Translations under genes and position numbers: made by a program
Notes under the pieces: model-generated
What the model was told of the DNA's origin: nothing
Databases searched by the model: none
What the model saw: only the letters and a program-made list of their open reading frames with translations
IMG/VR virus record: IMGVR_UViG_3300033412_000014
Location: 1 to 60,274 of that record
Length of the DNA: 60,274 nt
Direction: 5' to 3' (one strand)
DNA from: a virus
Taxonomy: Duplodnaviria > Caudoviricetes
Shown: positions 1 through 60,274 of the stretch, in pieces
How the letters are laid out: the number at the start of each line of letters is the position of its first letter
How positions within the stretch are numbered: the first letter of the stretch is position 1

Positions 1-371
1 CATCAGCCACGCTCCCTGTGCTCGTCCGACACGCTTAGCGCCTCCGTGTGCCATGCACCGTCCTGCACCCAGATGCGTGGTCCCATGTCCACTAGGTCGG
101 ACACACGCTCGTCCGGCGAAGTACCCCTTCTTGACCGGCTCTCCGCATCGCTCGAGAAGAACACCCTCACATTGTTCCCACTCTTCCACGGCGAGGTCAT
201 AACCCCTCCTCTGCCAGTCGGTCAGTGTCTCAAGCAGTTCCATGATTGCACGTGCAACCTTTGCATCTGCATGTACTACGCGCGTCCGCGCGCGAGTATA
301 AGACAATCATAACCCATCATCACCCAACCAACTACACCCACTTACGCCGCCAACCTCGCCCATGATCGGGT

Positions 372-680
372 TTTGAAGACTTGAAGAATTTGAAGCGATA
401 ATTCTGCTCAGACTCCCCCGCGCGCGTCGCGCGTACAAGCGTATACGTAACTACGTACTACAAGTCTTCAAATCTTCAATTTTAGTATACGAACAGCGTT
501 CTACGATATCAAATGCAAGATCGACAGGTGTAAGCGTCGACATTTCGCCGTCTTCATTCGTCTTCAACGAAACCGCCCAACCTTTCAAGATCTAGTTTCA
601 CCATCCGCGATCTTGGCCCGAAGGCTACAAGATGTAACCTTCTTGATGATCTTCACTGCCCTAGAGCTGCATCTTCATCC
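372..680. repeat. Candidate replication origin: AT-rich region with repeated TGAAG/TCTTCA motifs and a 12-bp inverted repeat (372-383 / 461-472)
   Basis: Three TTGAAG copies at 373-395 followed by at least six inverted TCTTCA copies; low GC; immediately downstream of the primase-helicase gene. Confidence 0.55.
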
Positions 681-2157
681 ACAACGGCAGCTCGTCCGTA
701 AGGCGCCAACCCAACCAGCGAGTTCCCGCACTCGGCTTCGAGACCCAGCCCATGCTCGTCAGCGCCTGGGAGAATCCCTTGCTCCCCAGGCGGTCACGCT
801 TGTCCACGTCGTCACCGTACTTCTTCAGCCAGTGGTCGTAGAGCGTGAACAACTCGCTACTCTTAACACACGCGACCGCGGGAACGTCGTCCGCGAGCTT
901 GACGAGAAGGTTCTCCGCCTGCGCCCAGTCGAGGAACTCATCCACGTGTCCCATGCCCGCGCGTGCCGCCATTGTCGCGAGCGCGTACTTCTCCGGCACG
1001 TCTGACATGTCCCGCGCCAGTGGCTGCCGGGCACCCCAGACGAGCCGCGCGAGCAGCGCCTGCCGGACCCGCTCGTCGTTTAGGAACCGGGCGCGGATCG
1101 CCGGGTCCTCCTGCTCCGGCGGAAGCGTGACGTCCAGGTGGATGGAGATGATCCGGCGCTTCAGCGCGGTGTCGATACCGTTCACGCGTGGGAACTCGTT
1201 CGCCACGATCATCGCGGTGAACCGCGGGATCTCGTTCAGCATCGACCCGAACAGGTCACGGTATGGGAGAGTGTCCGATCCGCCCGAGAGTCGCTTGATC
1301 TGGTCCGCGTGCAGTGCCCAGGACTTCGACCCCTCCGGTGCGTACGCGATCCGGGTCATCATCGCCCTGACGAGGTCCGGGCGCGGCTTGTCGTCCAGGT
1401 TGCCACGGAAGACGGACGGGTTGATCGCGCAGATGTACGACCCGAGGATACGCTGGAGCGCCGCGAAGAGCTGTGACTTCCCGCTGGTTGTCCCGCCCCA
1501 GAACACCGGCATCAACCGCAGGTCGTTGCCGACGAACAGACAGTGTCCCAGCAGCTTGAAGACGTATGCCGCGCACTTCTCGTCGGGAATGAACGTCTGG
1601 AGAAACAGCTCCAGCTCGTCGCTGTAGCCCGGCTCCGCCGCCTCGGGTAGGTAGTCCTCGGTGCACGTCAGCGAGTTCATGTCGCTGGGTGTTCCCGTCC
1701 GCAGCTCTCCGGTTCGCAGGTCCACCGTTCCGTTGCCGACCACGAGGTGGTGTTTCACCGTGTCGAAGTCGCGGGTGAGGCAGCGGATCCGGGGGTCGGC
1801 CCGCGCGACGGCGAGCATCGACTTCCTCTTACCCTCCGACTCGAGGCGTGTGATCAGCTGCAGAAGCTGGTCACGTTCGTTTTCGCCCGCGTTCATCGCG
1901 CGCTCACGCCGGTACCGGATCACCGACTGGGTGAGCGCGAACGCACCTAGGTTCTCACCTGTGTCCTCCAGCCAGTGGCGCCCGTTCCACAGGTACCACC
2001 GCTTCTTGTCCACCGCGTACCTCACCGAGTCGCGGAACATTCGCACGAACAGCAGCCCGTTCGTCGTGTCGCTGATCGCCTCGAGGTTCGCGTCCTCGTT
2101 CAGCGCGATGTGGTCCTGCACGCCGAATGGGATCGGCTCCACCGATCCTTCGGTCAC
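661..2157 (-). CDS. P4/D5-family primase-associated SF3 helicase
   Basis: D5_N-like WYLWNGRHW, Walker A GGTTSGKS, ANEFP and ALKRR SF3 motifs; coupled to the upstream Prim-Pol gene. Confidence 0.9.
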   Translation of the reverse strand: MTEGSVEPIPFGVQDHIALNEDANLEAISDTTNGLLFVRMFRDSVRYAVDKKRWYLWNGRHWLEDTGENLGAFALTQSVIRYRRERAMNAGENERDQLLQLITRLESEGKRKSMLAVARADPRIRCLTRDFDTVKHHLVVGNGTVDLRTGELRTGTPSDMNSLTCTEDYLPEAAEPGYSDELELFLQTFIPDEKCAAYVFKLLGHCLFVGNDLRLMPVFWGGTTSGKSQLFAALQRILGSYICAINPSVFRGNLDDKPRPDLVRAMMTRIAYAPEGSKSWALHADQIKRLSGGSDTLPYRDLFGSMLNEIPRFTAMIVANEFPRVNGIDTALKRRIISIHLDVTLPPEQEDPAIRARFLNDERVRQALLARLVWGARQPLARDMSDVPEKYALATMAARAGMGHVDEFLDWAQAENLLVKLADDVPAVACVKSSELFTLYDHWLKKYGDDVDKRDRLGSKGFSQALTSMGWVSKPSAGTRWLGWRLTDELPLWMKMQL

Positions 2158-3164
2158 CAGTCACTCCTGACGATCGAGACGTTGCCCTGCTGCACGATCG
2201 TCTCCCCCTCGTTCGTCTTTCCCACCACGTTCTCCGTCGGCCTCCAGGACGGTAGCACCGGTGGCGCGACGGTCTGCCAGACACGGTCGAGCTTGTACGC
2301 CACGTGCTCCCACGGCATGTACCACTCCGCGTCCGGCGGTTGCGCACACATCTCCCACGCCGCGCGTGCGATGCGTTCTCCCGCGTCTCGCGTCTTACCT
2401 GCCTTGCGCGCACGGAAGATCAGTTCGTTGAAGAACTGGTCACGCGCGCCACCCGGGCAGCCGTCACGTAGAAACCGATGGTAGTCATAGCCGTCCACCG
2501 AGACCGTCGGTGTGTCGTGTCGTCCACCGTCACCGGTCGTGATCGCTTTACCGCGCGCCGTCGCCAGCCAGTTCAGCAGGTCCACCGGCGCCTGTGTTAC
2601 GGGAGAGTAGGCACGATCACCTCGACCGTTGATCCACTCGCGTTCTTGACGTCCCGGTGTCGGAACCGCGACGTAACCACCCTCGGCCTTCACGTCCATG
2701 TCGGGAAGTAGCCGGTTCCGGCTCTTCACCGTCACACCGGCCGGAAGCCGGTACAGCAGGTGACGACCACCCGACTGCGTGCGCTGCTGCAGTGTCGGTG
2801 GCAGATCCACGCCGGTCCACTGCTCGAACTCGTCCAGCGTTCCCAGGCCGGTGACCTCGAAGTCCAGGACGAGAAGTCGTGACGCCGATCCGGTGCGAAC
2901 CGCGAGCCAGCCGTCGGGATAGCGAGTGATCATCATGATCAGCGTTGCGGTGCTGTCGGTCGCGGCGTAGAAGCCGTGGCACGTCGGATGATCACAGGTT
3001 TCCCGATCGTGCGTCCAGTCCGCGTCCTTGCACTCGCTACAGTTCGGCAGGGGTGTCTTGTCGCGTCCGAGGACGAACACCTTCCACCCAAGTCTTACAT
3101 AACAAAGTGCCTCGGCGAGCTTGGCACGTGCCAACTCGTCGAAGTCTGGTACAGTAGAACTCAT
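2154..3164 (-). CDS. Bifunctional DNA primase/polymerase (Prim-Pol)
   Basis: GWKVFVL, CHGFYAAT, LLVLDFE, TQSGGRHLLY and DVKAEGGYV motifs; start placed at ATG 3164. Confidence 0.88.
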   Translation of the reverse strand: MSSTVPDFDELARAKLAEALCYVRLGWKVFVLGRDKTPLPNCSECKDADWTHDRETCDHPTCHGFYAATDSTATLIMMITRYPDGWLAVRTGSASRLLVLDFEVTGLGTLDEFEQWTGVDLPPTLQQRTQSGGRHLLYRLPAGVTVKSRNRLLPDMDVKAEGGYVAVPTPGRQEREWINGRGDRAYSPVTQAPVDLLNWLATARGKAITTGDGGRHDTPTVSVDGYDYHRFLRDGCPGGARDQFFNELIFRARKAGKTRDAGERIARAAWEMCAQPPDAEWYMPWEHVAYKLDRVWQTVAPPVLPSWRPTENVVGKTNEGETIVQQGNVSIVRSDW

Positions 3165-3231
3165 CAGGTAGCCTCGTTCAGTTTGAAGTCGAACCACCCA
3201 GCGGATCAGCGCCCGCTGGGTGGCTTCGTAT

Positions 3232-3423
3232 CTAGGCTGCTACCCGCTCCTTCTCGTCAGCTTCGACGAGACGCTCGAGCAGCTCGTTGATGAGCGCGTT
3301 GGTGGAGATGCCGCGCTCCTGGGCGATGTCATCTACCCGGCGCTTCAGACCCGTCTCCGTCCGCTGGACGAAGGCCAGCCGGTTCGGGACGGTCGTCATC
3401 CGGGTTCCGGTACGTGGTGCCAT
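3232..3423 (-). CDS. Ribbon-helix-helix (Arc/CopG-like) DNA-binding protein, probably leaderless
   Basis: LKRRVDDIAQERGISTNALINELLE RHH pattern; TACTAT -10 box 6 nt before the ATG. Confidence 0.75.
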   Translation of the reverse strand: MAPRTGTRMTTVPNRLAFVQRTETGLKRRVDDIAQERGISTNALINELLERLVEADEKERVAA

Positions 3424-3522
3424 AGGTATATAGTATCACTAGGCAGCTTCCGGTTCCTCCGCCGTGTGATCAACGGGACGTTGCCTGGTATGTTGGATGT
3501 AGTCGACAGGAGAGGACGAACC

Positions 3523-3999
3523 ATGACCGACACACTCGATACCGCCAAGCACAAGAACGCCTGGATCAACGTCATCGGCCCGAGCGGTGGTGTCACGTTC
3601 AAGGGACGCGAGCTCGGCGAGACGGACAGCCACCAGGACGCGCACGGTGATCACGCGGGAACGTTCGCCGCTCGTGGCGAGCGCTGCTACGCGTGTCGCT
3701 GGTCGCTCTACCGCATCTACGAGGTCTACGAGCTCGACCAGCGAAGCCGTGTCGCGTACGGCACCCGCTACGACGGCAAGTACCTCGTCTGTTCGTTCGG
3801 CATGACGATCGTGCCGGGCGAGGAGATCTACCGCCGCATGAACGCGACCGACTCCCCGTCGGAGGTCGTGGAGTTGCTCACAACGCGACGCTACGGGCAG
3901 CCACCGATACTGACCTCCGCCGCCGCTCGGCTGCTCGCCCGCGTTGGTGACCGTGATCCTGACGTCCAGGACGCCTACGACGCGCGTGCGGTATTGTGA
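3523..3999 (+). CDS. Hypothetical protein (HxxH...CxxC, possible metal binding)
   Basis: RBS AGGAGAGGA before ATG 3523; phage-like codon usage. Confidence 0.65.
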   Translation: MTDTLDTAKHKNAWINVIGPSGGVTFKGRELGETDSHQDAHGDHAGTFAARGERCYACRWSLYRIYEVYELDQRSRVAYGTRYDGKYLVCSFGMTIVPGEEIYRRMNATDSPSEVVELLTTRRYGQPPILTSAAARLLARVGDRDPDVQDAYDARAVL

Positions 4000-4035
4000 T
4001 GCGGAGTTCGTAGACCCGCCTGGTACGATGAAATC

Positions 4036-4275
4036 GTTCCTCCCGTGGTCCTCGTGCGTCGCCCCCTGACCCCCCGTTCGGGCCGGCCGTCACTCCACGG
4101 GAGGAGCACCTAAGACCTCCTCCGACCTCAAGCGTTGGGGGCGCGCGCACATGGCGTTACGCATGGCTCCATTGGTCGTCTGGGCTTACGACGACTCGGC
4201 TGCGACGAATGCCGCTTCGAACTTGAGGAATAGATCGTCGCTGTAGGGGCGGGTACTCGGCCGAGTGCCCGCCCT
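4036..4275 (+). ncRNA. Candidate structured RNA or leader
   Basis: TGGTACGAT -10 at 4021-4029; stems 4036-4048/4095-4107 and 4126-4132/4222-4228; hairpin 4247-4274; no credible ORF. Confidence 0.45.
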
Positions 4276-4300
4276 CAACAACACAGTGAGAGGACCGGAC

Positions 4301-4615
4301 ATGACATACGACCTCCGAATGGAACTTCTCCACGCTCGCCGGATCCAGGCATGGACCCAGCTCGTGGTGTCCACCGACAAGTTCACCCAGGCGGAGCTGC
4401 TGTTCGCCCAGCGAACCGCCGACTTCGCCGAGCAGTACCCCAACCACCGCGACTCCAGCGAGCTGTCCATCGAGGCGCTCAAGGCGCGAGACAGCGACGA
4501 GCAGTGGAAGAGTGCCGTCGCGGACTGCCAGTACCACGTGCAGCGCATGCAGGCGTTCGCCGCACTTCACCACGCAGCTCTCGAAGAGATGCGGCTGTTG
4601 CTCCCGAAGTCGTGA
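4301..4615 (+). CDS. Hypothetical helical protein
   Basis: GAGAGGACCGGAC RBS before ATG 4301. Confidence 0.7.
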   Translation: MTYDLRMELLHARRIQAWTQLVVSTDKFTQAELLFAQRTADFAEQYPNHRDSSELSIEALKARDSDEQWKSAVADCQYHVQRMQAFAALHHAALEEMRLLLPKS

Positions 4616-4626
4616 TGTGATACTAT
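4598..4626 (+). promoter_or_regulatory. Sigma70-type promoter TTGCTC-N17-TACTAT with extended -10
   Basis: Matches the genome-wide TGTG(A/G)TACTAT motif. Confidence 0.7.
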
Positions 4627-4657
4627 TACCCTACACGTCATAACGTAGGAGGATAGG

Positions 4658-5287
4658 ATGCAGGTGCAGTTCCACGAGCTGGAGCAGCTCGGTGATCAGG
4701 ATGACCTGGTTCGCCGTGCCGCCACGTTCGCTCGTGAGATCGCGCTCCTCAACCGGAACACGGACCGGTTCGGCAAGCCACACGTAGGCATCGAGCTGGT
4801 GACCGACCGGTTGGAGGACGTCTATGACTTTCGACCCAACATCGACCGCGAGTCGACCGACTGGCCGGACCGGTTCGTCGGAACCTGCTGGACGGGTTCC
4901 CACCATCACGGTCCCACGGCGATCTGGCTCAACCGGTACGGTGGCGCGCAGCGCAACCACGAGATCAGGCCGTACGACGACGTCGTCGAGACGTACGTGC
5001 ACGAACTTTCGCACGCGTTCACCCGTGGTCAACACGGGCAGACCTTCCGGCGCATGTTCGCACTCCTGTACCCACACGTCGCAAAGGCGTTCGGTGTGGA
5101 CTGGCAGTGGTACACGGTCTACGACATCATCAAGAAGTATGGCTATCAGGGCCTGAGCCAACGACCCGTCACCGGCACACACGGGACCACGTCCCGCTAT
5201 ACACGCTGGGATGAGGAGTTCGACGGCCACAAGGATGCGTCACTTCGAATGATGCGGCGTGTCAAGTCGAATCACCTGGTACTATGA
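4658..5287 (+). CDS. SprT-like zinc metalloprotease
   Basis: HELSH (HExxH) followed by HGQTF, the SprT HG..F motif. Confidence 0.75.
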   Translation: MQVQFHELEQLGDQDDLVRRAATFAREIALLNRNTDRFGKPHVGIELVTDRLEDVYDFRPNIDRESTDWPDRFVGTCWTGSHHHGPTAIWLNRYGGAQRNHEIRPYDDVVETYVHELSHAFTRGQHGQTFRRMFALLYPHVAKAFGVDWQWYTVYDIIKKYGYQGLSQRPVTGTHGTTSRYTRWDEEFDGHKDASLRMMRRVKSNHLVL

Positions 5288-5291
5288 ACTC

Positions 5292-5373
5292 ACGGCGAAC
5301 CGGTCATACCCACGCGTACGGTCTGACGATGATCAAGCGTTGGGGTGGGACGTAGAGGTGACCGGTTCGCCGT
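5292..5373 (+). ncRNA. Candidate structured leader or small RNA closed by a perfect 15-bp stem
   Basis: TGGTACTAT -10 at 5277-5285; ACGGCGAACCGGTCA (5292-5306) pairs with 5359-5373. Confidence 0.5.
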
Positions 5374-5410
5374 AGGGTCCCTAACAAGAGAAGATGAAAG
5401 GACAGGACAA

Positions 5411-6007
5411 GTGACGGCCAAGAAGACCCAACCGAAGAGCGCTCCCGTCGACCGCTCCACGATCAACGGTGTCGAGGTCATCTCCACCGAACCGGCTCGG
5501 GGCGTTGTGATCCCGGGACAGCCCACCCATGAGATCTCCACCGTGGAGAGGGTGCTCGACGCCGACGGCAACGAGTGGTACCGCTGCAAGGCGAAGCCCA
5601 CGGAGTGTATCTACTTCAAGCAGGATCTCAAGTCGATCCTCGCGCACCAGCGGTCGCACAGCGCCGCACTGGCGGCGAAGCGAGCGGAGGCCGAACTCGC
5701 ACGGAACCAGGCCAAGGAGGCCGCCGAGTTCGAGCGACGGAGCGCGGGCATAAACGCCGCGAACGAAGCGAAGCGCAAGCGGTATGAGACCGAGGTAACC
5801 TCCCAGGACAAGCGCATCGCGGGTCTCCAGCGTAAGATGTCGGACATCGCCGTCGGCATCGATAAGATCATCGCCGGAATTCCGTCTCTCGCTGAATCGC
5901 TTCGAGCGCTCAACGCGGAGCTCGGTGAGATCACCGCCGAGACCGATCCCGAGATCGCCCGGAAGGCCGCCGACTACGACATGCTCAAGGGAATCCTGAA
6001 CAAGTGA
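5411..6007 (+). CDS. Hypothetical protein with C2H2-like zinc finger and coiled coil
   Basis: YRCKAKPTEC...LAHQRSH; GTG start after AGGACAGGAC. Confidence 0.65.
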   Translation: MTAKKTQPKSAPVDRSTINGVEVISTEPARGVVIPGQPTHEISTVERVLDADGNEWYRCKAKPTECIYFKQDLKSILAHQRSHSAALAAKRAEAELARNQAKEAAEFERRSAGINAANEAKRKRYETEVTSQDKRIAGLQRKMSDIAVGIDKIIAGIPSLAESLRALNAELGEITAETDPEIARKAADYDMLKGILNK

Positions 6008-6068
6008 TCATTGGTCGGGTAGGATCGATCGCGATCCTGCCCGACCGTTTTCATGTGAGGAGAAGTCC

Positions 6069-6611
6069 GTGCTCAAGTTTCTGCTTCTGGTGTCGCCCAT
6101 CATCCTCATTCTCCTGTCCGCGCTGCCCAAGGTGCTCATCGAGCGGTCCCGCCGGCGGTACGTCGAGGAGTCCATCGACGAGTACCGAAGTACCCATCCC
6201 GTCGATGAGACGACGAACGTCACAGCCGACGACGTCGATCTCGACGCCAAGTGGGACGTGTACTGGTCGAACTCGCGTGCCGAGGAGAACGCGCTACGCG
6301 CGGACCTCAACGACTGGGTCGGCTGGACATCCACACTGGAGGAGCGGTTCGCGCTGGACTGCGACCGGGTCATCAAGCAGTTTGCCATCGACGCGATCGT
6401 GTTGCAGGCCGAGACCGCCAGTCGCTGTGGTGGCTGGAAGAACGACCTCGATCGTCGCTCCGATCTCATCATCGCGAACAGTGGCCACAGCATTCCTAAC
6501 CTCAACCGCGCCCTCAAGGTCGAGATCGCCGAGTGCACCGCGACCGAGTGGACCAAGGAAGACGGCGAGGCGCTGGCCGCGTACATCGACTCCGAGGAGG
6601 TGAAGGTGTAG
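6069..6611 (+). CDS. Membrane-anchored hypothetical protein
   Basis: N-terminal hydrophobic helix; GAGGAG RBS. Confidence 0.65.
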   Translation: MLKFLLLVSPIILILLSALPKVLIERSRRRYVEESIDEYRSTHPVDETTNVTADDVDLDAKWDVYWSNSRAEENALRADLNDWVGWTSTLEERFALDCDRVIKQFAIDAIVLQAETASRCGGWKNDLDRRSDLIIANSGHSIPNLNRALKVEIAECTATEWTKEDGEALAAYIDSEEVKV

Positions 6612-6706
6612 TGGATAAGTTCTTGGGTGTCATCCTAGTGGTGGCCGCCGCGTTCAGCATCATCGGCTACGGCATGCGTCGTACCGGTGCTCATCGGAGG
6701 AGGTAG
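6611..6706 (+). CDS. 31-aa single-TM peptide
   Basis: VDKFLGVILVVAAAFSIIGYGMRRTGAHRRR fills the gap exactly between neighbours. Confidence 0.5.
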   Translation: MDKFLGVILVVAAAFSIIGYGMRRTGAHRRR

Positions 6707-6708
6707 TC

Positions 6709-7659
6709 ATGCTCATCATCGTTGAGGGTCCGGACGGTTGTGGCAAGTCGACCCTCGTACAGCAGCTCACCGAGGTGATCGAGCGCGAGCAGCCCGGCGA
6801 GAAGATCGAACGACTGCACCGTCGTCCACCGACGATGCACCCACTGGATGAGTACGTCACACCTCTGCTGTCCTACCGGCCGCAGCGAGGACACCACATC
6901 ATCTGCGATCGGTGGCACGTCGGTGAGTGGGTCTACCCGTCCGTCCTCGGACGAAAGACCCTTGCCGACAAGGCGTTGTGGTACTACACGGAGATGTTCC
7001 TCGCGTCACGTGGCGCGCTGATCATCTACCCGTCCTACACGCAGGACATGCTCGTCCAGCGTGTCACCCAGCGCGGTGACGACATGATCGAGGTCGACCA
7101 GCTTGCGAAGATCGCGGGATCGTACGCGTTCATGGCCGACAAGCACCTGACCGTCAACACGCGGGTGCACGGTAAGTCACCTGAGTCCCTCGTCGCGCTG
7201 GCACGCTGGCGCGAGACCGTCACCGAGCGGTTGAACCACCTGACCACGTACGTCGGTCCGCCGAAGCCGGAGTGGGTACTTGTCGGTGAGGTTCGCAACA
7301 CCACGTACGACGGTGACCTGCGTCCCGCGTTCATGCCGTTCCGCGGTACGTCCGGCCACTACCTCATGTCGGCGCTGAGTGTTCGGCAGCTGCGCAGTGG
7401 TCTCGGCATCATGAACGCGTGTGACGTGGATGACGTTCATGAAGCGCAGTATTGGACGTTTGATGACGGTGCCGTGGTTCCTCTTGGGAGCCACGCACAT
7501 GCTAAGCTGAACGGTGCAGGACGAGCGTTCCCCGGTGTGCCACACCCTCAGTACATCCGACGGTTCCACAACAAGTGCGCCGATGACTACGCCGACGCGA
7601 TCACGAGGGCACGACAGGGACAGGAGAACATTCAGTGGCGACCTTCTTCAAGTGTGTAG
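6709..7659 (+). CDS. Thymidylate-kinase-like dNMP kinase fused to a C-terminal uracil-DNA-glycosylase-superfamily domain
   Basis: IIVEGPDGCGKST P-loop and ICDRW; C-terminal LVGE..N, PF..TSG.YL, N, VPLG..A and PHP pattern of UDG family 4/5-like folds. Confidence 0.8.
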   Translation: MLIIVEGPDGCGKSTLVQQLTEVIEREQPGEKIERLHRRPPTMHPLDEYVTPLLSYRPQRGHHIICDRWHVGEWVYPSVLGRKTLADKALWYYTEMFLASRGALIIYPSYTQDMLVQRVTQRGDDMIEVDQLAKIAGSYAFMADKHLTVNTRVHGKSPESLVALARWRETVTERLNHLTTYVGPPKPEWVLVGEVRNTTYDGDLRPAFMPFRGTSGHYLMSALSVRQLRSGLGIMNACDVDDVHEAQYWTFDDGAVVPLGSHAHAKLNGAGRAFPGVPHPQYIRRFHNKCADDYADAITRARQGQENIQWRPSSSV

Positions 7660-8471
7660 ATGGCCGTGAGGCCTACCGGAACGTGTTGCGTCAGGTTCAC
7701 GAGCAGGGTGAGGTGCGTTCGCCTCGCGGGTTGAAGACCTTCGACATCGGGTACGCAACGATCGAGCTGATGAGCCCGTACAACGCGCTCGCCGTCGGCC
7801 TGGGTCGGAAGCTGTCGAAGCGCGTCGCGGCCGCGGAGGCGATCCAGCTGATCGGTGGCTTCGCCGATCCCCAGCTCCTCCTCCAGGCGTCACCGAACTT
7901 TGCCCGGTATATCGAACCGTCGGGAGCATTCTGGGGAGCGTACGGGCGACGGATAGCCTTCGGTAACCAGCTACCGTCGGTCGTCCGCAAGCTCCAAGCG
8001 GACCCTGAGACCCGCCAGGCGATCGTGACCCTCTGGGACCCACAGCACGACAACGACCCGGGCCACAAGGACTACCCGTGCACGCTCGCACTCGGGTTCT
8101 CCCTCCAGCGGGGCAAGCTCGAGCTGGACGTCACCATGCGCTCCAACGACGTGTGGCGTGGTCTGCCGTACGACATTTTCCAGTTCACGCAGCTTCAACT
8201 GACCGTCGCGAACGTCCTTCAGCTGCAGCCCGGGCGGTACCGTCATCACACGTACTCGCTCCACTTGTACGCCGACGATCTCGATGACGCGGTGGAGTGC
8301 TACGAGAACGACGAGGACCTCGTGCCTACCTTCCTTCCCACTGGCCTTGGCCAGATCGGTGACACGATCAATGAAGTGATGAAGCAGGCGAGGCGACTTG
8401 TGGACGTCCCGTGGGGGAACTACAGCGACTCGGAGAGGTGGTACTGGGATGCGCTCCACCCGACCCAGTGA
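7635..8471 (+). CDS. Thymidylate-synthase-superfamily enzyme, probable dCMP hydroxymethylase or methylase
   Basis: YGRRI, DPETRQA, catalytic YPC, MRSNDVWRGLPYD with Asp (8172-8174) at the base-specificity position, SLHLY. Confidence 0.85.
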   Translation: MATFFKCVDGREAYRNVLRQVHEQGEVRSPRGLKTFDIGYATIELMSPYNALAVGLGRKLSKRVAAAEAIQLIGGFADPQLLLQASPNFARYIEPSGAFWGAYGRRIAFGNQLPSVVRKLQADPETRQAIVTLWDPQHDNDPGHKDYPCTLALGFSLQRGKLELDVTMRSNDVWRGLPYDIFQFTQLQLTVANVLQLQPGRYRHHTYSLHLYADDLDDAVECYENDEDLVPTFLPTGLGQIGDTINEVMKQARRLVDVPWGNYSDSERWYWDALHPTQ

Positions 8472-8982
8472 CGACGAACTGTTCTCTCGCGTCGCTAAGA
8501 TGATGGCGACGCGCAGTCTATGCGACCGTGACCGTGTCGGCGCGGTGATCGTCGACACCCAGCTTCGGATCGTCGCCACGGGTCGCAACGGTCCACCCGC
8601 TGGGTTTCCTCACGAGGAGCAGACGTGCAGCACGTGGTGTCGTCGCGCGATCAACGGTCATCCACTCAGCTCCGACTACCGTGACTGCCCGTCACTTCAC
8701 GCCGAGGTCAACGCGCTTCTCACCAGTGACCGCAGCCGTCACGAGGGTGGTACTATCTACATCACCAGCGACCCGTGCTGGTCGTGTGGCAAGATGATCG
8801 CGAACTCCGGTCTGTCGACCGTGGTCGTGATGTCCAGTTCGCAGAAGGCTGCGGAACGCAACGCGAGCGCGACCTACACGTTCATGGAGTCGTTTGGCGT
8901 CGACGTGGTGTTTCACGAGGAGAAGGAGAAGGACGATGGAGGAAACGAAGAAGCAGCCGCGAGGCACTACGACCTGGCCTGA
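8449..8982 (+). CDS. dCMP deaminase
   Basis: RSLC, VGAVIV, ATGRNG, HAEVNA and PCWSC zinc motifs. Confidence 0.92.
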   Translation: MRSTRPSDDELFSRVAKMMATRSLCDRDRVGAVIVDTQLRIVATGRNGPPAGFPHEEQTCSTWCRRAINGHPLSSDYRDCPSLHAEVNALLTSDRSRHEGGTIYITSDPCWSCGKMIANSGLSTVVVMSSSQKAAERNASATYTFMESFGVDVVFHEEKEKDDGGNEEAAARHYDLA

Positions 8983-9055
8983 TGTAGCAGTCGTCGCCAT
9001 CGTCGCGTTCTGCATGCTGGGCACGGTCGCACTACTCGTCTGGGGTTTCAAGTGA
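8936..9055 (+). CDS. 39-aa single-TM peptide
   Basis: AAGGA RBS; WPDVAVVAIVAFCMLGTVALLVWGFK. Confidence 0.5.
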   Translation: MEETKKQPRGTTTWPDVAVVAIVAFCMLGTVALLVWGFK

Positions 9056-9159
9056 GACGTGGTGATTGGAACGTCATCCTCATTTACGTAGGTCTCTTGA
9101 TCTTCTTGGTTGTGCTCTGGGCCGTACTGATCTGGGGTGGCTGGGTTGTCATTGGATGA
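9052..9159 (+). CDS. 35-aa hydrophobic peptide
   Basis: GTGA overlap with the previous ORF; VILIYVGLLIFLVVLWAVLIWGG. Confidence 0.4.
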   Translation: MRRGDWNVILIYVGLLIFLVVLWAVLIWGGWVVIG

Positions 9160-11041
9160 TGTTGAGCTCCACCTGATCGAGTCACTGGATGACGTCGCGT
9201 CGTTCACCCGGTGGCTCGGTCAGGTGCGAAACGGTCCTAAGCTCGCGTTCGACACGGAGACGACGGGGCTGAGCCTGGAGAAGGATCACGTTCGACTCTG
9301 TCAGATCGGTGACTCCGTACACGGCTGGGCGTTCTCGTGGGAACGCTGGTCGGGCATCATGGCCGACGTCGTGAAGACGTACGAGGGAACCCTCGTCGGA
9401 CACAACGCTCCGTTCGACTGGGGCTTCATGAAGAAGGCCGGAGTCGAGCTGCCACGGCGTCGCATTCGTGACACACGCCCACAGTGTCACATCATTGACC
9501 CGACGTTCTCGACCGCGCTGAAGAACAACGCGGTGCGGTACGTGGACCCGCGTGCGAAGAACTCGCAGGAGGACTTCGCCGCCACCGGCTGGACGTGGTC
9601 CACGGTGCCCATCGACTACGAACCCTACTGGTCCTACGGCGCGCTCGACCCCGTGCTGACGAACCAGCTCGACGACTACACGTGGCCGAGGATTCAGGGA
9701 ACACCCTCAGAGACGGCGTTCAACATCGAGAACTCCGTCCAGTGGGTTACCTACGACATGGAACGCTACGGTGTCCACATCGACGTGCCGTACGTTCAAG
9801 AGAGCTACGACCGGTTCACCCAGCACTGCGAGACGATCAAAGAGTGGTGTATCCGGAACTACAACGTCAACCCAGGACGCAACGCTCAGGTGATCGCGAG
9901 GCTACACGATGACGGGGTCGAGTTCAGCAAGGCCACCAAGGGCGGTTCCGTTTCACTGGACGCTGAGGTCTTGGCTGGAATCGATCATCCACTCGCGCGG
10001 CAGGTGCTCATCCGCCGTCGCTTGGAGAAGCTGGCCTCCACCTACCTCAAACACTACCTCACCGAGACTGACGAGAACGACCTTCTCCATCCGTCCATCA
10101 ACACTCTGGGCGCACGGACGTCTCGTATGTCAATGTCCAACCCGAACTTCCAGAACCTTCCGCGTGTCAGCGAGACCAATCCAGCGGCGACGGTGATCCG
10201 GAACTGTGTCTCTGCACGTGAGAATCACACACAGGTGTTCTGTGACTTCTCCCAGATCGAGATGCGGATCCTCGCGTGGCTCGCGCAGGACGAGAACATG
10301 ATCGCGGCGTTCAGGAGTGACGGCGACTTCTTTGTCAACCTCGCGCAGCAGGTGTACTCCGACCCGACGATCGACAAGGAACACCCGCTTCGGTCACGCA
10401 TCAAGAACTTCGGCTACGCGAAGATCTACGGTGCGGGTCTCGCTAAGATGGCGTGGACGGCCGGTATCGACATCGAGACCGTGCGATCGAACATGCTCCT
10501 CTTCGACGGCACGTTCCCCGGTGTTCGTCAGTATCAAGAACACACCTTCAACCTTGCGATCCAGCGAAAGCATCTCGAAGGTGTCCCGTACGCCGACTGC
10601 CCACTGTCCGGTCGTCGACAGCACGCCGAGCCGGGCAAGGAGTACGCACTCGTCAATTATGTGATCCAAGGTGCTGCAGCATCTCTCTTTAAGATGAAGC
10701 TGCTGGAGCTGGATCAGGCCGGTCTCACCCCGTGGATGATGCTCGTCGTTCACGATGAGGTCATCCTCGACGTGCCGAACGAGCACGTGGAGGACGTGGT
10801 CCATACCCTACACGCGGTGATGAACGATGATAAGATCATCGCTCCGGTGCCGGTCGAGGCAGAGATCTCGTTCGGTGCACGGTGGGGTCAGAAGATGAAG
10901 TGGAATCGAGACAGGTGGTTGAGTGGTGACTGGCGTGAACAAGCGGCCATTGGCGGTAATCGGGGTGGATCCGGGCAAGGCAACCGGCCTGACGCTGTAC
11001 TACAACCGGGCGCTCATCGCCAAGAACTCACTGCCGGCTAA
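9137..11041 (+). CDS. polA: Family A DNA polymerase with 3'-5' exonuclease
   Basis: AFDTETTG, HNAPFD and YGALD exonuclease motifs; PNFQNLP, DFSQIEMR, R..IK.F.YAKIYG and VHDEV polymerase motifs. Confidence 0.96.
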   Translation: MAGLSLDDVELHLIESLDDVASFTRWLGQVRNGPKLAFDTETTGLSLEKDHVRLCQIGDSVHGWAFSWERWSGIMADVVKTYEGTLVGHNAPFDWGFMKKAGVELPRRRIRDTRPQCHIIDPTFSTALKNNAVRYVDPRAKNSQEDFAATGWTWSTVPIDYEPYWSYGALDPVLTNQLDDYTWPRIQGTPSETAFNIENSVQWVTYDMERYGVHIDVPYVQESYDRFTQHCETIKEWCIRNYNVNPGRNAQVIARLHDDGVEFSKATKGGSVSLDAEVLAGIDHPLARQVLIRRRLEKLASTYLKHYLTETDENDLLHPSINTLGARTSRMSMSNPNFQNLPRVSETNPAATVIRNCVSARENHTQVFCDFSQIEMRILAWLAQDENMIAAFRSDGDFFVNLAQQVYSDPTIDKEHPLRSRIKNFGYAKIYGAGLAKMAWTAGIDIETVRSNMLLFDGTFPGVRQYQEHTFNLAIQRKHLEGVPYADCPLSGRRQHAEPGKEYALVNYVIQGAAASLFKMKLLELDQAGLTPWMMLVVHDEVILDVPNEHVEDVVHTLHAVMNDDKIIAPVPVEAEISFGARWGQKMKWNRDRWLSGDWREQAAIGGNRGGSGQGNRPDAVLQPGAHRQELTAG

Positions 11042-11399
11042 CGACGCGCCTCGCGAGGTTTCCCGCTGGATCGTCATCGCGCGTGAGCACCTGGAAGATC
11101 CACAGATCATCATCGGTGTGGAGCGTTACCAGACCGGTGGCAACACGGTGAAGAAGACGCGACAGGCCGACCCGGTCGAGCTGCTCGGTGCATGCCGACT
11201 GATCGCACGAGGTGACTCAGCGATCACCGTTGTCGTCTCCAACGCCTCCGATGCGAAAAAGATCGGGAGTCCTACCACGCTCAAGCGCATCGGCTGGTGG
11301 ACACCTGGACACGATCATATCAACGATGCGGCATCGCAAGTTCTTCGCGTTCTGGCACTGACGAGACCTGAAGAGTTCGCAGACGTCATCGGTTTGTGA
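10923..11399 (+). CDS. RuvC-like Holliday junction resolvase
   Basis: IGVDPGKATG, IGVERY and HINDA motifs; exact start uncertain (10923-10935). Confidence 0.8.
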   Translation: MVTGVNKRPLAVIGVDPGKATGLTLYYNRALIAKNSLPANDAPREVSRWIVIAREHLEDPQIIIGVERYQTGGNTVKKTRQADPVELLGACRLIARGDSAITVVVSNASDAKKIGSPTTLKRIGWWTPGHDHINDAASQVLRVLALTRPEEFADVIGL

Positions 11400-11441
11400 T
11401 AGGATAAACACGCAAGCCTGGGTAAACAGGGAGAGGACAGG

Positions 11442-13226
11442 ATGGCATACGCCGAGTACAACCCCACCCGTAACCGGATCGATGTGACGACCCGGTACGA
11501 GGAGAAGGAACTCATCAAGGCGATTCCCGGGTCGAAGTACCACGGTGAAGAGAAGATCTGGTCGGTTCCCGCCACGTTCGTCGCGTGCGTTCAACTACGT
11601 GGCCTCTTCAAGGATGAGCTGCACATCAGCCCACGACTCAACTCTTGGGCAACGCTTGAGCGTGTCGACCGCATCGACCAGGCGATGGCTCTTCGCACGC
11701 GGCTCGAACCTGAGACGTGGATCAACAAGCTGCTCTACCCGTTCCAAGAGGCCGGTCAGGACTTCCTCGGTGTCGCAGGTTCGGCACTTCTCGGTGATGA
11801 GATGGGCACGGGCAAGACGATCCAGCTACTTGCCACACTCAAGGACGAGGGCTACCCCGAGGTTGGGATGCTGCCCGCGCTCGTGATCTGCCCGAACTCG
11901 ACGAAGCATAACTGGGCTGACGAGGCCGCAAAGTGGTTTCCTGAGGCGAAGTCGTACGTGATCTCCGGTGGTGTGGTCCAGCGGCGAAAGCTCTTCAACC
12001 AGGCCGGTGACGACGCACTCGTGATCATCAACATCGAGGCGGTTCGCAACCACTCGCGTCTCGCGGGTTACGGGTCCATCCACCTCACCGATGCTGAGAG
12101 ACAGCCGAAGGAGCTCAACGAGATCCCGTTCCGTTCGGTCACCTTCGATGAGGCGCACCGGATGAAGGACCCGAAGTCGAAGCAGACCCGCGCTGCGTGG
12201 GCTGTCGGTCACGGTCCAACGGTGAGAAACCGGTTCGCGCTGACGGGTACACCGATCGTCAATGACCCGTCGGACCTCTGGTCCATTCTTCACTTCCTCG
12301 CTCCTGAGGAGTTCCCGACACGGTCGAAGTTCATCGACCGCTACTGCCTCCAAGCGTGGAACTCGTACGGCGGACTGAGTGTGATCGGTGTCCAGCCGGA
12401 GACCCGTGACGAGTTCCAGAAGATCATCGGCCCACGGTTTCGTCGGGTGACGAAGGACGAGGTGTTGACCCAGCTTCCGCGTAAGCAGCGGCAGCTCGTC
12501 AAGGTGCAAATGACGCCAAAGCAGGCGAAGGCCTACGGTGAGATGGAGTCACAGCTCGCGACCCGCGTCGACGGCGGTGTGATCGTTGCCGCGTCGAACC
12601 TCACGGCGCAGATTCGCCTCCTACAGTTCGCTGGATCGATGTGTGATGTTGCACCCGACGGCACGGTCACTCCCGTCGATCCGTCACCTAAGGTTGACGC
12701 ACTGCTGGACATCATCGACGCGGCGCAGGGTAAGCCGATCGTCGCGTGCGCCGTCCAGCGTAAGCTCATCGAGCTCGCCGCTAAGCGACTGGACAAAGAG
12801 AAGATCCGGTACGGTCTCATCACCGGTGCGGTCGACGAGTGGACACGGAAGCAGAACCTGAAGAAGTTCCAAGATGGTGAACTACCCGTCCTGCTCTTCA
12901 CCATTCAGGCAGGTGGCACCGGTCTCAACATGACCGCCGCCGACACCATCGTGTTCATCCAGCGTGACTGGTCGATGGTGAACAACCGGCAGGCCGAGGA
13001 CCGTGTTCACCGCATCGGCTCCGAGGTGCACGAGTCGATCAACGTCATCGATCTCGTCACCGAGGGCACCGTGGAAGAGACGGTCTTGACACGCTACCTG
13101 GAGAAGGTACACCGTCTGGATCAGATCACCCAGGACCGTGCGCGAGCCAAGGCAAACGGCCTGACGGTCACCGAGCTCGACGAGCTGGAGTCCTTCATCA
13201 TGAACGCACACCTGGGGGAAATGTGA
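11442..13226 (+). CDS. SNF2-family DNA helicase
   Basis: DEMGTGKT, DEAH, LTGTP, GGTGLNM and QAEDRVHRIG. Confidence 0.95.
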   Translation: MAYAEYNPTRNRIDVTTRYEEKELIKAIPGSKYHGEEKIWSVPATFVACVQLRGLFKDELHISPRLNSWATLERVDRIDQAMALRTRLEPETWINKLLYPFQEAGQDFLGVAGSALLGDEMGTGKTIQLLATLKDEGYPEVGMLPALVICPNSTKHNWADEAAKWFPEAKSYVISGGVVQRRKLFNQAGDDALVIINIEAVRNHSRLAGYGSIHLTDAERQPKELNEIPFRSVTFDEAHRMKDPKSKQTRAAWAVGHGPTVRNRFALTGTPIVNDPSDLWSILHFLAPEEFPTRSKFIDRYCLQAWNSYGGLSVIGVQPETRDEFQKIIGPRFRRVTKDEVLTQLPRKQRQLVKVQMTPKQAKAYGEMESQLATRVDGGVIVAASNLTAQIRLLQFAGSMCDVAPDGTVTPVDPSPKVDALLDIIDAAQGKPIVACAVQRKLIELAAKRLDKEKIRYGLITGAVDEWTRKQNLKKFQDGELPVLLFTIQAGGTGLNMTAADTIVFIQRDWSMVNNRQAEDRVHRIGSEVHESINVIDLVTEGTVEETVLTRYLEKVHRLDQITQDRARAKANGLTVTELDELESFIMNAHLGEM

Positions 13227-14233
13227 CCGTCACGATCCGTCGCATCTCCAACTCGGAGGTGCAGACCTTCAAGCGATGCCGTCGGCAGTGGTGGCTCGCG
13301 TGGCATCGCGGACTTCGTCCCACGCGACCGTCCGTCATGGGTGCGTTGCGGATCGGTGAGCGGATCCACGACGCTCTCGCTACCTACTACATTCCGGGTC
13401 TCGGTCCAGATCCACGGGAACGACTGGAAGTCCTCCTGGAGGAGGACCAGAGGTTCCTGAGCGCCAACAACGACGTGTCTCCTGAGGACCGGAAGCAGTT
13501 CAACTCGGAGGCCGACCTTCAGCGCATCATGCTCGAGGGTTACATGCAGTGGATCACTGAGACGGGTGCGGATCAGGACTTCATCATCATCGAGTCTGAG
13601 CGGTATGTGGAAGCAGCGTTCTTCCGGATCGGCGACGTTCAGGTCGTCATCATCGGTCGACTGGACGTACTCGTCGAGGACGCGTGGTCCAAGCAGCTCG
13701 CGTTCATCGATCACAAGACCACCGGTTCGATCATCGAGTCACTCAAGGGCATCAAGCTCAACCCACAGATGCGGATGTACCGGCTCATCCTACAACTCGC
13801 CGAAAAACGTGATGTGTCTCTTGCCGTCTACTCGATGCTTCGCAAGGTGAAGCGGACTGTGAAGGCAAATCCGCCGTTCTTCCACCGTGAGACGATCATA
13901 CACAATCACATCGAGACCACAACGTTCTCCGAGCAGTTGACGGGCGTCATTCACGACATCATCGAGACGGAGCATCATCTCAGTGACGTCTACACGCATC
14001 CTCGCACGGTGCATAACCGTAACGTCTACCCGACGCCTGGTGCACACTGCCGGTGGTGCCCGTTCGAGCGTGAGTGTTTGATGATGGACGACGGCTCCCG
14101 TGCCGAGGACTCACTCGCTTCACGGTTCGTCGTTGGCGAACCACTGCACTACTACGGAAGGGACGATCTTGCCCGAGTTCAACCCGGATCACGTCCTGTC
14201 GACCCTCATCCACGCCGGATCGAAGCAGGGTAA
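13223..14233 (+). CDS. Cas4/RecB-like PD-(D/E)XK exonuclease
   Basis: SNSEVQTFKRC, GRLD, IDHKT, QMRMY and CRWCPFEREC. Confidence 0.88.
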   Translation: MTVTIRRISNSEVQTFKRCRRQWWLAWHRGLRPTRPSVMGALRIGERIHDALATYYIPGLGPDPRERLEVLLEEDQRFLSANNDVSPEDRKQFNSEADLQRIMLEGYMQWITETGADQDFIIIESERYVEAAFFRIGDVQVVIIGRLDVLVEDAWSKQLAFIDHKTTGSIIESLKGIKLNPQMRMYRLILQLAEKRDVSLAVYSMLRKVKRTVKANPPFFHRETIIHNHIETTTFSEQLTGVIHDIIETEHHLSDVYTHPRTVHNRNVYPTPGAHCRWCPFERECLMMDDGSRAEDSLASRFVVGEPLHYYGRDDLARVQPGSRPVDPHPRRIEAG

Positions 14234-14936
14234 GACCACCCTCGCGTCGACGTCACCGCCTCCGCATCTCGCACTCGATGCGGAAGGTGGCTGGAAGTTC
14301 ATCGATGAGGCTGGTTACAAGACCGGTAAGAAGCTCCGGCGCATCCGCTGGAACCCTGCCACCGAGCCGATACCGCAACACGACGGCACCTGGGATCTCT
14401 GCAGTGTGACCGTCCGGAACTGGGCGACGATGACCCTCGTCTACCAGCACCTCACCCAGCGACCACACCAGTTCCGTTCGATCACCTGGGACTCGATCAC
14501 CGAGGTCCAGCGAACCTGCCGCGACGCTCTCAAGGGCACCGAGGCGATGCAGCTGCAGGACTGGGGCGTGCTGCTAATTCAGATGGACGATATGATTCGT
14601 AAGTTCCGGAACCTCACCTTGGATCCGAGCAACACGGTGCAGGTCGTCAACTTCATCGCTGAGACGAAGATGCGGGACGGTAAGTGGCGTCCCTACATGC
14701 AGGGACAGATCACCGACGCTCTACCGTATATGGTCGACGTCTGTGGGTACCTCACTACCCAGTGGGGTATGGATGACGCGGGTCAACCGACCGTGCGGCA
14801 GCCGGTCCTCAACATCTCACCAAGCGACTACTGGGAGGCGGGCGAACGTGTTCAGGGCCGCCTCCCCAACTCGATCCTTCTCCCCAACATCACCAACATC
14901 CTCAACTCCGTCTATCCCAACGCCGTCACCAACTAA
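14169..14936 (+). CDS. Sak4-like AAA recombination ATPase
   Basis: HAGSKQGKTT, DAEGG, WDSIT and DVCGYL; lies between exonuclease and SSB; TTG start inferred. Confidence 0.8.
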   Translation: MPEFNPDHVLSTLIHAGSKQGKTTLASTSPPPHLALDAEGGWKFIDEAGYKTGKKLRRIRWNPATEPIPQHDGTWDLCSVTVRNWATMTLVYQHLTQRPHQFRSITWDSITEVQRTCRDALKGTEAMQLQDWGVLLIQMDDMIRKFRNLTLDPSNTVQVVNFIAETKMRDGKWRPYMQGQITDALPYMVDVCGYLTTQWGMDDAGQPTVRQPVLNISPSDYWEAGERVQGRLPNSILLPNITNILNSVYPNAVTN

Positions 14937-14955
14937 CACACATCAGGAGTAACCA

Positions 14956-15558
14956 GTGGCTGACATGAACTTCGGTAAGATGCGTCAGGACGCGATGACC
15001 GTCCTGACGGGAGACTTCGTCGTTCGCTGCATCGAGGCCAAGCCGACGAAGAACTCGAACGGCGACGACATGATCAAGACCAAGCTGCAGATCATCGCCG
15101 GCCCGTACACCGGACGGAACCTGCCCAACAACTTCAACATCATCCCGAGCAACGTCCCGGCGCTGCAGATGTTCTTCAGCCACATGAACTGCTTCGGCCT
15201 CGACGAGGCGTATTTCGCCACGCTGCCGAACGGCGAGGCCGGTGTGTACAAGATCGCTCAGGACCTCGTCGGTCGCGTCGTCGAGGTGAAGGTCGGATCG
15301 CGGAAGTGGCAGAATGTGGATCGTGAGAACATCGAGTCCATCAAGCCGGCGCCGGCCGGTCTCAGTGGCGTGGGGCAGCCCGTCGCGTTCGCCCAGGCGC
15401 TCCCCACCGCGCTTCCGACGGCGCTTCCGACGGCGCAGCTCGTCGCGCCGCAGGTGACCGGATCGGCCACGGTGGCCCTGCCGCTCGACATCGGTTCCGG
15501 GCCGGAGAACACGGCCGCGGCGACCGGTGGTGAGCCGGAGCCGGAACCCGCGTTCTAG
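14956..15558 (+). CDS. Single-stranded DNA-binding protein (DUF669-like)
   Basis: OB-fold pattern (GDFVVRC, GPYTGR, LVGRVVEVKV), low-complexity linker, acidic/aromatic tail EPEPAF. Confidence 0.75.
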   Translation: MADMNFGKMRQDAMTVLTGDFVVRCIEAKPTKNSNGDDMIKTKLQIIAGPYTGRNLPNNFNIIPSNVPALQMFFSHMNCFGLDEAYFATLPNGEAGVYKIAQDLVGRVVEVKVGSRKWQNVDRENIESIKPAPAGLSGVGQPVAFAQALPTALPTALPTAQLVAPQVTGSATVALPLDIGSGPENTAAATGGEPEPEPAF

Positions 15559-15623
15559 TCGATCACCGAACATGATAGAGTGGGAGCAGGTCACACGGCC
15601 TGCTCCCTCACCTTAGAGAGGAC

Positions 15624-17015
15624 ATGATGGGACGTAAGATCCTGTATGGAAAAATAGGACGATCGATGCCGCTGACACTCGCGAAGTGCGGCACCCTCGG
15701 TGGTGACATCGAGATGACCGCGACACTCGTTCGACTCGCCAACGCATATCCCGACGACGAGATCATCCTCATCGGTCGGAACACTGGTGAGAACCCGCAG
15801 GACGTCGGTCTTCCTGCGAACATCACGAACCCGTGGACCGAGTGGAGTCCACGACTGCGGACGTACCTGAACGAGCAAGGACTCAACCACCCGAACCTGA
15901 CGGTGGAAGAACACATCAAGGCGCTCAGCTACATCATGCACCTAACCGTCGACACGTTCCTCAGCGCCGACGCGATGGTCATGTGGGTCGGTCAGCACGG
16001 CACCTCGAACACACCGATCCCGAAGATCGGCGACCGGTCCATCCTGACGAAGCCGCAGGATGCGTTCACCTACTACTCCGGCTTCCTCCTCCGCGGCATC
16101 AACCACTGGCGTGACGTTGATCCCATCCAGCGGGAGCCCATCTTCCTCAACGCCGATCCGCGCAACTACCTCAAGATGCGCGACATGAAGTGGCCACTCC
16201 AGCATCCGGTGCTGACCCAATACCGGTTCGGTCACCGGATCAAGCACGAGCGCTACGGTGACCCGAACAAGCCCGAGTTCATGTCGTGGACCGAGGACCA
16301 ACGGATCAGCTACCGCACGCGTGAGAACCTCGGCTACACCGATGACGGTGACGTCTGGACCGCGTGGGTCGACAACACGTACTCTCGTCTGGAACTCAAC
16401 GCGCTACTGCCCGGCACGCCGTCGGGTGATCTGCTGACGTTCGACGGTGAGTGGGCTGTTCGGGAGCCGTTCGGCGTGGTGATCAACGAGGCACGTGCGA
16501 TCGGTGTTCCGGAGCGACTTGGCCGCCTGCGTGCGATGCACGACTGGATCATGCCGTTGCGACCCGCGTTCATCCACGGGACGTGGTCCGACAAGGCGAT
16601 GACGTCACTTCGCGAGAAGTGGGGCGCGGGACTGTGCATCGAGCCGCTACCGTGGTCGCAGTACGCGGCGAAGATGCACCGCGTTCGTACGACCCTGACG
16701 ACGCCGTCCAGCGGGAGTGGCTGGGCCACGACCAAGCCGTGGGAGGCGTTCGGTCTCGGTGTGGTGTGCTTCTTCCACCCCGAGTACGACACGCAGAACA
16801 ACATCCTACGAGACGCACCCACGTTCCTCACGAACTGGCTTCGTGTGAGGACGCCGGCTGAGCTTCGCGACAAGGTCATTCACCTCAACACGACTGCCGG
16901 TCGCAAGGACTGGGAGCTCATCGTCAACGCACAGCACGATCACTTCCAGTACAACGTGCTCGGCACCCCCACCTTCATGAAGATGATCGACGACCGTCTG
17001 AACGGAGCCAAGTAG
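15624..17015 (+). CDS. GT-B glycosyltransferase resembling T4 DNA beta-glucosyltransferase
   Basis: C-terminal TKPWEA...PEYDT...V...AELRDKV..L...QHD parallels T4 BGT WET...EEFDT...V..RAELIDRV..L...QHD (recalled); ADPR parallels BGT TDIR. Confidence 0.72.
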   Translation: MMGRKILYGKIGRSMPLTLAKCGTLGGDIEMTATLVRLANAYPDDEIILIGRNTGENPQDVGLPANITNPWTEWSPRLRTYLNEQGLNHPNLTVEEHIKALSYIMHLTVDTFLSADAMVMWVGQHGTSNTPIPKIGDRSILTKPQDAFTYYSGFLLRGINHWRDVDPIQREPIFLNADPRNYLKMRDMKWPLQHPVLTQYRFGHRIKHERYGDPNKPEFMSWTEDQRISYRTRENLGYTDDGDVWTAWVDNTYSRLELNALLPGTPSGDLLTFDGEWAVREPFGVVINEARAIGVPERLGRLRAMHDWIMPLRPAFIHGTWSDKAMTSLREKWGAGLCIEPLPWSQYAAKMHRVRTTLTTPSSGSGWATTKPWEAFGLGVVCFFHPEYDTQNNILRDAPTFLTNWLRVRTPAELRDKVIHLNTTAGRKDWELIVNAQHDHFQYNVLGTPTFMKMIDDRLNGAK

Positions 17016-18083
17016 TTGAAGACAACAATCATTCTTCCGTCCATCCGCGTACCGAGTAACCTCACGAGCTGGGTGACGCAGCTCGAACCCGAAACCGACG
17101 AGATCATCGTCGCCGGCAACGAGGCGTCACCGCACGCGGCCATCACCGAGTTCCTCGGCAGCCTGACGAACCAGCACGGTGTGCGAACCACGTACCTCGG
17201 CCCGCGTGATCCTCGCGTCACCGAGCGTGCGATCTACTCGTTCATCGCACCGAATCACACCGCGCGACGAAACTTCGCGCTGCTCCACGCGCTGGAGAAC
17301 CGACCCGACGTCCTCGTCACCATAGACGACGACAACTACCCATACAAGGCCGACTGGCTGAAGGGCGTGAAGGCGCTCCTCGACCCGGAGCAGCCGAATC
17401 ACCGCATGATCATCAGCTCGGAGACGGGTTGGTGGAACGCAGGTCGTCTCTGCACGCCGTCGGTGATCCACCGTGGGTTCCCCGTGTCCGCCTGGACCGA
17501 GCGTGACACCGGGCAGGCTGCCGGGACGGGTGCAACACCGATCGGTGTCGTCGCGAGCTTGTGGCTGGATGACCCCGACATCAACGCCGTCGAGCGGATG
17601 CTGCACAACCCGCAGGTACTGAGCGTGAACTCATCCGCCACGCTCGCACCGGGAACGTGGTGCCCGTTCGACTCACAGTCCACCAGCGTGCACGGCGTGA
17701 TCGCGGACATGATGTTCATGTGGCCCGACATGGGTCGATACGACGACATCTGGTCCTCGTACCTGATGCGCGCGGTGATGGACGTCATCGGCTGGTACGT
17801 CACGTACGGCACACCGGCCGTCACCCAGGACCGCAACCCGCACACCCTCGTCAAGGACCTGCGGGACGAGCTGTTCGGCTACGAGTACACCGAGGAGTTC
17901 ACGGACTTCCTCCGTGGTCTCGTTCAGCGGGCGCCGACCGACTTCACGCACGTGTACGAGGTGTATCGCTGGTTCATGTTCGAGACGGCGAGCAACTACA
18001 AGCGCCTGCCGGGTCTCACACGCGAGTCGTTCTACGCGTGGCTGATCGACGTCGACAACGTCCGCAAGCAGACGGGACTGTGA
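17016..18083 (+). CDS. GT75/RGP (UDP-arabinopyranose mutase)/STELLO-like GT-A protein
   Basis: RRNFALL, TIDDDN, HRGFP, LWLDDPDINA, PFDSQST and GRYDDIW match RGP/STELLO signature blocks. Confidence 0.78.
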   Translation: MKTTIILPSIRVPSNLTSWVTQLEPETDEIIVAGNEASPHAAITEFLGSLTNQHGVRTTYLGPRDPRVTERAIYSFIAPNHTARRNFALLHALENRPDVLVTIDDDNYPYKADWLKGVKALLDPEQPNHRMIISSETGWWNAGRLCTPSVIHRGFPVSAWTERDTGQAAGTGATPIGVVASLWLDDPDINAVERMLHNPQVLSVNSSATLAPGTWCPFDSQSTSVHGVIADMMFMWPDMGRYDDIWSSYLMRAVMDVIGWYVTYGTPAVTQDRNPHTLVKDLRDELFGYEYTEEFTDFLRGLVQRAPTDFTHVYEVYRWFMFETASNYKRLPGLTRESFYAWLIDVDNVRKQTGL

Positions 18084-18634
18084 TGGACCGACTCGAAGAG
18101 ATCTTCACTCGGCAGCAGGTGCTGCAGGAGAAGACGTATCGTGCGCCGTTGGGATTTATGGCGCAAAGTCCCGACGTGCAAGCTGAGTACGTGCGAACCA
18201 GTGTTCTCGCGGCGACTGCTGAACTCCACGAAGCACTCAACGAGGTTGGTTGGAAGCCGTGGGCAACGGAGCGCTTCTACAACACGGACAACGTGATCTC
18301 GGAGTGCGTGGACGCCTTTCACTTCGTCATCAACATCATGCTTGCTTCAGGTGTCTCAGCGAAAGACCTCGCCGATCGATTCCATGAGAAGTACGTGGAA
18401 AAGAACGAGCGAAACGCAACGCGTCAGAAAGAGGGCTACGACGGCGTCTCGTCGAAGTGTCCTCACTGTTCGCGGGCCTTGGACGACGTCGGTGTCAACC
18501 AGGGTCGCATCCTCGACGAACTCGTCTTCGTCTGTGGCGGGTGTAACAAGGGACTCGACGCGAAGATGATCATCGGCAAGGAGAGCGTAGAGCGGATCGT
18601 GCGGATCAGCAAGATCCTCGATCAGACGGCCTAG
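18083..18634 (+). CDS. Dimeric all-alpha dUTPase/dCTPase (T4 gp56-like) with C-terminal zinc ribbon
   Basis: ELHEAL..VGWKPW, ECVDAFHF and Y..KN..N..RQ..GY; CPHC...CGGC tail; TGATG coupling. Confidence 0.85.
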   Translation: MDRLEEIFTRQQVLQEKTYRAPLGFMAQSPDVQAEYVRTSVLAATAELHEALNEVGWKPWATERFYNTDNVISECVDAFHFVINIMLASGVSAKDLADRFHEKYVEKNERNATRQKEGYDGVSSKCPHCSRALDDVGVNQGRILDELVFVCGGCNKGLDAKMIIGKESVERIVRISKILDQTA

Positions 18635-18646
18635 TACGGTTCAGCC

Positions 18647-20188
18647 ATGGATGCGATCGACGTTCTGGGGTTCGCCGGCGGTTTCACGCTTGGCATGACG
18701 CAGGCGGGTTTCAGGCTCGTCGGTAAGCGGGAGATGAAGGGCGGCTTTGGCGTCGCGAACTGCGAGGCCAACCGCCATCTCCTGGGTCACGACTGGAAGG
18801 CCGAGGCGGGCGATCCAGCGACGTGGTCCGTTCCAGTGGGAGGCGCACCTGTCGTCTTTGGTAACCCGCCGTGCTCTGGTTTCTCAGTGATGAGCTCGAA
18901 GGAGTTTCGTGGTGCCGACTCGAAGATCAACCACTGCATGTGGGCATTCGCTGAGTATGTGGCAAGAGTTCGTCCTGTGGTGGCGGTCTTCGAGTCCGTT
19001 CCGCAAGCGTTCCGATCACAAGACGGTCACGTACTCATGCAGCAGCTGCGGACGCTTGTTGAAGAGCGGACTGGCTTACTGTACACACTGCACCATGTAC
19101 TGCACAATGCTTACTCGGTTGGCGGTGCTGCGATACGCCCAAGGTATTTCTGGGTGATCTCCCAGGTGCCGTTCGGGATCGAGCGGCCGGTGATGCCGAC
19201 CTACCCGCTCTTCAAGGACGTCATCTGGGACCTGGGGATGTCACCCCAGACGTGGTCGCAGCAGCGGTACAGGCTACCTACAGCAACCGACTGGTTGAAC
19301 CCGCGAATCTCCCCTACGGGGACGTTCGATGGGCACGTAGCGGTCGACAACCCGCTGACGAACCGGCTGCGAGACCTGCTGTACGGTGTCGAGTGGCAGC
19401 CGGGCCAGCACGTCGGTCAAGTCGCTAAGACGTACTACGAGACGCACGGCACGTTGCCCACGTCGTGGCAGTCCACCCAGGAGAAGCTCGTCAAGAACAA
19501 CTTCTTCATGGGATTCACGACGCCCGTCCGCTGGAAGGCCGATCAAGCGGCACGGGTGATCACCGGTGGTGGACCCGTGATGGTCGTTCACCCGTGGCTT
19601 CCTCGAACACTGACACACCGTGAGATCGCGCGGATCCTCGGGTTCCCCGATGACTGGCTGATCGAACCACTGAAGGGCGTCCCCGGCCTGGGTATGACGT
19701 GGGGCAAGGGGATCACCGTCGACTGCGGTCGCTGGATCGGCGAGTGGATCCAGCGGGCCATCAACGGTGAACCCGGCACGTACACGGGTGAGATTATCGG
19801 TGACCGGGAAACTGTCATCGACGTTACTCACGATTGGAAACATCACGCAACCTGGTACAGTAACACGGTCGCACAAAAACATAAGACCCCTTCCCCCGTT
19901 AGAAGGAGAATCATGACCGAGCCCGAGGGTGGCGTCGTCGCCACCGAGACCGGCCCCACGCGTGCCGAGAAGATCGCTGCCCGTTCCGCCCAGGTGTACG
20001 AGCTGCTCGCCACCGGCGCCAAGACCCGTGATGAGGTCGCCACCGGCGTGGAGCCGAACCTCACCGTCGCCGAGGCCTACCTCGCGCTGGACCGCCTGCG
20101 CAAGCAGGGCACGGTCGCGTCCGAGCGGCGCGACGGCAAGAGCGTCTGGTTCCGTCCGGACGTCGTCGAGCCGGCGCCGGCCGAGTAA
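18647..20188 (+). CDS. C5-cytosine DNA methyltransferase-fold enzyme (atypical motifs I, VI and X) with in-frame C-terminal winged HTH
   Basis: GNPPCSGFS, FESV, RPRYF and RTLTHREIARILGFPDDW; motif I LGFAGG; motif X WGKGI. Confidence 0.85.
   Translation: MDAIDVLGFAGGFTLGMTQAGFRLVGKREMKGGFGVANCEANRHLLGHDWKAEAGDPATWSVPVGGAPVVFGNPPCSGFSVMSSKEFRGADSKINHCMWAFAEYVARVRPVVAVFESVPQAFRSQDGHVLMQQLRTLVEERTGLLYTLHHVLHNAYSVGGAAIRPRYFWVISQVPFGIERPVMPTYPLFKDVIWDLGMSPQTWSQQRYRLPTATDWLNPRISPTGTFDGHVAVDNPLTNRLRDLLYGVEWQPGQHVGQVAKTYYETHGTLPTSWQSTQEKLVKNNFFMGFTTPVRWKADQAARVITGGGPVMVVHPWLPRTLTHREIARILGFPDDWLIEPLKGVPGLGMTWGKGITVDCGRWIGEWIQRAINGEPGTYTGEIIGDRETVIDVTHDWKHHATWYSNTVAQKHKTPSPVRRRIMTEPEGGVVATETGPTRAEKIAARSAQVYELLATGAKTRDEVATGVEPNLTVAEAYLALDRLRKQGTVASERRDGKSVWFRPDVVEPAPAE
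19913..20188 (+). CDS. Winged-HTH protein, probably also translated from an internal start
   Basis: AGAAGGAG RBS at 19901, in-frame ATG 19913, TGGTACAGT -10 at 19853-19861; VYELLA..TRDEVA....AYLALDRLRKQG.V. Confidence 0.6.
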   Translation: MTEPEGGVVATETGPTRAEKIAARSAQVYELLATGAKTRDEVATGVEPNLTVAEAYLALDRLRKQGTVASERRDGKSVWFRPDVVEPAPAE

Positions 20189-20208
20189 CCACACGGCGGT
20201 ATCATCCC

Positions 20209-20243
20209 TCGCCACCAACCCGGTACCGTAGGGTTGGTGGCGA
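20209..20243 (+). terminator. 13-bp hairpin after the MTase/HTH gene
   Basis: TCGCCACCAACCC / GGGTTGGTGGCGA. Confidence 0.5.
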
Positions 20244-20264
20244 AAGTCGTCTTAGGGAGGCAGT

Positions 20265-20981
20265 GTGGCAACACTCGCGCACAATCTAGACGTACGCCGG
20301 AGTGGTGTGTGGCAGCGGTACCCCGGCATGACGATCTACTGGATCGGTGACACGTCACACCAAGCGGAGCAGTCCGATCACAACCCCGACTCACGTGGGA
20401 TCGTCCACGCGATCGACTGCATGTGCACTCTCGCACAGGGCGACGAGATCGTCCGCTGGGCACTCGCCGATACACGTGATCTCGAATATGTGATCTTCAA
20501 CCGAACGATCTGGTCGCGCTCGTCGAACTTTCAACCTAGGGCGTACACAGGGAGTAACCCACACGTCGATCACGTGCACGTCTCCGGCAAGCACGGCTCC
20601 ACGGGTGAGAACTCAGCCACCGGCACAGGCTATGACACGACCGCAGAGCAGATGTCTCCAAAGGGGATGAATGAAATGACAGTTCCCGATCGCCAGGCGT
20701 ACATCACCGGCATCGAGGTCGAGCAGGGACTCCTCTACCTCGCCGACAGCGTGACCGTCAAGAAGAACGACAACGTCGATCCGAAGATGACGAGCGACGT
20801 CACCATCCCGAACCAGCTCGCCGCCAAGCTCAAGACGCTCGAGGCTAAGTTCGACGGCCTCATGACCAAGGAGCAGGCGACTGAGCTGCTGCAGGCCGTG
20901 AAGAATCTCACCCTCGCCGTGGAGAACAGCACCGGAGCCGCCGGCAACTACGATGCCGTTCTCACCCGCAAGCCCGAGTAG
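20265..20981 (+). CDS. Endolysin, M15-like zinc peptidase
   Basis: WIGD..H...SDHNPD..G.VHAID, YVIFNRTIWS and YTGSNPH..HVHVS actinophage lysin signature. Confidence 0.8.
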   Translation: MATLAHNLDVRRSGVWQRYPGMTIYWIGDTSHQAEQSDHNPDSRGIVHAIDCMCTLAQGDEIVRWALADTRDLEYVIFNRTIWSRSSNFQPRAYTGSNPHVDHVHVSGKHGSTGENSATGTGYDTTAEQMSPKGMNEMTVPDRQAYITGIEVEQGLLYLADSVTVKKNDNVDPKMTSDVTIPNQLAAKLKTLEAKFDGLMTKEQATELLQAVKNLTLAVENSTGAAGNYDAVLTRKPE

Positions 20982-20990
20982 GAGCACTCA

Positions 20991-21419
20991 TTGAGCACGT
21001 CCCCTGACACCAAGAAGTGGTTCGAGAACCTCCAGTGGGTTCACGTCGCGCTGATCACCGTCCTGTGCGCGACCGTGTTCGCGCTGGTCGCGTGGGGCGG
21101 TCAGAAGCTTGACGCGATCTCCACGTTCATCATCGCCATCGCCGGTGTAGGTGGGTATGTCGCCTTGCGGCAGGTTCGTCAAGACTCACAGGACGTCAAG
21201 ACACTGGCGAACGGCAACCTGGAGCGCAAGGACAAGGAGATCGCGGACCTGCAGAACAAGCTGGCCGCGTTCCAGCGAATCCACACCCAGGAGATCGCAC
21301 AGATGGCGGTGCAGGTGCCGAGTACCGCATCTCTGCCGGAGTCGCTTCTCGCCGACCTACACGCGAACGGCGCGGACGCGACAGCCACAACCGTTCAGCT
21401 GCCCGTCATCAGGACGTAG
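20991..21419 (+). CDS. Holin-like membrane protein
   Basis: Two TM helices plus coiled coil, directly after the lysin. Confidence 0.6.
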   Translation: MSTSPDTKKWFENLQWVHVALITVLCATVFALVAWGGQKLDAISTFIIAIAGVGGYVALRQVRQDSQDVKTLANGNLERKDKEIADLQNKLAAFQRIHTQEIAQMAVQVPSTASLPESLLADLHANGADATATTVQLPVIRT

Positions 21420-21440
21420 CAACTCACGTCGCGTGGTGTG

Positions 21441-21472
21441 ACCCCGTTCAAGAAAAAAATCTTGGGCGGGGT
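21441..21472. terminator. Intrinsic terminator-like hairpin
   Basis: ACCCCGTTCAAGA / TCTTGGGCGGGGT followed by CCTTT. Confidence 0.6.
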
Positions 21473-21492
21473 CCTTTCGTTATGACATGATG

Positions 21493-21503
21493 TGTGGTAC
21501 TAT
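21493..21503 (+). promoter_or_regulatory. Extended -10 promoter TGTGGTACTAT
   Basis: Genome-wide motif upstream of a gene start. Confidence 0.65.
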
Positions 21504-21526
21504 ATAGTTAACGGCAAGAGGACAGG

Positions 21527-21955
21527 ATGAAGGAGAAGACGATGATGATCTGCGGTAAGTGCAAGAACCGCCACGAGACGGTCGCCGAGGTTAAGGCGTG
21601 CTACGCCACCGTCGCTCCCGCAGTCACGGCTGTGAAGACGGCCGTCGCGGTTCTGGAGCGGACGCCCGTGACGAAGCCGGGCATGTACGTTCACGACGAG
21701 ATCGTCTACCGCGTGAAGCGCTCCCAGAGCGGCTACCTCTACGCCCAGCGGGTGGAGCTCTTCGACGGCAAGCCGATCTACACCTACGCACCGGGTGTGT
21801 TCAACACGCTCGACGCGAGTGACAAGATGACGATCGAGGCCGCCGAGGCGTATTCGCTTAAGATCAACCACTGCTGCTGCTGCGGCAAGACGCTCACCAA
21901 CACCAAGTCGGTTACGCTGGGCATCGGCCCGGTCTGCCGCAAGAAGTACTTCTGA
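21527..21955 (+). CDS. DUF6011-like zinc-binding protein
   Basis: CCCCGKTLT...S...GIGPVC and N-terminal CGKC...H...C. Confidence 0.75.
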   Translation: MKEKTMMICGKCKNRHETVAEVKACYATVAPAVTAVKTAVAVLERTPVTKPGMYVHDEIVYRVKRSQSGYLYAQRVELFDGKPIYTYAPGVFNTLDASDKMTIEAAEAYSLKINHCCCCGKTLTNTKSVTLGIGPVCRKKYF

Positions 21956-21962
21956 TCTTATG

Positions 21963-22004
21963 GGTGCGATGCAGGTTTGCATCGCACCTACTTTGTGATA
22001 CTAT
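21963..22004 (+). promoter_or_regulatory. Terminator-like hairpin (21963-21988) overlapping promoter TTGCAT...TGTGATACTAT
   Basis: GGTGCGATGCA/TGCATCGCACC stem; motif at 21994-22004. Confidence 0.6.
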
Positions 22005-22039
22005 AGTCTCATCAGGACGAAACGGCTGGAGGACGGGAC

Positions 22040-22261
22040 ATGACCGAGTACGAGCGCACGAAGCAGTTCATTCTCAGGCAGATCGCCGAGTACAAGAACA
22101 CGGAACACCCGGGTGTTCCGCTGACCAACTTCTTGATGTCACACGGTCCGGTTCTTCGTGCCATGCTCAAGAACGGTGAACTGAAGTCGATCGAGATCAC
22201 CCGCAACTCGCCACATCACCCGGGCAAGTCCCGCACTTACACCTACATCACCAACAGCTGA
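22040..22261 (+). CDS. Hypothetical protein
   Basis: GGAGGACGGGAC RBS. Confidence 0.6.
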   Translation: MTEYERTKQFILRQIAEYKNTEHPGVPLTNFLMSHGPVLRAMLKNGELKSIEITRNSPHHPGKSRTYTYITNS

Positions 22262-22272
22262 GAGGACATGAC

Positions 22273-23217
22273 ATGACGATCACCGTAGAACCCGCCGTCA
22301 CCGCCGTGCCGACGAACCTCACCGACACGCAGTTCTCCACGCGTGAGGTATCGTGGATGAAGCTCGGCAAGCTCGTCGACGGTGCGAAGACCGCCGGCGA
22401 GGCCGCGAAGCTCGGCGGACTCGACTTTAAGATCATTCTGACCGCCATCTCGTACCTGCACAAGGACACGCGACTCATCGCACCCAAGCGCAATGCCGTC
22501 ATCCGTGAGGACACGGGCGAGTTCTTCGACCTCGTCTCCGACATCTACCAGCCGCTTCAGTACGCCGAGGCGTTCGACTTCATGGACGCCGTCGACTCGC
22601 AGTACGTCGCCGCCGGTGCGTTGCGTGGTGGACGTCAGGGCTTCATCGTTGTGAAGGCGCCGTTCGAGCTGGACAAGGTCGCCCAGGTGGACCCGCACGA
22701 CCTGTACGCCGTTCTTCGCACGTCGCACGATCGCTCGCGTGGTATCGAGGTCATGGTCATGCCTCTGCGTGACCGGTGCATGAACCAGCTGACGCTTTCG
22801 TCGTTCACCAAGGGTGTACCCCACCGCTGGTCCATCAAGCACTCGCACAACATGCACGTGAAGCTCGCCGAGGCGAAGGACTCGCTGGCGAAGATGGCCG
22901 CCTACGCGGCTCGCTTCGAGCTGCTCGTCGCGCGGCTGATCGACGAGAAGGTCGACGAGGACCGTGCGTTTGCGGTACTGAACGACGTCCTGCCGGCGCG
23001 ACCGAAGACCACCGAGGTCATCCAGAAGATCATCACCCTGCGTGACGCTGAGCAGGTCGGCTTCGCCGGTACCGGCTGGGGTCTCGTCAACGCCGTGTCG
23101 GAGTACTTCGACTGGCAGCGGTCCGGCGGCACCGCCGAGTCCCGCTTCCTCGGTGCACTGGAGGGTCAGTCGACGAAGGCCATCAACAAGACCGTGGTGC
23201 GATTACTTCACAACTGA
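22273..23217 (+). CDS. DUF932-family phage/plasmid protein
   Basis: REVSW..LG, GGLDF, YQPLQ.AEAFDF, AGAL.GG, SHD.S, RDRCMNQL and GT.WGLVNAVSEY.D. Confidence 0.85.
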   Translation: MTITVEPAVTAVPTNLTDTQFSTREVSWMKLGKLVDGAKTAGEAAKLGGLDFKIILTAISYLHKDTRLIAPKRNAVIREDTGEFFDLVSDIYQPLQYAEAFDFMDAVDSQYVAAGALRGGRQGFIVVKAPFELDKVAQVDPHDLYAVLRTSHDRSRGIEVMVMPLRDRCMNQLTLSSFTKGVPHRWSIKHSHNMHVKLAEAKDSLAKMAAYAARFELLVARLIDEKVDEDRAFAVLNDVLPARPKTTEVIQKIITLRDAEQVGFAGTGWGLVNAVSEYFDWQRSGGTAESRFLGALEGQSTKAINKTVVRLLHN

Positions 23218-23284
23218 ACACTCGATCCACTCGTCCGAGCCACTCGTAACGTGGCTCGGGCGAGTCGCATGTAGGAGTAACATC

Positions 23285-23617
23285 ATGGCGGAGGTAAAGG
23301 TACGGTTCTTGAAGGAGAACGGGATCTGTCGGGATGAACCGATCGATCTCTTCTATCCCAAGTATGATGCACCGTCATCGACCGCGGCGGCACGTGAGAT
23401 CTGCAGTCGCTGTCCCGTGAAACCGGAATGTCTTGAGTGGGCCCTCAAGCATCTCGAACAGGGCGTCTGGGGTGGCACGAGTGAGGCAACTCGCCGGTCA
23501 CTGACACGTCCACGGTCGAGAACGAAGTGCATCATCTGCGACGGCGTGAACATCGTCCCGCAGGTTGAACAACATAAGGAAATCTGCGTGGACTGCGGCG
23601 TCTCCTGGCCAGTTTAA
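23285..23617 (+). CDS. whiB: WhiB-family transcription regulator with C-terminal zinc ribbon
   Basis: C...D.F.P, AREICSRCPVKPECLEWAL and GVWGGTSEATR; extra CxxC...CxxC. Confidence 0.9.
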   Translation: MAEVKVRFLKENGICRDEPIDLFYPKYDAPSSTAAAREICSRCPVKPECLEWALKHLEQGVWGGTSEATRRSLTRPRSRTKCIICDGVNIVPQVEQHKEICVDCGVSWPV

Positions 23618-23664
23618 CTGATATTACCCGTTTGACCCAGTTCAATCACCTCCCCAGAACATAG

Positions 23665-23705
23665 AACGGTCCGTCCCTAGGTAGTTACCCTGGAGACGGA
23701 CCGTT
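23665..23705. terminator. Bidirectional terminator between the converging arms
   Basis: AACGGTCCGTC / GACGGACCGTT stem with T-tract. Confidence 0.75.
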
Positions 23706-23739
23706 TTCTTGTCTGTAAGAGCTACGCAGCCCAGACGGG

Positions 23740-24801
23740 CTAACTACGCTGAATCGCCAGTGCTCGGGTCCACGATTCGAGCCATTTGAAGGCGTTTCTC
23801 TCAATCGTGAGATGATCGATGACGACCTGCCGCCACATCTCGCTCAACGTCGCCCGCTCGCCCTCGTTCTTGAGCAATCGGGAGATCGTTCGGTACCAGT
23901 CCTTCGTCGTAGGCGCGATGAACCCGATTCCGTAGTCCCGCTGGAGTCGCACGTACTCCACCCGCTCCGATGAGATCGGAACGACCCCGACCGACGCGTA
24001 TTCCAGTGGCTTAAGCCACGACTTGGCACGGTTGAAGCGGGTGTTCGCGGTAGGTGCAACACCGACACCGATGTGATCCGCGAGACCCTTGTGCCAGTCG
24101 AGGAACTCGATCTTCCCGACGACATCGATCTTATCGGCGAGTGTTGAGCCGACGACCGTCTCGAGCCGGTCACCAGGACCGATGAGACGGAAGGTGCCGA
24201 ACTCGCGCAACACCTTGGAGATCGTCGGACCCATCTGCTGCAGGTCGTTCGGATGTGAGAAGATCGCGCCGGCCCATCCGACGAACGGCATCGGCTCCGC
24301 TGGACGATACTCGGTGAACGCACGTGGCACGTAGTTAGGCAGTACATCACCCGCGGTTCGGCGTGCGTAGACGTTCAGCAGGGACGGTGCCGACACGGTG
24401 ACCAACGTCGCGGATTCACACGCCTCCTGAACGTTCTGCCACGAGTGCTCGCTACCGAGACGTGGATGCATGATGCTAAACGCTGGATTATTCGCGTCGA
24501 TCGCCGACAGGTCGTCATCCATGTCGATGACGACGGCGACACCCTTGCTCCGCATCAACGGAATCGCCTGAATGAGGAACTTGTGCGTGGGTCGCTGCAA
24601 CACAACCACGTCGGCATCCGGAGGCATGAGCACGTTGATCATCTTGTCATGACCGGTCATCTTCGCCTGGAACATATGTGGTGAGTTCTTGTCGGTCACC
24701 ACGGTGACATCTACGCCTGCGGCAGCCAACGACTGCGCCGGCCAGATGAGGCGATAGTACCCACACCCCGTCTGATCGGCGGGGTACACGTAAACCTTCA
24801 C
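23740..24801 (-). CDS. GT-B (GT4-like) glycosyltransferase
   Basis: GCGYYRL..P, DMDDD, VGWAG and FNRAKSWLKPLEYAS.G. Confidence 0.85.
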   Translation of the reverse strand: MKVYVYPADQTGCGYYRLIWPAQSLAAAGVDVTVVTDKNSPHMFQAKMTGHDKMINVLMPPDADVVVLQRPTHKFLIQAIPLMRSKGVAVVIDMDDDLSAIDANNPAFSIMHPRLGSEHSWQNVQEACESATLVTVSAPSLLNVYARRTAGDVLPNYVPRAFTEYRPAEPMPFVGWAGAIFSHPNDLQQMGPTISKVLREFGTFRLIGPGDRLETVVGSTLADKIDVVGKIEFLDWHKGLADHIGVGVAPTANTRFNRAKSWLKPLEYASVGVVPISSERVEYVRLQRDYGIGFIAPTTKDWYRTISRLLKNEGERATLSEMWRQVVIDHLTIERNAFKWLESWTRALAIQRS

Positions 24802-24802
24802 A

Positions 24803-25408
24803 TCACCACCGGTCCGGCCGTCCCGAGGTGTTCCCGGAGTCGTGGTGCCAGAGCCACGTCTTGGCGACGAGATGCGAGATCTTCGCACCGGCGGCGAGGC
24901 AACCCAGCGTGAACTGCCAGTCCTCACCCCATCGCTGACCGTCGATCGTGTCCTCGCCCTCGGGTGGGATGAACCGCACCTGCTTGGCGAGCTCCGTCCG
25001 AACCAGCGTCGTCACGGTGGTCTGCCGCGGGTTGGCGTCGTCCCACGGGTTGAGGTAGTGTCCAGGTGGGAAGACCGGGTCGTTCTCGATGATCACACCG
25101 TCGGGTCGTACGACCTTGAACCACGAGTAGGCGTAGTCGGCGCCGGTCTGAAGTGCGTGATCGAGCAGGAGTTCCAGGTGGAGTGGCAGGAACTCGTCGT
25201 CGTCATCGAGGAACGCGACCCAGGGGGTGGTGACACCGTCCAGTGCGCGCTGCCGTGTCGGGCCGGCACCTTCCCTGTGAAGGTCTAGCGCGATCGAGAT
25301 ACCCGCGGCGGCGTGTGTCTGGTTGAGCACAGAGTACACCGCGCGTCGCAGGAGGCGAGCGCGCGGCGAGATCGACGGTATGACGACCGTCACGTCGTTG
25401 GAGGTCAT
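24803..25408 (-). CDS. GT2-family glycosyltransferase
   Basis: VTVVIPS, WVAFLDDDD and GEDW. Confidence 0.88.
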   Translation of the reverse strand: MTSNDVTVVIPSISPRARLLRRAVYSVLNQTHAAAGISIALDLHREGAGPTRQRALDGVTTPWVAFLDDDDEFLPLHLELLLDHALQTGADYAYSWFKVVRPDGVIIENDPVFPPGHYLNPWDDANPRQTTVTTLVRTELAKQVRFIPPEGEDTIDGQRWGEDWQFTLGCLAAGAKISHLVAKTWLWHHDSGNTSGRPDRW

Positions 25409-25417
25409 GCAGCTACT

Positions 25418-26083
25418 CTACCACGGTGCTCTACCCCACTTCTTGACGAACGTCTCACGGTCACGGCCGGCCTGCTCGGCCAGCTCACCGACGGTTGTGC
25501 TGTCTGGGTAGAGGTGTGCGAAGCCCTCCCACGCACCGCCGACGTGAACGACACCACCGAGATCGCGGCACCGCCAGTCGAGGTCGTTATCACCGTACCA
25601 CCAGCCAAAGTCCTCGTCGGCGAGCAGCTTCAGTGATCCGCGAAGTGCGAACGCGAACCCGAGCATGCGAAGTGTGTTTCCTCGCATGTCGACCTTGAAC
25701 GCGGTGGTGCGCATACCCGGTGCAGGGCAGGCAGCCGCTGCTTCCTCCCGCTGGATGTTCACGTCGAGCCGCTGAACGAAGCCCGGAGGGACACGCAGAT
25801 CGTCGTTCAGTACGGCGACGGTGAACTCATCACTAGGAGACATCACCTCCTGGTAGTGGTATGCGGCACGGAGGCCGGTGTTCCACCACCGCTGGATGTT
25901 GATGGGTTTCTCACGGTCCTGCAGGACGACCACGTTCGGGTGCGAGATCGTGATCCGGTCATAACCCGTGTCGACGATGATCACACGAACGCCACCGTAG
26001 TCGACGAGATCGTGTATGAGATCGGCGAGTTCCACCGGTCGGTGACCGGACGGGATGACGGCGTAAAGGTTGCGGTCCGTCAT
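25418..26083 (-). CDS. GT-A glycosyltransferase
   Basis: AVIPS, IIVDTG, WWNTG, VLNDD and WWYGDNDL. Confidence 0.8.
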   Translation of the reverse strand: MTDRNLYAVIPSGHRPVELADLIHDLVDYGGVRVIIVDTGYDRITISHPNVVVLQDREKPINIQRWWNTGLRAAYHYQEVMSPSDEFTVAVLNDDLRVPPGFVQRLDVNIQREEAAAACPAPGMRTTAFKVDMRGNTLRMLGFAFALRGSLKLLADEDFGWWYGDNDLDWRCRDLGGVVHVGGAWEGFAHLYPDSTTVGELAEQAGRDRETFVKKWGRAPW

Positions 26084-26634
26084 CGCGGCATCATCGCCAG
26101 CGCATACGCGTCACCAGGCGGGTAGGCGTATTCGACGTGAACGTCCTTGAAGTGCGTCTCTAGCTCGAACCGAAGGTGGCCCTCCGGCACGTTCTCGTAC
26201 CACTCGCCGTCCGCCGGGGACGGTGCTCCCGTCGCGCCGTGCTCCGGTCGATTAATCGATGCGCAGGTGACGATGAAGTATCCGCGCGGAGTTAGCACGT
26301 CACGTGCCGTCTGGATGATCGCTCGCCAGTTCTCGAGGTGTTCGAACACCTCGGTGCAGAGCACGACGTCGAACTTCGCACCGTCTTCAGGACGCCAGGT
26401 GGTTGCATCTGCAATCACATACTGGTTCCAGTGGTGATTGAACCGCTCAGGAGGCAGGTTGTCGGTGAAGGGTTCCGCCTCATCGATGACGGTCCAGTCG
26501 GCGTTGGGCAGCTCGGGTCGCGCGGAGCCGTTCCAGTACGCACCGCCGATGTCGAGCGCTCGCCAGGGCTCCTCCGTGTTGATGCCGCTTCGCTGGATCA
26601 TACGGCGAACGGCCAGGTACGCTTCAGCATGCAT
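26080..26634 (-). CDS. Class I SAM-dependent methyltransferase (leaderless)
   Basis: ALDIGG, FDVVLCTEVFEH and L.PRG; TACTAT -10 6 nt before ATG 26634. Confidence 0.85.
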   Translation of the reverse strand: MHAEAYLAVRRMIQRSGINTEEPWRALDIGGAYWNGSARPELPNADWTVIDEAEPFTDNLPPERFNHHWNQYVIADATTWRPEDGAKFDVVLCTEVFEHLENWRAIIQTARDVLTPRGYFIVTCASINRPEHGATGAPSPADGEWYENVPEGHLRFELETHFKDVHVEYAYPPGDAYALAMMPR

Positions 26635-26650
26635 GAGCTGATAGTACCAC

Positions 26651-27319
26651 TTAGTACATCTCGAGAAGGAGTGAGACCTCGTTGTTGGCACTTCCGTTGG
26701 ATGAAACGGCACCGCTGCCACTGGATCTCACCGCGAGTACACCGATCGAGATCTCTCCAGCACCGATCCCTGTGACCGTCTTGACGAGTGTCTCGTTCAT
26801 CGCACGTCCTGCGATGTCGATGTTGACCTGGTGCGAGGAGAACAGTGTTCCCGTGCTGTCGAGGGTGCTGCCACTCATCCAGCGGCACCGTAGCTGGACG
26901 ATGTCGCCTACGATGCCCGACTGCACGTGACCAACCCACGTGAGCTTGTAGCGAGCGTCATCAACCGCGGTGAAGGTGATCTGATCAAGGAGTGTCTCAA
27001 TCGTGGTGAATGTGCCAACCGTTGAGGTGCGAGTGACTTCATCGATAAAACCCGTGTTGACATCGGCGTACGTACCAATGATGTAGTTGCCCTGTGGGGG
27101 AACAACCATCACCATTACACGCTGGTTGATTCGCACGGGACCGATCAAGCTCATCGCTCGCGATACACCTTGGTCATCACCGTCGACGATCAACTGAACG
27201 TTGGCGATCGACGCGGCGTTGACCACAGTGGCGGGTAGCAGCCGCCAGACGAGACCTGCACGTTGTGCGTTCTCGATCACCGCGGAGAGACCTGCTACGT
27301 GTACGTCAACACCGCTCAT
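26651..27319 (-). CDS. Minor tail protein
   Basis: OB-like N-terminus and beta-rich C-terminus; last gene of the tail module. Confidence 0.6.
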   Translation of the reverse strand: MSGVDVHVAGLSAVIENAQRAGLVWRLLPATVVNAASIANVQLIVDGDDQGVSRAMSLIGPVRINQRVMVMVVPPQGNYIIGTYADVNTGFIDEVTRTSTVGTFTTIETLLDQITFTAVDDARYKLTWVGHVQSGIVGDIVQLRCRWMSGSTLDSTGTLFSSHQVNIDIAGRAMNETLVKTVTGIGAGEISIGVLAVRSSGSGAVSSNGSANNEVSLLLEMY

Positions 27320-28419
27320 GAGTAGGCCTTCCGCATCAGATGACCCATCGCAGCACCCTCCTGAAGCGGAAGAGTCCACGTCAGCTCAAGCCACTTCTCA
27401 CCCTGCCACTTAATCACGTCATAGGCGTCATGACGAGGATCCGGCGGAGTCGCCAGCTCCACCCGCTCGAAGATCGTCTGCCGAAGTGCCAGGTTCCGTG
27501 CGATGGATGCGACCTGCTGCTCCGTTCCTACCTGACGCTCACTGACACTCGGGATCACGAACCCACGGTTGACGATCGAGTGCGGTGCCGTCGTGGGCAC
27601 GTCGGCACGACCTACGATGGGAATGGCAGCGCCGTCCGTGGTGGTGCTTCCGTTCGATATGACGATGAACCGGTTCGGCGCGGTCAGCAGGTCATCCGAC
27701 TCGATGATGGAGCTACGAATCACACGGTTGCCCACGTCGAGGTCGAACGTAGGAATCACGGCCGCCGGGTCGAACGTGCGGATGAAGTGCATCTTCGTGT
27801 CGTTACCAAACCACGGTGAGAAGTAGTCGCCGTCCAGTGCGATCTGCTCCACGATCTGCCCGCGCGACGTGCCAGCGGTCCACGACCCGATCGTCGAGAA
27901 CGGTGAGGAAGCTATGTCGATGACGACGGGTAGGTTGCGCAGAAGTACCTCAATGGCATGCGCACACTGCATACCACCGCCACCCGTGTCAGCCAGGTCG
28001 GGATCACCGTGCGGTGAGAATCCCGTCTCGATCTGCTGATCTACGATGAACATCTCATCATAGAGCAGGGCGTTGATGATCTCACCGTTGGTGAACGTGA
28101 AACCCGTCCGATCGGCGAACATGTAACGACCCAACGGGAATGACTGACCACCGATCACCATGTACAGCAGAATCCGTGACTGGACGACGTTGATGAGTGC
28201 ACTTTCGTCAACACCGAATGAAAGACCTTGGATCTGTCGCTTGATCGTCCGTGTCGTGTCGTGTGACAGTGTCGGGATGGGTTCCTTGAGTGGGTGCAAT
28301 TCGATCGGGCGCTGCGCCTTAACGGCGTTGATGAGGATGAACTTGAACGTCGCCGTGCGCTGCCCAACCCAGTTCGGCATATCGAGCTGGGTTAAGATCT
28401 TTGGCGTGAGCAGGCTCAT
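27316..28419 (-). CDS. Minor tail (baseplate hub-like) protein
   Basis: Position after the large tail protein; FPLGRY and PNRFIV patterns seen in actinophage minor tails. Confidence 0.65.
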   Translation of the reverse strand: MSLLTPKILTQLDMPNWVGQRTATFKFILINAVKAQRPIELHPLKEPIPTLSHDTTRTIKRQIQGLSFGVDESALINVVQSRILLYMVIGGQSFPLGRYMFADRTGFTFTNGEIINALLYDEMFIVDQQIETGFSPHGDPDLADTGGGGMQCAHAIEVLLRNLPVVIDIASSPFSTIGSWTAGTSRGQIVEQIALDGDYFSPWFGNDTKMHFIRTFDPAAVIPTFDLDVGNRVIRSSIIESDDLLTAPNRFIVISNGSTTTDGAAIPIVGRADVPTTAPHSIVNRGFVIPSVSERQVGTEQQVASIARNLALRQTIFERVELATPPDPRHDAYDVIKWQGEKWLELTWTLPLQEGAAMGHLMRKAYS

Positions 28420-31400
28420 GACGTCACCGGTGCTGCCTCATCAGCCACCTCGGTCACCCGGATCTGTGCGAGGTAGAGTCGCCGCTTGTTGTTGACCGTC
28501 CCACTCGGGACGAGGACGTTGGCGTACCAGCGGTTGCCGAGCTCATCACGCACACAGACGTATGGTAGGTCGGCCCAAGCAAGATCACGCAAGCTGTGGA
28601 AGTTGGCGAGACTGGGTACGGGGATCGCGGCTGCCTGCACAAGCATGACTCGGTCAAACATCTCACCTCCTCGCTCCAGTGGTCGGAACGCGACCTGGAA
28701 GTCTCGCCCATACATCTTCAGCATGACCTGCGTGTCCGCCTCAGGGAAGGCAAACATTTCAATCGGTTGGCCTTCCCAAACCATTGGGTACACCAGGTTG
28801 CTCCCAGGTGCCTGGTTAGAGGTGAAGATCAGTATGCTTTCACCGGTGTTGCTACCACTACCGGTTACGCCCGGAGACGTCAACGTCGCGGCCCCAGTCA
28901 CCCAGGGACCGGCGAACGCCAGGCTGTCGAGGAATCGAGCACGGTAACGACTCTCCATCCCTACGCGTGCCTCGAAGTCCTTCATTGACGTGAAGCAGTA
29001 GTTCTGCGCCTGCAGGATGGTCTGCCAGTCGTTGCCATCCTCGTCGTCCTGACGCTGGATCTCCAGTGTCGCGTTCGTGTATCGCACATCAGCCGCGTAG
29101 AAGTTGTCCATGTACATCGTCACCGGAAGTGTGTTCGTGTTTCCGGTCTCGAGTCGTCCTTGCATGCCAGCCAGTGTACCCAGTGGAGGCGGACTCGTCG
29201 TGTCCTGGAACACGACCTGCCACGATGACGGTGGTGTGCTGTCGATGTTCCACGCGGCACCATAGACCCACGTACCGACAGCCTGAAGCATCACCGCGAT
29301 CTTCGAGTTGGCACCGTACTGTCCAATGACGTTCGTCACCGTCAAGAGGGTACCTACGCCTGCGACACGCTTACTAACCTGAAGCGTGAAGGTGCCACCG
29401 GTTCCGAGGACCACGGTCGCCGTGTAGTAGTTGGCAGAGTCAGTCACCCGGGCAAGCAGTCGCGCCGTGATCGATGAACCGATAGCGAGTGCATCAACAC
29501 TGAACTCGGCATAGGCACGCTGGTTGGCGTTGCCCACTGCGATCAACGTCGTGTAGAAGTCATTCACCGCGTTGAAGGTGATGACACCCCGTTCACCGTC
29601 GACGTACGCGGTGTTGCTAAGGCCGGTGTCAAGCGACCACGCGTCACCCGAACTGGACGTCCCAAACTCCTCGGCCGTCGTGGTCGTTCGCTCGAACTGA
29701 TCGCACGCGATCGGCATGTCCCAGGTGAGGTTCACATACTTGATGCCAGTGGGAATGCAGTTGGGTGGAAGGCTGCACTCGGTCGCGACACCCGTGACGG
29801 CCTGCGTGGCTACACCCAGCGTGAAGCTGGTTGGCGCGGGTAGACTCTGTGCGAGAACCACGGTCGCGTCGGACAGTGAGTCCACCGTCGAACTCGTCTG
29901 GTTCGGACCCTTCCACGTCAGCTCGGTGGTCGCACCACCCGGTGGATCGTATGACATGACGTTGAGGTTGGGCGTCGTGCTGTACATCTGCGCACCCAGC
30001 ACCTGCCACTGGTTACCCGCGGTTTCACCTACGGCGGACCACACCACCGTTTGAACCGAGTCACCACTGACCGCCACACTGCCGGTGAGGTCCAGCGTGA
30101 CCTCACGCCATCCGTTGATGATCTCATCGAGATCATTGAAGTCATCCACCGTGATCGACGCGGTGGCCGAGCCGATCGTCACCTTAAGCGGCACCGTTGT
30201 GTTCTCGAACCGCCGCGCATAGTAACGCACCTGGGTGTAGAACGCGGTCGTGCTGATCTCTTGACGAACGTGGATGTCCTGCGTGGCGGTGATCGCTCCG
30301 TACACGGGCGCACCGATCTGGTTCGCATACCCATGACAACCGGTGACGGCCGCTACCGCCGTCAGCAGGGTGACGTCGTTGATGACGTCCGTTTCCTCAA
30401 CACTGAAGGAGGTGTCGACGACGATGGTGGGCTTGAACACACGTCCTTCGACCGGCCAGTCTTCATTGAGCTGCTGGATCGCGGCGTATGTAGGCGGTGA
30501 CTTACCCGCGTTGAAGTTGCTCACGGGGCGGTGTGTTGCGGTTACGAGGTACGTGCCAGGTGTTAAGACCTTACCTAGTGCGTATGAGGTGTCACGCAGT
30601 GGTACGCGGTTTTCACCGATCTGCAGCGATGGGTTGGTGGCCAACGCGATCGACATCTCACGGTAGCCGCCGTAGGCGACTCGCGTTTCCTCGCAGTAGA
30701 AGATCTCAAGAGCCATGTACCCGATGTTCATCGTGCCGACTGACACGGTCCCATCGAATAGGTTGGCGGTGAGAACGATCTGCTGTTGGATGTTAATCGC
30801 GGCCGCCGTGTCAAGGTTGGCGAGTTCTTGATAGCGCCACGGGAAGATCGTCCCACCGACGAACGTCGAGACGCCGGGACCCCACACCGGGTTCCAGTCG
30901 CCGAGGTCGATGTAGTTGATCTGGTCGACGAACGCAAGTGACGTGGTCAGTGAACCGTTGCTCGTTCCACCTTCAGCACCTTGCTGCCAGAAGAAGCTCT
31001 CCGAATACGCCGCCTTACGTGCGATGCCGATCTCAAGAGCGTCGAGCGTGTTGAGTGTTTCACCACCCAGTGTGTACGCGAGCCGCATCTTAACGATGCG
31101 CTTACCCGACAGCTCGTTGGCGTACGCGGTTGTGTTGAAGTTCAGGCCAAGCACATCGCTATCGGTGGCACTACTGAGCCACGACACGAACAGGGTGTCG
31201 GAGGGGTTGCTTAAGCACTGCGCGACGGTTCCACCGATCGCCACGATGTTGCTACCGGTGATGCTGCCGGACTGCACCGGAATCGTGACCTTGCGAACCG
31301 GACCCGTGTCGTATGCGGTGATCTCGGGATAGACACTTACGCCTTCCATCGTGTTCGCGATGAGAGGCGCGGGTACGGCGTTGAGGCCGATGCTCCCCGA

Positions 31401-31532
31401 CACGACTGTGGCGGAGTGATCGAGTCGCATGATGTAGCCGTACTCGTCGAAGTTGTCCGGTAGGAAGTCCGCTTGCTTGATCGGCACCCACTCCATGCCG
31501 ATGTTCTGAGGTGACCGCGGGTTGTAGTCCAC
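28416..31532 (-). CDS. Large minor tail protein (distal tail/receptor-binding fusion)
   Basis: 1038 aa, Thr/Ser/Val-rich beta content, directly after the tape measure gene; C-terminal VCVRDELG. Confidence 0.7.
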   Translation of the reverse strand: MDYNPRSPQNIGMEWVPIKQADFLPDNFDEYGYIMRLDHSATVVSGSIGLNAVPAPLIANTMEGVSVYPEITAYDTGPVRKVTIPVQSGSITGSNIVAIGGTVAQCLSNPSDTLFVSWLSSATDSDVLGLNFNTTAYANELSGKRIVKMRLAYTLGGETLNTLDALEIGIARKAAYSESFFWQQGAEGGTSNGSLTTSLAFVDQINYIDLGDWNPVWGPGVSTFVGGTIFPWRYQELANLDTAAAINIQQQIVLTANLFDGTVSVGTMNIGYMALEIFYCEETRVAYGGYREMSIALATNPSLQIGENRVPLRDTSYALGKVLTPGTYLVTATHRPVSNFNAGKSPPTYAAIQQLNEDWPVEGRVFKPTIVVDTSFSVEETDVINDVTLLTAVAAVTGCHGYANQIGAPVYGAITATQDIHVRQEISTTAFYTQVRYYARRFENTTVPLKVTIGSATASITVDDFNDLDEIINGWREVTLDLTGSVAVSGDSVQTVVWSAVGETAGNQWQVLGAQMYSTTPNLNVMSYDPPGGATTELTWKGPNQTSSTVDSLSDATVVLAQSLPAPTSFTLGVATQAVTGVATECSLPPNCIPTGIKYVNLTWDMPIACDQFERTTTTAEEFGTSSSGDAWSLDTGLSNTAYVDGERGVITFNAVNDFYTTLIAVGNANQRAYAEFSVDALAIGSSITARLLARVTDSANYYTATVVLGTGGTFTLQVSKRVAGVGTLLTVTNVIGQYGANSKIAVMLQAVGTWVYGAAWNIDSTPPSSWQVVFQDTTSPPPLGTLAGMQGRLETGNTNTLPVTMYMDNFYAADVRYTNATLEIQRQDDEDGNDWQTILQAQNYCFTSMKDFEARVGMESRYRARFLDSLAFAGPWVTGAATLTSPGVTGSGSNTGESILIFTSNQAPGSNLVYPMVWEGQPIEMFAFPEADTQVMLKMYGRDFQVAFRPLERGGEMFDRVMLVQAAAIPVPSLANFHSLRDLAWADLPYVCVRDELGNRWYANVLVPSGTVNNKRRLYLAQIRVTEVADEAAPVTS

Positions 31533-34159
31533 TAGAGTGCCCTCACCGTCGCCTTGATGTCTCGCTTGGCCAGCACGTCGAGGATACCCATGCCGACGGC
31601 GTTGCCGACCGTCCGTGCTTCCTGTGCCGTCGGTGTCACACCCTCGAAGGTCACCGCGATCGCACCCGGCCCAAAGGTGATGTTCGTACCACCTGATACG
31701 TCCTTAATGATCGCCTTCAACTTGCTGAGAGGAGAGACAACCTCGTCCTCGCCACCTTCAGCGATCTGCGCGATCGTACCACCAGGTCGCGCTCGCACAA
31801 GAGCGCCCTTAGCGAGCTGCGGAATGCGGGGTAGGTCACCGGGGAGGAACTTATCCACCTCGGCGATGCCCTCATTGATCTTGCTGATGGCACGGTTGAT
31901 CATTCGCTTGATCGCGTCACCGATCCGACCACCGACGTCATTAACGAACCCGCCCAGCTTACTCGGCAGGTTGCGAATGAACCCGATGATCGCGTCCACA
32001 GCCGACGACGCCTTCTGCTTACCACCACTGAAGATCCGTGAGAAGAAGTTCGATATGGCGCTACCGATCGAGCTCGCGAGAGCACTGATCCGACCAGGCA
32101 GCGATCGAACGAAGTTCACGACGGTGTTGACGCCATCCAGTGTGAGCTGCTTCGCCTTCGCCCACGCGTCGATGAAGAACCGTGAGATGATGCCAGGCAA
32201 CTGCGTAACGAAGTTCGTCACGAGTGCGATGCCGTCTCGCGTGATGTCGACGACGTTGCCCCACAGCTGCGTGAAGAATGCGGCAACAGCTCCCGGGATC
32301 CTCGAGATGATCTCTGCGATCTTCTTCGGCAGAGTCGTGAACGTAAACACCACGAGGCCGATGGCAATGCCGACACGTCGAAGGAAGTCATCCAGCATCG
32401 TTTGAATGAACCCGAGAATGACACCCGGCAACGCCTGAATCGCGGCGAGGATCTTTCCAGGAAGCGACTTGAAGAAGTTGACGACCCCGTCGATGAAGTT
32501 ACCGATCTTGTCGACTATCCCACCAACGAAGTCAACGACCGTGGTGAAACCTTCCGCGACCGCGTGTCCGATTCCGACGAAGAATCGTCCAATGGCACCG
32601 GCTGCTTTGCCGACAGCCTTGGAACCCGATACAACCGCGTCGATGAGGAAGTGAAACCAGCCGATGCCGAACGCGATGGCCTTGGCGAGCAAGGTGATGA
32701 CGGTAACGGTGACCTTGATGTTGTCGATGAAGTCCTGAAGTGTGCGCTGTCCCTCAGCCGAGTTGAAGAAGTCCGCCAGCTTGTTGACCATGTCGGTCAG
32801 CGTCTGGATGAAGTCACGACCCTCGTCATCGGCGTTGCCAAAGATCGCGGCAAGGAGTCGGCCGAGAGCACCGATGAGGCCGAAGAGCTTCTTCGTGGTC
32901 GCGATCGCGTCCTCGACGAACTTGTTGAACGCACCCGACTTAATCGACGCGTTAACGAACTCGTTGACCTTGTCAAGCAGTCCAGCGAAGGCAGAGCCGA
33001 GGCGCTCGACGAACGGCAGTCCCGCCACCGCGACGTTCAGTAGCGTGTCAAGCAGGGTCACCAATGGCACATTGATCTTGTTCAGTATGCTCGCGGTTGT
33101 GTCGAAGATCGCATTGATGTTCTTGATGACGCCGTCCTGCTGGGCGAAAGCGAGGAAGTTTTCAGCGATGTGACCGAGTGCGTCGGCTACGTGGTTGATC
33201 GAGCGCTGAAGGCCGGGCAGCAGGATGCGAGCCGTCTCGCTGATGTCACCCGTAATCGGTGCAAAGAACGACTGCTGGATGTTCTTACGGAACGTGCCGA
33301 AGACCTTGTTGAGACCGGTGATCTCTTTAGCCACCTCGCGTGCCGCCGGTGACAGCTTCTTCATCGCAGCGGCGATCTTCTCAGGGTCACCCTTGTTGAT
33401 CGCGTCGATCGCGTCACCGAGTCCCTGGAACGCGAACACAAGAGGAACGACGGCCGCGACGAGCACGCCAAGGGTCGCAGGAAGTGGGCCGATCAGACCG
33501 ATAAGGTCACCCAGTGCGCCACCCAATGCGATAACCGGACCGATCGCGGCGGCGATCGCGGTGATCGTCCCGAGGATGGCGACTAGTCCAGCGGGGGTCG
33601 GCGCCGCGGCACCAAGGCCGACGAGTGCCGAGCCGAGTGAGACGATCGTCTCACCCGTCTTAGACAGCACCCTGTTGAAGAACGAGAACCGATCGTTGAG
33701 GTTGTCCGTCGCCTTCTCACCTGAGTGCTGCATGCGAAGTGATTCGATCGCGGCGACTCGCTGTGCCTCACGGAAGGCGTCTTCGATCCGTTCGCCCATG
33801 CGCTCGAACGAGTCAGCTGTCGCGTCCGCGGCGAGCTTTCCCACCTCGGCGATGAGCTCTTCGGCGCCCACGCCCTCGGCGGAGACCGCCTTGAACATCC
33901 GTTCGATCTTGTCACCGGCGGCGTTGAACGACTTCTCCAAGACGGTCGTCGTGACCTTGCCGTCCTTGGCGATCGTCGTGAAGGTTCGTTCGATCTCACG
34001 GCCCGCGGCGTCAAACGCCTTGGTGATCTTCCGTTCGAGCAGCTGGGTTTGCCGGTTGACCTTCTCGTACGCCTTCTCGACATCACTGTTGAGTTCACGT
34101 GAGAAGTCACGTGTATCGGGTTCGATCTCGACGAACGCGCGGTCAACCGGCTGGGTCAC
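31532..34159 (-). CDS. Tape measure protein
   Basis: Ala/Gly/Ile-rich helical repeats; N-terminal AFVEIEPD; C-terminal IPQLAKG...IAEGGEDEVVSPL. Confidence 0.92.
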   Translation of the reverse strand: MTQPVDRAFVEIEPDTRDFSRELNSDVEKAYEKVNRQTQLLERKITKAFDAAGREIERTFTTIAKDGKVTTTVLEKSFNAAGDKIERMFKAVSAEGVGAEELIAEVGKLAADATADSFERMGERIEDAFREAQRVAAIESLRMQHSGEKATDNLNDRFSFFNRVLSKTGETIVSLGSALVGLGAAAPTPAGLVAILGTITAIAAAIGPVIALGGALGDLIGLIGPLPATLGVLVAAVVPLVFAFQGLGDAIDAINKGDPEKIAAAMKKLSPAAREVAKEITGLNKVFGTFRKNIQQSFFAPITGDISETARILLPGLQRSINHVADALGHIAENFLAFAQQDGVIKNINAIFDTTASILNKINVPLVTLLDTLLNVAVAGLPFVERLGSAFAGLLDKVNEFVNASIKSGAFNKFVEDAIATTKKLFGLIGALGRLLAAIFGNADDEGRDFIQTLTDMVNKLADFFNSAEGQRTLQDFIDNIKVTVTVITLLAKAIAFGIGWFHFLIDAVVSGSKAVGKAAGAIGRFFVGIGHAVAEGFTTVVDFVGGIVDKIGNFIDGVVNFFKSLPGKILAAIQALPGVILGFIQTMLDDFLRRVGIAIGLVVFTFTTLPKKIAEIISRIPGAVAAFFTQLWGNVVDITRDGIALVTNFVTQLPGIISRFFIDAWAKAKQLTLDGVNTVVNFVRSLPGRISALASSIGSAISNFFSRIFSGGKQKASSAVDAIIGFIRNLPSKLGGFVNDVGGRIGDAIKRMINRAISKINEGIAEVDKFLPGDLPRIPQLAKGALVRARPGGTIAQIAEGGEDEVVSPLSKLKAIIKDVSGGTNITFGPGAIAVTFEGVTPTAQEARTVGNAVGMGILDVLAKRDIKATVRAL

Positions 34160-34162
34160 CGT

Positions 34163-34513
34163 TTACCTCCGGAGGGTGCCCTGGCGCATCTGCGTGGAGA
34201 GTAGCATGTTCGCACTCATGGACGAGTCGTGGTCGTCATCCGTCCACCAGCTCGGCACGGGAATGCCACGCTCGTCAACGCGATTACGTCCGAGGGTTCG
34301 AACGCTGCCACGTGGCGGGAGAAGTGTCCTGTTCAACTCGGCGTGCCTCTCTTCATCGACGGTTGTGAGCAGGTAGCGGTGGATCAGGTTGCAGAGGCGG
34401 TCAAGACCGAGCTCGTCAGGGTCGACACCTCGCTCGCAGCACCAACCATCGAAGAGGTTCCAGTTTCCCCCGTCGCTGAGCCATCCGAAGAGCTCGACGA
34501 CGGCGCCGTAGGG
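34163..34513 (-). CDS. Tail assembly chaperone -1 frameshift extension
   Basis: Open -1 frame PYGAVVELFGW...PSWW...LRR* ends 4 nt before the tape measure start and has no credible own start. Confidence 0.7.
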   Translation of the reverse strand, partial: PYGAVVELFGWLSDGGNWNLFDGWCCERGVDPDELGLDRLCNLIHRYLLTTVDEERHAELNRTLLPPRGSVRTLGRNRVDERGIPVPSWWTDDDHDSSMSANMLLSTQMRQGTLRR

Positions 34514-34806
34514 CGAGCACCGATCTCCTCCGTGAGGTACTCGATGATCTCGAGCGCCTGGTTGATGTCCAGCGGGTTCGTCTTACTCCGCAGCCGATCC
34601 TGCATCAGCTTGGCGGACTCATCAGTCAGCATCACGTCGAAGAACTCGCCGATCGCGAGCATCTTCTCGTCGAGGGTGGCGGCACCCTGGATCTGACCAA
34701 CGATGCCGCCTACGAGCATCGCGGCGGCGCCGGGCACGGGAGTGAACGTATCACCGTCGGCGGTGAACGGTTCGAGGTTCTTCTTCCGGGAGAAGTCTTT
34801 GGTCAT
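34384..34806 (-). CDS. Tail assembly chaperone (short form)
   Basis: Position before the tape measure gene; RPT followed by a Ser-rich tail. Confidence 0.8.
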   Translation of the reverse strand: MTKDFSRKKNLEPFTADGDTFTPVPGAAAMLVGGIVGQIQGAATLDEKMLAIGEFFDVMLTDESAKLMQDRLRSKTNPLDINQALEIIEYLTEEIGARPTAPSSSSSDGSATGETGTSSMVGAASEVSTLTSSVLTASAT

Positions 34807-34847
34807 GGAACGAACGTAACCGATCTCTCAGGTGACGTGAAACAGTG

Positions 34848-35300
34848 TCATATCGTCGTCTGTGGTCCGATCCTGGCGGCGATCAGCGCGTTGGCGAGGA
34901 ACGGGTTCGGTCGCATACCCTTGACAGCCTTAGCGAACACATACTTGTTCGATCCGTGCGGCTTGAACCGCAGGTAGCGCTTCGTCTTAGGTGTGATCAT
35001 CCGATGTTCAGGGCCGTAGAGTCCGGTGCCGTCATGCACCCAGATCGCGTAACGCACGTTGGTACCGATCTGCACCGCGAGGACACGTGAACTCTTCTTC
35101 TTAAGCTGCACCGAGATCGACGCACGCAGCTTACCCGTGTCAACACGCTTTGGTCCGGACGCTCCGCCACCGAGGTTCTTCCTCGCCTGCGCCTGCACAC
35201 GGTAACCACGCACCAGCATCGCTTTAGCGACGGGGCCGCTAGGTCCGGTCAGCACCTGCTCGATCGCGGCGGGATTGAGGTGATGTGTGACCTTAGCCAC
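34848..35300 (-). CDS. HK97 gp10-like neck/tail completion protein
   Basis: VDTGKLRASI, YAIWVHDGT and PNPFL..AL. Confidence 0.8.
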   Translation of the reverse strand: MAKVTHHLNPAAIEQVLTGPSGPVAKAMLVRGYRVQAQARKNLGGGASGPKRVDTGKLRASISVQLKKKSSRVLAVQIGTNVRYAIWVHDGTGLYGPEHRMITPKTKRYLRFKPHGSNKYVFAKAVKGMRPNPFLANALIAARIGPQTTI

Positions 35301-35308
35301 GTCACCTC

Positions 35309-35851
35309 CTAGATGATCTGGATGCTGAAGACGATCGAGACCTCACCGGCATCACCGTTCACCTGACGATCGATGGACGACACGCGGTAGTCATCAATGG
35401 CGTAGGTACGCTTCATCTGACTAAGGCAGCACATCACTGCCTCACGCATGTAGAAGCCCTCGATCGACTGCCAGAGTGCCGCCTGCGTCTGCTGCTCGGG
35501 TGACGGTGGTGTCCTACCGTCGTTGCTGGGTGACGGGTGATACTCACAGCGAACCAGCGACCCAATCACACGAACCGCCGACGGACCCATCACGCATCCC
35601 GCGTTCGGATCTTCCAGCTCCTCGACAGGGAACCGTGAGGATGCGTAAGGACCGTGCTGGAAGACGAAGCCGAGCTGCGAGCAGTTCCGTCCCTTACCGC
35701 CACCGATGTCCCAAGGCACCTCCTGCCCAGGTGCGATCAGCACACGGTCGGGTCGGCCAAGTGTGCCGTTGGAGGTGTTGTCTTCCAGCGACTGTGCGAC
35801 GCACTCGGCGACACCCGTCACCGCGATGAAGAAGGAGATCGGCGTGATCAT
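35309..35851 (-). CDS. Probable tail terminator
   Basis: Position and size in the head-tail junction module. Confidence 0.55.
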   Translation of the reverse strand: MITPISFFIAVTGVAECVAQSLEDNTSNGTLGRPDRVLIAPGQEVPWDIGGGKGRNCSQLGFVFQHGPYASSRFPVEELEDPNAGCVMGPSAVRVIGSLVRCEYHPSPSNDGRTPPSPEQQTQAALWQSIEGFYMREAVMCCLSQMKRTYAIDDYRVSSIDRQVNGDAGEVSIVFSIQII

Positions 35852-37530
35852 CAGCTGATCACCGTACCCGTCACGCGATAGCCGGGACCATCCACATCGT
35901 AGAGTCGCGGACGAGCGGGCAGCTTGTTCGGGTTGTAACGCTGGATGAACTGATCCACGTACTTGAGGCCGGTGAACCCGTTCTGCACGAGAGTCGCCAC
36001 GTCATCGATCGTGAACGACAGACCCTGACGAGTCACGTTCGTCACGTTGTCAGGAAGCGCGCAGTCATCACCCAAGACGTCTGCGATGATCTGGCAGAGT
36101 AGCTGCCCCATCGCGAACTTACCGAGCGTGGGCAGTGGGAGACCGTAGATCGCGGTGACGGACCACGTACCCGACTCGGTGATGCCCTTCGTCAAGTCGT
36201 TACAGAGAGGCCACTGGTTGCCACCGAGACGAACGAGCTTCCGGTAGTCATCCAGACGGTAGTCGGTCCCGTTGACCAGCACCTCACCGTCAACCGTGAC
36301 CTGGGCGATCTCACGCACGGGTCCAGGAAGCAGTGTCTCACTGACGATCGTGCATGAACAGTCGGTGCCACACGTTCCACACGCGATGTTGTACCACAGG
36401 CCATTGATCAGCGCCGGTACCGGTCCACCACCGTATTCCCACCAGCCGGCCGATAGCCGGGGCCAGACATCCCCGAAGCAACTTTTACGGCACGGCCGGA
36501 CAGTTACCTGGCAGGTGTCAAACTGCTGTGCTGAGGCGTAGTAGAGGATCTCGCTGGCGGCTTGAACCGCGTAGCCTGAGATCGCGGCCGACTCGATGGG
36601 AAGCGGCACGCAGAAGCCAACCCATTCATAGGATCGGCACGGACCCGGTGAGTAGAAGTCGTCAGGCAAGACTACCGGCCCTCCCGTGATCGACGACCCG
36701 CTGATCGCAAGTGCGCCTAGGTTGACGGTCGCCACACCGACGGCCGTGCGTTGTCCCACCGCTGTGATGGCGAGATCGTTCAGGTTGACGGTAGCACCAC
36801 CAAGAACCGTTACCTGGCCGGTCGCTGTAACATCCAGCGGGCCGAGGTCGACGGATGCGGAACCGGTGACGGTGGCTCCACCGATCGGGAGGAAGATGCC
36901 GACCCACGCGTTGGATCGTCCCGTGCCGGAGCAGTTCGGCTGTGGCGAGACGGTCGTCGCCGTTGGGAGCGTCTGCTGGTCGATCGTGAGCAGCTTGTTC
37001 GTCGACTCGAGAACCTCACTAAAACCCGCTGAGGGAGTCCAGTTGCCGGTCGTCCAGTTCGTCGCGACACCGACAGCGAATCGATTGGGTCCGGAGCTCG
37101 CGGCCGAGACGAGAGGTGCGTCGTTGACGTTGTCGGTTCCGCTGGTCGCACCGTCCGCCGCGTCGAACGGACTACCCGTGGTCTTCACGTCTTGAACGGC
37201 GAACGCGAAGCCCTCACAGAACGGTGTCGGTGAACCGATGCCGGGTACGACGGTGAACGTGTACGGTCCGGCACCTACGACACTACGTCGCCCGAAGAAC
37301 CCAAAGAGGCTGTGGTTCGGTGCGCCGTTAAACGCGTTGAACTGCCGCAGGTCTGGACACGCGCTGAAGCCCGTAGGAAGGGTGCTGGAGATGTCCGTCC
37401 GTGCGTCATCCTGGAACCACGCGCAGACGATCACGTCATCGGGTTGAGTTCCAGCGGGTTCCGCGAACGTGGGAGTGCCGGTGCTGCCACTAAGTGCCGC
37501 GCCTACCGCGCGAATGGACGGCGCGACCAC
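35851..37530 (-). CDS. Head-to-tail adaptor fused to an N-terminal fibre-like domain
   Basis: C-terminal AASEILY..S...F...VRPC, LPGPV and VTRQG adaptor motifs; N-terminal beta-rich domain plus three ~21-aa repeats. Confidence 0.7.
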   Translation of the reverse strand: MVAPSIRAVGAALSGSTGTPTFAEPAGTQPDDVIVCAWFQDDARTDISSTLPTGFSACPDLRQFNAFNGAPNHSLFGFFGRRSVVGAGPYTFTVVPGIGSPTPFCEGFAFAVQDVKTTGSPFDAADGATSGTDNVNDAPLVSAASSGPNRFAVGVATNWTTGNWTPSAGFSEVLESTNKLLTIDQQTLPTATTVSPQPNCSGTGRSNAWVGIFLPIGGATVTGSASVDLGPLDVTATGQVTVLGGATVNLNDLAITAVGQRTAVGVATVNLGALAISGSSITGGPVVLPDDFYSPGPCRSYEWVGFCVPLPIESAAISGYAVQAASEILYYASAQQFDTCQVTVRPCRKSCFGDVWPRLSAGWWEYGGGPVPALINGLWYNIACGTCGTDCSCTIVSETLLPGPVREIAQVTVDGEVLVNGTDYRLDDYRKLVRLGGNQWPLCNDLTKGITESGTWSVTAIYGLPLPTLGKFAMGQLLCQIIADVLGDDCALPDNVTNVTRQGLSFTIDDVATLVQNGFTGLKYVDQFIQRYNPNKLPARPRLYDVDGPGYRVTGTVIS

Positions 37531-37532
37531 GG

Positions 37533-37910
37533 CTAGCTCGCGAGGGTGACGTTACCGTCGAGCTGCCCGGCGGGAATGCGGAAGTTGTCACCTGAGGAGA
37601 CGGGGTTGGCGGTGACGGTGCCGGAACCTCCGAACACACCGCCTGCGGCGAGGGTCCAGAACGAGCAGTTCACGTAGGTCTCACTCGTCGAGACGTTCGT
37701 CCAGTCGATGTCCGCGGCGTTGTCGATGTGCCCGGCTGCGGCGGCGTTCATCAACGCGGAGACGTCGACTCGCACGGTGTTTCCCGCGACGTTGTTCGTT
37801 CCGTTCGCACCCGGCTGACCGATGTGAAGCTGCATCCACGGGTATGTGGCGAAGAAGTTGTTCAGCGCGTTGTTACCCGCGGTCGGACCCCATCCCGGTG
37901 GCATACTCAC
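37533..37910 (-). CDS. Small virion structural (fibre-associated) protein
   Basis: QLH...PG..GT.N, R...W and GD.F.IP.G.L pattern. Confidence 0.6.
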   Translation of the reverse strand: MSMPPGWGPTAGNNALNNFFATYPWMQLHIGQPGANGTNNVAGNTVRVDVSALMNAAAAGHIDNAADIDWTNVSTSETYVNCSFWTLAAGGVFGGSGTVTANPVSSGDNFRIPAGQLDGNVTLAS

Positions 37911-37924
37911 TCCCTCTACGTTAA

Positions 37925-37964
37925 ACGACCGGACGGCGTGACCTCCATCATGCCGTCCGGTCGT
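37925..37964 (-). terminator. 17-bp hairpin terminator after the major tail gene
   Basis: ACGACCGGACGGCGTGA / TCATGCCGTCCGGTCGT followed by TTT on the minus strand. Confidence 0.7.
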
Positions 37965-38011
37965 CTCTTCCCCCGGATCTTACCTCGTCTCCGACGCCGA
38001 CGTGGAGACAT

Positions 38012-38680
38012 CTACGACAGCAGCACCGCGCCACACGAGGCCGTCGGCGGCGGCGTGCTGGTGATGTTGAAGAGCCAGTGATCCCCCGCCTCGACCGGAC
38101 TCTCGATCCACGGCCCGGCACCACCCGGTCCAGTACCCCAGAACGTCGACGCGTCCTCCGTCTCGGAAACGAACGACATCGTCAGTGGACCGTTCTCGAT
38201 CGAGTAGTCCTGCACCATCGCATGGCCAACGTTCGGCCACGCCCAGTACACGTACTGCTGCTGACCCTGGGCGTTGCAGCGTCCGGCACCGGTGACCTTC
38301 TGCCAGGTCTCCATGGAGAACCGCGCGGTCACCAGACCGGTGCCGCCGGCGACGCCGGTTCCGGAGGCAGGCGTGCCGGTGGTGAGCAGCCGTTCACCGG
38401 TGACGAGGACGAACGCGTCCGGATCGAGTACACACATCTGTGTGGTGAGCTGGACGCGGGACAGCTCCGGCTCGCCCTTCTCGTTGATGCAGAATCGACC
38501 GTTCGCGTTGCGCTGCTGATAAACCTCACCCTCCTCGTACTGCGGGGAAGGTGCGATGCTGATGAAACCGTCGGTGACTACGACCGCACTCTCGGCGCCC
38601 GTCACGGGGATTCCGCACGTGTCCACCTTGACGAGCCGCATCACCGTACCCTTGATCGCGGATACGCAAAGCTCAGCCAT
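38012..38680 (-). CDS. Major tail protein
   Basis: G..MRL.KVD.CG, EEGE....NANG..C and YVYW; high-expression codon usage. Confidence 0.8.
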   Translation of the reverse strand: MAELCVSAIKGTVMRLVKVDTCGIPVTGAESAVVVTDGFISIAPSPQYEEGEVYQQRNANGRFCINEKGEPELSRVQLTTQMCVLDPDAFVLVTGERLLTTGTPASGTGVAGGTGLVTARFSMETWQKVTGAGRCNAQGQQQYVYWAWPNVGHAMVQDYSIENGPLTMSFVSETEDASTFWGTGPGGAGPWIESPVEAGDHWLFNITSTPPPTASCGAVLLS

Positions 38681-38692
38681 GTTGTTCTCCCG

Positions 38693-39619
38693 TTACGTTG
38701 CCGAGTTCGCGGTGCCGGTGACGGCACCACCGGTGGAGACTCGGACTCCGATGTGGCAGCAGTCCCAGCCGAGTAGGTAGGTTCGCTCGATGATCAGCGC
38801 GAGTGTGTTGTCCGAGCGATCCAGTGAGGACGTGCGATCCGCCACCTGCTTCGGCGCGCTTCGGTAGCCCATCAGCGCTCCAGTGGCGTACATCCACGCG
38901 GTTCCAGTGGGAGCGGCGGCTCCGGCCGGCGACGTGCCGGTGAAGCCTCCGCCGGGCACGACCTTGTTGCCCTTGGCCGTGTACCAGAGTCCGTTTCGCT
39001 GGAACACGAGCAGCTCGTTGACGAGCTCCTCGAAGACATCCAGCGTGACATAGATCAGACCCTGCGCCGAGTAGCAGTCGGACAGCTCACGCTCGAGAAT
39101 TCCGAGTCCCTCGACGACATCGACCGTTCCGGTGACGGGAACACTGGCCGCCGTCTGAAGCGTGACCATGTTGGTCGGCTGGCTCTCACCGAGGAAGATC
39201 GCGGTGTCGGCGGCAAGGTGAGGAAGTGCGATATTCGCGTCACCGTGAACGGTGCCGGTCCAGAACGCCTCCTCGACGACGTGCGCCTCGGAACGTCGTA
39301 GCGCCTCACGGACGTTGGCTTCCGCGGCGTCCCACCAGCCGACCGGCGAGCAGTCGATCTCGGTGTACACCGTGAACGGCGTCGCACCGCGCCAGTCGCG
39401 GGTGGCCTGTGCCGACTTAGTCGGGTTGGAGCCGCTCGCCGACGGCGAGAGTGTCTGGATACAGATGTCGTACGTCGTCGACGCGCCCCCACAGACGACG
39501 GGATACATGATCCCAAGTCGCCAGTGGGGATCCGTCGTATCGACCCACTGGACGTAGTCCAGCAAGGTGAAGGACTCGGGGGTGACGATGGGCGGAGCCA
39601 CCTCAAGCGGTCGTGCCAT
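38693..39619 (-). CDS. Second capsid protein (pentamer-type or minor capsid)
   Basis: Follows the major capsid gene; PFTVY...C, E...VEEAFW, WMYATG and ERTY motifs recalled from actinophage pentamer proteins. Confidence 0.6.
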   Translation of the reverse strand: MARPLEVAPPIVTPESFTLLDYVQWVDTTDPHWRLGIMYPVVCGGASTTYDICIQTLSPSASGSNPTKSAQATRDWRGATPFTVYTEIDCSPVGWWDAAEANVREALRRSEAHVVEEAFWTGTVHGDANIALPHLAADTAIFLGESQPTNMVTLQTAASVPVTGTVDVVEGLGILERELSDCYSAQGLIYVTLDVFEELVNELLVFQRNGLWYTAKGNKVVPGGGFTGTSPAGAAAPTGTAWMYATGALMGYRSAPKQVADRTSSLDRSDNTLALIIERTYLLGWDCCHIGVRVSTGGAVTGTANSAT

Positions 39620-39667
39620 TTCGTCACCTCCCTCGAATCGTCGTCTTCATTCCCTGGTAGCCGGACC

Positions 39668-41398
39668 TTAGACGTTGCAGCCCGTGGCCGACGCGGCACC
39701 CGAGATGCCGTTGACACAGTCGTCCACCGTCACGATGCGCGACTCGTGTCCGACCTTGGCGAGCAGCCAGCACTCTTCCATCCACGCGGCGGTGAAGTCG
39801 TTCGTCGCGTTGAGAACCGAGTCGCGAACGACACCGAGGTCGAGGGTCATGCCCTGACCGCGCACCCAGGTACCGGCGGGGTACATGAGGTACTGCGTGC
39901 CGGCCGACGACCAGTTGGTCGGCGGGGTAGCCGCACCCGGCTGGTTGGCCGCTCGGACCTGCCAGTCGGAGATGAACTGCGTCCGGATGTTCCGCGCGTC
40001 GAAGAAGTCGGCGAGCATGGAGTCGGTCACCGTCTGCCAGTCGCTGATGCCGGTGCGCATCGCGAAGTCGGACTTCATCTTGTCGCGGGCGAACCGCGGG
40101 TAGACGGCCTCGATGATCGCGTCGTCGCACATGTTGTACTTCTCGATGAGGTCCCGGCGCTCGAAGGTGGCCGAATTGAGCAGCCCCCACGAGGACGAGA
40201 CGTCCGAGCCGGCGGTGGTGACCGCGGTCGAACCGGCCACGGTGGCCGCGATGAGCCGCATGTTCATGTAGTGGTAGTGGATCGCCTCGACCAGCCGCAG
40301 GTGGTTCTGGATGAGCTCCGGGAACGCGTCCTGCGTCAGGTTGCCGACGGTGACGCACATACCGTCACAGGCCAGCGTCGCGTCGTTGTACGCGGGGCAG
40401 GGAACGCGAACACACGGCTTCACGCCGGACTGCGCGGTGCCGGTGGCGGCCGCGATGTCCATCGTGTTCGTCCAGGTCCAGACCACGCCCGGCAGAGCGG
40501 CGATGTCACCATACGACGGCGAGGTCGGCCACTGGATGCCACCACGGTTGATACCGATCGTCGGCAGGTCGAACGTGCCGTCCTGGCAAACGATGTTGTA
40601 GAAGTCGTACGAGATCTCGTGCGGGGAACACCAGCCACCGGCGGCGACCAGCGCGGCGGGGTCACTGGCCACGTCGATGATCTCGGACATGTCCTGTAGC
40701 GACATCTTCTCGCCAAGCGTGTAGCGGAAGTCACGCTGGAGCTGCGCGACCGGTACACGCTGACCGACGCCGTTGTTCGTCACGGCCATCGTGCGCGCCT
40801 TGGAGCTCATCGCCTTGGCCAGCGCGGCCATGTCCGGGATGTTACCGTTGTGCGTGAAGCCCGGGATGTCGGCGGACGCGACCAGGACCGGCATGTTGCG
40901 CTCCGGCGCATCACCGATCTTGGAGAGCGACTGTGCGCGACCCAGGTCGACCTCGCTGGTCGTCAGTGCGCGCTTCACGCCACGAAGCGACGGGTTCAGG
41001 CTGCGCTTCGGACCGTCGAGGCCACCGAGCTCGCGCAGCGCGGCCTTCACGCCACCCTGCTTCTTCGGGGCCGGCGTCTCCGCGGCAGGTTCGTCGACGG
41101 CGGGCGCGACCGGTTCCACCGATGCGGCGACCTCGCCACCCTTGAGGCGAGCCATGATCGCGTCCCGCGACGCCGCGTTCTGCGTCGCCTCGGTCTCGCG
41201 ACGGCTCCGCTCGGCGCGAACTCGGTCGACCTCGCCGGCCAGGAAGCCTCCGCGCTCCACGTGCTCCGATGTCACGTTCTCGGAGCTGAACATCTGGTCG
41301 ACCTCGGCATGTGCCGCGGTCTCGTACGCGTCCAGGTCCTCGGCCGAGAGGCTGCGAATCTCATCGCCCTCAGGCAGAACCAGTTCGTTTTCGTCCAC
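39668..41398 (-). CDS. Major capsid (hexamer-type) protein with N-terminal scaffold region
   Basis: Acidic coiled-coil N-terminus, LVAAGGWCSP.E..YD, KPC..VPCP and LDLGVVRDS.LNA.NDF. Confidence 0.9.
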   Translation of the reverse strand: MDENELVLPEGDEIRSLSAEDLDAYETAAHAEVDQMFSSENVTSEHVERGGFLAGEVDRVRAERSRRETEATQNAASRDAIMARLKGGEVAASVEPVAPAVDEPAAETPAPKKQGGVKAALRELGGLDGPKRSLNPSLRGVKRALTTSEVDLGRAQSLSKIGDAPERNMPVLVASADIPGFTHNGNIPDMAALAKAMSSKARTMAVTNNGVGQRVPVAQLQRDFRYTLGEKMSLQDMSEIIDVASDPAALVAAGGWCSPHEISYDFYNIVCQDGTFDLPTIGINRGGIQWPTSPSYGDIAALPGVVWTWTNTMDIAAATGTAQSGVKPCVRVPCPAYNDATLACDGMCVTVGNLTQDAFPELIQNHLRLVEAIHYHYMNMRLIAATVAGSTAVTTAGSDVSSSWGLLNSATFERRDLIEKYNMCDDAIIEAVYPRFARDKMKSDFAMRTGISDWQTVTDSMLADFFDARNIRTQFISDWQVRAANQPGAATPPTNWSSAGTQYLMYPAGTWVRGQGMTLDLGVVRDSVLNATNDFTAAWMEECWLLAKVGHESRIVTVDDCVNGISGAASATGCNV

Positions 41399-41503
41399 CC
41401 TTTAGTTCCTCACGGTGAGAAAGTCTAAGATCTGTTCACATAGTACAACACGGTTGCACAGACAAGCTAGCGATCTGGCAACCGTGTTTATCGAGCTGGT
41501 TGA

Positions 41504-43555
41504 CTACCCGCGACTCGCGAGTCGGGTGTTCGCGATGGCGTTGGATGCCGACGTCTGCGCGATCTCCTCGGCGTTCCCGTCACCGATTCCCGGCACCTGC
41601 TGAACGGGTGGAGTCTGTGCGGATGTCTGCTGTGATTCAGCGCGGCGCTTGGCGCCACAAGGTCCACATGCCACGGTCTTCTTCTCCTTCTTTGTCGGCG
41701 TCATGGTCGCCGCAGATGCGGTAAGACCACCGTTCATTCGCAGTCGAATCGCCTCGAGGTTCTGGCGGTTCCGACGATCTCCTCCAAGCTGCTGACGAAT
41801 GTGAGCCAGTGCGGTACGATTCGCATCGTCGGAAACGACGTCACCTACGTACGCGTGCTCACTGATGTGGATCGGCACCGAGCTGGCGACCACGACCGCG
41901 TTGTCATCTACGCGTACGGCCGCGACGTCGGTCGATCGCGCGAAGCCCGGAACGGGAACCGCGAGAGAGGCGACGAATTCCTTCCAGCCGCGACGATCAC
42001 GATGAGGCGCCCAATCACCCGACAGCTGACACGCCTGGAACCGCTGGAAGTCCGCGGCGGACATCGGCATGATCGTACCCGAGACCCACGGCGCCTTGTG
42101 CGTCCTCGACTCACCGACACGAACGACGGCCGCGATGGAGCACGAGTTGTCGTAGTGGCTCATACGCGCTTCGGGGTCGGTCGACGCGTATGGGTTGAGG
42201 TGACCACAGTTCATCGTGATCACGCCCGTGCGAATCTTCAGCACCTCACCGTCCGGACCCTCGACGAGCGTCGGCCGGTTCATCCAGGCGGTGTAGTCGA
42301 CGTTACCCATCGGAATCGTCACCCGCTTGTTCTGGAACGCACGGTGTGCCACGTTCGACGGACCGACGAGACCCCAGATGTGCCCGTTCGGTTCGATCCA
42401 GACGGCACCGATCGGCGGCAGGTCCTTGGGCTCCTGGAAGTACTCCAGTGGAGGTAGCTCCGGGATCTCGATCGTGAACCCACGACGCTTCGTCGTTGCC
42501 GCCGCGGTGATCACGTGCGTGTCAGGCTCGGGTTCCACGTTGATCACAGCACCGGCCGTAACCACCTCATCCAGCGTCGACAGGTCACCGGTGAGGTTCA
42601 GCGACGCCTCCACGAACGCGGGGAGGTTGACCATCGTCGCTCCTCGAACCCGGCCGTTGTGGAAGATGGTCTTGTCCGGCGTGAGCGGCATCATGCTCGG
42701 ATCCGCCTCGGGATCATCACCCTGACTGAAGACCAGTTCGATGTCACCGGCCTTGACCGAGTCGGCGTCGATCGAAACACCTCGCAGGTACTGACCCTTG
42801 ATCTTCCGCGCGGCCTGCATACCGTATGGGTCACCGAGGTCGATCGTGCCCTTGCCCATGATCCGGTTACCGTCACGCCACACGTGCGTGATGTTGCCGA
42901 CGTTCACGGACTTGTCGGTGGTACCACCGTGGCTGGTCTCATACTGGTACATCAGCGGGATCGGCAGCTCAGGCCAGGTGAGTGAGTTCGGCGCGAACTC
43001 ACGTCCGTCGCCCGTCTCCACACCTTCGACCGCGAGAACTCCGTCCCACCCTATCGAACGTGACGATGGTGTCACGTCACCGGCGCCGACACGCCGAACG
43101 GGTGCGTTACCTGTCCTCACCGCAAAGCTCTCCGTTTCACCGCTGTGACCCTTACCGGGCGGGGCTCCGACCGCCTCCGTGTGGTACTCGTTGCAGAGTC
43201 CCTGTGGATCACGAACGTACTTACCCAGGTGACGGACGCAGCGGTTGAAATCACCGTCGGTTCCCCAACGGATCTTCGCAGCTCCCTCACCATGGGTCCA
43301 GTACTCCCGCAGACCACGATCACTTCCGTACGCCTCCGCCGAGATCTTGATTACTCCTGGATCATCGTACAACGTCTCGGTGGTGTTGTCGGTGATCGCA
43401 CTGGCCGTCAGCACCGACCCAGGCGTGTTAAGTATGACGTTGAGTTCGTCGTCGGTGAACCCGTCCGTGTCGGTCGATTCATCGTCATCGACGACGTGGA
43501 ACTGTGGGTCGTTGGCCGGGTCGGTCAACGGCGTAAGTTCGGTCTTGTCAGCCAT
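41504..43555 (-). CDS. Capsid maturation protease with extra N-terminal domain
   Basis: GVLAVEG..TGDGR, H...VG.I, GVSID.D and GATMV..PAF.EA; N-terminal YWTHGEGAAKIRW..GDF.RC module. Confidence 0.8.
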   Translation of the reverse strand: MADKTELTPLTDPANDPQFHVVDDDESTDTDGFTDDELNVILNTPGSVLTASAITDNTTETLYDDPGVIKISAEAYGSDRGLREYWTHGEGAAKIRWGTDGDFNRCVRHLGKYVRDPQGLCNEYHTEAVGAPPGKGHSGETESFAVRTGNAPVRRVGAGDVTPSSRSIGWDGVLAVEGVETGDGREFAPNSLTWPELPIPLMYQYETSHGGTTDKSVNVGNITHVWRDGNRIMGKGTIDLGDPYGMQAARKIKGQYLRGVSIDADSVKAGDIELVFSQGDDPEADPSMMPLTPDKTIFHNGRVRGATMVNLPAFVEASLNLTGDLSTLDEVVTAGAVINVEPEPDTHVITAAATTKRRGFTIEIPELPPLEYFQEPKDLPPIGAVWIEPNGHIWGLVGPSNVAHRAFQNKRVTIPMGNVDYTAWMNRPTLVEGPDGEVLKIRTGVITMNCGHLNPYASTDPEARMSHYDNSCSIAAVVRVGESRTHKAPWVSGTIMPMSAADFQRFQACQLSGDWAPHRDRRGWKEFVASLAVPVPGFARSTDVAAVRVDDNAVVVASSVPIHISEHAYVGDVVSDDANRTALAHIRQQLGGDRRNRQNLEAIRLRMNGGLTASAATMTPTKKEKKTVACGPCGAKRRAESQQTSAQTPPVQQVPGIGDGNAEEIAQTSASNAIANTRLASRG

Positions 43556-46500
43556 TAGCCGACCACCTCCAGGTGAACTTCTGTCGAGTAACTGCTCGGC
43601 ACTACCTTCTTGATCCGATACTTAAGCCCGGGTGCCAGCAGCAGTTCATTCTCCGACTTGTGCAAGCTGATCTCTTTTACCCACGCGGCCGGCGTTCCCA
43701 CAGGGACGTCGATCGTCAGTTTAAGTTCACCACTGAACGCCGCCGTTCCACCCGCTGACGTGCTGAGGAAACCGTCCTCTTGTACGGTCTTTCCCTCTAG
43801 GTCCTGAAGCAGCTTGATCCGCTCAGATGTGGACAGCTTCTCAGCACCCAATCCAAACGCCGACCAGCCAGAGCCACGGTGCACCCGAACCGCCTTGGTG
43901 ATCGGTCGCATACCGTCGATCGCGTTCTGGTTGGTCTTCTTTATGGACTCCGTGCACGTAGACGGCTTCCGAAGACATCCGTTCATACTGGAGTACGTAC
44001 CACCGGTGTACGTCCGCAACGCCGACGACTGCGAAGCCGTCCACGCGCCGTGCTGCGCGTGCATCTCCTCCTGGATCTTCTTCATCGTCAACGGCGTACG
44101 AATGGGGAAGTCCGTCGACGGCTCGATGTTGACGACCGGAAGCGTCGGTGTACCGGGTGAGTACTTCACACCAGCCTTGGTGAGCGGCTGCAGTGTCGGG
44201 CCGATGCTAAGCGTGTACGACAGCTTAGACTTACCCGCCAGTGTCTTGCCGTACTTCTGCAGCTTGTCGGTGAAGGGTGTCTTCGACGTCTTGGTGCTCG
44301 TCGTTTCATCCATCGCCGCAAGGATCTGAAGAGGCGTGAACTCTGGATGAGCCTTGATCGCCTTTGCGAGTGCGTCCACCATGTCCGACGCGTTGGTGTG
44401 CCACTTCACACCGTCGTCGCTGAAGATCTTCTTGATCGCGGCGGCCTTTGCCGGTGTCATCACCGCGGCGGGCTTAGGCGTGAATCCTGCCTTGATGCCA
44501 CCCGACGGTTCGTCTACCTTGGACCATATGCCAGATCCGGCGGCCATGGCGGCGATGACGTGGTTCTCGTCATCATACGTCTTTGCATGTTGCCACGTAC
44601 CCGTGGAGGTCTTCGTCTGCTTGACGAACTTTCCGTTGTTAAAGATGATACGTGTTAGTGGCGTGCCAGCGATCGACTTGTTGTACATCGCGACGACGTC
44701 GTCGTCCTTGTACACACCCTGCTTGATCGTCTCTTCCAGGGAGAGTCCCGAGGTCGGGTTGGCGGCCTTCGTCGTCAGCAGATCCACGGCGCTGAGCGTG
44801 GGTGCCGGCATCGCGGACGGAGTCGCGGACGGCACATCAACACCGAACTTCGGTTCGTCGCCCTTAACCCACTTCGACGTCTTAGCGGCCGTTAACGAGT
44901 CGACGACCTTCTGTGGATCACTGGTCGTCACCTTAACCTGCCAGACACCGCCGGTGAGTCCCGACTTAGTCCGCTTCACGTACTTCTTGTTCATGTCGTC
45001 CCAGATCCACTGGGACTCACCCGCGGAGTTCTTGAAGCGAGCGATCACCTGGCCGTCGGCGTACTTACCGTGCAAGATCGTCGTGGGGAGATCCAGCGGG
45101 GCGGCCGGTGGCGTAGCACTCGTCGTCGACGGAACGTCAACACCAAGTGACGGTTCCTCACCCTTGTACCACCCACCCGCGTTGAAGACCGGCGCGGTGA
45201 TGTTCGACGCGACGGTCTCAGCACTAGGTGAGGAGTTCTTCGTCTCCCAGACACCGGTCTTCTTAGACTTGACCTGCGAGAGGTACATCTTGCTGTTGGC
45301 GTCCCAAACCCAACGTGCCTCGATGTCATTGTGCTTGTAAAACGCGATGACCTGACCGTCCGCGTACTTACCGTGTATGACGGTGTTGGCGTAGTCGTTG
45401 TCCATCGGTACAAGCTCGGTCATCGTCTTAACGACGATCGGCGCACTCGTCGGTGGTGCCGCCGGAGTCAGTTCACCGAGGTACCAGCCGGAACCCGCGT
45501 CGATACCTTGGAGCTTCTTGTACGCCTCAGCCTTGCCGTACGGTGCACCACTCCATGTGCCGTCGTCCTTCTTAAATTCGATGTGAATCTTGTTGTTCTT
45601 GTAGATGGCTCGCCACTCATCGTTACCTGACGTCGCGATGACCTCGCCGTCCTGGTACTTCCCGTAGATGATCGCGTTGGTGAGCTTCGGCACCTTCTTC
45701 GGTAGCGGCTTCGCAACCGCGGACGGTGTCGTAACGGACTTGATTGGCCCAGGTGGCGTCATCGGCTTGCCGACACCCATCCAGCTGTAGTCCGCCTGCT
45801 GGAACTCATCGAGGCTGGTGTACTTATCTACGGTGAAGAACTTACCGTCCGCACCTTCGACCTGATCGTGAAGAACCCATTCACCGTCCGCGTTCAGCTT
45901 GCCAACGAGACGATGATAGTCACCGGTTACCGGATCCTCGCCACCTGCAATGCCTTCACCTATAGCGAAGATGCCCTTTGACATCTGATCCCACAGCTTG
46001 CTGTGAGGAGCGCCGGTGTCGGAGAACTTATCCGGGTGAACCGGGTCCATCGCCGTCATCGTGGGCGCCTTGGGCGTGGGAACAGCGGACTTCTTGTTGA
46101 CGTCGTACTCTTCCAGGTACGCCGCGTCGAACTCGTCCTTGCTTTCCCACGTCCGATCGAGGTGCCAGTCACCGTCCTCGAACTGGTACTCTGCGAGCTG
46201 CTGACCCGTGTCGTAGTCCTGAACGATGATCTTAAGTGGCATCTCTTTTCCATCGAGTGACGTGCCCTTAAGGATCACATCACCGTCATTGAACATCTTA
46301 CTCGTAACGACAAGGTCCCAGATGTTCTCTTGCAACTCAGCGGCGTAGTCATACTCCTCACCGCTGAAGATGGATCCTTGATCGATTGCGGTCGGAGCGT
46401 TCTTCTTGTCCGCCATGTGCTTCTTGAACGCGTCGGTCGGTGAAAGTGACTCATCGATCGATGGTTCGTCGCCGAACATTGCCTTGTTGTGAAGCGCGGT

Positions 46501-48123
46501 TGCCTCGGCCTCAGACAGCTCACCGTCATCATCGAGGTCGCCTGGTAGGTGTGCGTCGATCGGGTGGAAGCCGATGTCACTGGGCAGGTCGGGCGAAACA
46601 CCTTCCTGCTGGGCGAGCTTGAGAAGGCTCTCACGCCGAGCGACCAGCTTATCGGCGAGCTTCTTGTCCTTGATGATCTCACGGATCTTCTCAGGCGTGA
46701 GATCCTCTACACGCTTGACCGACTCCTTGAGCTCATCGGTCGTCATTCCCTTGAAGATCTTCGCGGCGAAGGGATTCTGTGTCGTGCTGCGCAGACTCGA
46801 CCACTCGCCGACATCGGTGCCGAACGCACCACCCTTCGCTGTACCCTGTGCGCGGTACGCCAGCGCACCACCGACGTCGATCCGATGTGGCTTACCCTGC
46901 GCGTCAAAGACGATGTTGTCGAACCCGGTACCCGCGACGTCCCAGTTGGCGAGAAGTGCGTCGACCGCGAAGCCCTCACGAATCGCGTGAATCTTCGCTG
47001 TGTCATTGCCGTTAACGGCCGACGACAGCGTCGTTTCACCCACGTCGACGAGCCGTGTCGCGGTATGCGTTCCCGAGCTGAGACCCGGCGCACCCTCGCC
47101 GATGATGACCTCAGGTACGTCGATACCAGCGGCACGGTAGAGCAGTGACGCATCGCGCTCGTTCTGCGCGTGCTTCGCGGTCTTCTGCTTCTTCACATAC
47201 CAGCGTGATCCGTCTGGCGCCTCGTAGAACCCGCCCTCATTGGAGCCGGCCTTGCCACCGACCTTCTTCAGCCCAGAGAAGTCACCCGACTGGATCTTCT
47301 TGATGACATCCGATTCGACCGGCCCGGCGGAACCCGGTGACAGGTCGATCTCAGGCGGGTTCGACGGGCCAAGGTCATCGAACGGCAACACGTCGGTGTC
47401 ACCCTTGAGGAAGTCAACGATTCCCTTGGTACCCGGAACCTTGGCGAACTTTCCGTCGGCATCTCGCGGGTGTTCGGACGGCTTGAACTGCTTCTTACCG
47501 GCGGCGACGACCGGATCGTCAGCATCCTGCGCGCCGAGAGGGAAGTCGGTGATCTCACCGGCGAACACGACACGGATCCGGTCGAATGTCACGGGTCCGA
47601 GCTTCTTCATCGCCTGCTTGACGACGCTCATCTCGTCGGAGTACGCGAGCGTGATGTGCGGAACCCAGGGGGTGTGCTGCTCAGGAACCTCGTCATCGAA
47701 GACGTCGACGACGTTGCCGGTGATCGCCTTGTGCAGGGCAACCAGCAGGTCGGAGCCGCGAACACCCAACACCACCGCGGTGTCGAAGTCGTCACTGGAT
47801 GGGTTGAAGATGTTCACCGAGAACGTCTCGGTCGTGATCGCAACATATCGCTCGACGATCTCTTCGACGACGCGTCGCAGTAGGTCACGCCCCTCCTCAC
47901 CCCACAGGTTCGCGTCACCGAGGAACAGAAGTGTGGTGTGCAGCTCAGACGCGGGTTCGGCACCGTCGACGTCCAGCGCGAGGGCGTTCGCGTCCTCAGC
48001 CGTCGGCATCAGTGCGATCATGCCGCCGAGGTTAACCTCACCGGCAGCCGTGAGGGACTCTTCGATGATGTCGACGAAGCCGTCATCGAAGAGTCGTGTG
48101 ACATCCATCTCGTCGGTCTTCAT
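43555..48123 (-). CDS. Polyvalent head-module protein: 2H phosphoesterase + HipA/PI3K-like kinase + repeats + ADP-ribosyltransferase
   Basis: HTTL/HITL 2H motifs; GSNEGG..WYVK, DALLANWD and RIDVGG kinase motifs; YT...Y..MN..LR, HRG, FLSTS and ENELLL ART motifs. Confidence 0.85.
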   Translation of the reverse strand: MKTDEMDVTRLFDDGFVDIIEESLTAAGEVNLGGMIALMPTAEDANALALDVDGAEPASELHTTLLFLGDANLWGEEGRDLLRRVVEEIVERYVAITTETFSVNIFNPSSDDFDTAVVLGVRGSDLLVALHKAITGNVVDVFDDEVPEQHTPWVPHITLAYSDEMSVVKQAMKKLGPVTFDRIRVVFAGEITDFPLGAQDADDPVVAAGKKQFKPSEHPRDADGKFAKVPGTKGIVDFLKGDTDVLPFDDLGPSNPPEIDLSPGSAGPVESDVIKKIQSGDFSGLKKVGGKAGSNEGGFYEAPDGSRWYVKKQKTAKHAQNERDASLLYRAAGIDVPEVIIGEGAPGLSSGTHTATRLVDVGETTLSSAVNGNDTAKIHAIREGFAVDALLANWDVAGTGFDNIVFDAQGKPHRIDVGGALAYRAQGTAKGGAFGTDVGEWSSLRSTTQNPFAAKIFKGMTTDELKESVKRVEDLTPEKIREIIKDKKLADKLVARRESLLKLAQQEGVSPDLPSDIGFHPIDAHLPGDLDDDGELSEAEATALHNKAMFGDEPSIDESLSPTDAFKKHMADKKNAPTAIDQGSIFSGEEYDYAAELQENIWDLVVTSKMFNDGDVILKGTSLDGKEMPLKIIVQDYDTGQQLAEYQFEDGDWHLDRTWESKDEFDAAYLEEYDVNKKSAVPTPKAPTMTAMDPVHPDKFSDTGAPHSKLWDQMSKGIFAIGEGIAGGEDPVTGDYHRLVGKLNADGEWVLHDQVEGADGKFFTVDKYTSLDEFQQADYSWMGVGKPMTPPGPIKSVTTPSAVAKPLPKKVPKLTNAIIYGKYQDGEVIATSGNDEWRAIYKNNKIHIEFKKDDGTWSGAPYGKAEAYKKLQGIDAGSGWYLGELTPAAPPTSAPIVVKTMTELVPMDNDYANTVIHGKYADGQVIAFYKHNDIEARWVWDANSKMYLSQVKSKKTGVWETKNSSPSAETVASNITAPVFNAGGWYKGEEPSLGVDVPSTTSATPPAAPLDLPTTILHGKYADGQVIARFKNSAGESQWIWDDMNKKYVKRTKSGLTGGVWQVKVTTSDPQKVVDSLTAAKTSKWVKGDEPKFGVDVPSATPSAMPAPTLSAVDLLTTKAANPTSGLSLEETIKQGVYKDDDVVAMYNKSIAGTPLTRIIFNNGKFVKQTKTSTGTWQHAKTYDDENHVIAAMAAGSGIWSKVDEPSGGIKAGFTPKPAAVMTPAKAAAIKKIFSDDGVKWHTNASDMVDALAKAIKAHPEFTPLQILAAMDETTSTKTSKTPFTDKLQKYGKTLAGKSKLSYTLSIGPTLQPLTKAGVKYSPGTPTLPVVNIEPSTDFPIRTPLTMKKIQEEMHAQHGAWTASQSSALRTYTGGTYSSMNGCLRKPSTCTESIKKTNQNAIDGMRPITKAVRVHRGSGWSAFGLGAEKLSTSERIKLLQDLEGKTVQEDGFLSTSAGGTAAFSGELKLTIDVPVGTPAAWVKEISLHKSENELLLAPGLKYRIKKVVPSSYSTEVHLEVVG

Positions 48124-49598
48124 CGAACCACCCTCACGTCAAGCTGACGCACGCCGTGTTCATCAACTCCGTGGTCAGCGACGATCTGATAGCGAAGACC
48201 ACGATCGAGTGTTACCTCGTAGATACGCTCCAGTGGCGCCATCGCAGGCGTGCCCCGTGGTGTAAGAATGCGCATCTTGGCCGGCTGCGCCCACGAACCG
48301 ACACCACCGTTCTGGAACTCGGTGGCCAGCCGTTCAACACGTCCCGGCTCGGCGGTCGTGGAGACGAAGCCGTGGTCAACGTACTCGACGCCCGTCATGT
48401 CACCGTTGGCAACATCACCAAACATCGCACCGAGGTCACCAATGCCGCGCTCTGTTATGATGTCATCCTCCACATGTGAAGATGCCATGATCTCATCCAG
48501 TGTCGCGATCGTGGCCCGGGTCTCTGGATCAGCGATCTTGCTGGGATCACCGTCACTCGCACGGAGGCCGTCATTGATCTGCTTCGCGTTGGCGACACGG
48601 ATCCACGCCTGCGCGGCATCGATGTACTTCTGACGCGACTTGTCGTAGTCACGCTGGTTGCGCGCCGCGTACTCGCGACCGGTGCTGAACGGCACCTTGG
48701 CGAACGCACCCTTGCCACTAATGGCGTTCTTGAAGTCGTCGCCTGCCGTCTCGGCGAACCGACCGTGCGTGTCACGGACGTATTCACGGTCGGCTGCGAC
48801 GAGAGGTTCATCGGGCATCTCCAGGTCGAACGCGACGGAGCAGCGACACTGAATGATCTCACCCGGTGGTGCCGTCGGGTCACCCGGTACGAGCAGGTAC
48901 GAGACACCGGTGCCACACTCGGGGCCACCCAGCGTGAACCACTCACGCAGGTCGACGGTCTGACCACCGGCCATCTTGTGTGTGCAGCGGGTTCGCTCGT
49001 CGTTGGTGTCGAGCCACTCCTTGGTGCCGATGAGACCTGAGACGAGGACCTGCTGGAACGACCCGGCGTTGGCCGCCATGTTCGCCTCGGTGCGAGCGAT
49101 CACGTTGGCACGCGGCATACCCGTCTTTCCCGCGGTGTCGATCCGTGTTGCGAGCTGCTGGGTGGTCTCACCCAGCGAGAACCCGACGAGCAGTTCCTCA
49201 CGGATCTTCATCCACACGTGGTCACCGATGCCGACCAGCCGGTTCGTCGCCTTGGCGAGGTACTCGACGGCGAAGTCATCCGAGACCGGGTCCGATGTCA
49301 ACTCATCGAAGGCATCGTCGATACCCTGCCAGATGACGCCCGCGGACTCGAGGTAGATGTCACTTAGCGCGGGGAGCAGCTCGGCCTGAACGTGCCCCTT
49401 CCACATGGATGTGATCACCCCGAGGTCACCGATGTCGACCGGTGCCGCAGGTACGCCCGCCGCGGTGATGACCTTGTTCTGCTTGAACACGGTGATCGCG
49501 TTCTTCGTAAGGAGCGCCACCTTGCGGTCGATGAGGTCCGCGAACGCGTCCTCGCGCTCACGCATCGTGGTCGGGTCCCACCCGAAGATCTTCGTCAC
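48120..49598 (-). CDS. MuF minor head protein fused to a C-terminal ADP-ribosyltransferase-like domain
   Basis: RA.VIARTE, KEW....D.RTR.TH and PGDP....E.IQCRC MuF motifs; IN..LR, ERG, GFVSTT and YEV ART-like motifs. Confidence 0.85.
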   Translation of the reverse strand: MTKIFGWDPTTMREREDAFADLIDRKVALLTKNAITVFKQNKVITAAGVPAAPVDIGDLGVITSMWKGHVQAELLPALSDIYLESAGVIWQGIDDAFDELTSDPVSDDFAVEYLAKATNRLVGIGDHVWMKIREELLVGFSLGETTQQLATRIDTAGKTGMPRANVIARTEANMAANAGSFQQVLVSGLIGTKEWLDTNDERTRCTHKMAGGQTVDLREWFTLGGPECGTGVSYLLVPGDPTAPPGEIIQCRCSVAFDLEMPDEPLVAADREYVRDTHGRFAETAGDDFKNAISGKGAFAKVPFSTGREYAARNQRDYDKSRQKYIDAAQAWIRVANAKQINDGLRASDGDPSKIADPETRATIATLDEIMASSHVEDDIITERGIGDLGAMFGDVANGDMTGVEYVDHGFVSTTAEPGRVERLATEFQNGGVGSWAQPAKMRILTPRGTPAMAPLERIYEVTLDRGLRYQIVADHGVDEHGVRQLDVRVVR

Positions 49599-49601
49599 CG
49601 A

Positions 49602-51161
49602 TCAGTCCCGTCCGGAGTCGTTGGACGACGTCCCGCCACGATCAGGTGGTTCCTCGTCGGTAGCCGACTCAGAACCTCCCTCGATCGCTTGGGACCCTGA
49701 GTCCTCCCCTGGCATGACCTGATCCTGCCCCTGGTTGGACAGCTCGATTGCCTTTCCGGTGAGCTCCTCGAGGTATACAGGATCCGCTCCGGGGGACAGC
49801 GCCTGCCGCAGGAGGATCATCTCGATCCGTTCCCGCGTGGTCGGTGCGTCGGAGTCCTCAAAGCCGAGGTAGCGCAGGTACGCCAGTGGTCCGAGCTCAC
49901 CGTTGAGGTACGCCTTCTCGGCGTTCTCACTGAGGTCCGGCTTCTGTGTCAGTTCACCCGCGTCGTACCACGCGATGATCTCGTCCCCACCGGAATCGTT
50001 CAGGTCCTCGCCTGCGGCGGCCAGCATGGGTCGCAGGTACGTCTTCGTCAGTGCCTGGCAGACGAGCTCGACCGGCGGCACGACGTGTTGCGAGACCTCA
50101 TCGTCCTTGATCTCCCAGGCACCCCAGTGGTTCACCTCGCCAAGACCAGTGATGCGTTCCTTCGAGATGTTCATCGTCGTGGCGAGCCGTTCGATCGCCT
50201 GTCGCCGGTTCTCGATGATGTACTGGTCCATCGGCGTGAAGAACGTCAGGTGCTTGATCTTGTCGAGGAAGGCGCCGTTCACCCGCATGGGATACGGCAT
50301 CGCCGCACCCGCGGTGCCGGGGTTCTTGATGTTCCGCGACATGATCTCGACGAGTTCGGCGATCCACGGGTCGGCCGCGTCCTTGAAGTCCGGGTTCACG
50401 GGGAAGGTGAGCTCGTCCGGAAGTAGCAGGATGCCGTTCATCGCGATGCGAGACACCAGCGTCGCGATGATGTGCTTATCGTAGAGCGTGATCTCACGCA
50501 GGATCGGAATCGCCGACTTGGACTGCGAAACGGACAGCCAACCGAAGCGCGGGTGTGGGTGACGAATCTCTGCGACGAACCCGTCCACGGTTTCCCACTG
50601 GCCAGGCATCAGCTGGATCTCCCAGCGACCGACCTGCGGAGGTCGTACCATGCCGGTGCCGATGCCGAACAGCTGGGTGATTCGTCCTCGCTTGGAGCTG
50701 GACAGCGACGGCCGGATCTCGTCACCCGACTTAACCGACCACGACACGCCACCGAAGTCACGGACACCGACGAGGTAACACTTGCCAACCAGCGGGATGT
50801 GCAGCCCAAAGGCACCGTTGTTCTCCGGGTTCGAGATCTCGGCCATGAGGTCTGCCGCGGGACCGTCCTGCAAGATCTTCGGTTCGGCCTCGCCTCGCAC
50901 CCGCACGGCCGCGACGAGTCGCACGCGAGAGATCGTCTGTGAGAGCCACCAGTGGCCGTAGCCGAACTCACCGACGGTGTCGAGGTAGTCCCAGACCTCG
51001 TCTTGCCACCGTTCATACCGGAATAGGATGTTCGCACGTGGATCGTCGGGCATCATCCGGCCGGCCGCCGTCAGTGCCGCACTGTCGTCGTAGACGTTCG
51101 CGCGAACCGGGTACGGTGCGACCGACGTATCCGTAAGTGTGGTGCGTCGGCGGTCTGCCAC
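49602..51161 (-). CDS. Portal protein
   Basis: WQDEVW...D.VGE, SRVRL, SRI..NGIL..P.E and G.GEVNHW.AW; GTG start after GGAGG. Confidence 0.85.
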   Translation of the reverse strand: MADRRRTTLTDTSVAPYPVRANVYDDSAALTAAGRMMPDDPRANILFRYERWQDEVWDYLDTVGEFGYGHWWLSQTISRVRLVAAVRVRGEAEPKILQDGPAADLMAEISNPENNGAFGLHIPLVGKCYLVGVRDFGGVSWSVKSGDEIRPSLSSSKRGRITQLFGIGTGMVRPPQVGRWEIQLMPGQWETVDGFVAEIRHPHPRFGWLSVSQSKSAIPILREITLYDKHIIATLVSRIAMNGILLLPDELTFPVNPDFKDAADPWIAELVEIMSRNIKNPGTAGAAMPYPMRVNGAFLDKIKHLTFFTPMDQYIIENRRQAIERLATTMNISKERITGLGEVNHWGAWEIKDDEVSQHVVPPVELVCQALTKTYLRPMLAAAGEDLNDSGGDEIIAWYDAGELTQKPDLSENAEKAYLNGELGPLAYLRYLGFEDSDAPTTRERIEMILLRQALSPGADPVYLEELTGKAIELSNQGQDQVMPGEDSGSQAIEGGSESATDEEPPDRGGTSSNDSGRD

Positions 51162-51171
51162 CGGCTGCCTC

Positions 51172-51552
51172 CTACTCGGGCTCGTGTGTTGCGATGAGAC
51201 CGGTGACCGTGGAGGCGGCCAGCCAGATGAGGAACGGCATGGGAACACTGACGAAGTGTGTCAGGGCCGTGACCAGTCCACCGGAGACCCAGACTGAGAC
51301 GCACCAGTCGCACTCCCACAGGTACGCCAGGCTCTGCCCGACGATTCCCCAGTGAGGCTTGGGTGGGTGCTGCTCGATCGGTCGTCCCGCGTGCTTCGCG
51401 CGCCACTGAACGATGTACTCGTCGGAGGGGTCGAGCCAGTTCGTCACGTGATAGCGCGGAATCGCGATGAGGGGGAACTTGTCACGCGTGATGAGACGCG
51501 TCAGGCGGTGAACCGCGAGCGCTATGAGAAGGTAGAGCAACCACGTCGGCAT
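51172..51552 (-). CDS. DUF1360-like membrane protein
   Basis: RLTRLIT.D and C.WC.SVW; TM helices. Confidence 0.75.
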   Translation of the reverse strand: MPTWLLYLLIALAVHRLTRLITRDKFPLIAIPRYHVTNWLDPSDEYIVQWRAKHAGRPIEQHPPKPHWGIVGQSLAYLWECDWCVSVWVSGGLVTALTHFVSVPMPFLIWLAASTVTGLIATHEPE

Positions 51553-51571
51553 GATGCTACGGTACTACGAA

Positions 51572-51628
51572 ACCTAGGTGGGTCATTAGTGACACAAAAA
51601 CGGCACCTAGGTGGGTACCTAGGTGCCG
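51572..51628 (-). terminator. Palindromic terminator with repeated ACCTAGGT(GGGT) units
   Basis: CGGCACCTAGGT/ACCTAGGTGCCG stem followed by T5 on the minus strand; third copy at 51572. Confidence 0.65.
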
Positions 51629-51646
51629 GGTTGAAGTCGAACTTCT

Positions 51647-51832
51647 TCAGATGTTGGTCGGACTGATCCTGATAATCACGAACCCTCGTGCGAGCAGGTG
51701 CTGCTCGATGGCTTCAGCGGTTACGAGCTCATCGATGTCATCAAGAACCTCTTCGATGATCGCGCTACGAAGCGCAGCACGAAGTGCGTTGAACGCGACA
51801 TGCTCTTTGTCGTTCCGTTCGATCTTCTCCAC
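51647..51832 (-). CDS. Hypothetical protein
   Basis: GGAGAAGG RBS. Confidence 0.55.
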   Translation of the reverse strand: MEKIERNDKEHVAFNALRAALRSAIIEEVLDDIDELVTAEAIEQHLLARGFVIIRISPTNI

Positions 51833-51841
51833 GTCCTTCTC

Positions 51842-52354
51842 CTACCGCCAGTTGAGGTGCGGGTACTTGTCCTCGAGCCGCTGGGTGATCTCGTCGTCGG
51901 ACGGGTAAGTCACATCCTCCCAACCCGCCCAGATGTCGCCCGTGTAGGAAGTAGAGACGGTGGAGGTGCTCTTCTTGATCTTCTTACCCTTCTTACTCGT
52001 CCAGATGTACTTGTTCGTCGCGAGCGTGTCGTACAGCGCGTTCCACACCCGGAGGTACGCGTTGTGCAGCTGCCGGTCCCTCACGGAGTTCTTGAAGTTC
52101 TGGTAGTCGACATCCTGCGCCATCCGAGCCAGCGCGAGTGCCCACTCGTCATGGGAGCAGAACACCCGGAACTCGTAGTCGGCGTGCTGCAGACGAACGA
52201 TGTCGCTCGCCTCCGGCAGGTAGCGCTCCTTGAGCGTTCGCAGGTCTTGCGCGCGTCGCGCACGGATCTGCAGCAGCTGTGTGTCACCCTTGGGAATGTA
52301 CCTCTCGTCACGAAGTGTCGCTGAGAACATTCCGAAGTTCGTCATGGTCCACAT
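51842..52354 (-). CDS. Conserved-looking hypothetical protein
   Basis: MW..TNFG.FS, IRAR, ADYEFR and DY.NFK.SV pattern; good RBS. Confidence 0.7.
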   Translation of the reverse strand: MWTMTNFGMFSATLRDERYIPKGDTQLLQIRARRAQDLRTLKERYLPEASDIVRLQHADYEFRVFCSHDEWALALARMAQDVDYQNFKNSVRDRQLHNAYLRVWNALYDTLATNKYIWTSKKGKKIKKSTSTVSTSYTGDIWAGWEDVTYPSDDEITQRLEDKYPHLNWR

Positions 52355-52374
52355 GTCTTGTCCTCTCCTCTTAC

Positions 52375-52635
52375 CTAGATGTTCTCTCGCTTGACCGTGA
52401 TGATCTCGTCCGGCATCGCGTAGTAGGACTCCTCGCCGTCGTAGTGGCGTTGGAAGTACTTGTCCGCCGAGTCACCGGTCAGGTTCACCCAGCCACCCGC
52501 GTCGCGAATGTCTTGAGGAACACCGTCGTGTGACACACGGTCGATCGTCCTGACGATGTAGTCGACCTCGGAGCAGCCGACGACGTCGCCGACCCGCACA
52601 TCGGTAGCCTTGATCATCATGAGTGAAAGTGGCAT
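52375..52635 (-). CDS. Hypothetical protein
   Basis: GAGAGGACAGGAC RBS before ATG 52635. Confidence 0.65.
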   Translation of the reverse strand: MPLSLMMIKATDVRVGDVVGCSEVDYIVRTIDRVSHDGVPQDIRDAGGWVNLTGDSADKYFQRHYDGEESYYAMPDEIITVKRENI

Positions 52636-52662
52636 CGTCCTGTCCTCTCTTAGATTCCTACG

Positions 52663-52733
52663 TGCTCCACGGGAGAATCGAACTCCCGCCCCCAGGTTGA
52701 GAGCCTGGCGTCCTACCACTGGACGAGTGGAGC
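52663..52733 (-). tRNA. tRNA-Glu(CTC)
   Basis: Full cloverleaf GCTCCAC/GTGGAGC, GTCC/GGAC, CCAGG-CTCTCAA-CCTGG and GGGAG-TTCGATT-CTCCC; no encoded CCA. Confidence 0.92.
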
Positions 52734-52770
52734 GGTGCGGGCTACTAGGCCACCCGCCGGGCTTTTGTGG

Positions 52771-53049
52771 TCACTTCGAGCGAAGCGCGTTGCGCATGTG
52801 CTCGATGTTCGTCTTGACCATGATCGTCGCCTGCGTGAGCTCGATGTTCCAGGTCGCCATCGCCAGCTCGACGAGCATCCACTCGCCAGTCGCGCGAACC
52901 GTCGCGACGTGATCCGGGTGCGCCGTGAGCTTCAGGGCCTTCACCCGAGCTACGAACTGCGCGAGCATGTGCAGAAACACCGTGTCTGCAGTGGTGTTGC
53001 CCATGTTCGCTGCGATCTCCGCAAACGCCGCCTTCTCTTCCGCGTTCAT
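52771..53049 (-). CDS. Hypothetical protein
   Basis: GAGGAGGACAGG RBS and its own promoter. Confidence 0.7.
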   Translation of the reverse strand: MNAEEKAAFAEIAANMGNTTADTVFLHMLAQFVARVKALKLTAHPDHVATVRATGEWMLVELAMATWNIELTQATIMVKTNIEHMRNALRSK

Positions 53050-53076
53050 CCTGTCCTCCTCGTTACCGTTGACTAA

Positions 53077-53105
53077 ATAGTATCACACGTGGTGCGGTGG
53101 TGCAA
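53077..53105 (-). promoter_or_regulatory. Promoter TTGCAC-N17-TACTAT
   Basis: Near-consensus boxes with TGTGA extension. Confidence 0.75.
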
Positions 53106-53109
53106 CGAG

Positions 53110-53319
53110 CTACTTCGCGATCACATGACGACGCGTGATCTCGACGTCAACATCACCGTCCATGGAGTGCTTCCACGTGCCGTCGGGCCACTCCATCCAG
53201 ACACCCCGATACCCGTCCTCGAGAGTGTCATCGTAGTGCTTCATCGCGACCTGAGCCGTCAGAAACAGACCCAGGTCCTGGTCCTCGTCCACGCTCACCA
53301 TGTGCCAAACATACACCAT
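53110..53319 (-). CDS. Hypothetical protein
   Basis: ATG 53319 downstream of the promoter at 53359-53387. Confidence 0.6.
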   Translation of the reverse strand: MVYVWHMVSVDEDQDLGLFLTAQVAMKHYDDTLEDGYRGVWMEWPDGTWKHSMDGDVDVEITRRHVIAK

Positions 53320-53358
53320 CGTCTTGTCCCATCCTTCGTTGTCCTTGCTTATAGTACC

Positions 53359-53387
53359 ATTATACACCACAGTGGGTCACTGTGCAA
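53359..53387 (-). promoter_or_regulatory. Promoter TTGCAC-N17-TATAAT
   Basis: Consensus -10; a second TGGTACTAT lies at 53351-53359. Confidence 0.75.
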
Positions 53388-53415
53388 CCGTAACGTGATG
53401 TGAAGTGTGCCGTTC

Positions 53416-54990
53416 TTAGAACGGACCGGACCGCGATCCCGCGAAGATGTCGTCGGCGCCACCGGCGTAGGGCTGCCACACATCGGTGGGGCTAGTGCCC
53501 GCGAGCAGGTCGGTGGTCATGAGGTCCAGCGGAGGTAGGATCGCCTCGTGGTTCATCTCGGTGAAGGCGAGTAGGAGTGCGTCGGACTTGTCGGGCGACA
53601 TGCCGGTGCGCTTGATGATCTCGTCCTTACGCTCGATCTTTACCTTACCCGCGGAGTCCATGATCTCATAGTGTGACGCGGTGAGCTCGGCGATCGTGTC
53701 GTCGTCCACGCGTGTTAGGTCCCAGCTGCGCAGCCGACACGCCTCACGCCCGATGATCCAGTGCATGTAGGCGCGCATGTTGAGGACCTTCGCCTCGAAC
53801 CCAGGCGGTGGAGACTGCGCGAAGTTGATCGCGGTGACCTCGGCGTCGTGCTGCCAGTCCTTGTCCGATCCAGCGGGATTCGACCGGCTGCTGAGCTCCT
53901 TCAGTCGTCCGCAGATGCCCCAACCGATTCCGGTCGAGTCGACCTTAACGCGGCGGATCCCCTCCTCCCGGAGGATGTTTGCGAGCTTTCCGACCGTTCG
54001 CATCGGGTCACTGTCGATGAACACGTACTCGTCCAGTGCGACACGTCCCTGCCGAACCCGCAGGATCGTACGGTCACCGCCGCCACCGACGTCGATGCCC
54101 GCCTCCTTGTCGAGAGCCGTGTTGAGCGGCAGTTCGTTGGACTTGCAGGCGATCGCCCACGCGTACGGGATCGTCGAGTACGGGTCACCGACGGTCGGGA
54201 ACTCTCCGTCACACTTGGACTGAAAGATCGCGGACTCCGGGCCCCAGTGCTTCTTCCGGTCCTCGTACCACACCTCGTGGATGAGGACGTCGCGGACGTG
54301 CTGTGGAACCTCCTCGCCCGTGTAGTTGGGTGTATCCTTGAACCCGATCTTAATGACGTTCCAGTCACTGGTCGGCTTACACACCGTTCCGAACTCGGTG
54401 AGGACGTCGTCGGGGTTGCCGATCGCGAGGATGCGCGAGTGTTCGTTGGCGGCCAGCGTCGACGCGGCGTCCCACATCGTCCGGACGACACCGCAGGCCT
54501 CGTCGAGTACGACGAGCAGCTTACGTGCGTGAAGGCCCTGGAACGCGTGGGTGTTGTAGTCGCTGGGCTTACGCCCGAACGCGACGAGCTCACGGCCGAT
54601 GTACCACTCCGTCAGGTTCGTTCGTCCTGGGAGTCCCGCGGACGTGTGGAGTCGGTTGATCTCGCGCCAGAGAATCGCCTCGACCTGCGGTGCCGTAGGC
54701 GCCGTCGTTACGACGAAGGCCTCACCCGGGAGATGGCAGTCCAGCCACCAGCAGACGGTCGTTGCGGCGACGAAGGACTTACCCGTCTCGTGACAGCTGT
54801 GGACGGCGGTCTTACGGTGGTCCCGCACCGATCGGATGATCTCCTGCTGCTTGGACCAGAGGTCAAGATGCGCCCGCTCCCTCGTCCACAGCACCGGATC
54901 ACGCTGGTAGCGACGCCCAGGCGGGTCCGCTCGCTGGAGCATCGCCTGCCCGGGCGTTCCGATCGTGGGTACCGTTGCGAGCTTAGCCAC
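53416..54990 (-). CDS. Terminase large subunit
   Basis: WSKQ, SCHETGKS, TAPT..QV, VLDEA, IGNP, GIDVG.GGD and SPDKSDA. Confidence 0.93.
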   Translation of the reverse strand: MAKLATVPTIGTPGQAMLQRADPPGRRYQRDPVLWTRERAHLDLWSKQQEIIRSVRDHRKTAVHSCHETGKSFVAATTVCWWLDCHLPGEAFVVTTAPTAPQVEAILWREINRLHTSAGLPGRTNLTEWYIGRELVAFGRKPSDYNTHAFQGLHARKLLVVLDEACGVVRTMWDAASTLAANEHSRILAIGNPDDVLTEFGTVCKPTSDWNVIKIGFKDTPNYTGEEVPQHVRDVLIHEVWYEDRKKHWGPESAIFQSKCDGEFPTVGDPYSTIPYAWAIACKSNELPLNTALDKEAGIDVGGGGDRTILRVRQGRVALDEYVFIDSDPMRTVGKLANILREEGIRRVKVDSTGIGWGICGRLKELSSRSNPAGSDKDWQHDAEVTAINFAQSPPPGFEAKVLNMRAYMHWIIGREACRLRSWDLTRVDDDTIAELTASHYEIMDSAGKVKIERKDEIIKRTGMSPDKSDALLLAFTEMNHEAILPPLDLMTTDLLAGTSPTDVWQPYAGGADDIFAGSRSGPF

Positions 54991-55008
54991 CGTTTCACGG
55001 TAGCACGT

Positions 55009-56010
55009 TTAGATCAGCTCAGCGGCGGTGATGAACAGCTCGAGCAGCATCAGCACGACGGCGAAGAAGAAACACCGCAAGCGGGTCCTCCCGCTGAGCC
55101 GGTGGTCGAACGCCATCAGCCACAGGATGAAGCTGACCGCTCCGATGAACGTCATGGCCAGTACGTGCAGAGTTGACACGTCGTATCCTCTCTTGTTCAC
55201 GGCGTGCGTCGCAGAACCACAACCCACGTAGCAGGTTGATGGTCAGGTACGCACAGCCGAATATGATCAGTCCTCGGTGCTCGAAGGTCGTAAACATGAA
55301 GCCAGGGTAGCGGCTTTGTGCAAACGAAAGCGGCACGCACCTTGTGGGTCCGTGCCGCCTTCTGCCCATTCCGAAACCTCAGAACCGTTCTTATCGTAGC
55401 AGGTCGTGACCAAGCAGTCCCGCGCAGAGGTACGCGAACGTGATGATCACGCCCAGTACGCCTAGGATGAGAAGCGACCACATCATGCGATCCAGGTTGG
55501 GTGGCTTCTCATCACCCGTCATTCGAACACCCGCAGGGCGCCCAGGATCATCACAACTGCGATGGCCCCGATGACACCTAGGACGAAGACCTTGACCCAC
55601 GGTACACGGTTGAACATCTCATCCTCCGATCGTCTGACACGCCGCGAACAGGCCGCAGCCGACGGCGCAGATCACAATGATGACCGCGAGGCAGCCGATC
55701 ACGGCCGCACGTGAACGTGCGCGGAGTTCACGCTGGAAGTTCGCGTGCGACCGGATCATCACCGTCACTTGTCCTTGTCGTCGAAGGTCTTGATGATCGC
55801 GATGAGGAACAGGCCGACGACTGCGCCGCCGGCGATCCACGGAAGGTACTCACGCAACATGACGCGTTACTTCCGCTTGAAGAGAGACGCGACGCCTCCC
55901 ACGATCATGAGCACGATGAGGGCGAGCCACGCGTAGCCCCACCCGTCCACCGCCTGCCAGCCACCGTCGCCACCGACGTTCTCGGCCACGGTCTGTACGA
56001 CTCCCTGCAT
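55009..56010 (-). CDS. Array of at least six tiny TM-protein genes (55009-55179, 55391-55522, 55519-55617, 55619-55768, 55765-55860, 55867-56010)
   Basis: Manually translated 31-56 aa ORFs, each hydrophobic, mostly linked by overlapping or abutting stop/start codons. Confidence 0.6.
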
Positions 56011-56043
56011 CCTGACTTCTCCCTACGTTGATGAACACTTACG

Positions 56044-56153
56044 TGGGCAGGCGAGGACTCGAACCTCGCGCTCCTCCCTCACCCGGTGCCCCAGGTGTCG
56101 ATCGCCGGCGCCGACGATCGAACGGGTGCTCTGTTCCGTTGAGCTATCTGCCC
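56044..56153 (-). ncRNA. tRNA-like RNA with the anticodon arm replaced by a ~40-nt structured insertion
   Basis: GGGCAG/CTGCCC acceptor, TA-GCTC..GAGC D-arm and CGAGG-TTCGAGT-CCTCG T-arm. Confidence 0.7.
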
Positions 56154-56177
56154 GTGAGCCGCCTTGCGGCGGCCATC

Positions 56178-56384
56178 TTACCCAACGATCTTGAAGTGCG
56201 GACCGTCCTCGTCGGTGCCAACGAACTTCTGGATCTCCTCCGCGCGCTTCATACGCGCCTCGAACTCCTCCGCGGTCTCGTGCTCGTCGCAGAGGTCGCG
56301 GTAACCCTGGTCAACCGCGTCCTTCAGCTCCTGCCACCGGCGATCCTCGTCCTGCTCAATTCGCAGGTCATCTGCCTCGGCCAT
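56178..56384 (-). CDS. Small acidic hypothetical protein
   Basis: GGGAGAG RBS and its own promoter. Confidence 0.65.
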   Translation of the reverse strand: MAEADDLRIEQDEDRRWQELKDAVDQGYRDLCDEHETAEEFEARMKRAEEIQKFVGTDEDGPHFKIVG

Positions 56385-56431
56385 CGTGCTCTCCCTTCAG
56401 TCGTCCTCCAGGTGTTCTCGTCGTTGAGATT

Positions 56432-56461
56432 ATAGTACCACACATCACGCGCTTGGTGCAA
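56432..56461 (-). promoter_or_regulatory. Promoter TTGCAC-N18-TACTAT
   Basis: TGTGGTACTATAAT motif. Confidence 0.7.
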
Positions 56462-56753
56462 CCTCGCGCCCGTAGAGCGTCTCACGCCGGTCGCGTCCGT
56501 TCCGGCAGAGTCCCAGCTCGACCAGTCGCTGTGGTGGCTGCGGACGTCGATCGTAGTGGTTGATCCAGTGGTTCCACGCGCGGTAGCACCGACCGCACAT
56601 ACCACGTGCGTGCATCTCTTGATCGGGATGACAGATCGCGAACCGTGGACGCGAGTCCTCACCCCGCTGGTATCCGATGTGGTGATGATGAATGAGGTCA
56701 TCGTAACCGAGACGTCGGCCGATCCCCATGTCGATGTCGAGGTAGACAGGCAT
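56445..56753 (-). CDS. Hypothetical protein with CHPD...HARG.C..CY zinc motif
   Basis: Motif resembles the N-terminal zinc module of phage endonucleases; no nuclease domain seen. Confidence 0.5.
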   Translation of the reverse strand: MPVYLDIDMGIGRRLGYDDLIHHHHIGYQRGEDSRPRFAICHPDQEMHARGMCGRCYRAWNHWINHYDRRPQPPQRLVELGLCRNGRDRRETLYGREVAPSA

Positions 56754-56778
56754 CACGTCATCTCCGGTCCTCAAACGA

Positions 56779-56855
56779 TGGTAGCGGGAGATGGATTTGA
56801 ACCACCGACCGTCGGGTTATGAGCCCGATGCGCTGCCGAGCTGCGCCATCCCGCT
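56779..56855 (-). tRNA. tRNA-Met(CAT), initiator-like, with encoded CCA
   Basis: AGCGGGA/TCCCGCT, TCGGG-CTCATAA-CCCGA (three G-C pairs), TTCAAAT T-loop and ACCA. Confidence 0.92.
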
Positions 56856-56951
56856 TCGGCGCAAGGTGAGCCGTACGTCTCCCTCACGCCTATCCGGTTC
56901 TTCCCTCCACGCATCTTGCCGTACGACTCATCGCTTCAGTTCTCCGGCTCG

Positions 56952-57024
56952 TCCCCATCCCAGGTATCGGGCCTGGCTTCGTCCCCAGAACGAGGGGCCG
57001 CATGCACCTGCATGCTCGATAGGG
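56952..57024 (-). ncRNA. Degenerate tRNA-like cloverleaf (loop TCGTTCT, T-loop CCCGATA)
   Basis: CCCTATC/GATGGGG, GCAT/ATGC, CCCC/GGGG and CCAGG/CCTGG stems at canonical spacing. Confidence 0.55.
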
Positions 57025-57158
57025 TAGGCCCGGGAGGTCCTCCAGCTTCACGGGACATTGACTTTTCAGGCCGCTCTCCTCCACTGGACCGCGTGCACAC
57101 GGTCCCTCCCTTGAACGATCCATGGCCACCCTTGCGGATGCAACCACTTCACGAACCG

Positions 57159-57287
57159 AGGGGCACCGTGGGATCGAACCACGCCGATGAACATCAGTCT
57201 CTACTCGCCGTGCGGGTCGCCGGATCCGAAGAACCTACCGCTGCTTTCGAGGACGTATAGTCACCCATCACCTTGAAGGTGCGCCCC
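57159..57287 (-). ncRNA. tRNA-like RNA with long central insertion and variable arm
   Basis: GGGGCGC/GTGCCCC acceptor, CGTGG-TTCGATC-CCACG T-arm, CTGATG/CATCGG arm and a cUUCGg hairpin in the insert. Confidence 0.6.
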
Positions 57288-57378
57288 GCACTCGGCCATC
57301 CGATGACCATTCCCGTGGAACCGAACGGCCGAGCAGGTCTATTCTACCACACGCGGGGTCTCGGCGCGTGGCTCCGTG

Positions 57379-57810
57379 CTACTTGGCGTGGTCGACGACG
57401 AAGATGAGGACCGCGCCAACGATCGCACACCAGATGAGGAAGATCAGGACATCGAAGCGTGAGGGTCCTCGCATCATCGACGTCCTCGTCGCCACACGCG
57501 GTAGATGTCCGCGATGATGTAGCCAAGGACGACGCCGGCGATGATCCAGAACAGTGCCGCCGGCGTCGTCATCCCCGCCCCCGGTACATGATGGTCACAC
57601 CGATCAGCATACCGATCGGGATCCCGATGATGATGCCGACGATGAGATCGTGAGTCATCGCTTGCTCACGTTCACCTTCGGCAGGTGCACCGGGTTGGAC
57701 GGATCGATCATCCGCGGGCCGTTCGGGTCACGCAGCTGGAACTGCGTTCCGAAGATGGCCAGGAGCGTGAGGACGCCGATCGTGAAGATGAGAATCTTGA
57801 GCAGCTTCAC
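57379..57810 (-). CDS. Four coupled tiny TM-protein genes (57655-57810, 57569-57658, 57474-57572, 57379-57477)
   Basis: 29-51 aa hydrophobic ORFs joined by ATGA/GTGA overlaps. Confidence 0.6.
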
Positions 57811-58298
57811 TTCGGGTCCTCCTCGCCGTCCATCTCCTCGCCGATGGCGTGGGACAACGGCGACGGTCGCGGACCCACCTGGGTGAACGTGCCGCGCGCC
57901 TGCCGGTTGAAGTCGCGCAACGGCGGGTTCATGATCTCGGTGTCCATCTTGATGTAGTCCGGCGGCGACACCTTCAGCGACGCCGACGGGTAGAGCAGCT
58001 CGAAGTTCTCGAAGCCGAGCTTCTCGGCGAGCAGCTCCTCGAACTCACCGTTCGTCAGAGCACCCCTCCGGTTGGTGACGTACCACCGGTCCATGCCGAT
58101 GCCGTCGATAATGTCGTGCGTCTTCAGCGCCAGGAAGGTGTACTCCTTGCTGCCGCTGAACTTCTTGACGAACGACACCCGGACACCCACCGACATCTCG
58201 TCGACGTGCAGGTTCTTGACCCGCTGGACGATCTCAGCGGCCCGCGCCTTCGACGCGCTCTCGTCCTGCTCACGCAGCATTTCCAGTGCGTAGTCCAT
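57807..58298 (-). CDS. Hypothetical protein
   Basis: GGAAAGGAAG RBS; promoter at 58337-58365; high GC3. Confidence 0.7.
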   Translation of the reverse strand: MDYALEMLREQDESASKARAAEIVQRVKNLHVDEMSVGVRVSFVKKFSGSKEYTFLALKTHDIIDGIGMDRWYVTNRRGALTNGEFEELLAEKLGFENFELLYPSASLKVSPPDYIKMDTEIMNPPLRDFNRQARGTFTQVGPRPSPLSHAIGEEMDGEEDPK

Positions 58299-58336
58299 GT
58301 GCTTCCTTTCCTCTCCACTCGGTTGCTTACGTAATA

Positions 58337-58365
58337 ATAGTATCACACACGCACGTCGCGTGCTA
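58337..58365 (-). promoter_or_regulatory. Promoter TAGCAC-N17-TACTAT
   Basis: TGTGATACTAT motif. Confidence 0.65.
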
Positions 58366-59432
58366 CTCGTGGATCGCGAGGACGGCGGCGACGTCGTCGG
58401 GACGAATGTACTTGAGCTTCACCTTCTCGTCCTCGTTGAACTCCCACTTCAGCTCGTACAGATCACCCGTGACGAGGTTTCGCCCGGTCGAGAACTCCGT
58501 CACGTCGACGTCGATGATCGCGCCGGAGCGTAGGATCACACGCATCTTCACAGCGAATCACTCCAGTGCTGCACGGCGTCGATGATGCCTGGAAGTGCCG
58601 TGAACACCAGTATGATCAGGGCCATGAGCACCACCCAGACGAGGCAGCCTAGACCTTCTTTGATGTCTTCCCAGTCCACTAGTCTCTCCGATCCAGAACG
58701 GCGAGAATCGCCTTTGCGACACACTTACGGGAACACGCGAACCAGTCGCCACCCAGGCCGCCTGCGGTATCCGTGGTCTCCATCACGTCACCAATGAGAC
58801 CCATGACCTCGGATTCATCCAGCTCGACATACACGACCTTACCGCAGGCGTCGCAGGTGTAGCGGAGCACCTCGATCAACTGCTTCACCGGACGACCTCC
58901 CCCTTGCCGGTGAACCGGACCGGGTACGGTCCGTCCACCACCTCGCCCTGGTCGACGGCGTGCTTGAAGTGCAGCCACTCCTCGTCCTGCCGCTCAGCGA
59001 TGATGCTGTAGGCGAGGAGACCGACGATGTCCTGCGCCGCGTCAAGCACCTGCTTGATGAAGAGGTCGAACGTATCGGTGGATACGTTCTTCAGTTCAGG
59101 AACGGTGGTGTGATCGACGTTCTCGATCCACGTCCGGACCGCACGGACGGCGTACTCCTGCGGTGTCACAGCGCCTCCAGAAGGTTGAGCGCGGCACCCG
59201 CTTGAACCGGTGACTCCGTCTTGAGCATGACGTACTCGCCGGTTGTCTCGTTGAAGACGCGTAGTCGTGTGTTGGGTGGCCCATAGTTGCCGTCGTCCCA
59301 CTTACCTGTGTCCATCTTGAACACTCCGTTCGGCGTCGTCCAGCGAGCCTCGAAGTGGTCACCACCCTTGACCTCGACGAACACGTGCTCCGGGAGGAGC
59401 TTGAGCAGGGCATCACGCTGTTGCTTGTTCAT
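58363..59432 (-). CDS. Five coupled small hypothetical genes (59166-59432, 58885-59169, 58679-58888, 58548-58679 with TM helix, 58363-58551)
   Basis: Overlapping stop/start codons throughout. Confidence 0.6.
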
Positions 59433-59462
59433 ACATCCTGTCCTCTCATCATTCTTATCGAG

Positions 59463-59585
59463 TCGGTCACCGAGGAGTCGAACCTCGTCCGTCCTGGTCA
59501 CCCCAGGCATGCTAACCCCCGGACGTTTGCATCAGAGCACTCACCCCGCGCGAGGCGGCTGCTGGACGTCCTACACCAGAGACCG
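59463..59585 (-). ncRNA. tRNA-like RNA with a ~50-nt hairpin inserted in the D-loop and a 5-nt anticodon loop
   Basis: CGGTCTC/GTGACCG, TG-GTGT-A...GGTTA-GCAT, CCTGG-GGTGA-CCAGG and CGAGG-TTCGACT-CCTCG. Confidence 0.7.
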
Positions 59586-59769
59586 TTTGGTGGAGCGCTG
59601 GCCGTACTGCTTTGACGATGACTGGCTTCAGCACCCGCGCCCCGGGGCTCATCGTCTCACGCCGGTGTCGGAGGGTAGGATCCTCACGGCTGTGGCCTCG
59701 TCCTCTACGTGTTGCGTCGCCGAACGTGTCAGTAACTGGTATGTCCTACCTGAGGCCTGCGTGTCTATT

Positions 59770-59910
59770 TTACCAGGCGTACGACGGCGAACCGTCGTCA
59801 CCGGGACACTTGAACCGCGCGACGTCGCCCATGCGGGTGATCGTCCAGCGGTGTGGACCGTGCTGACCTGCGTGGTAGCAGCGCTTCCGCTGTGCGAACC
59901 ACCATCTCAT
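59770..59910 (-). CDS. Small Cys/His-containing hypothetical protein
   Basis: C.H.G.HGPH.W...CPG. Confidence 0.45.
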   Translation of the reverse strand: MRWWFAQRKRCYHAGQHGPHRWTITRMGDVARFKCPGDDGSPSYAW

Positions 59911-59911
59911 C

Positions 59912-60154
59912 TTAGTCCTCCAACTCGTCGTTGATGAACGTCTTGACGACGCGAACGATCTCTTTACCCACGTACGTAAGGACCTCACCACGCCCCTTAC
60001 AGGTCGGACAGTCCTCGTCTGTGATGACGGCGGTGTTGCCGTTGAAGTCCATGATCTTCCCGCCGCGACACTCCTTCATGGTCTTGTAGTTGATCCGCGA
60101 ATCCGGGCAGATCTTGGTGATGTCAATCTGGAAGTCACCGATGTAGATGCTCAT
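59912..60154 (-). CDS. Hypothetical protein with DnaJ-like CxxCxGxG zinc motif
   Basis: CPTCKGRGEVLT..GKEI. Confidence 0.6.
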   Translation of the reverse strand: MSIYIGDFQIDITKICPDSRINYKTMKECRGGKIMDFNGNTAVITDEDCPTCKGRGEVLTYVGKEIVRVVKTFINDELED

Positions 60155-60170
60155 CTCGTCTCATCCTTTC

Positions 60171-60274
60171 TTAACGCTTTCGTAGGTTGCCGGGTAGGTG
60201 GCCGACGTGCCAGTGGCGCTTACCGTCGCGCTCGCCGAACTTGCAGTCGTACACGTTGTAGGCGTCTTGCAAGG
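60171..60274 (-). CDS. Partial small protein (3' part only)
   Basis: ...YNVYDCKFG...HWHVGH... runs off the window end. Confidence 0.5.
   Translation of the reverse strand, partial: LQDAYNVYDCKFGERDGKRHWHVGHLPGNLRKR

Follow-up and report, generated by a model that had tools for sequence, protein, structure and literature searches.

Gene content and layout of the module

The window, i.e. the whole stretch of DNA analysed, comprises 60,274 nt (positions 1 to 60,274 of IMGVR_UViG_3300033412_000014) and belongs to a soil phage of the Caudoviricetes. An actinobacterial host is likely, because the window carries a WhiB gene and has 61% GC. All ORFs of the module are located on the + strand:

6709..7659, + strand: dNMP (thymidylate-type) kinase with a UDG-superfamily-like C-terminal domain, about aa 165-316 (PHROG 761; YorR)
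7635..8471, + strand: thymidylate-synthase (TS) homologue, predicted dCMP hydroxymethylase (Pfam Thymidylat_synt, E 4e-20)
8398..8982, + strand: dCMP deaminase (Pfam dCMP_cyt_deam_1, E 2.8e-17; PHROG 174, E 4.9e-35)
9137..11041, + strand: family A DNA polymerase with 3'-5' exonuclease domain (Pfam DNA_pol_A, E 3e-62; DNA_pol_A_exo1, E 8.4e-10)
10923..11399, + strand: small conserved protein (PHROG 1981, E 2.8e-7)
11442..13226, + strand: SNF2-family helicase (Pfam SNF2-rel_dom, E 8e-40; Helicase_C, E 3.6e-15)
13223..14233, + strand: PD-(D/E)XK exonuclease (Pfam PDDEXK_1, E 3.4e-24)
14100..14936, + strand: Sak4-like / AAA_24 recombination ATPase (PHROG 124, E 3.3e-24)
14956..15558, + strand: DUF669 protein (Pfam DUF669, E 2.2e-4)
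15624..17015, + strand: GT-B glycosyltransferase closest to T4 beta-glucosyltransferase (BGT), predicted DNA (hmC) glycosyltransferase (predicted fold)
17016..18083, + strand: GT75 NDP-sugar pyranose/furanose mutase homologue (profile against MtdL; AF2 fold)
18083..18634, + strand: gp56-type all-alpha dCTPase/dUTPase (Pfam dUTPase_2, E 1.6e-13; PHROG 18650, E 9.6e-31)
18647..20188, + strand: C5 DNA cytosine methyltransferase (C5-MTase) homologue with a poorly conserved C-terminal tail (Pfam DNA_methylase)

An ORF check together with domain and fold searches returned the coordinates and families of the initial annotation, the UDG half of the kinase fusion being treated separately below. The protein at 10923..11399 matches a gene of Actinomycetia phage DSL-LC01 annotated as RuvC-like resolvase (tblastn, E 3e-12). 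Among 68 related viral loci, a gene-neighbourhood search recovered the same gene set in synteny in the majority, so the arrangement is not due to chance. Outside the module, two GT2 genes (24.8-26.1 kb) and a SAM methyltransferase gene adjoin tail genes.

The GT-B and GT75 proteins

The GT-B protein (463 aa) has no match in Pfam, PHROGs or NCBIfam, and none of the 120 listed among its 595 homologues carries a Pfam domain. The BGT-like fold proposed from the sequence is confirmed by its AF2 model (pLDDT 90): Foldseek ranks 1-6 against the PDB are all T4 BGT (E 1e-9 to 1e-8), and VIA-align yields Z 21.5-22.2 for T4 BGT, the next fold reaching 18.2. The best alignment (Z 22.2) covers 316 of 351 residues. 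The family profile matches the T4 BGT sequence at E 0.18, not significant alone; in this weak alignment the invariant K371, W373 and E374 of the family stand opposite BGT positions 269, 271 and 272.

Pfam matches of the GT75 protein to STELLO/RGP are weak and below cut-offs. Its family profile retrieves the GDP-L-galactose/fucose mutase MtdL (E 4.6e-76) as well as rice UAM (E 1.3e-9), and the single sequence matches MtdL at E 5.7e-29. The AF2 model (pLDDT 96.6) shares the fold of the GT75 NDP-pyranose mutases, which include MtdL and Hyg20 from antibiotic pathways of actinomycetes as well as the plant UDP-arabinopyranose mutases/RGPs, with TM 0.81-0.87 to MtdL. DDD104-106, R153, D188, S220/Q221, R241, D244, R273 and H276 match catalytic or substrate residues of MtdL, including the DDD motif, the nucleophilic Arg, both catalytic Asp and the Ser/Gln/Arg substrate residues. 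The sole catalytic-residue change replaces the Mn-binding His287 of MtdL by Gln271, and Gln occupies this position in all 49 aligned members of the phage-containing subfamily; loss of the MtdL-type His287 has been linked to inactive AtRGP5 (MtdL paper). Nucleotide preference is ambiguous: the Thr13 position holds Pro, as in UDP-using plant enzymes, and alignments differ at the Ser86 position, giving either Thr or His. The initial annotation had named this protein a GT75/RGP-STELLO-like GT-A. Its GT75 membership stands; the MtdL profile and TM match favour a pyranose-to-furanose mutase over a second transferase. The window protein lies in a phage DNA-modification module, unlike MtdL, Hyg20 and the RGPs, which act in antibiotic or cell-wall pathways. 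The neighbours of a GT75 homologue in cyanophage S-T4 form a general glycan cluster and include no DNA-modification genes.

The sugar-cassette slot in related loci

Cassettes were counted in the 43 of 68 loci with ≥5 kb downstream of GT-B. The slot after GT-B contains GT75 in 26 loci, 16 of which also possess an SDR epimerase (PF01370), and a nucleotidyltransferase cassette in 17, accompanied by an APH-like kinase and/or SIS isomerase; the two types occur together in none of the 43. The SIS proteins resemble RB69 arabinose-5-phosphate isomerase (E 5e-14), part of a proven UDP-arabinofuranose route. On the GT-B tree, cassette type changed at least five times, two changes being forced by starred branches. 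The dCTPase is kept in 41 of 43 loci, as is the C5-MTase; both are absent from the two loci with the most distant GT-Bs. Of 37 loci whose upstream flank is long enough, 32 keep the TS homologue; in the other five it was not found within 10 kb upstream.

The initial suggestion of a furanose fits the mutase reading and is strengthened by the mutual exclusion of GT75 and nucleotidyltransferase cassettes and by the FAD-dependent UDP-galactopyranose mutase (UGM) that DSL-LC01 encodes at the GT75 position (PF03275, E 5e-30). It is unlikely, though still worth weighing, that the DNA instead carries T4-style glucosyl- or other pyranosyl-hmC, GT-B using a host donor such as UDP-glucose and GT75 serving another glycan, e.g. 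one that the two GT2 enzymes attach to virion proteins or one used in host envelope remodelling. The top structural match of GT-B is a UDP-glucose enzyme, and the GT2 and SAM methyltransferase genes by the tail, the S-T4 gene cluster and the His287 to Gln change are all consistent with such a role, as is the label of cell-wall auxiliary gene given to viral GT75 in passages of soil-virome papers. However, GT75 lies directly between GT-B and dCTPase, in a slot that alternates between two cassette types without overlap and holds a galactopyranose mutase in DSL-LC01. A GT2a homologue, moreover, is present in 12 of 16 GT75-type and three of four other loci reaching that far, and thus is not tied to GT75. 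The window's two GT2 genes could themselves use a furanose donor.

The TS homologue and the cytosine base

The top PDB match of the TS homologue is the CMP hydroxymethylase MilA (5b6d, E 3.8e-19). Relative to E. coli it shows L143D and N177D, with C146 and D169 retained. This D143/C146/D169/D177 signature (E. coli numbering) is kept in the window and 32/32 relatives, equals that of T4 gp42 and differs from that of RB69 gp48, upholding the cytosine specificity initially proposed. Signature positions were read according to PMC13326640 (sections 24 and 28), in which Asp at L143 is linked to hydroxymethylation rather than methylation, and D169N is diagnostic of tested 5-hydroxy-dCMP synthases. D169N is absent from the window and all 32 relatives, and from its sequence the base is predicted to be 5-hydroxymethylcytosine, not 5-hydroxycytosine.

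Another C5 group, either 5-hydroxy-dCMP as in RB69 (with the sugar on 5-hydroxycytosine) or 5-methyl-dCMP (with 5mC only), appears improbable. RB69 gp48 is somewhat closer to the window's TS homologue than T4 gp42: it matches 35 loci, among them the window at E 1.3e-14, while T4 gp42 matches 15, the window not being among the 12 best listed. The RB69-like arabinose cassette of some relatives and the C5-MTase gene point the same way. Against this stand the missing D169N, the Asp at L143 and the hydroxyl acceptor that a glycosyltransferase requires.

Kinase fusion, deaminase, pyrophosphatase and methyltransferase

The N-terminus of the kinase fusion is a thymidylate/dNMP-kinase P-loop domain (PHROG 761, E 3.5e-12, aa 1-144) and matches YorR (2axp), in agreement with the kinase half of the proposed dNMP kinase-UDG fusion. 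For the UDG half the evidence is indirect. In the window's protein, the last 152-156 aa find no Pfam match at E≤10 and no match in a profile search of PDB sequences, but PF03167 UDG is matched in 5 of 16 aligned relatives (best E 8.4e-6), and the Atlas lead (0.88) is to viral clusters in which 19-36% of members carry UDG. The UDG-like domain is a separate ORF in one related locus (L048), and four loci (L010, L052, L053, L061) have the kinase without it.

The dCMP deaminase shows HAE and PCxxC motifs, and its true start is likely the ATG at 8449. The dCTPase/dUTPase starts at 18080/18083, as the listed start at 17657 would make its ORF overlap the GT75 gene; it matches T4 gp56 (BLASTP E 3e-8), and its relatives match T4 and RB69 gp56 over about 140-160 aa (E down to 1.8e-13). 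The T4-like partners expected initially, i.e. gp56-type pyrophosphatase, dCMP deaminase and dNMP kinase, are thus found with the TS homologue, adjoining PolA.

The C5-MTase scores 66.9 bits against Pfam DNA_methylase (cut-off 22) and matches M.HaeIII (E 6.9e-13). Its GGF, NPPC, ESV and R.R motifs are invariant across 30 family members and look ordinary, lending no support to the idea of a remodelled methyltransferase contributing to the final base. As the enzyme is conserved, yet would have no substrate if every C5 were occupied, cytosine replacement may be partial.

Comparison with known systems

The T4 glucosyl-hydroxymethylcytosine system (gp42, gp1, gp56, Cd, alpha/beta-glucosyltransferases) has the TS signature of the window and shares the gp56-family pyrophosphatase, dCMP deaminase and dNMP kinase; T4 BGT is the nearest solved structure to GT-B, at non-significant sequence similarity. 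Unlike T4, with its family B polymerase, the window has a family A polymerase, a thymidylate-kinase-like kinase fused to a UDG-like domain, a likely actinobacterial host and, beyond the T4 set, a GT75 mutase and C5-MTase.

RB69, DLP3 and HY126 represent arabinofuranosyl-5-hydroxycytosine systems and Rhizobium phage RL38J1 galactose/glucose-5-hydroxycytosine (PMC13326640; He et al. 2026, as cited). Like the window, they possess a dCMP-acting TS homologue, a thymidylate-kinase-like kinase next to it and DNA glycosyltransferases of the GT-B type; their NDP-furanose donors are phage-made, RL38J1 encoding a sugar-nucleotide mutase (PMC13326640). The RB69-like SIS isomerase/kinase/nucleotidyltransferase cassette recurs in some window relatives. 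In contrast, the base predicted for the window is 5-hydroxymethylated (D169 kept), its mutase is of the metal-dependent GT75 type rather than FAD-dependent UGM, and its clade has siphovirus-like 60-kb genomes, whereas the 5-hydroxycytosine phages are Straboviridae or Pootjesviridae.

DSL-LC01 (lake, metagenome-assembled, OQ999401) is syntenic with the window over ten genes, the kinase-UDG fusion being the first and the dUTPase_2 gene the last, and has an identical TS signature. It differs in its mutase, in a glycosyltransferase that looks unrelated to GT-B (E 0.069), in the lack of a C5-MTase after the pyrophosphatase and in genome size (129 kb). The searched passages of its paper do not discuss thymidylate synthase or hydroxymethylation.

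Proposed pathway and product

The reading we favour, with moderate confidence, is a two-stage cytosine hypermodification on the T4 plan, yielding furanosyl-(galactofuranosyl or arabinofuranosyl)-5-hydroxymethylcytosine in virion DNA. Judging by homology, before replication the gp56-type pyrophosphatase would lower dCTP/dUTP, the TS homologue would convert dCMP to 5-hydroxymethyl-dCMP and the fused kinase would raise this to the diphosphate; PolA would place the hydroxymethylated nucleotide into DNA, and the dCMP deaminase would balance dUMP/dTTP supply. After replication, as fold and gene context suggest, GT75 would act as metal-dependent mutase, turning a host NDP-pyranose into an NDP-furanose donor, and the BGT-like GT-B would move the sugar onto the hydroxymethyl group of the DNA. 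UDP-galactose is the most plausible GT75 substrate, because the phage itself encodes no epimerase; the other candidate is UDP-L-arabinose.

It is very unlikely that the targets of GT-B and GT75 are proteins, lipids or wall polymers and that the nucleotide genes do no more than boost or rebalance dNTP supply. GT-B folds are functionally diverse and no member among the 120 listed homologues is annotated, but with N177D the TS homologue is of no use for making dTMP, linkage of GT-B to this gene and to dCTPase within the replication module is tight, and T4 BGT scores 4 Z units above every other GT-B fold.

Furanosyl-hydroxymethylcytosine DNA therefore is the most likely product, given a GT75 that would make the furanose donor and a GT-B that would glycosylate the hydroxymethyl group. 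Novelty is lower than initially assumed, since a 2026 publication already describes phage DNAs with arabinofuranosyl- and galactosyl-5-hydroxycytosine (PMC13326640). As a T4-like hydroxymethylcytosine and sugar gene set is here joined by a furanose-forming enzyme, the sugar on the hydroxymethylcytosine of this phage is probably of a type so far unseen on that base.

Layout of the window

The window (60,274 bases, about 61% G+C) has an estimated completeness of 97%. Its structural arm, which includes a tape measure and a MuF-like protein, runs leftward and its early arm rightward, with the module occupying the core of the latter. All thirteen plus-strand ORFs listed in the initial annotation lie at the positions it had assigned. 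Pfam and PHROGs confirm the P-loop kinase, the thymidylate synthase (TS) homologue and the dCMP deaminase, and in addition PolA, an SNF2 helicase, a PD-(D/E)XK nuclease, a Sak4-like ATPase, DUF669, a dUTPase_2-family pyrophosphatase and a C5 DNA methyltransferase. The translated deaminase contains the HAE and PCxxC motifs. No match to the 13.5-kb region was found by megablast among 50,697 phage records. Outside the module the following features were located:

661-2157, minus strand: D5_N-type primase/helicase, upstream of the early arm
2154-3197, minus strand: Prim-Pol, upstream of the early arm and on the opposite strand
22273-23617, plus strand: DUF932 protein and WhiB-like regulator, end of the early arm
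24803-25408 and 25418-26083, minus strand: two GT2-family glycosyltransferases, end of the structural arm
26080-26721, minus strand: class I SAM methyltransferase, adjoining the GT2 genes and tail genes
52662-52733, minus strand: tRNA-Glu(CTC)
56779-56855, minus strand: tRNA-Met(CAT)

The window annotation places the WhiB-like gene in the early arm, so an actinobacterial host fits. Homologues of DUF932 are present in 33 related loci and those of the WhiB-like protein in 23. Within 43555-49598 (minus strand) the structural arm further encodes two proteins. One, of 1522 aa, is 2H-phosphoesterase-like at its N-terminus and ends in an ADP-ribosyltransferase domain (PF03496, E 2e-22). The MuF-like protein that follows also carries an ADP-ribosyltransferase domain at its end, and both proteins look like virion-packaged effector fusions.

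Nucleotide-modifying enzymes

The TS homologue matches PF00303 with 72.5 bits (cut-off 24.3), and its nearest solved relative is the CMP hydroxymethylase MilA (E 3.8e-19). It was aligned (MAFFT) with 32 homologues from related viral loci and with E. coli ThyA, T4 gp42 and RB69 gp48 as references. The window and its 32 relatives possess D143, the catalytic C146, D169 and D177 (ThyA numbering) in 33/33 cases. T4 gp42 reads the same D, C, D and D, ThyA has L, C, D and N, and RB69 gp48 has E, C, N and D at these positions. Asp at ThyA N177 also appears in HMMER alignments to MilA and to one TS; HMMER puts a gap beside position 143 in one TS alignment, so Asp143 is assigned from the alignments by MAFFT and with MilA. 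According to PMC13326640 (sections 24 and 28), N177D shifts the substrate to dCMP, an acidic residue at 143 accompanies hydroxymethylation, admitting water and giving a hydroxymethyl rather than a methyl product, and D169N marks the flavin-dependent 5-hydroxy-dCMP synthases. From this four-residue signature and the roles reported for it, the TS homologue of the window is predicted to be a dCMP hydroxymethylase. A true TS is disfavoured by the Asp at ThyA N177. The Asn at 169 of a 5-hydroxy-dCMP synthase of the RB69 gp48 type is absent, the residue being Asp in the window and in 32/32 relatives. No dCMP hydroxymethylase in actinobacteriophages was found in our literature search.

The pyrophosphatase matches PF08761 (all-alpha NTP pyrophosphatases) with 51.7 bits (cut-off 22.9), and T4 gp56 by BLASTP (E 3e-8). 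For pyrophosphatases of the relatives, matches to gp56 of T4 and RB69 span about 140-160 residues and reach E 1.8e-13. The protein is thus of the gp56 type by homology and a putative dCTPase/dUTPase. As listed from 17657, its ORF overlaps the preceding gene; the domain itself starts at 18080/18083, where a GTG and an ATG overlap the upstream stop.

The protein initially described as a dNMP kinase-UDG fusion has a thymidylate-kinase-like N-terminal part of 144 residues similar to YorR, a reported structural neighbour of the kinases that adjoin TS homologues in DLP3 and RB69; the kinase half of that description stands. For the other half, PF03167 (UDG) is matched by the C-terminal domain in 5/16 relatives (best E 8.4e-6), but the window's own copy has no match in Pfam. 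A profile search of the PDB with this domain gave chance-level matches only and no solved UDG. Conserved stretches of the domain are G-[DE]-V-R, A-F-x-P...S-G, N-A-C-D and P-H-P-Q, and in some relatives the kinase and UDG-like halves stand apart. A conjectural role for the UDG-like domain would be the excision or binding of uracil or 5-hydroxymethyluracil.

The GT-B glycosyltransferase

The GT-B protein (463 aa) has no match in Pfam, PHROGs or NCBIfam. Its metagenomic homologues number 595 at E<=0.001; many are carried by contigs of about 60 kb, and none of those among the 120 matches listed contains a Pfam domain. With 45 sequences as input, AlphaFold2 gave a model (mean pLDDT 90) that was compared with solved structures by Foldseek, in which T4 BGT took ranks 1-6 (E 1e-9 to 1.2e-8). 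VIA-align superposed the model on T4 BGT with Z 21.5-22.2 and rmsd 4.0-4.7 over 312-318 of 351 residues, followed by BshA (Z 18.2), the HY126 arabinosyltransferase (16.4) and the T4 alpha-glucosyltransferase (15.8). At the level of the modelled fold this bears out the earlier label of a BGT-like GT-B. The GT-B profile matches BGT marginally (E 0.18 over 70 residues), and in this alignment the family's invariant K371, W373 and E374 lie opposite BGT residues 269, 271 and 272, which we take to bind UDP. In tblastn, T4 BGT reaches 2/69 searched sequences (E 4.5e-4 and 8.6e-4), the window not being one of them. The GT-B protein is a predicted DNA glycosyltransferase whose model has T4 BGT as its nearest structure.

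Among phage records, from which those close to the window may be absent, tblastn with GT-B found one partial match, in a Pseudoalteromonas phage (29% coverage), and no cultured relative. A search for prophages and hosts with GT-B patterns in the genomes of 185,579 species found no relative, the method being pattern-limited and its result weak evidence of absence.

Related loci and the variable slot

When IMG/VR was scanned with the GT-B family, 68 loci were obtained, and in most of them tblastn with the window's proteins recovered its gene order. Downstream counts are based on 43 loci that extend 5 kb or more beyond GT-B, upstream counts on 37 that extend 9.9 kb or more before it. The C5-methyltransferase and the gp56-like gene are each present in 41/43 loci; the two loci that lack them, L062 and L069, are also those whose GT-B proteins are most distant. 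The TS homologue occurs in 32/37 loci and was missed in L025, L035, L049, L063 and L066. Locus L035 (1-11129) has a GT-B homologue of 52% identity at the contig end, and the other module genes are absent from the 10 kb upstream; GT-B thus occurs in a different context too.

The slot between GT-B and the pyrophosphatase varies among loci; for its typing, 26 representative ORFs were scanned against Pfam and the loci classified by tblastn. GT75 occupies it in 26/43 loci, accompanied in 16 of these by an NAD-dependent SDR epimerase (PF01370). In the other 17/43 loci a nucleotidyltransferase is found together with an APH-like kinase, a SIS isomerase or both, and no locus (0/43) combines GT75 with the nucleotidyltransferase cassette. 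SIS proteins of the relatives are similar to the RB69 arabinose-5-phosphate isomerase (E 5e-14), and parts of their kinase and nucleotidyltransferase to RB69 gp52/53; the RB69 isomerase and gp52/53 constitute a published route to UDP-D-arabinofuranose. A quick maximum-likelihood tree of 65 GT-B sequences implies five or more changes of cassette type, two of them forced by well-supported branches. Since the loci are related to each other, such counts cannot be treated as independent. In the window GT75 stands alone, with neither an epimerase nor any other cassette gene. Three of the other loci, and the syntenic module of the metagenome-assembled Actinomycetia phage DSL-LC01, are arranged as follows:

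L052 and L053, 8169-9411: kinase and nucleotidyltransferase upstream of GT-B, with GT-B abutting the pyrophosphatase
L025, 11358-14774: APH-like kinase, two unknown ORFs and nucleotidyltransferase
DSL-LC01 (L073, OQ999401), 11021-23545: syntenic module

DSL-LC01 is the top match by E-value of the window's TS homologue in the phage database (E 4e-53, 43% identity). Ten of its genes are syntenic with the window, and it shares the kinase fusion and the TS signature. The position of GT75 is taken by an FAD-type UDP-galactopyranose mutase (PF03275, E 5e-30), and in place of the BGT-like GT-B there is an adjoining glycosyltransferase for which similarity to the window's GT-B was not detected (E 0.069). 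Separating the mutase from the pyrophosphatase in DSL-LC01 is a 329-aa protein with no match in Pfam.

GT75 as a predicted mutase

The GT75 protein (355 aa) gives STELLO and RGP matches in Pfam, all of them sub-threshold. MtdL is matched by the single sequence at E 5.7e-29 and by a profile of 49 homologues at E 4.6e-76; the same profile finds the rice UDP-arabinopyranose mutase (UAM) at E 1.3e-9. The structural model (pLDDT 96.6) has a TM score of 0.81-0.87 to MtdL and of 0.63 to rice UAM. PMC9937993 describes MtdL as a GT75 enzyme acting on GDP-L-galactose/fucose, whose pyranose form it turns into the furanose, with roles for the DDD motif, the nucleophilic Arg159, Asp195, Ser228/Gln229, Arg257 and Asp260. 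These residues, together with Arg289 and His292, correspond in the window to D104-106, R153, D188, S220/Q221, R241, D244, R273 and H276. D104-106, R153, D188, Q221, R241 and D244 are invariant in 49/49 family sequences; the counterpart S220 was seen in the pairwise alignment. The MtdL Mn2+ ligand His287 is replaced by Gln271, as Gln in 49/49 family sequences, with which metal binding might still be feasible. Positions named for nucleotide-base selectivity in PMC9937993 give mixed UDP/GDP signals.

Of the initial designation, a GT75/RGP-STELLO-like GT-A, the family assignment holds. Judged from the MtdL profile, fold and catalytic residues, however, the protein is more probably a mutase that prepares the donor sugar than a further transferase. 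Only 6 phage records are matched by GT75 in tblastn, all of cyanophages or huge uncultured phages. One homologue (6001-6909, 29% identity) belongs to the T4-like cyanophage S-T4 (L074), where its neighbours are sugar-nucleotide genes, several glycosyltransferases and a methyltransferase. Our literature search found no paper linking GT75/RGP or arabinopyranose mutases with phage DNA modification.

Donor sugar

The strongest argument available here predicts a furanose sugar nucleotide as the donor of the DNA glycosyltransferase in this viral group, because two unrelated pyranose-to-furanose families share one slot and other relatives carry an arabinofuranose route. A furanose donor could also serve virion glycosylation by the two GT2 genes and the SAM methyltransferase. 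The GT2 genes adjoin tail genes in the window, and the three genes may form a virion-glycosylation cassette, by comparison with mycobacteriophages. A homologue of one of them (GT2a) accompanies both cassette types, namely in 12/16 GT75-type and 3/4 other loci reaching that far (15 loci), and is therefore not tied to GT75.

For the DNA glycosyltransferase of the window, GT75 without an epimerase or other cassette gene must draw on a host NDP-pyranose. UDP-galactose would be the obvious candidate substrate, and plant GT75 enzymes convert it according to PMC9937993. In loci with GT75 and epimerase, the route could lead from UDP-Glc through UDP-Galp to UDP-Galf; one from UDP-xylose through UDP-L-Arap to UDP-L-Araf would fit equally well.

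The C5-methyltransferase

The methyltransferase aligns with M.HaeIII (E 6.9e-13). In motif VI, ESV, invariant in 30/30 family members and with the Glu kept, departs from the canonical ENV also seen in the HaeIII alignment. Motif I (the SAM site, GGF), NPPC with its Pro-Cys nucleophile and R.R of motif VIII are intact and likewise invariant in 30/30. The last ~110 residues have no conservation. A C5-methyltransferase has no target once every cytosine C5 is substituted, yet almost all members of the clade have the gene. Replacement may be incomplete, with methylation of the cytosines left over, or the enzyme may have another function.

Comparison with known systems and implications

The module is a real, conserved cytosine-hypermodification module, and its predicted product is likely a furanose. 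It follows the same overall logic as T4. It shares the donor-sugar theme with RB69, DLP3 and HY126, for which PMC13326640 (2026) gives arabinofuranosyl-5-hydroxycytosine; the same text reports an FAD mutase encoded by RL38J1. What sets the module apart is its predicted base (hmC), a mutase of the GT75 type and its viral lineage.

Joined into one account, these elements would describe a large uncultured clade of soil actinophages that swaps cytosine for 5-hydroxymethylcytosine and caps it with galactofuranose or arabinofuranose, a metal-dependent GT75 mutase supplying the donor. The cassettes (GT75, GT75 with epimerase, FAD mutase, or isomerase/kinase/nucleotidyltransferase) would be swapped at one hot spot, and the C5-methyltransferase homologue with its ESV motif would perform a second reaction, which could act on unreplaced cytosines or on DNA already substituted at C5. 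This account is tentative and, in its entirety, less likely than not. Counted against furanosyl-hmC are the GT2 and SAM methyltransferase genes beside the tail genes as possible users of a furanose donor, the general glycan cluster in which the S-T4 homologue of GT75 lies and the His-to-Gln change, which could impair metal binding. No report of a furanose on hmC was found in our literature search.

If true, the account would provide the first furanosyl-hmC and the first nucleic-acid-modification role for GT75 enzymes; the DNA chemistry of glycosylated cytosines would gain a new base-sugar pair, furanose on hydroxymethylcytosine, and a new enzyme family. The viral group concerned is very large and uncultured, as its 595 GT-B homologues in metagenomes indicate. 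That its donor cassettes alternate suggests an arms race against restriction that depends on modification, and the cassettes make up a natural toolbox for DNA glycosylation and NDP-furanose supply. Viral GT75 genes, which passages of two papers on soil viromes mention only as cell-wall or carbon-cycle auxiliary genes (PMC11032446, PMC12016548), are at least in this clade more likely anti-restriction DNA-modification genes.

Follow-up and report, generated by a model that had tools for sequence, protein, structure and literature searches.

A lysine at motif X marks a phage clade of the C5-cytosine-methyltransferase fold linked to a predicted hydroxymethylcytosine pathway

The viral DNA analysed here (IMG/VR record IMGVR_UViG_3300033412_000014, 60,274 nucleotides, hereafter the window) encodes a protein that resembles a C5-cytosine methyltransferase (C5-MTase) but has a lysine where the canonical enzymes carry the asparagine of motif X. 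The locus therefore raises the question of what such an enzyme would do, and on which base. In the initial annotation it was regarded as a candidate natural carboxymethyltransferase, or else as a transferase that does not use SAM or that acts on hydroxymethylcytosine (hmC).

The gene product has a C5-MTase fold with a lysine at motif X

The gene and the relevant parts of its product are as follows.

18647..20188, + strand: whole ORF (513 aa), a C5-cytosine-MTase-fold enzyme of the Lys-at-motif-X clade (ORF list, PF00145, AF2, Foldseek)
18647..19846, + strand: catalytic and target-recognition part, aa 1-400, common to the ~398-aa family members, with pLDDT >90 throughout
18665..18682, + strand: motif I variant LGFAGG, aa 7-12, with Leu7 at the canonical Phe position and Phe9 at that of the canonical first Gly
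18863..18886, + strand: motif IV, NPPCSGFS, with the catalytic Cys76 (18872-18874) and Ser77 for the canonical Gln (alignments)
18992..19000, + strand: motif VI, ESV (within FESV), with Glu116 and Ser117, replacing ENV (alignments)
19136..19144, + strand: motif VIII, RxR, with Arg164 and Arg166 (AIRPRY); the preceding canonical Gln is Ala162 (alignments)
19706..19708, + strand: AAG codon of Lys354, at the motif X Asn position (WGKGITV; three alignments)
19961..20155, + strand: C-terminal winged-helix-like domain, aa 439-503 (secondary structure and pLDDT)

According to the ORF list the reading frame extends to 20188, so that the end at 19760 assigned initially was wrong, and its product is a real member of the C5-MTase fold. 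A Pfam profile search matched PF00145 to residues 2-368 (E 2.7e-18, 66.9 bits against a cut-off of 22), the AF2 model reached a pLDDT of 91.6, and the top Foldseek matches of this model were M.HaeIII, ZMET2, DNMT1 and M.HhaI. The score with the NCBIfam dcm profile (TIGR00675), 41.9 bits, fell below the cut-off of 100.65. The target-recognition insert sits between motifs VIII and IX, and a disordered linker (residues 408-433) connects the winged-helix-like domain to the rest of the protein. This domain gave a weak ArsR-type match (2kko, E 0.056) and is found in only part of the clade, many relatives being just ~398 aa long; one relative (P0125) has a MarR/TrmB wHTH. A megablast search of the gene against phage records gave no match.

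When the motifs were re-read from the translation, LGFAGG, the intact PPC, ESV, motifs VIII and IX, and WGKGI were all recovered as first described, motif IX being present as RTLTHREIARILGFPDDW. Thus the catalytic set that places the protein among the C5-MTases (Cys76, Glu116, Arg164/Arg166 and motif IX) is in place, and it is near-invariant in the clade. The FxGxGG form of the SAM-binding motif I is replaced by LGFAGG, the Gly-Asn of motif X by GK, and the Glu-Asn-Val of motif VI by ESV. The protein itself keeps acidic residues at the motif II and III positions (Glu29 and Asp56), so that it may bind SAM.

The position of Lys354 was examined in three independent alignments, which agreed with the initial reading. 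In the HMMER alignment with maize ZMET2, 'mtwGKGitv' lies over 'iqvGNAvav', and a MAFFT alignment with E. coli Dcm (QFGNSVVV) and S-B43 CmoX (RVGRMVPP, R350) put Lys354 in the motif X column. In an L-INS-i alignment with 30 canonical actinobacterial C5-MTases this column was N in 30/30, in a set that leans towards the consensus because its members were chosen as top-scoring Pfam hits. As judged from these alignments, the equivalence of Lys354 and the motif X Asn is confirmed, and the secondary structure of the high-confidence model agrees with it. The position corresponds to N304 of HhaI by the overlay given in the available part of PMC12783734.

The lysine is a conserved mark of a phage-restricted clade

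The clade comprises 178 clusters at 50% identity (E<=1e-30) and is a large, phage-restricted subfamily of the C5-MTase fold. Its alignment holds 151 sequences, i.e., the representative of the window's protein (P0001, which differs from it by one residue) and 150 representatives of 50%-identity clusters. With K in 137 of the 144 non-gap rows of the Lys354 column, the lysine in this alignment is not a chance substitution but marks the clade across cluster representatives.

The catalytic positions were also near-invariant: the Cys76 column was Cys in 126/127 rows, motif VI had Glu in 141/142, and Arg164 and Arg166 were kept in 142/146 and 146/146, respectively. Other positions that are near-invariant in the canonical enzymes have changed in the clade. 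The residue after the catalytic Cys is Ser in 115/126 clade rows and Gln in 26/30 canonical enzymes (SpCmoX also has Ser), and the second residue of motif VI is Ser in 135/142 rows, compared with Asn in 29/30 canonical enzymes. In motif I, where the canonical enzymes have F in 26/30 cases and the first Gly in 30/30, position 7 of the clade is variable and position 9 is F or L in 117/124 rows. The residue preceding PPC is N in 88 rows, T in 18 and C in 12, and the Gln of QxRxR is frequently lost. At motif II, a position that is E, D or Q in 30/30 canonical enzymes, 33 of ~124 clade representatives (about a quarter to a third) have a non-acidic residue, and 34 of the 37 clade rows that lack the motif II Glu still have the Lys. 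None of the four adenosine contacts that the accessible portion of PMC12783734 assigns to SpCmoX (F25, E47, F48 and D69) is strongly conserved in the clade.

Some members carry additional domains. Separate class I SAM-MTase domains are fused in 8 of the 20 long clade members, one member has a fused 5-hmdU-DNA-kinase helical domain, and in P0259 an intein is inserted at the PPC motif. Gordonia phages account for 13 of the 19 phage records that carry the clade, and its cultured carriers include the Gordonia phages Sixama, GodonK and GMA2 and the Micrococcus phage Kurnik. A scan of 185,579 bacterial species genomes for two peptide patterns from the N-terminus of the clade detected no relative, although its sensitivity is limited and it does not exclude prophages. 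The relatives are currently annotated as methyltransferases, and in the part of the GMA2 genome report available a 'putative methylase' and glycosyltransferase genes are merely listed (PMC4524720). The literature on Kurnik, and that on dCMP hydroxymethylase in connection with actinophages, yielded nothing on how the DNA of the cultured relatives is modified.

The clade accompanies a predicted T4-like hydroxymethylcytosine pathway

The genes surrounding the MTase-like gene that bear on the nature of its substrate are the following.

6709..7659, + strand: P-loop (dTMP-kinase-like) nucleotide kinase, 316 aa, with an uncharacterised C-terminal half (profile matches)
7635..8471, + strand: thymidylate-synthase (TS) homologue with the active-site signature of T4 gp42 (dCMP hydroxymethylase) (PF00303)
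8398..8982, + strand: dCMP deaminase, adjoining the hydroxymethylase gene (family match 8467-8832)
15624..17015, + strand: GT-B glycosyltransferase, with a fold nearest to T4 DNA beta-glucosyltransferase (AF2 pLDDT 80.9 and Foldseek)
17016..18083, + strand: GT-A-like glycosyltransferase with weak RGP/STELLO similarity (profile match)
18083..18634, + strand: MazG/dUTPase_2-type nucleotide pyrophosphatase, gp56-like, with a C-terminal CxxC...CxxC zinc ribbon (PF08761, E 2.4e-14; phrog_18650)

Judging by these genes, this soil phage appears to incorporate sugar-modified hmC into its DNA. At the positions equivalent to L143/H147/Q165/C168/D169/N177 of E. coli ThyA, the TS homologue has D/T/M/N/D/D, which is identical to T4 gp42, and its best solved relative is the CMP hydroxymethylase MilA. 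The gp42 signature (D at ThyA N177, with D169 kept) was found in 34/34 relatives examined; the D169N change, described in the available text of PMC13326640 as a marker of 5-hydroxy-dCMP synthases, is absent from the homologue. The TS homologue is present in 36/37 related genomes, including 22/22 of those that are >=90% complete, and the dCMP deaminase in 38/39 related records. The Foldseek search with the GT-B model placed T4 beta-glucosyltransferase (BGT) at ranks 1-6 (E 4e-8 to 1.2e-6; TM 0.54-0.64 on the target) and the T4 alpha-glucosyltransferase (AGT) at rank 26. Homologues of the GT-B and GT-A-like proteins occur in 55/84 and 34/84 loci, respectively, and the GT-A-like homologue of one locus (L024) matches RGP at E 9e-8. 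The 316-aa kinase was also considered as a 5-hm-pyrimidine DNA kinase and rejected, as it has no similarity to the HMUDK-fused P0246, and PF18748 had no match in the window.

The MazG-type gene, whose product matches T4 gp56 in BLASTP at E 3e-8 over just 46 aa, lies directly upstream of the MTase-like gene. Wherever a homologue of it was matched (70/70 loci), it precedes the MTase-like gene in the same orientation (median gap 124 bp). The cassette between an SSB-like gene and the MazG gene is variable: it can carry epimerases, nucleotidyltransferases or a Galf mutase, and three genomes have HMUDK and ADDT there. The MTase-like gene is constant while this decoration cassette varies. As far as gene content can indicate, it belongs invariably to a hmC system resembling that of T4, and common descent of the whole replication-and-modification module may account in part for the strict co-occurrence.

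With the T4 hmC system (gp42, gp1, gp56, Cd and the alpha/beta-glucosyltransferases) the window shares the gp42 signature, the gp56-like predicted pyrophosphatase, the kinase, the deaminase and the BGT-like fold. In T4, however, Dam is the sole annotated DNA methyltransferase in the 20-kb stretch from gp56 to gp46, and we know of no C5-MTase-fold gene anywhere in that phage, whereas in the phages studied here such a gene is constant and directly follows the pyrophosphatase gene. A C5-MTase gene likewise lies beside glycosyltransferases in the phage clusters of MT, TET/5mYOX and glycosyltransferase genes (available parts of PMC8256090 and bioRxiv 10.1101/2023.12.21.572611); those clusters make 5hmC after replication, by methylation and then oxidation, whereas here hmC would come from the TS homologue. 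Tet_JBP matched 0/39 records, a result of little weight since the search had no positive control.

The use of carboxy-SAM is unlikely

If the enzyme were a Lys-type relative of CmoX, it would take carboxy-SAM, or another anionic SAM derivative, and place a carboxymethyl-type group on C5. The natural CmoX was published in December 2025, and in the portion of that report available (PMC12783734) the family has an Arg, not a Lys, at motif X and an SPPC motif, phage-encoded CmoA mostly accompanies it (4257 CmoA among 5615 CmoX contigs), and a CmoY-type ligase is frequent but not universal. The structure of S-B43 CmoX (PDB 8YF3) did not appear among the 45 PDB sequence matches of the window's protein or among the Foldseek matches listed (ranks to 50). 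CmoX nevertheless resembles the clade in that both are phage-encoded and belong to hypermodification pathways, both have a basic residue at motif X (Arg350 and Lys354), and both have Ser for Gln after the catalytic Cys, PPCS[AG]FS being common to the clade and SpCmoX (SPPCSAFS), with PCQ as the canonical form. Lys354 aligns with Arg350 of SpCmoX and with the residue changed in the engineered M.MpeI N374K and M.MedI N377K, so that it fills the Arg position with a residue that is functional in engineered enzymes, although the natural family is defined with Arg. Because the published CmoX survey was filtered on SPPC plus Arg, as the accessible text describes, Lys forms lie outside it, and the class I MTase-fold domains on 8/20 long members could in principle make a modified donor.

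Against this reading, the window's protein has NPPC rather than SPPC and shares 21% identity with S-B43 CmoX; SpCmoX retains the canonical motif I, ENV and QxRxR, which the clade does not. The engineered enzymes share the Asn-to-Lys change with the clade, but they are single-site variants of otherwise canonical enzymes, while the clade has at least five further conserved pocket changes. The genetic context differs as well, since CmoX travels with CmoA and an asparagine-synthetase-like ligase. The absence of CmoA from the window, noted initially, was confirmed with TIGR00740 (no match at E<=0.01). CmoA was likewise absent from 37/37 related phage genomes, 22 of them >=90% complete, i.e., it was found in 0/38 genomes when this phage is included, and neither CmoA nor CmoY (the latter searched by tblastn with SpCmoY) was found within 10 kb across 84 loci. 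The genomes of Kurnik, Sixama and DSL-LC01, searched in full, had no CmoA; the cultured phages that carry CmoA (83 records) fall under genera other than Gordonia, the source of most clade records; and CmoA exceeded its curated cut-off in 1/401 sampled Actinomycetota genomes. Moreover, C5 would already be occupied in hmC DNA. The proposal of a natural carboxymethyltransferase is hence not supported, the use of carboxy-SAM by the clade is unlikely, and we give the Lys-type carboxymethyltransferase as a whole very little credence. The premise that a Lys implies a donor other than methyl is itself weak, given that M.MedI N377K still methylates >99% of its substrate with SAM (available part of PMC12015181). 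A basic motif X residue alone is thus not a marker of carboxymethyltransferases, so that CmoA context is required when CmoX-like enzymes are sought.

A 212-aa class I methyltransferase (26080-26718, - strand) was considered as a CmoA analogue and rejected, as it gave just weak UbiG/BioC-type matches; its similarity to the fused domains of the relatives was only generic. Its gene adjoins two GT2 genes beside tail genes.

SAM-independent action on hydroxymethylcytosine and competing explanations

The enzyme probably does something other than plain methylation, because its cofactor pocket appears from the alignments to be rebuilt around the lysine. Of the initial proposals, a non-SAM transferase or an enzyme acting on hmC became the best available, if tentative, explanation, in view of the strict gp42-type co-occurrence and of SAM contacts that are eroded beside nearly invariant Cys/Glu/Arg residues. 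In the version that we favour, tentatively and with less than even confidence, a SAM-independent enzyme would apply intact Cys/Glu/Arg chemistry to hmC DNA. The machinery for cytosine flipping and attack on C6 (Cys76, Glu116, Arg164/Arg166 and motif IX) would be kept, while the pocket where SAM meets C5 would be rebuilt by Lys354 for Asn, Ser77 for Gln, Ser117 for Asn and Phe9 for Gly, so that the canonical methyl-donor function of SAM would be lost. The substrate of covalent C6 catalysis could then be the 5-hydroxymethylcytosine of the phage itself, or something derived from it, at sequences chosen by the target-recognition domain, and Lys354 could serve as an acid/base or bind the 5-CH2-O group. 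The 5-substituent would be lost, or exchanged through an exocyclic methylene intermediate. Ordinary C5-MTases are known to catalyse both loss and exchange of 5-substituents in vitro. Deprived of SAM, such enzymes strip the hydroxymethyl group from 5hmC and release it as formaldehyde, as stated in the available part of PMC11347137. No published phage enzyme was found in the literature on SAM-independent or methyltransferase-like enzymes acting on hmC. Several points speak against the SAM-independent reading: with Glu29 and Asp56 kept, the window's protein may bind SAM; the dCMP deaminase could divert hm-dCMP, and the co-occurrence could in part reflect common descent; and a Lys at motif X is compatible with SAM methylation in M.MedI N377K, as the accessible text of PMC12015181 shows.

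A divergent but ordinary SAM-dependent enzyme that makes motif-specific 5mC is a serious rival, if an unlikely one, and the retained Glu29 and Asp56 and the behaviour of M.MedI N377K count in its favour. DNMT3A uses SAM with an Arg at the same motif X position, which also counts in favour of a plain methylase, as do the PF00145 score well over its cut-off, the intact catalytic motifs and the annotation of the relatives. Its substrates would be cytosines that escape replacement, host DNA, or all cytosines if thymine is the base replaced; the always-adjacent dCMP deaminase may open a route from hm-dCMP to hm-dUMP, which would leave cytosines unmodified and thus give a plain methylase its substrate. 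The canonical enzymes (M.HaeIII, M.HhaI and E. coli Dcm) have in common with the clade the fold, the IV-VI-VIII-IX-X order, the Cys/Glu/Arg-x-Arg set and the target-recognition insert. They differ from it in the motif X Asn, ENV and PCQ (Lys, ESV and PCS in the clade), in the Phe and first Gly of motif I (Leu/variable and Phe/Leu), in the motif II acid that part of the clade lacks and in the QxRxR Gln that it often loses, and the window's protein stays below the dcm cut-off in a clade that is always embedded in a predicted hmC pathway. A plain methylase is therefore hard to reconcile with six near-invariant canonical positions that were altered and then conserved over ~150 clusters, with the loss of the motif II acid where the Lys is kept, with the low dcm score, and with the second, separate SAM-MTase domain of eight members, and it leaves the strict linkage to the hmC kit unexplained.

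Quite unlikely, in our estimate, is a SAM-free action on cytosine that carries no modification, a strategy affordable only to an hmC phage. As a finisher, the enzyme would hydroxymethylate residual C in the phage DNA from a non-SAM one-carbon donor; as an anti-host enzyme, it would use Lys354 to protonate C5, leading to deamination or covalent trapping, both of which SAM-free C5-MTases show. The eroded SAM positions beside retained catalytic residues, the constancy of the gene while decoration cassettes vary, and the obligate co-occurrence with a nucleotide-level hmC pathway, which fits self-immunity or completion, agree with such a role. It is, however, purely inferential and has no candidate donor, a sequence-specific enzyme would be poor as a general finisher or weapon, and the smaller Ser77 and Ser117 suit a C5-substituted base at least equally. 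The degenerate SAM contacts, together with the C-terminal wHTH here and in some relatives, could also denote a catalytically idle DNA-binding or regulatory protein, e.g., a reader of modified or unmodified cytosine aided by the winged helix. We see only a slim chance of this, since Cys, Glu and both Arg hardly vary over ~150 clusters, which points to catalysis, many members lack the wHTH, and the intein of P0259 sits at the PPC motif, inteins typically occupying functionally critical sites.

The favoured reading, SAM-independent chemistry on hmC, would assign to the clade reactions so far documented just as side activities of ordinary methyltransferases in vitro. Its boldest form is doubtful, namely that the clade is the first natural C5-methyltransferase fold to work without SAM, with Cys-C6 chemistry on DNA 5hmC as an obligatory step of a widespread type of actinophage hypermodification. 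If the clade does act on hmC without SAM, it would represent a new enzymatic route to DNA hypermodification and possibly a sequence-specific tool for 5hmC rewriting, of relevance to epigenome chemistry. The question is directly testable because some of the Gordonia and Micrococcus phages that carry the clade are in culture. An actinobacterial host of the present phage is suggested by its terminase relatives and by the hosts of the cultured relatives. No RNA run was listed among the runs that hold the window's stretch, which was found in Logan contigs of soil, rhizosphere and groundwater metagenomes.

The Lys-type gene and its protein

The window (60,274 bases, 61% G+C) has an estimated completeness of 97%, and its terminase is closest, at 34-35% identity, to those of Streptomyces, Arthrobacter and Microbacterium phages; metagenome contigs from soil, rhizosphere and groundwater also contain the stretch. 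The gene that carries Lys354 at the motif X Asn (the Lys-type gene) had initially been ended at 19760, and this end was wrong, since the ORF runs on to 20188 and encodes 513 aa.

Features of the window
18647..20188, + strand: C5-methyltransferase-fold ORF, Pfam PF00145 over residues 2-368 (E 2.7e-18)
18083-18634, upstream of the Lys-type gene: MazG/dUTPase_2 protein, local similarity to the T4 gp56 dCTPase (E 3e-8)
15624-17015: 463-aa ORF, no Pfam match
661-3197 (- strand) and 9137-15558: replication module (D5_N helicase-primase with Prim-Pol, family A polymerase, SNF2 helicase, PD-(D/E)XK nuclease, AAA_24 RecA-like protein, DUF669)
24803-26721, - strand: two GT2 genes and a 212-aa class I SAM methyltransferase, grouped where the tail/structural gene block ends

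The best solved sequence relative of the Lys-type protein was M.HaeIII (E 6.9e-13), and its AlphaFold model (pLDDT 91.6, with 47 relatives as input) has M.HaeIII, ZMET2, DNMT1/MET1 and M.HhaI as its nearest solved folds. The C-terminus consists of a disordered linker (aa 408-433) and a small winged-helix-like domain, which is missing from many relatives. The order of the replication module, followed by the modification cassette, is common to most relatives. The cassette formed by the GT2 pair and the 212-aa methyltransferase may serve virion-protein glycosylation rather than DNA modification.

Lys354 and its conservation in a phage clade

The motifs reported in the initial annotation (LGFAGG, NPPCSGFS, FESV, AIRPRY, motif IX and WGKGITV, with AAG at 19706-19708) were all found in place. 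Lys354 was aligned with the motif X Asn by three different means, i.e., HMMER against ZMET2, MAFFT with E. coli Dcm and CmoX, the carboxy-SAM-dependent DNA C5-carboxymethyltransferase of Synechococcus phage S-B43, and L-INS-i with 30 canonical actinobacterial enzymes. CmoX Arg350 aligns with Lys354, and the numbering agrees with that of the paper (S95-P96-P97-C98, R350). Motif I aligns without gaps, so that Leu7 occupies the position of the canonical Phe and Phe9 that of the first Gly, and the predicted secondary structure (strand 2-6, helix from residue 12) fits this register. The observation is confirmed, and is stronger than first described, because the pattern holds clade-wide.

In an exhaustive HMMER search, 178 clusters (50% identity) reached E<=1e-30, and beyond these the matches trailed off into ordinary methyltransferases. 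The best 150 representatives were aligned with P0001, the representative of the window's own cluster, which is one residue off the window protein. The canonical set was the 30 best PF00145 matches out of 301 Actinomycetota genomes, and is biased to consensus because these are top-scoring hits; the PF00145 tally (75/301 genomes) counts three unpublished genomes (G123, G303 and G053), and none of these is among the 30 sequences used.

Residue conservation in the clade alignment (non-gap counts) and in the 30 canonical sequences
Clade, Lys354 column: K 137/144, R 3
Clade, Ser117 column: 135/142
Clade, Cys76 column: 126/127
Clade, Ser77 column: 115/126
Clade, Glu116 column: 141/142
Clade, Arg164 column: 142/146
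Clade, Arg166 column: 146/146
Clade, position 9 column: Phe or Leu 117/124
Clade, position 7 column (canonical Phe): variable (Q 63, H 18, E 10, Y 9)
Canonical, motif X Asn: 30/30
Canonical, ENV Asn: 29/30
Canonical, Gln following the catalytic Cys: 26/30
Canonical, motif I first Gly: 30/30
Canonical, motif I Phe: 26/30
Canonical, motif II acid or amide: 30/30
Canonical, QxRxR Gln: 30/30

In one clade member, P0259 (752 aa), an intein with Hint, LAGLIDADG and splicing domains interrupts the protein at its catalytic PPC motif.

Linkage to a probable hydroxymethylcytosine pathway

A thymidylate-synthase (TS) homologue was present in 36 of the 37 related genomes, and in 22/22 of those with a completeness of at least 90%. 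In the window and in 34/34 relatives it shows the T4 gp42 pattern at the active-site positions of E. coli ThyA (L143D, H147T, Q165M, C168N/S/Q, D169 kept and N177D), and Asp at ThyA N177 is the cytosine-specificity switch. The D169N change, a marker of 5-hydroxy-dCMP synthases (PMC13326640), was not seen in any of these homologues. The TS homologue adjoins a dCMP deaminase in 38/39 records and is preceded by a P-loop kinase in the window. A MazG homologue lies upstream of the Lys-type gene and co-directional with it in 70/70 loci with a tblastn match, which is a lower bound because the annotated MazG of phage Kurnik was missed by tblastn; the median gap is 124 bp. The window protein has a C-terminal CxxC...CxxC zinc-ribbon-like tail, and Kurnik and Sixama have a small ORF of its own between their MazG and methyltransferase-like genes. 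When the predicted structure of the 463-aa ORF (pLDDT 80.9) was compared by Foldseek, the T4 DNA beta-glucosyltransferase took ranks 1-6 and the alpha enzyme rank 26, which suggests a BGT-like fold. The TS homologue, deaminase, kinase, MazG protein and this putative glycosyltransferase together correspond to the T4 gene set for making glycosylated hmC, and hmC is probably present in the phage DNA; the Lys-type gene is a constant addition to this set.

Comparison with CmoX and the supply of carboxy-SAM

CmoX was published after the engineered N374K enzyme, and its Arg at the HhaI N304 position was reported to touch the carboxymethyl group, with a dead R350N mutant and carboxy-SAM as the sole donor accepted (PMC12783734). 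According to the same report, a phage CmoA (carboxy-SAM synthase) accompanies CmoX (4257 CmoA among 5615 CmoX contigs), the amide ligase CmoY often does so, and the survey selected for SPPC plus Arg, Lys forms not being discussed in the main text (PMC12783734). CmoX and the clade are alike in the basic residue at motif X and the Ser after the catalytic Cys, and match in nothing else. In S-B43 (L088:4391-7644) cmoA-cmoY-cmoX has a pyrophosphatase gene two genes upstream, an order that recalls the MazG-before-methyltransferase arrangement of the actinophage loci, but no similarity between the S-B43 locus and these loci was detected by tblastn.

As noted initially, the window lacks CmoA (TIGR00740), and so do 37/37 related genomes, 22 of which are at least 90% complete. 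With E. coli CmoA, S-B43 CmoA and S-B43 CmoY as queries, none of 84 loci (up to 10 kb on each side of the gene) gave a match, and whole-genome searches of Kurnik, Sixama and DSL-LC01 found no CmoA. The genera listed for the 83 CmoA-carrying cultured phages do not include Gordonia, which supplies 13/19 phage records with a clade gene. In a phylum-wide sample of Actinomycetota genomes, CmoA was over the cut-off in 1/401 and reached E<=1e-10 in 13/401, including the unpublished G036. Except in an unusual host, the Lys-type enzyme would have no carboxy-SAM to use, and this context largely refutes the proposal of a natural carboxymethyltransferase.

Cofactor use and possible mechanism

Whether SAM is still the cofactor of the clade is the pivotal question, which the evidence answers only in part. 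On the side of SAM loss, a bulky residue replaces the first motif I Gly throughout the clade, the position of the stacking Phe is unconstrained, and Asp is just one of several residues at the motif III position (D 30, P 27, E 13 and A 11 rows). In class I methyltransferases the ribose is bound at the end of strand 2; a non-acidic residue stands at this point in 33 of about 124 representatives, and Lys is kept in 34/37 rows without Glu there. Of the CmoX adenosine contacts F25, E47, F48 and D69 (PMC12783734), the window protein retains two of four, Glu29 and Asp56. Also listed on this side are the extra, separate class I SAM-methyltransferase domains (Methyltransf_23, FkbM or FtsJ type) of 8 of the 20 longest clade members (P0166, P0195, P0219, P0231, P0143, P0155, P0267 and P0128), and the 5-hmdU-DNA-kinase helical domain on one of these 20. 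Against SAM loss, the window protein has both Glu29 and Asp56, and M.MedI with the corresponding Asn-to-Lys change (N377K) was reported to methylate fully with SAM (PMC12015181). DNMT3A carries Arg at the motif X position. A plain SAM methylase, the main and a serious rival, is in our view less likely than the reading favored below, and it would gain if the adjacent deaminase converts hm-dCMP to hm-dUMP, leaving cytosines free.

The cytosine-activating residues are strongly constrained in the clade, and the changes concern positions that we take to line the C5-cofactor interface, where smaller residues (Ser77 and Ser117) and an added protonatable group (Lys354) are found. In M.HhaI, Gln82 and Asn304 line a solvent channel to C5. 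The CmoX overlay supports the interface position for Asn304 only (PMC12783734). The Lys-type gene is tied to a pathway by which C5 comes to carry CH2OH, and without SAM ordinary C5-methyltransferases strip the hydroxymethyl of 5hmC as formaldehyde (PMC11347137). Because of this catalytic constraint, the interface changes, the hmC pathway and the formaldehyde precedent, we tentatively favor a SAM-independent enzyme, which would attack C6 of hmC, or of a derivative, at specific sites of the phage DNA. The 5-substituent would next be removed or replaced, with Lys acting as acid/base or as a ligand for oxygen or phosphate. The fold, the conserved residues, the extent of the clade, the gene context and the lack of CmoA are direct observations, and from these the presence of hmC in the DNA, the loss of SAM use, the substrate and the part played by Lys are inferred. 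The initial suggestion of an enzyme that transfers something other than methyl or acts on hmC is the best explanation, but it is unproven. A literature search found no paper on the Lys-type clade, whose chemistry stands a fair chance of being new and can be tested in cultured Gordonia and Micrococcus phages.

Variation among relatives

Relatives differ in the cassette that separates the SSB-like gene from MazG, which may contain sugar epimerases, nucleotidyltransferases, UDP-galactopyranose mutase or an RGP-like transferase; in 3/41 genomes this cassette has homologues of 5-hmdU-DNA kinase and amino-acid:DNA transferase. In Actinomycetia phage DSL-LC01 a class I SAM-methyltransferase gene lies directly upstream of the Lys-type gene (L003:8416-8928). 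Genome G438 (L158/L159; complete by estimate, 32.5 kb, 45% G+C) keeps the arrangement of kinase, gp42-type hydroxymethylase, deaminase, MazG and Lys-type gene, and has GT1, GT2 and cytidylyltransferase genes among its head genes. No DNA polymerase match was found in its 48 ORFs scanned, and the host polymerase may incorporate the modified nucleotide. In genome G027 (88 kb, complete) five genes (L059:4925-9972) stand in place of the glycosyltransferase cassette, i.e., myo-inositol-1-phosphate synthase, a HAD phosphatase, an amino-acid:DNA-transferase homologue, a dual-specificity phosphatase and an FkbM methyltransferase. Although a 5-hmdU-DNA-kinase homologue is encoded in G027 as well, the TS homologue of this genome belongs to the cytosine (gp42) type, and the phage may carry an undescribed cytosine hypermodification.

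Follow-up and report, generated by a model that had tools for sequence, protein, structure and literature searches.

A multidomain ORF within the head gene module

The window that was analysed spans positions 1 to 60,274 of a virus record, and its head genes follow one another in the order terminase, portal, MuF-ADP-ribosyltransferase (MuF-ART) gene (P0003), P0001, protease (P0002) and major head protein (Table 1). The first-pass annotation had placed a single 1522-aa ORF between the MuF and protease genes, and P0001 was found to be just this, lying on the minus strand with an ATG start and with the neighbours described. The stop codon of P0003 overlaps the P0001 start (ATGA), and the P0001 stop overlaps the ATG of P0002 by one base (TAATG). 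P0001 is coupled in translation to the MuF-ART gene on one side and to the prohead protease gene on the other. There is no small ORF directly downstream of P0001, which is followed by the gene for the 683-aa protease; P0002 has no Pfam match. Polymerase, primase and helicase are encoded by the phage itself, and no integrase or repressor PHROG was found among the 42 larger ORFs that were scanned. The source phage is an uncultured IMG/VR record.

P0001 begins with a 2H phosphoesterase, which is followed by a kinase-like domain, a set of six small repeat domains, a helical domain and an R-S-ExE ART; 840 of the 1522 residues separate the kinase from the ART. A Pfam scan at E<=1, in which HMMER filters remove most matches above E about 0.1, found no MuF, portal or protease domain in P0001 and listed no peptidase domain. 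In every segment of the frame GC3 was 0.70-0.79 and GC2 was lowest, a coding-type pattern. Together with the strong Pfam E-values, this pattern shows that the observation is not due to chance.

Table 1. Head genes of the window and domains of P0001.
Feature	Position	Strand	Residues or basis
Major head protein	39668..41398	-	phrog_777, E 1.9e-112
P0002, probable capsid maturation protease	41504..43555	-	annotated homologues in actinophage records
P0001, polyvalent protein ORF	43555..48123	-	1522 aa, ATG start
R-S-ExE ADP-ribosyltransferase	43591..44067	-	aa 1353-1511
Conserved helical domain	44224..44454	-	aa 1224-1300, ahead of ART
Six ~80-aa repeat domains	44503..46326	-	aa 600-678, 707-775, 812-886, 909-992, 1010-1092, 1127-1207; self-BLAST and AF2 model
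Protein-kinase-like domain, CtkA-like	46609..47283	-	aa 281-505; Gly loop G293-G298; K311; E322; N393-W-D395; N403; D416-x-G-G
Short inter-domain motif [HK]xR[DGN]xxG[KRQ][FW]	47446..47472	-	aa 218-226
2H phosphoesterase domain	47527..48033	-	aa 31-199; HxT motifs H62-T-T64, H156-I-T158
P0003, MuF (aa 131-255) and second, divergent ART (aa 337-473)	48120..49598	-	Pfam (MuF PF04233)
Portal protein	49602..51248	-	phrog_776, E 3.3e-91
Terminase large subunit	53416..54990	-	phrog_2, E 1.1e-26

Three enzyme domains retain their catalytic residues

The N-terminal domain matches PF13563 (2_5_RNA_ligase2) over aa 52-178 (E 4.2e-09; 37.1 bits, gathering cutoff 27), as well as phrog_2659 and phrog_18402 (E about 1e-28), and it has the two HxT motifs of the 2H superfamily, which arise by internal duplication. 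Both motifs are invariant in alignment A2. Across 80 related loci H62, T64 and H156 are kept in all 80, while the position of T158 holds T in 63 of them and C in the other 17. The 2H phosphoesterase is thus predicted from its motifs to be catalytically intact. Its nearest neighbours by sequence are enzymes of the LigT/ThpR type (1vdx, E 4.9e-4; ThpR, 0.022; also TIGR02258), and the same PDB profile search matched coronavirus ns2a (E 3.8e-3), a 2'-5' oligoadenylate phosphodiesterase. Similarity to T4 Acb1 is fainter: phrog_755, the PHROG of T4 Acb1, matches the domain weakly (E 9.1e-4, profile positions 30-143 of 156), hhalign gave a probability of 39% over 39 columns that include the second HxT only, and the Acb1 model PF23474, on which T4 57B scores 202.7 bits, is absent from the four Pfam families listed for P0001 at E<=1. 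The term 'Acb1-like', as judged from these comparisons, appears to hold at the superfamily level only.

No kinase sequence model matches P0001 at the sequence level; HipA_C, HipA_2, PI3_PI4_kinase and APH (Pfam) matched neither P0001 nor P0005. The kinase assignment is made because of the predicted fold and the motifs. The AlphaFold model of the domain (pLDDT 90.3) has a two-lobed kinase fold and matches kinases, with the protein kinase CtkA as its best structural match, and the model places the predicted domain in the CtkA / PI3-4K / HipA / actin-fragmin kinase group. A complete set of ATP-binding and phosphotransfer residues (Lys, helix-C Glu, catalytic Asp, Asn and metal-binding Asp) is present, their roles being read from position in the model's secondary structure rather than from residue-level superposition. 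These residues are invariant or nearly so in alignment A1, and among 179 domains K311 is kept in 169, E322 in 168, D395 in 168, N403 in 174 and D416 in 164. Weak HipA_C, HipA_2 or APH matches occur in 4 of 20 relatives, and one of these, P0007, reaches 1.7e-18 for HipA_C when summed over five copies.

The C-terminal domain was identified by PF03496 (ADPrib_exo_Tox; aa 1353-1511, E 2e-22; 79.9 bits, cutoff 23.4). Its catalytic motifs, R1416, S1454-T-S1456 and E1491-N-E1493, align with those of VIP2 and Lmo0066, which are also its sequence matches in the PDB (4.2e-07 and 1e-07, respectively). Among 139 sequences the R is kept in 133, the S in 134 and the ExE glutamates in 134 and 138. Across relatives, catalytic residues in each of the three enzymes are ~92-100% conserved, which argues for active enzymes.

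Between kinase and ART, each repeat unit in the AF2 model is formed by a helix, four strands and a helix (pLDDT 70-85), and the units are joined by Pro/Ala/Thr-rich, disordered linkers with pLDDT below 50. Fold comparison of the units gave no clear match. A home-made repeat HMM recovers five of the six units in P0001 and matches 35 of 149 relatives, in which the repeat number ranges from 2 to 12; the short inter-domain motif ahead of the kinase, searched as a regular expression, matches 34 of the 149.

What the first-pass annotation had observed in this ORF is confirmed. Its paired HxT motifs lie where it had placed them, with HTTL starting from H62 (codon 47940-47938) and HITL from H156 (codon 47658-47656). 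The VIP2-type R-S-E ART that it had marked at 44070-43555 corresponds to aa 1352-1522 and contains the PF03496 match, and the kinase that it had proposed at 47280-46610 (aa 282-505) has no Pfam match of its own, but its structural model resembles kinases. Its interpretation is partly supported. Its 'Acb1-like 2H' is correct as to the 2H superfamily; the narrower Acb1 family identity is not supported by the Pfam result or by the closer similarity to LigT/ThpR-type enzymes.

Relatives join these domains to head proteins

In L008, one of the closest relatives, a single ORF of 1767 aa corresponds to P0003 aa 1-294 (65% identity) followed by P0001 aa 21-1521 (81%, 50% and 44% identity). L009 is fused in the same way; L010 and L011 are split as P0003/P0001. 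Because these closest relatives, L008 and L009, have both parts as one polypeptide, P0001 appears to be the effector portion, now split off, of a polyvalent protein that is headed by MuF.

Beyond the first-pass annotation, the 2H domain is a fixture of the head module in this actinophage-like group. Of 80 related viral loci, 47 have it joined to the prohead protease and 26 have it joined to MuF, and it is placed between portal/MuF and protease/capsid genes in 56.

A further point new to this analysis is that the kinase domain, as recognised by sequence, is abundant and usually lies just upstream of an ART. At E<=0.001 it is found in 4,672 representative clusters, and its carriers include both actinophage-like and gammaproteobacterial phages. 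Among the 149 top representatives of these clusters 112 have an ART, which stands downstream of 128 kinase domains and within a gap of <150 residues in 66 of the 128; P0007 consists of five kinase-ART pairs in tandem. By Pfam, 51 of 56 kinase-domain relatives carry an ART, 23 carry MuF, Phage_min_cap2 or Phage_portal, and 15 carry a NUDIX domain, which lies between 2H and kinase in the close relatives P0008, P0009, P0014 and P0017. A distant kinase-ART homologue (34% identity, E 3e-30) is gp129 of Yersinia phage fHe-Yen8-01, annotated in its record as 'phage particle associated protein'; the literature search found no paper on this phage. The putative kinase-ART unit is probably head-borne; it is very widespread and has no Pfam or PHROG model.

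Proposed role of P0001 and alternatives

We consider it reasonably probable that P0001 represents that part of a MuF-family 'polyvalent' head protein which bears the effectors, that it is encoded apart from its MuF module, and that it is packaged and ejected. We infer packaging and injection from the fusions in relatives and from gene context; the record annotation of the distant homologue gp129 also speaks for presence in the particle, and Iyer 2017 and 2022 give published precedents. Against this, P0001 itself is without a MuF, portal or protease domain, so that packaging of the split form is putative. P0001 would be produced late, alongside the head proteins, would be incorporated into the procapsid and would pass into the next host when the DNA is ejected. 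In the new host, the ART would ADP-ribosylate and the kinase would phosphorylate host proteins, for takeover or counter-defence, by analogy with T4 Alt and the T7 kinase. The 2H domain, judging from its family, may hydrolyse a 2',3'-cyclic, 2'-5' or cyclic-oligonucleotide phosphodiester, and its substrate may be a second messenger of immunity, the end of an RNA or ADP-ribose cyclic phosphate; the repeats could be spacers or docking modules. More tentatively, location of the 2H domain in the head module would fit a phosphodiesterase that is delivered at injection and pre-empts nucleotide-based immune signalling. Also tentatively, the kinase-like domain and the ART could form one conserved two-enzyme unit acting on a common host target, an idea that we hold to be possible though on balance doubtful; it may take the form of phosphorylation-dependent ADP-ribosylation, of the reverse order, or of phosphorylation of the ADP-ribose adduct.

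If P0001 were instead a late cytoplasmic enzyme set, left unpackaged, it would act while particles are being assembled in the producing cell, where it might restrain late-acting defences or modify phage or host proteins, and would never enter a new host. The missing MuF, portal and protease domains speak for this, and T4 Acb1, the known anti-CBASS 2H enzyme, which works from inside the infected cell, is encoded outside the T4 head-gene block. However, the nearest relatives carry the P0001 protein covalently joined to MuF, most related loci have the 2H domain joined to the procapsid protease or MuF, and the P0001 gene overlaps head genes on both sides, so that a purely cytoplasmic role seems unlikely. 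A low probability also attaches to the proposal that P0001 is a toolkit for NAD+/ADP-ribose and RNA ends rather than a destroyer of immune signals, in which the 2H domain would serve to process RNA ends bearing a 2',3'-cyclic phosphate, or else ADP-ribose 1'',2''-cyclic phosphate, the NUDIX of the relatives would cleave ADP-ribose or NAD caps, and the kinase would phosphorylate a small molecule or nucleotide. The LigT/ThpR-type and TIGR02258 similarity of the 2H domain, the NUDIX between 2H and kinase in close relatives, and a relative whose kinase copies match Pfam APH, a small-molecule kinase family, are all in keeping with it, as is the listing of 2H among ADPr-cyclic-phosphate processors in the available part of Iyer 2022. 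Yet no RNA ligase or Tpt1/KptA partner was found in the P0001 ORF by Pfam, the kinase domain is structurally closest to a protein kinase, and ns2a was matched in the same profile search as the LigT-type enzymes.

Two further explanations are far less probable. The role of P0001 might be chiefly structural, as an internal head protein or an ejection protein whose enzyme domains are vestigial and whose repeats serve as a ruler or tether in the capsid; the length of the kinase-ART interval, the variable repeat number and the beads-on-string appearance of the model would suit such a protein, but the conservation of catalytic residues in three enzymes makes it very improbable. Most improbable is the idea that P0001 is a polymorphic toxin of the MuF type which a temperate phage encodes, and which serves in bacterial competition with an immunity protein as its partner. 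Jamet et al. 2017 (PMC5576092), in the part available, describe MuF-linked C-terminal toxins, frequently ARTs, in temperate phages, hypothesise delivery with DNA, and report a small immunity ORF downstream in 89%; the ART of P0001 and the MuF gene directly upstream recall this arrangement. In contrast, at P0001 neither a small downstream immunity ORF nor temperate-phage genes were seen: the protease gene follows with its one-base overlap, 24 further ORFs scanned include no integrase or repressor, and the phage has replication genes of its own. Moreover, the MuF domain lies outside the P0001 polypeptide, and that part of the paper makes no mention of kinases.

Comparison with known systems

T4 Alt, which its RefSeq annotation describes as a capsid-located protein entering together with the DNA, matches PF03496 as does the P0001 ART (124.1 and 79.9 bits), although pairwise BLAST between P0001 ART and Alt found no similarity (best E 0.25). 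Alt has a single enzyme domain and does not adjoin MuF, whereas P0001 has several enzymes. T4 Acb1 (gene 57B), an anti-CBASS 2H phosphodiesterase, shares its superfamily and two HxT motifs with the P0001 domain, but it is a free 152-aa protein outside the head-gene block, while the 2H domain of P0001 is fused and lies among head genes. Helicobacter pylori CtkA (PDB 3akj, 3akk, 3akl), a mobile-element protein kinase located on an H. pylori conjugative element, stands alone, whereas the P0001 kinase is one domain among several; the two have no sequence-level match.

The upstream gene P0003 matches the MuF-VIP2 architecture of Microbacterium phages of clusters EH and EJ, in which a VIP2-type ART on a minor capsid protein that resembles MuF is a predicted component of the virion (Jacobs-Sera et al. 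2020, PMC7302621). The available part of that paper does not mention a 2H, kinase or repeat module beside MuF-VIP2; P0001 has all of these.

The closest precedent is the account of polyvalent proteins of phages and conjugative elements by Iyer, Burroughs, Anand, de Souza and Aravind (2017, PMC5512222), which, in the sections available, lists the ART, the 2H enzyme and a kinase among the domains, describes their fusion to MuF or portal, and predicts that such proteins are packaged and injected. Their kinase is described as being without the whole C-terminal subdomain and as occurring mainly in Verrucomicrobia-Chlamydia and Bacteroidetes elements, while that of P0001 is CtkA-like, with an N-W-D catalytic loop, and is found in other phage groups; the two are set apart by description only and may be one family. 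In those sections processing is assigned to a metallopeptidase domain, whereas P0001 has no Pfam peptidase domain, and P0001 is split from MuF, which lies in the overlapping upstream gene P0003, unlike the fusions that they report. In both cases, several unrelated effector domains are combined in one polypeptide encoded among virion genes, and P0001 belongs to this already known class of 'polyvalent' phage proteins, which are thought to be packed in the capsid and injected with the DNA.

Domain anatomy of the head-operon protein P0001

The virus record (60,274 bp; G+C ~61%; CheckV completeness 97%) is complete or near-complete. It carries phage-encoded replication genes (DNA polymerase, primase, helicase, exonuclease, thymidylate synthase and methyltransferases), and a scan of 42 ORFs found no member of an integrase or repressor family. 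Its capsid, protease and effector proteins have distant relatives only, at ≤ ~35% identity, nearly all of them in phages of Actinobacteria (for example Mycobacterium, Gordonia, Microbacterium, Arthrobacter and Streptomyces). Within the major head protein, just aa ~163-572 align with capsid proteins of other phages, and the first ~160 residues may form a scaffold-like (delta) domain. Downstream of the tape measure gene lie two large ORFs that match no PHROG at E ≤ 1e-5 and are probably tail or host-recognition proteins.

Features discussed in the text, with their positions and basis
Feature	Position	Strand	Basis or description
P0001	43555-48123	minus	ATG start, 1522 residues
2H phosphoesterase	P0001 aa 52-178	minus	Pfam PF13563, E 4.2e-09, above cutoff
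Inter-domain motif	47446-47472 (P0001 aa 218-226)	minus	[HK]xR[DGN]xxG[KRQ][FW]
ART	P0001 aa 1353-1511	minus	Pfam PF03496, E 2e-22
Major head protein	39668-41398	minus	576 aa
Two large ORFs	27316-31532	minus	1038 and 367 aa

The base composition of P0001, with GC3 of 0.70-0.79 and GC2 lowest in each of six segments, is what genuine coding sequence of this genome should show. Two long plus-strand ORFs have the composition of antisense shadows. The first-pass annotation had read P0001 as a 2H phosphoesterase, a kinase and an ART of the R-S-E type in a single chain, and this anatomy was judged correct, the 2H and ART domains by Pfam and the kinase by AlphaFold and Foldseek. The two HxT motifs of the 2H domain lie exactly where they had been placed (HTTL at H62, 47940; HITL at H156, 47658), and R1416, S1454-T-S1456 and E1491-N-E1493 of the ART correspond in alignment to the catalytic motifs in VIP2 and Lmo0066. 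That P0001 is a real multi-enzyme protein of the head operon is well supported.

A short motif lies between the 2H and kinase domains and matches 34 of the 149 top representative relatives, including P0014 and P0017; strings resembling it are found ahead of the kinase in short homologues. The motif might link the domains, mark a cleavage site or act as a targeting signal. A search of the ESM Atlas with the repeat region gave no usable match, and Foldseek with a model of the 770-residue middle gave beta-propeller and similar rows at TM ~0.05, which we judged meaningless. Megablast with the ORF matched none of 50,697 phage records, and tblastn matched P0001 to 438 records, none covering 80% of the protein. 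The sole related locus from the whole-protein search was L007, an IMG/VR contig of 7,075 bp carrying a 100% identical copy of P0001 aa 472-1522, and the same phage has thus been assembled at least twice.

A CtkA-like kinase domain usually accompanied by an ART

No model of Pfam, NCBIfam or PHROGs matches residues 260-530 of P0001, and the PDB sequences gave no relevant match. A PDB sequence search with the kinase region alone matched its C-terminal helices to uS15, which we consider spurious, and a profile of the kinase-domain alignment returned ART matches only from the PDB. We nevertheless accept this region as a predicted kinase, most like CtkA, because of its modeled fold, its conserved motif residues and weak matches in its relatives; it may act on a protein or on a small molecule. 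With the AlphaFold model (pLDDT 90.3, pTM 0.85; alignment of 17 sequences), Foldseek placed H. pylori CtkA and actin-fragmin kinase on top, with many further kinases below them. Conserved across the family are a glycine-rich loop (G293, G298), the strand lysine K311, the helix glutamate E322, an N-W-D loop (D395), N403 and D416-x-G-G; G298 is kept in 147 of 179 copies of the domain, the others in 164-174. Weak Pfam matches to HipA_C, HipA_2 or APH fall on the same domain in 4 of 20 relatives. The earlier proposal of a HipA/PI3K-like kinase holds as to the kinase by the AlphaFold model and Foldseek, with the nearest likeness to CtkA.

At E ≤ 0.001, an exhaustive HMMER search with the domain reached 4,672 representative clusters, 625 of them with E ≤ 1e-30; the best 150 relatives are mostly longer than 1,000 residues, the longest ~7,000. 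A Pfam scan of 56 kinase-domain relatives (E cutoffs 1e-4 and 1e-5) found ART in 51, MuF in 16, NUDIX in 15, 2H in 7, Phage_min_cap2 in 5 and Phage_portal in 2. Home-made HMMs over the 149 representatives detected an ART in 112, with the kinase before the last ART in 108 of these. Of the 128 kinase copies followed by an ART, 66 have it within 150 residues. These counts are approximate because the HMMs are home-made and contig ends truncate some ORFs. In P0001 itself, the repeats separate kinase and ART by ~840 residues. The CtkA-like kinase domain is very abundant and usually found together with an ART; neither Pfam nor PHROGs has a model for it. One relative, P0007 (3416 aa), consists of five tandem kinase-ART pairs, and an unusual one, P0058 (3130 aa), combines three kinase-like domains with NUDIX, tyrosine-phosphatase and SH2 domains and has no ART. 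Cultured phages of Gordonia (Sixama, GodonK and Phendrix), Pseudomonas, Yersinia and Escherichia possess the kinase domain, which makes it directly testable.

The 2H phosphoesterase of the head module

In this phage group, the block of portal, MuF, protease and capsid genes almost always includes a 2H phosphoesterase. Of 220 related viral loci, the best 80 were scored with home-made HMMs, and the counts are again approximate. H62, T64 and H156 are kept in all 80, and the domain lies visibly between portal/MuF and protease/capsid genes in 56. The 2H ORF forms a fusion with the prohead protease at 47 of these 80 loci and with MuF at 26, and at 10 it has kinase or ART modules; 2H-protease or MuF-2H-protease fusions occur, for example, at loci L014, L030 and L045 and in the protein P0159. 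GenBank records of actinophages label the same region 'RNA ligase' or 'head maturation protease', and the domain often sits inside genes labelled only "capsid maturation protease and MuF-like fusion protein", as in Streptomyces phages.

The domain had been called Acb1-like, after the anti-CBASS enzyme of T4. This likeness stands only at the level of the 2H superfamily: the Pfam Acb1 model scores T4 57B at 202.7 bits, whereas P0001 is absent from its matches at E ≤ 1. Alignment of the 2H family to T4 Acb1 by hhalign reached 39% probability and covered the second HxT motif only, and the Acb1 PHROG match is weak (E 9.1e-4) beside the domain's own PHROGs (~1e-28). A profile search of the PDB matched archaeal 2'-5' ligase-type proteins (1vdx, 4.9e-4; 2fyh, 9.3e-4), coronavirus ns2a (3.8e-3) and E. 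coli ThpR (0.022), with no chain named Acb1 at E ≤ 10; the single-sequence search of the PDB with the domain returned nothing. Judged by these comparisons, the label is too specific. Cyclic oligonucleotides, 2'-5' linkages, 2',3'-cyclic RNA ends and ADP-ribose cyclic phosphate would all be candidate substrates.

P0001 as the probable split-off part of a MuF-headed protein

The genes run in the order terminase, portal, MuF-ART (P0003), P0001, protease and major head protein. The P0003 stop and the P0001 start overlap as ATGA, and the P0001 stop and the protease start as TAATG. A programmed frameshift from P0003 into P0001 was considered and rejected; no slippery heptamer precedes the ATGA overlap, which we therefore read as translational coupling.

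From the arrangement in related loci and proteins, P0001 appears to derive, by gene fission, from a polyvalent protein headed by MuF, of which it is the effector part. At locus L008, a single ORF of 1767 residues joins the equivalent of P0003 aa 1-294 (65% identity) to that of P0001 aa 21-1521 (three blocks, at 81%, 50% and 44% identity). L009 is fused in the same way, while L010 and L011 are split as here into a MuF gene followed by a 2H-kinase-repeat-ART gene. MuF is joined straight to 2H at a conserved junction in P0009, P0017 and P0012, and MuF-ART-...-kinase-ART occurs as one chain in P0071, P0074, P0124 and P0129. P0003 (48120-49598, minus strand) departs from the MuF-2H junction, continues through a second, divergent ART (aa 337-473) and then stops. 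This ART has R384, S413-T-T415 and I459-Y-E461, so that the catalytic Glu is kept and Ile replaces the first Glu of ExE, which is absent in just 5 of 139 ARTs of the family; the target residue of this second ART may differ, or the domain may be an NADase. A recent duplication of the two ARTs was rejected, as they share just 28% identity over 78 residues (E 0.005).

Packaging and comparison with known systems

We lean toward P0001 being packaged and injected, as the first-pass annotation had proposed, because relatives are fused to MuF, minor capsid protein 2, portal or protease, because the gene is tightly coupled to head genes, and because of a GenBank note on gp129 of Yersinia phage fHe-Yen8-01. 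That protein ends in an ART and contains a homologue of the P0001 kinase domain (34% identity, E 3e-30), and is noted as 'phage particle associated protein', a record annotation for a phage on which we found no paper. P0001 itself has no anchoring domain. If it is packaged and active, three host-modifying activities, phosphodiester hydrolysis, phosphorylation and ADP-ribosylation, would enter the cell before phage gene expression, when defences based on nucleotide signals are set off.

Such an injected toolkit is plausible, but its class has already been published. Iyer et al. 2017 (PMC5512222) define polyvalent proteins, list ART, 2H and a kinase family among their domains, note MuF and portal fusions, and propose that 2H domains degrade nucleotide signals. 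Judging by its description, the kinase reported there appears to differ from that of P0001 in stated features and hosts, but the two may belong to one family. Iyer et al. 2022 describe Alt/VIP2 ARTs as often fused to MuF and packaged, and Jacobs-Sera et al. 2020 (PMC7302621) report MuF-VIP2 fusions in Microbacterium phages. The MuF toxins of Jamet et al. 2017 (PMC5576092), which belong to temperate phages with immunity genes, do not fit P0001. Literature searches, judged by titles and abstract openings, turned up no report of a CtkA-like kinase and an ART paired in the head proteins of phages. The concept is already in print, and the modest addition made here is the kinase-ART pairing together with the 2H enzyme of the head module.
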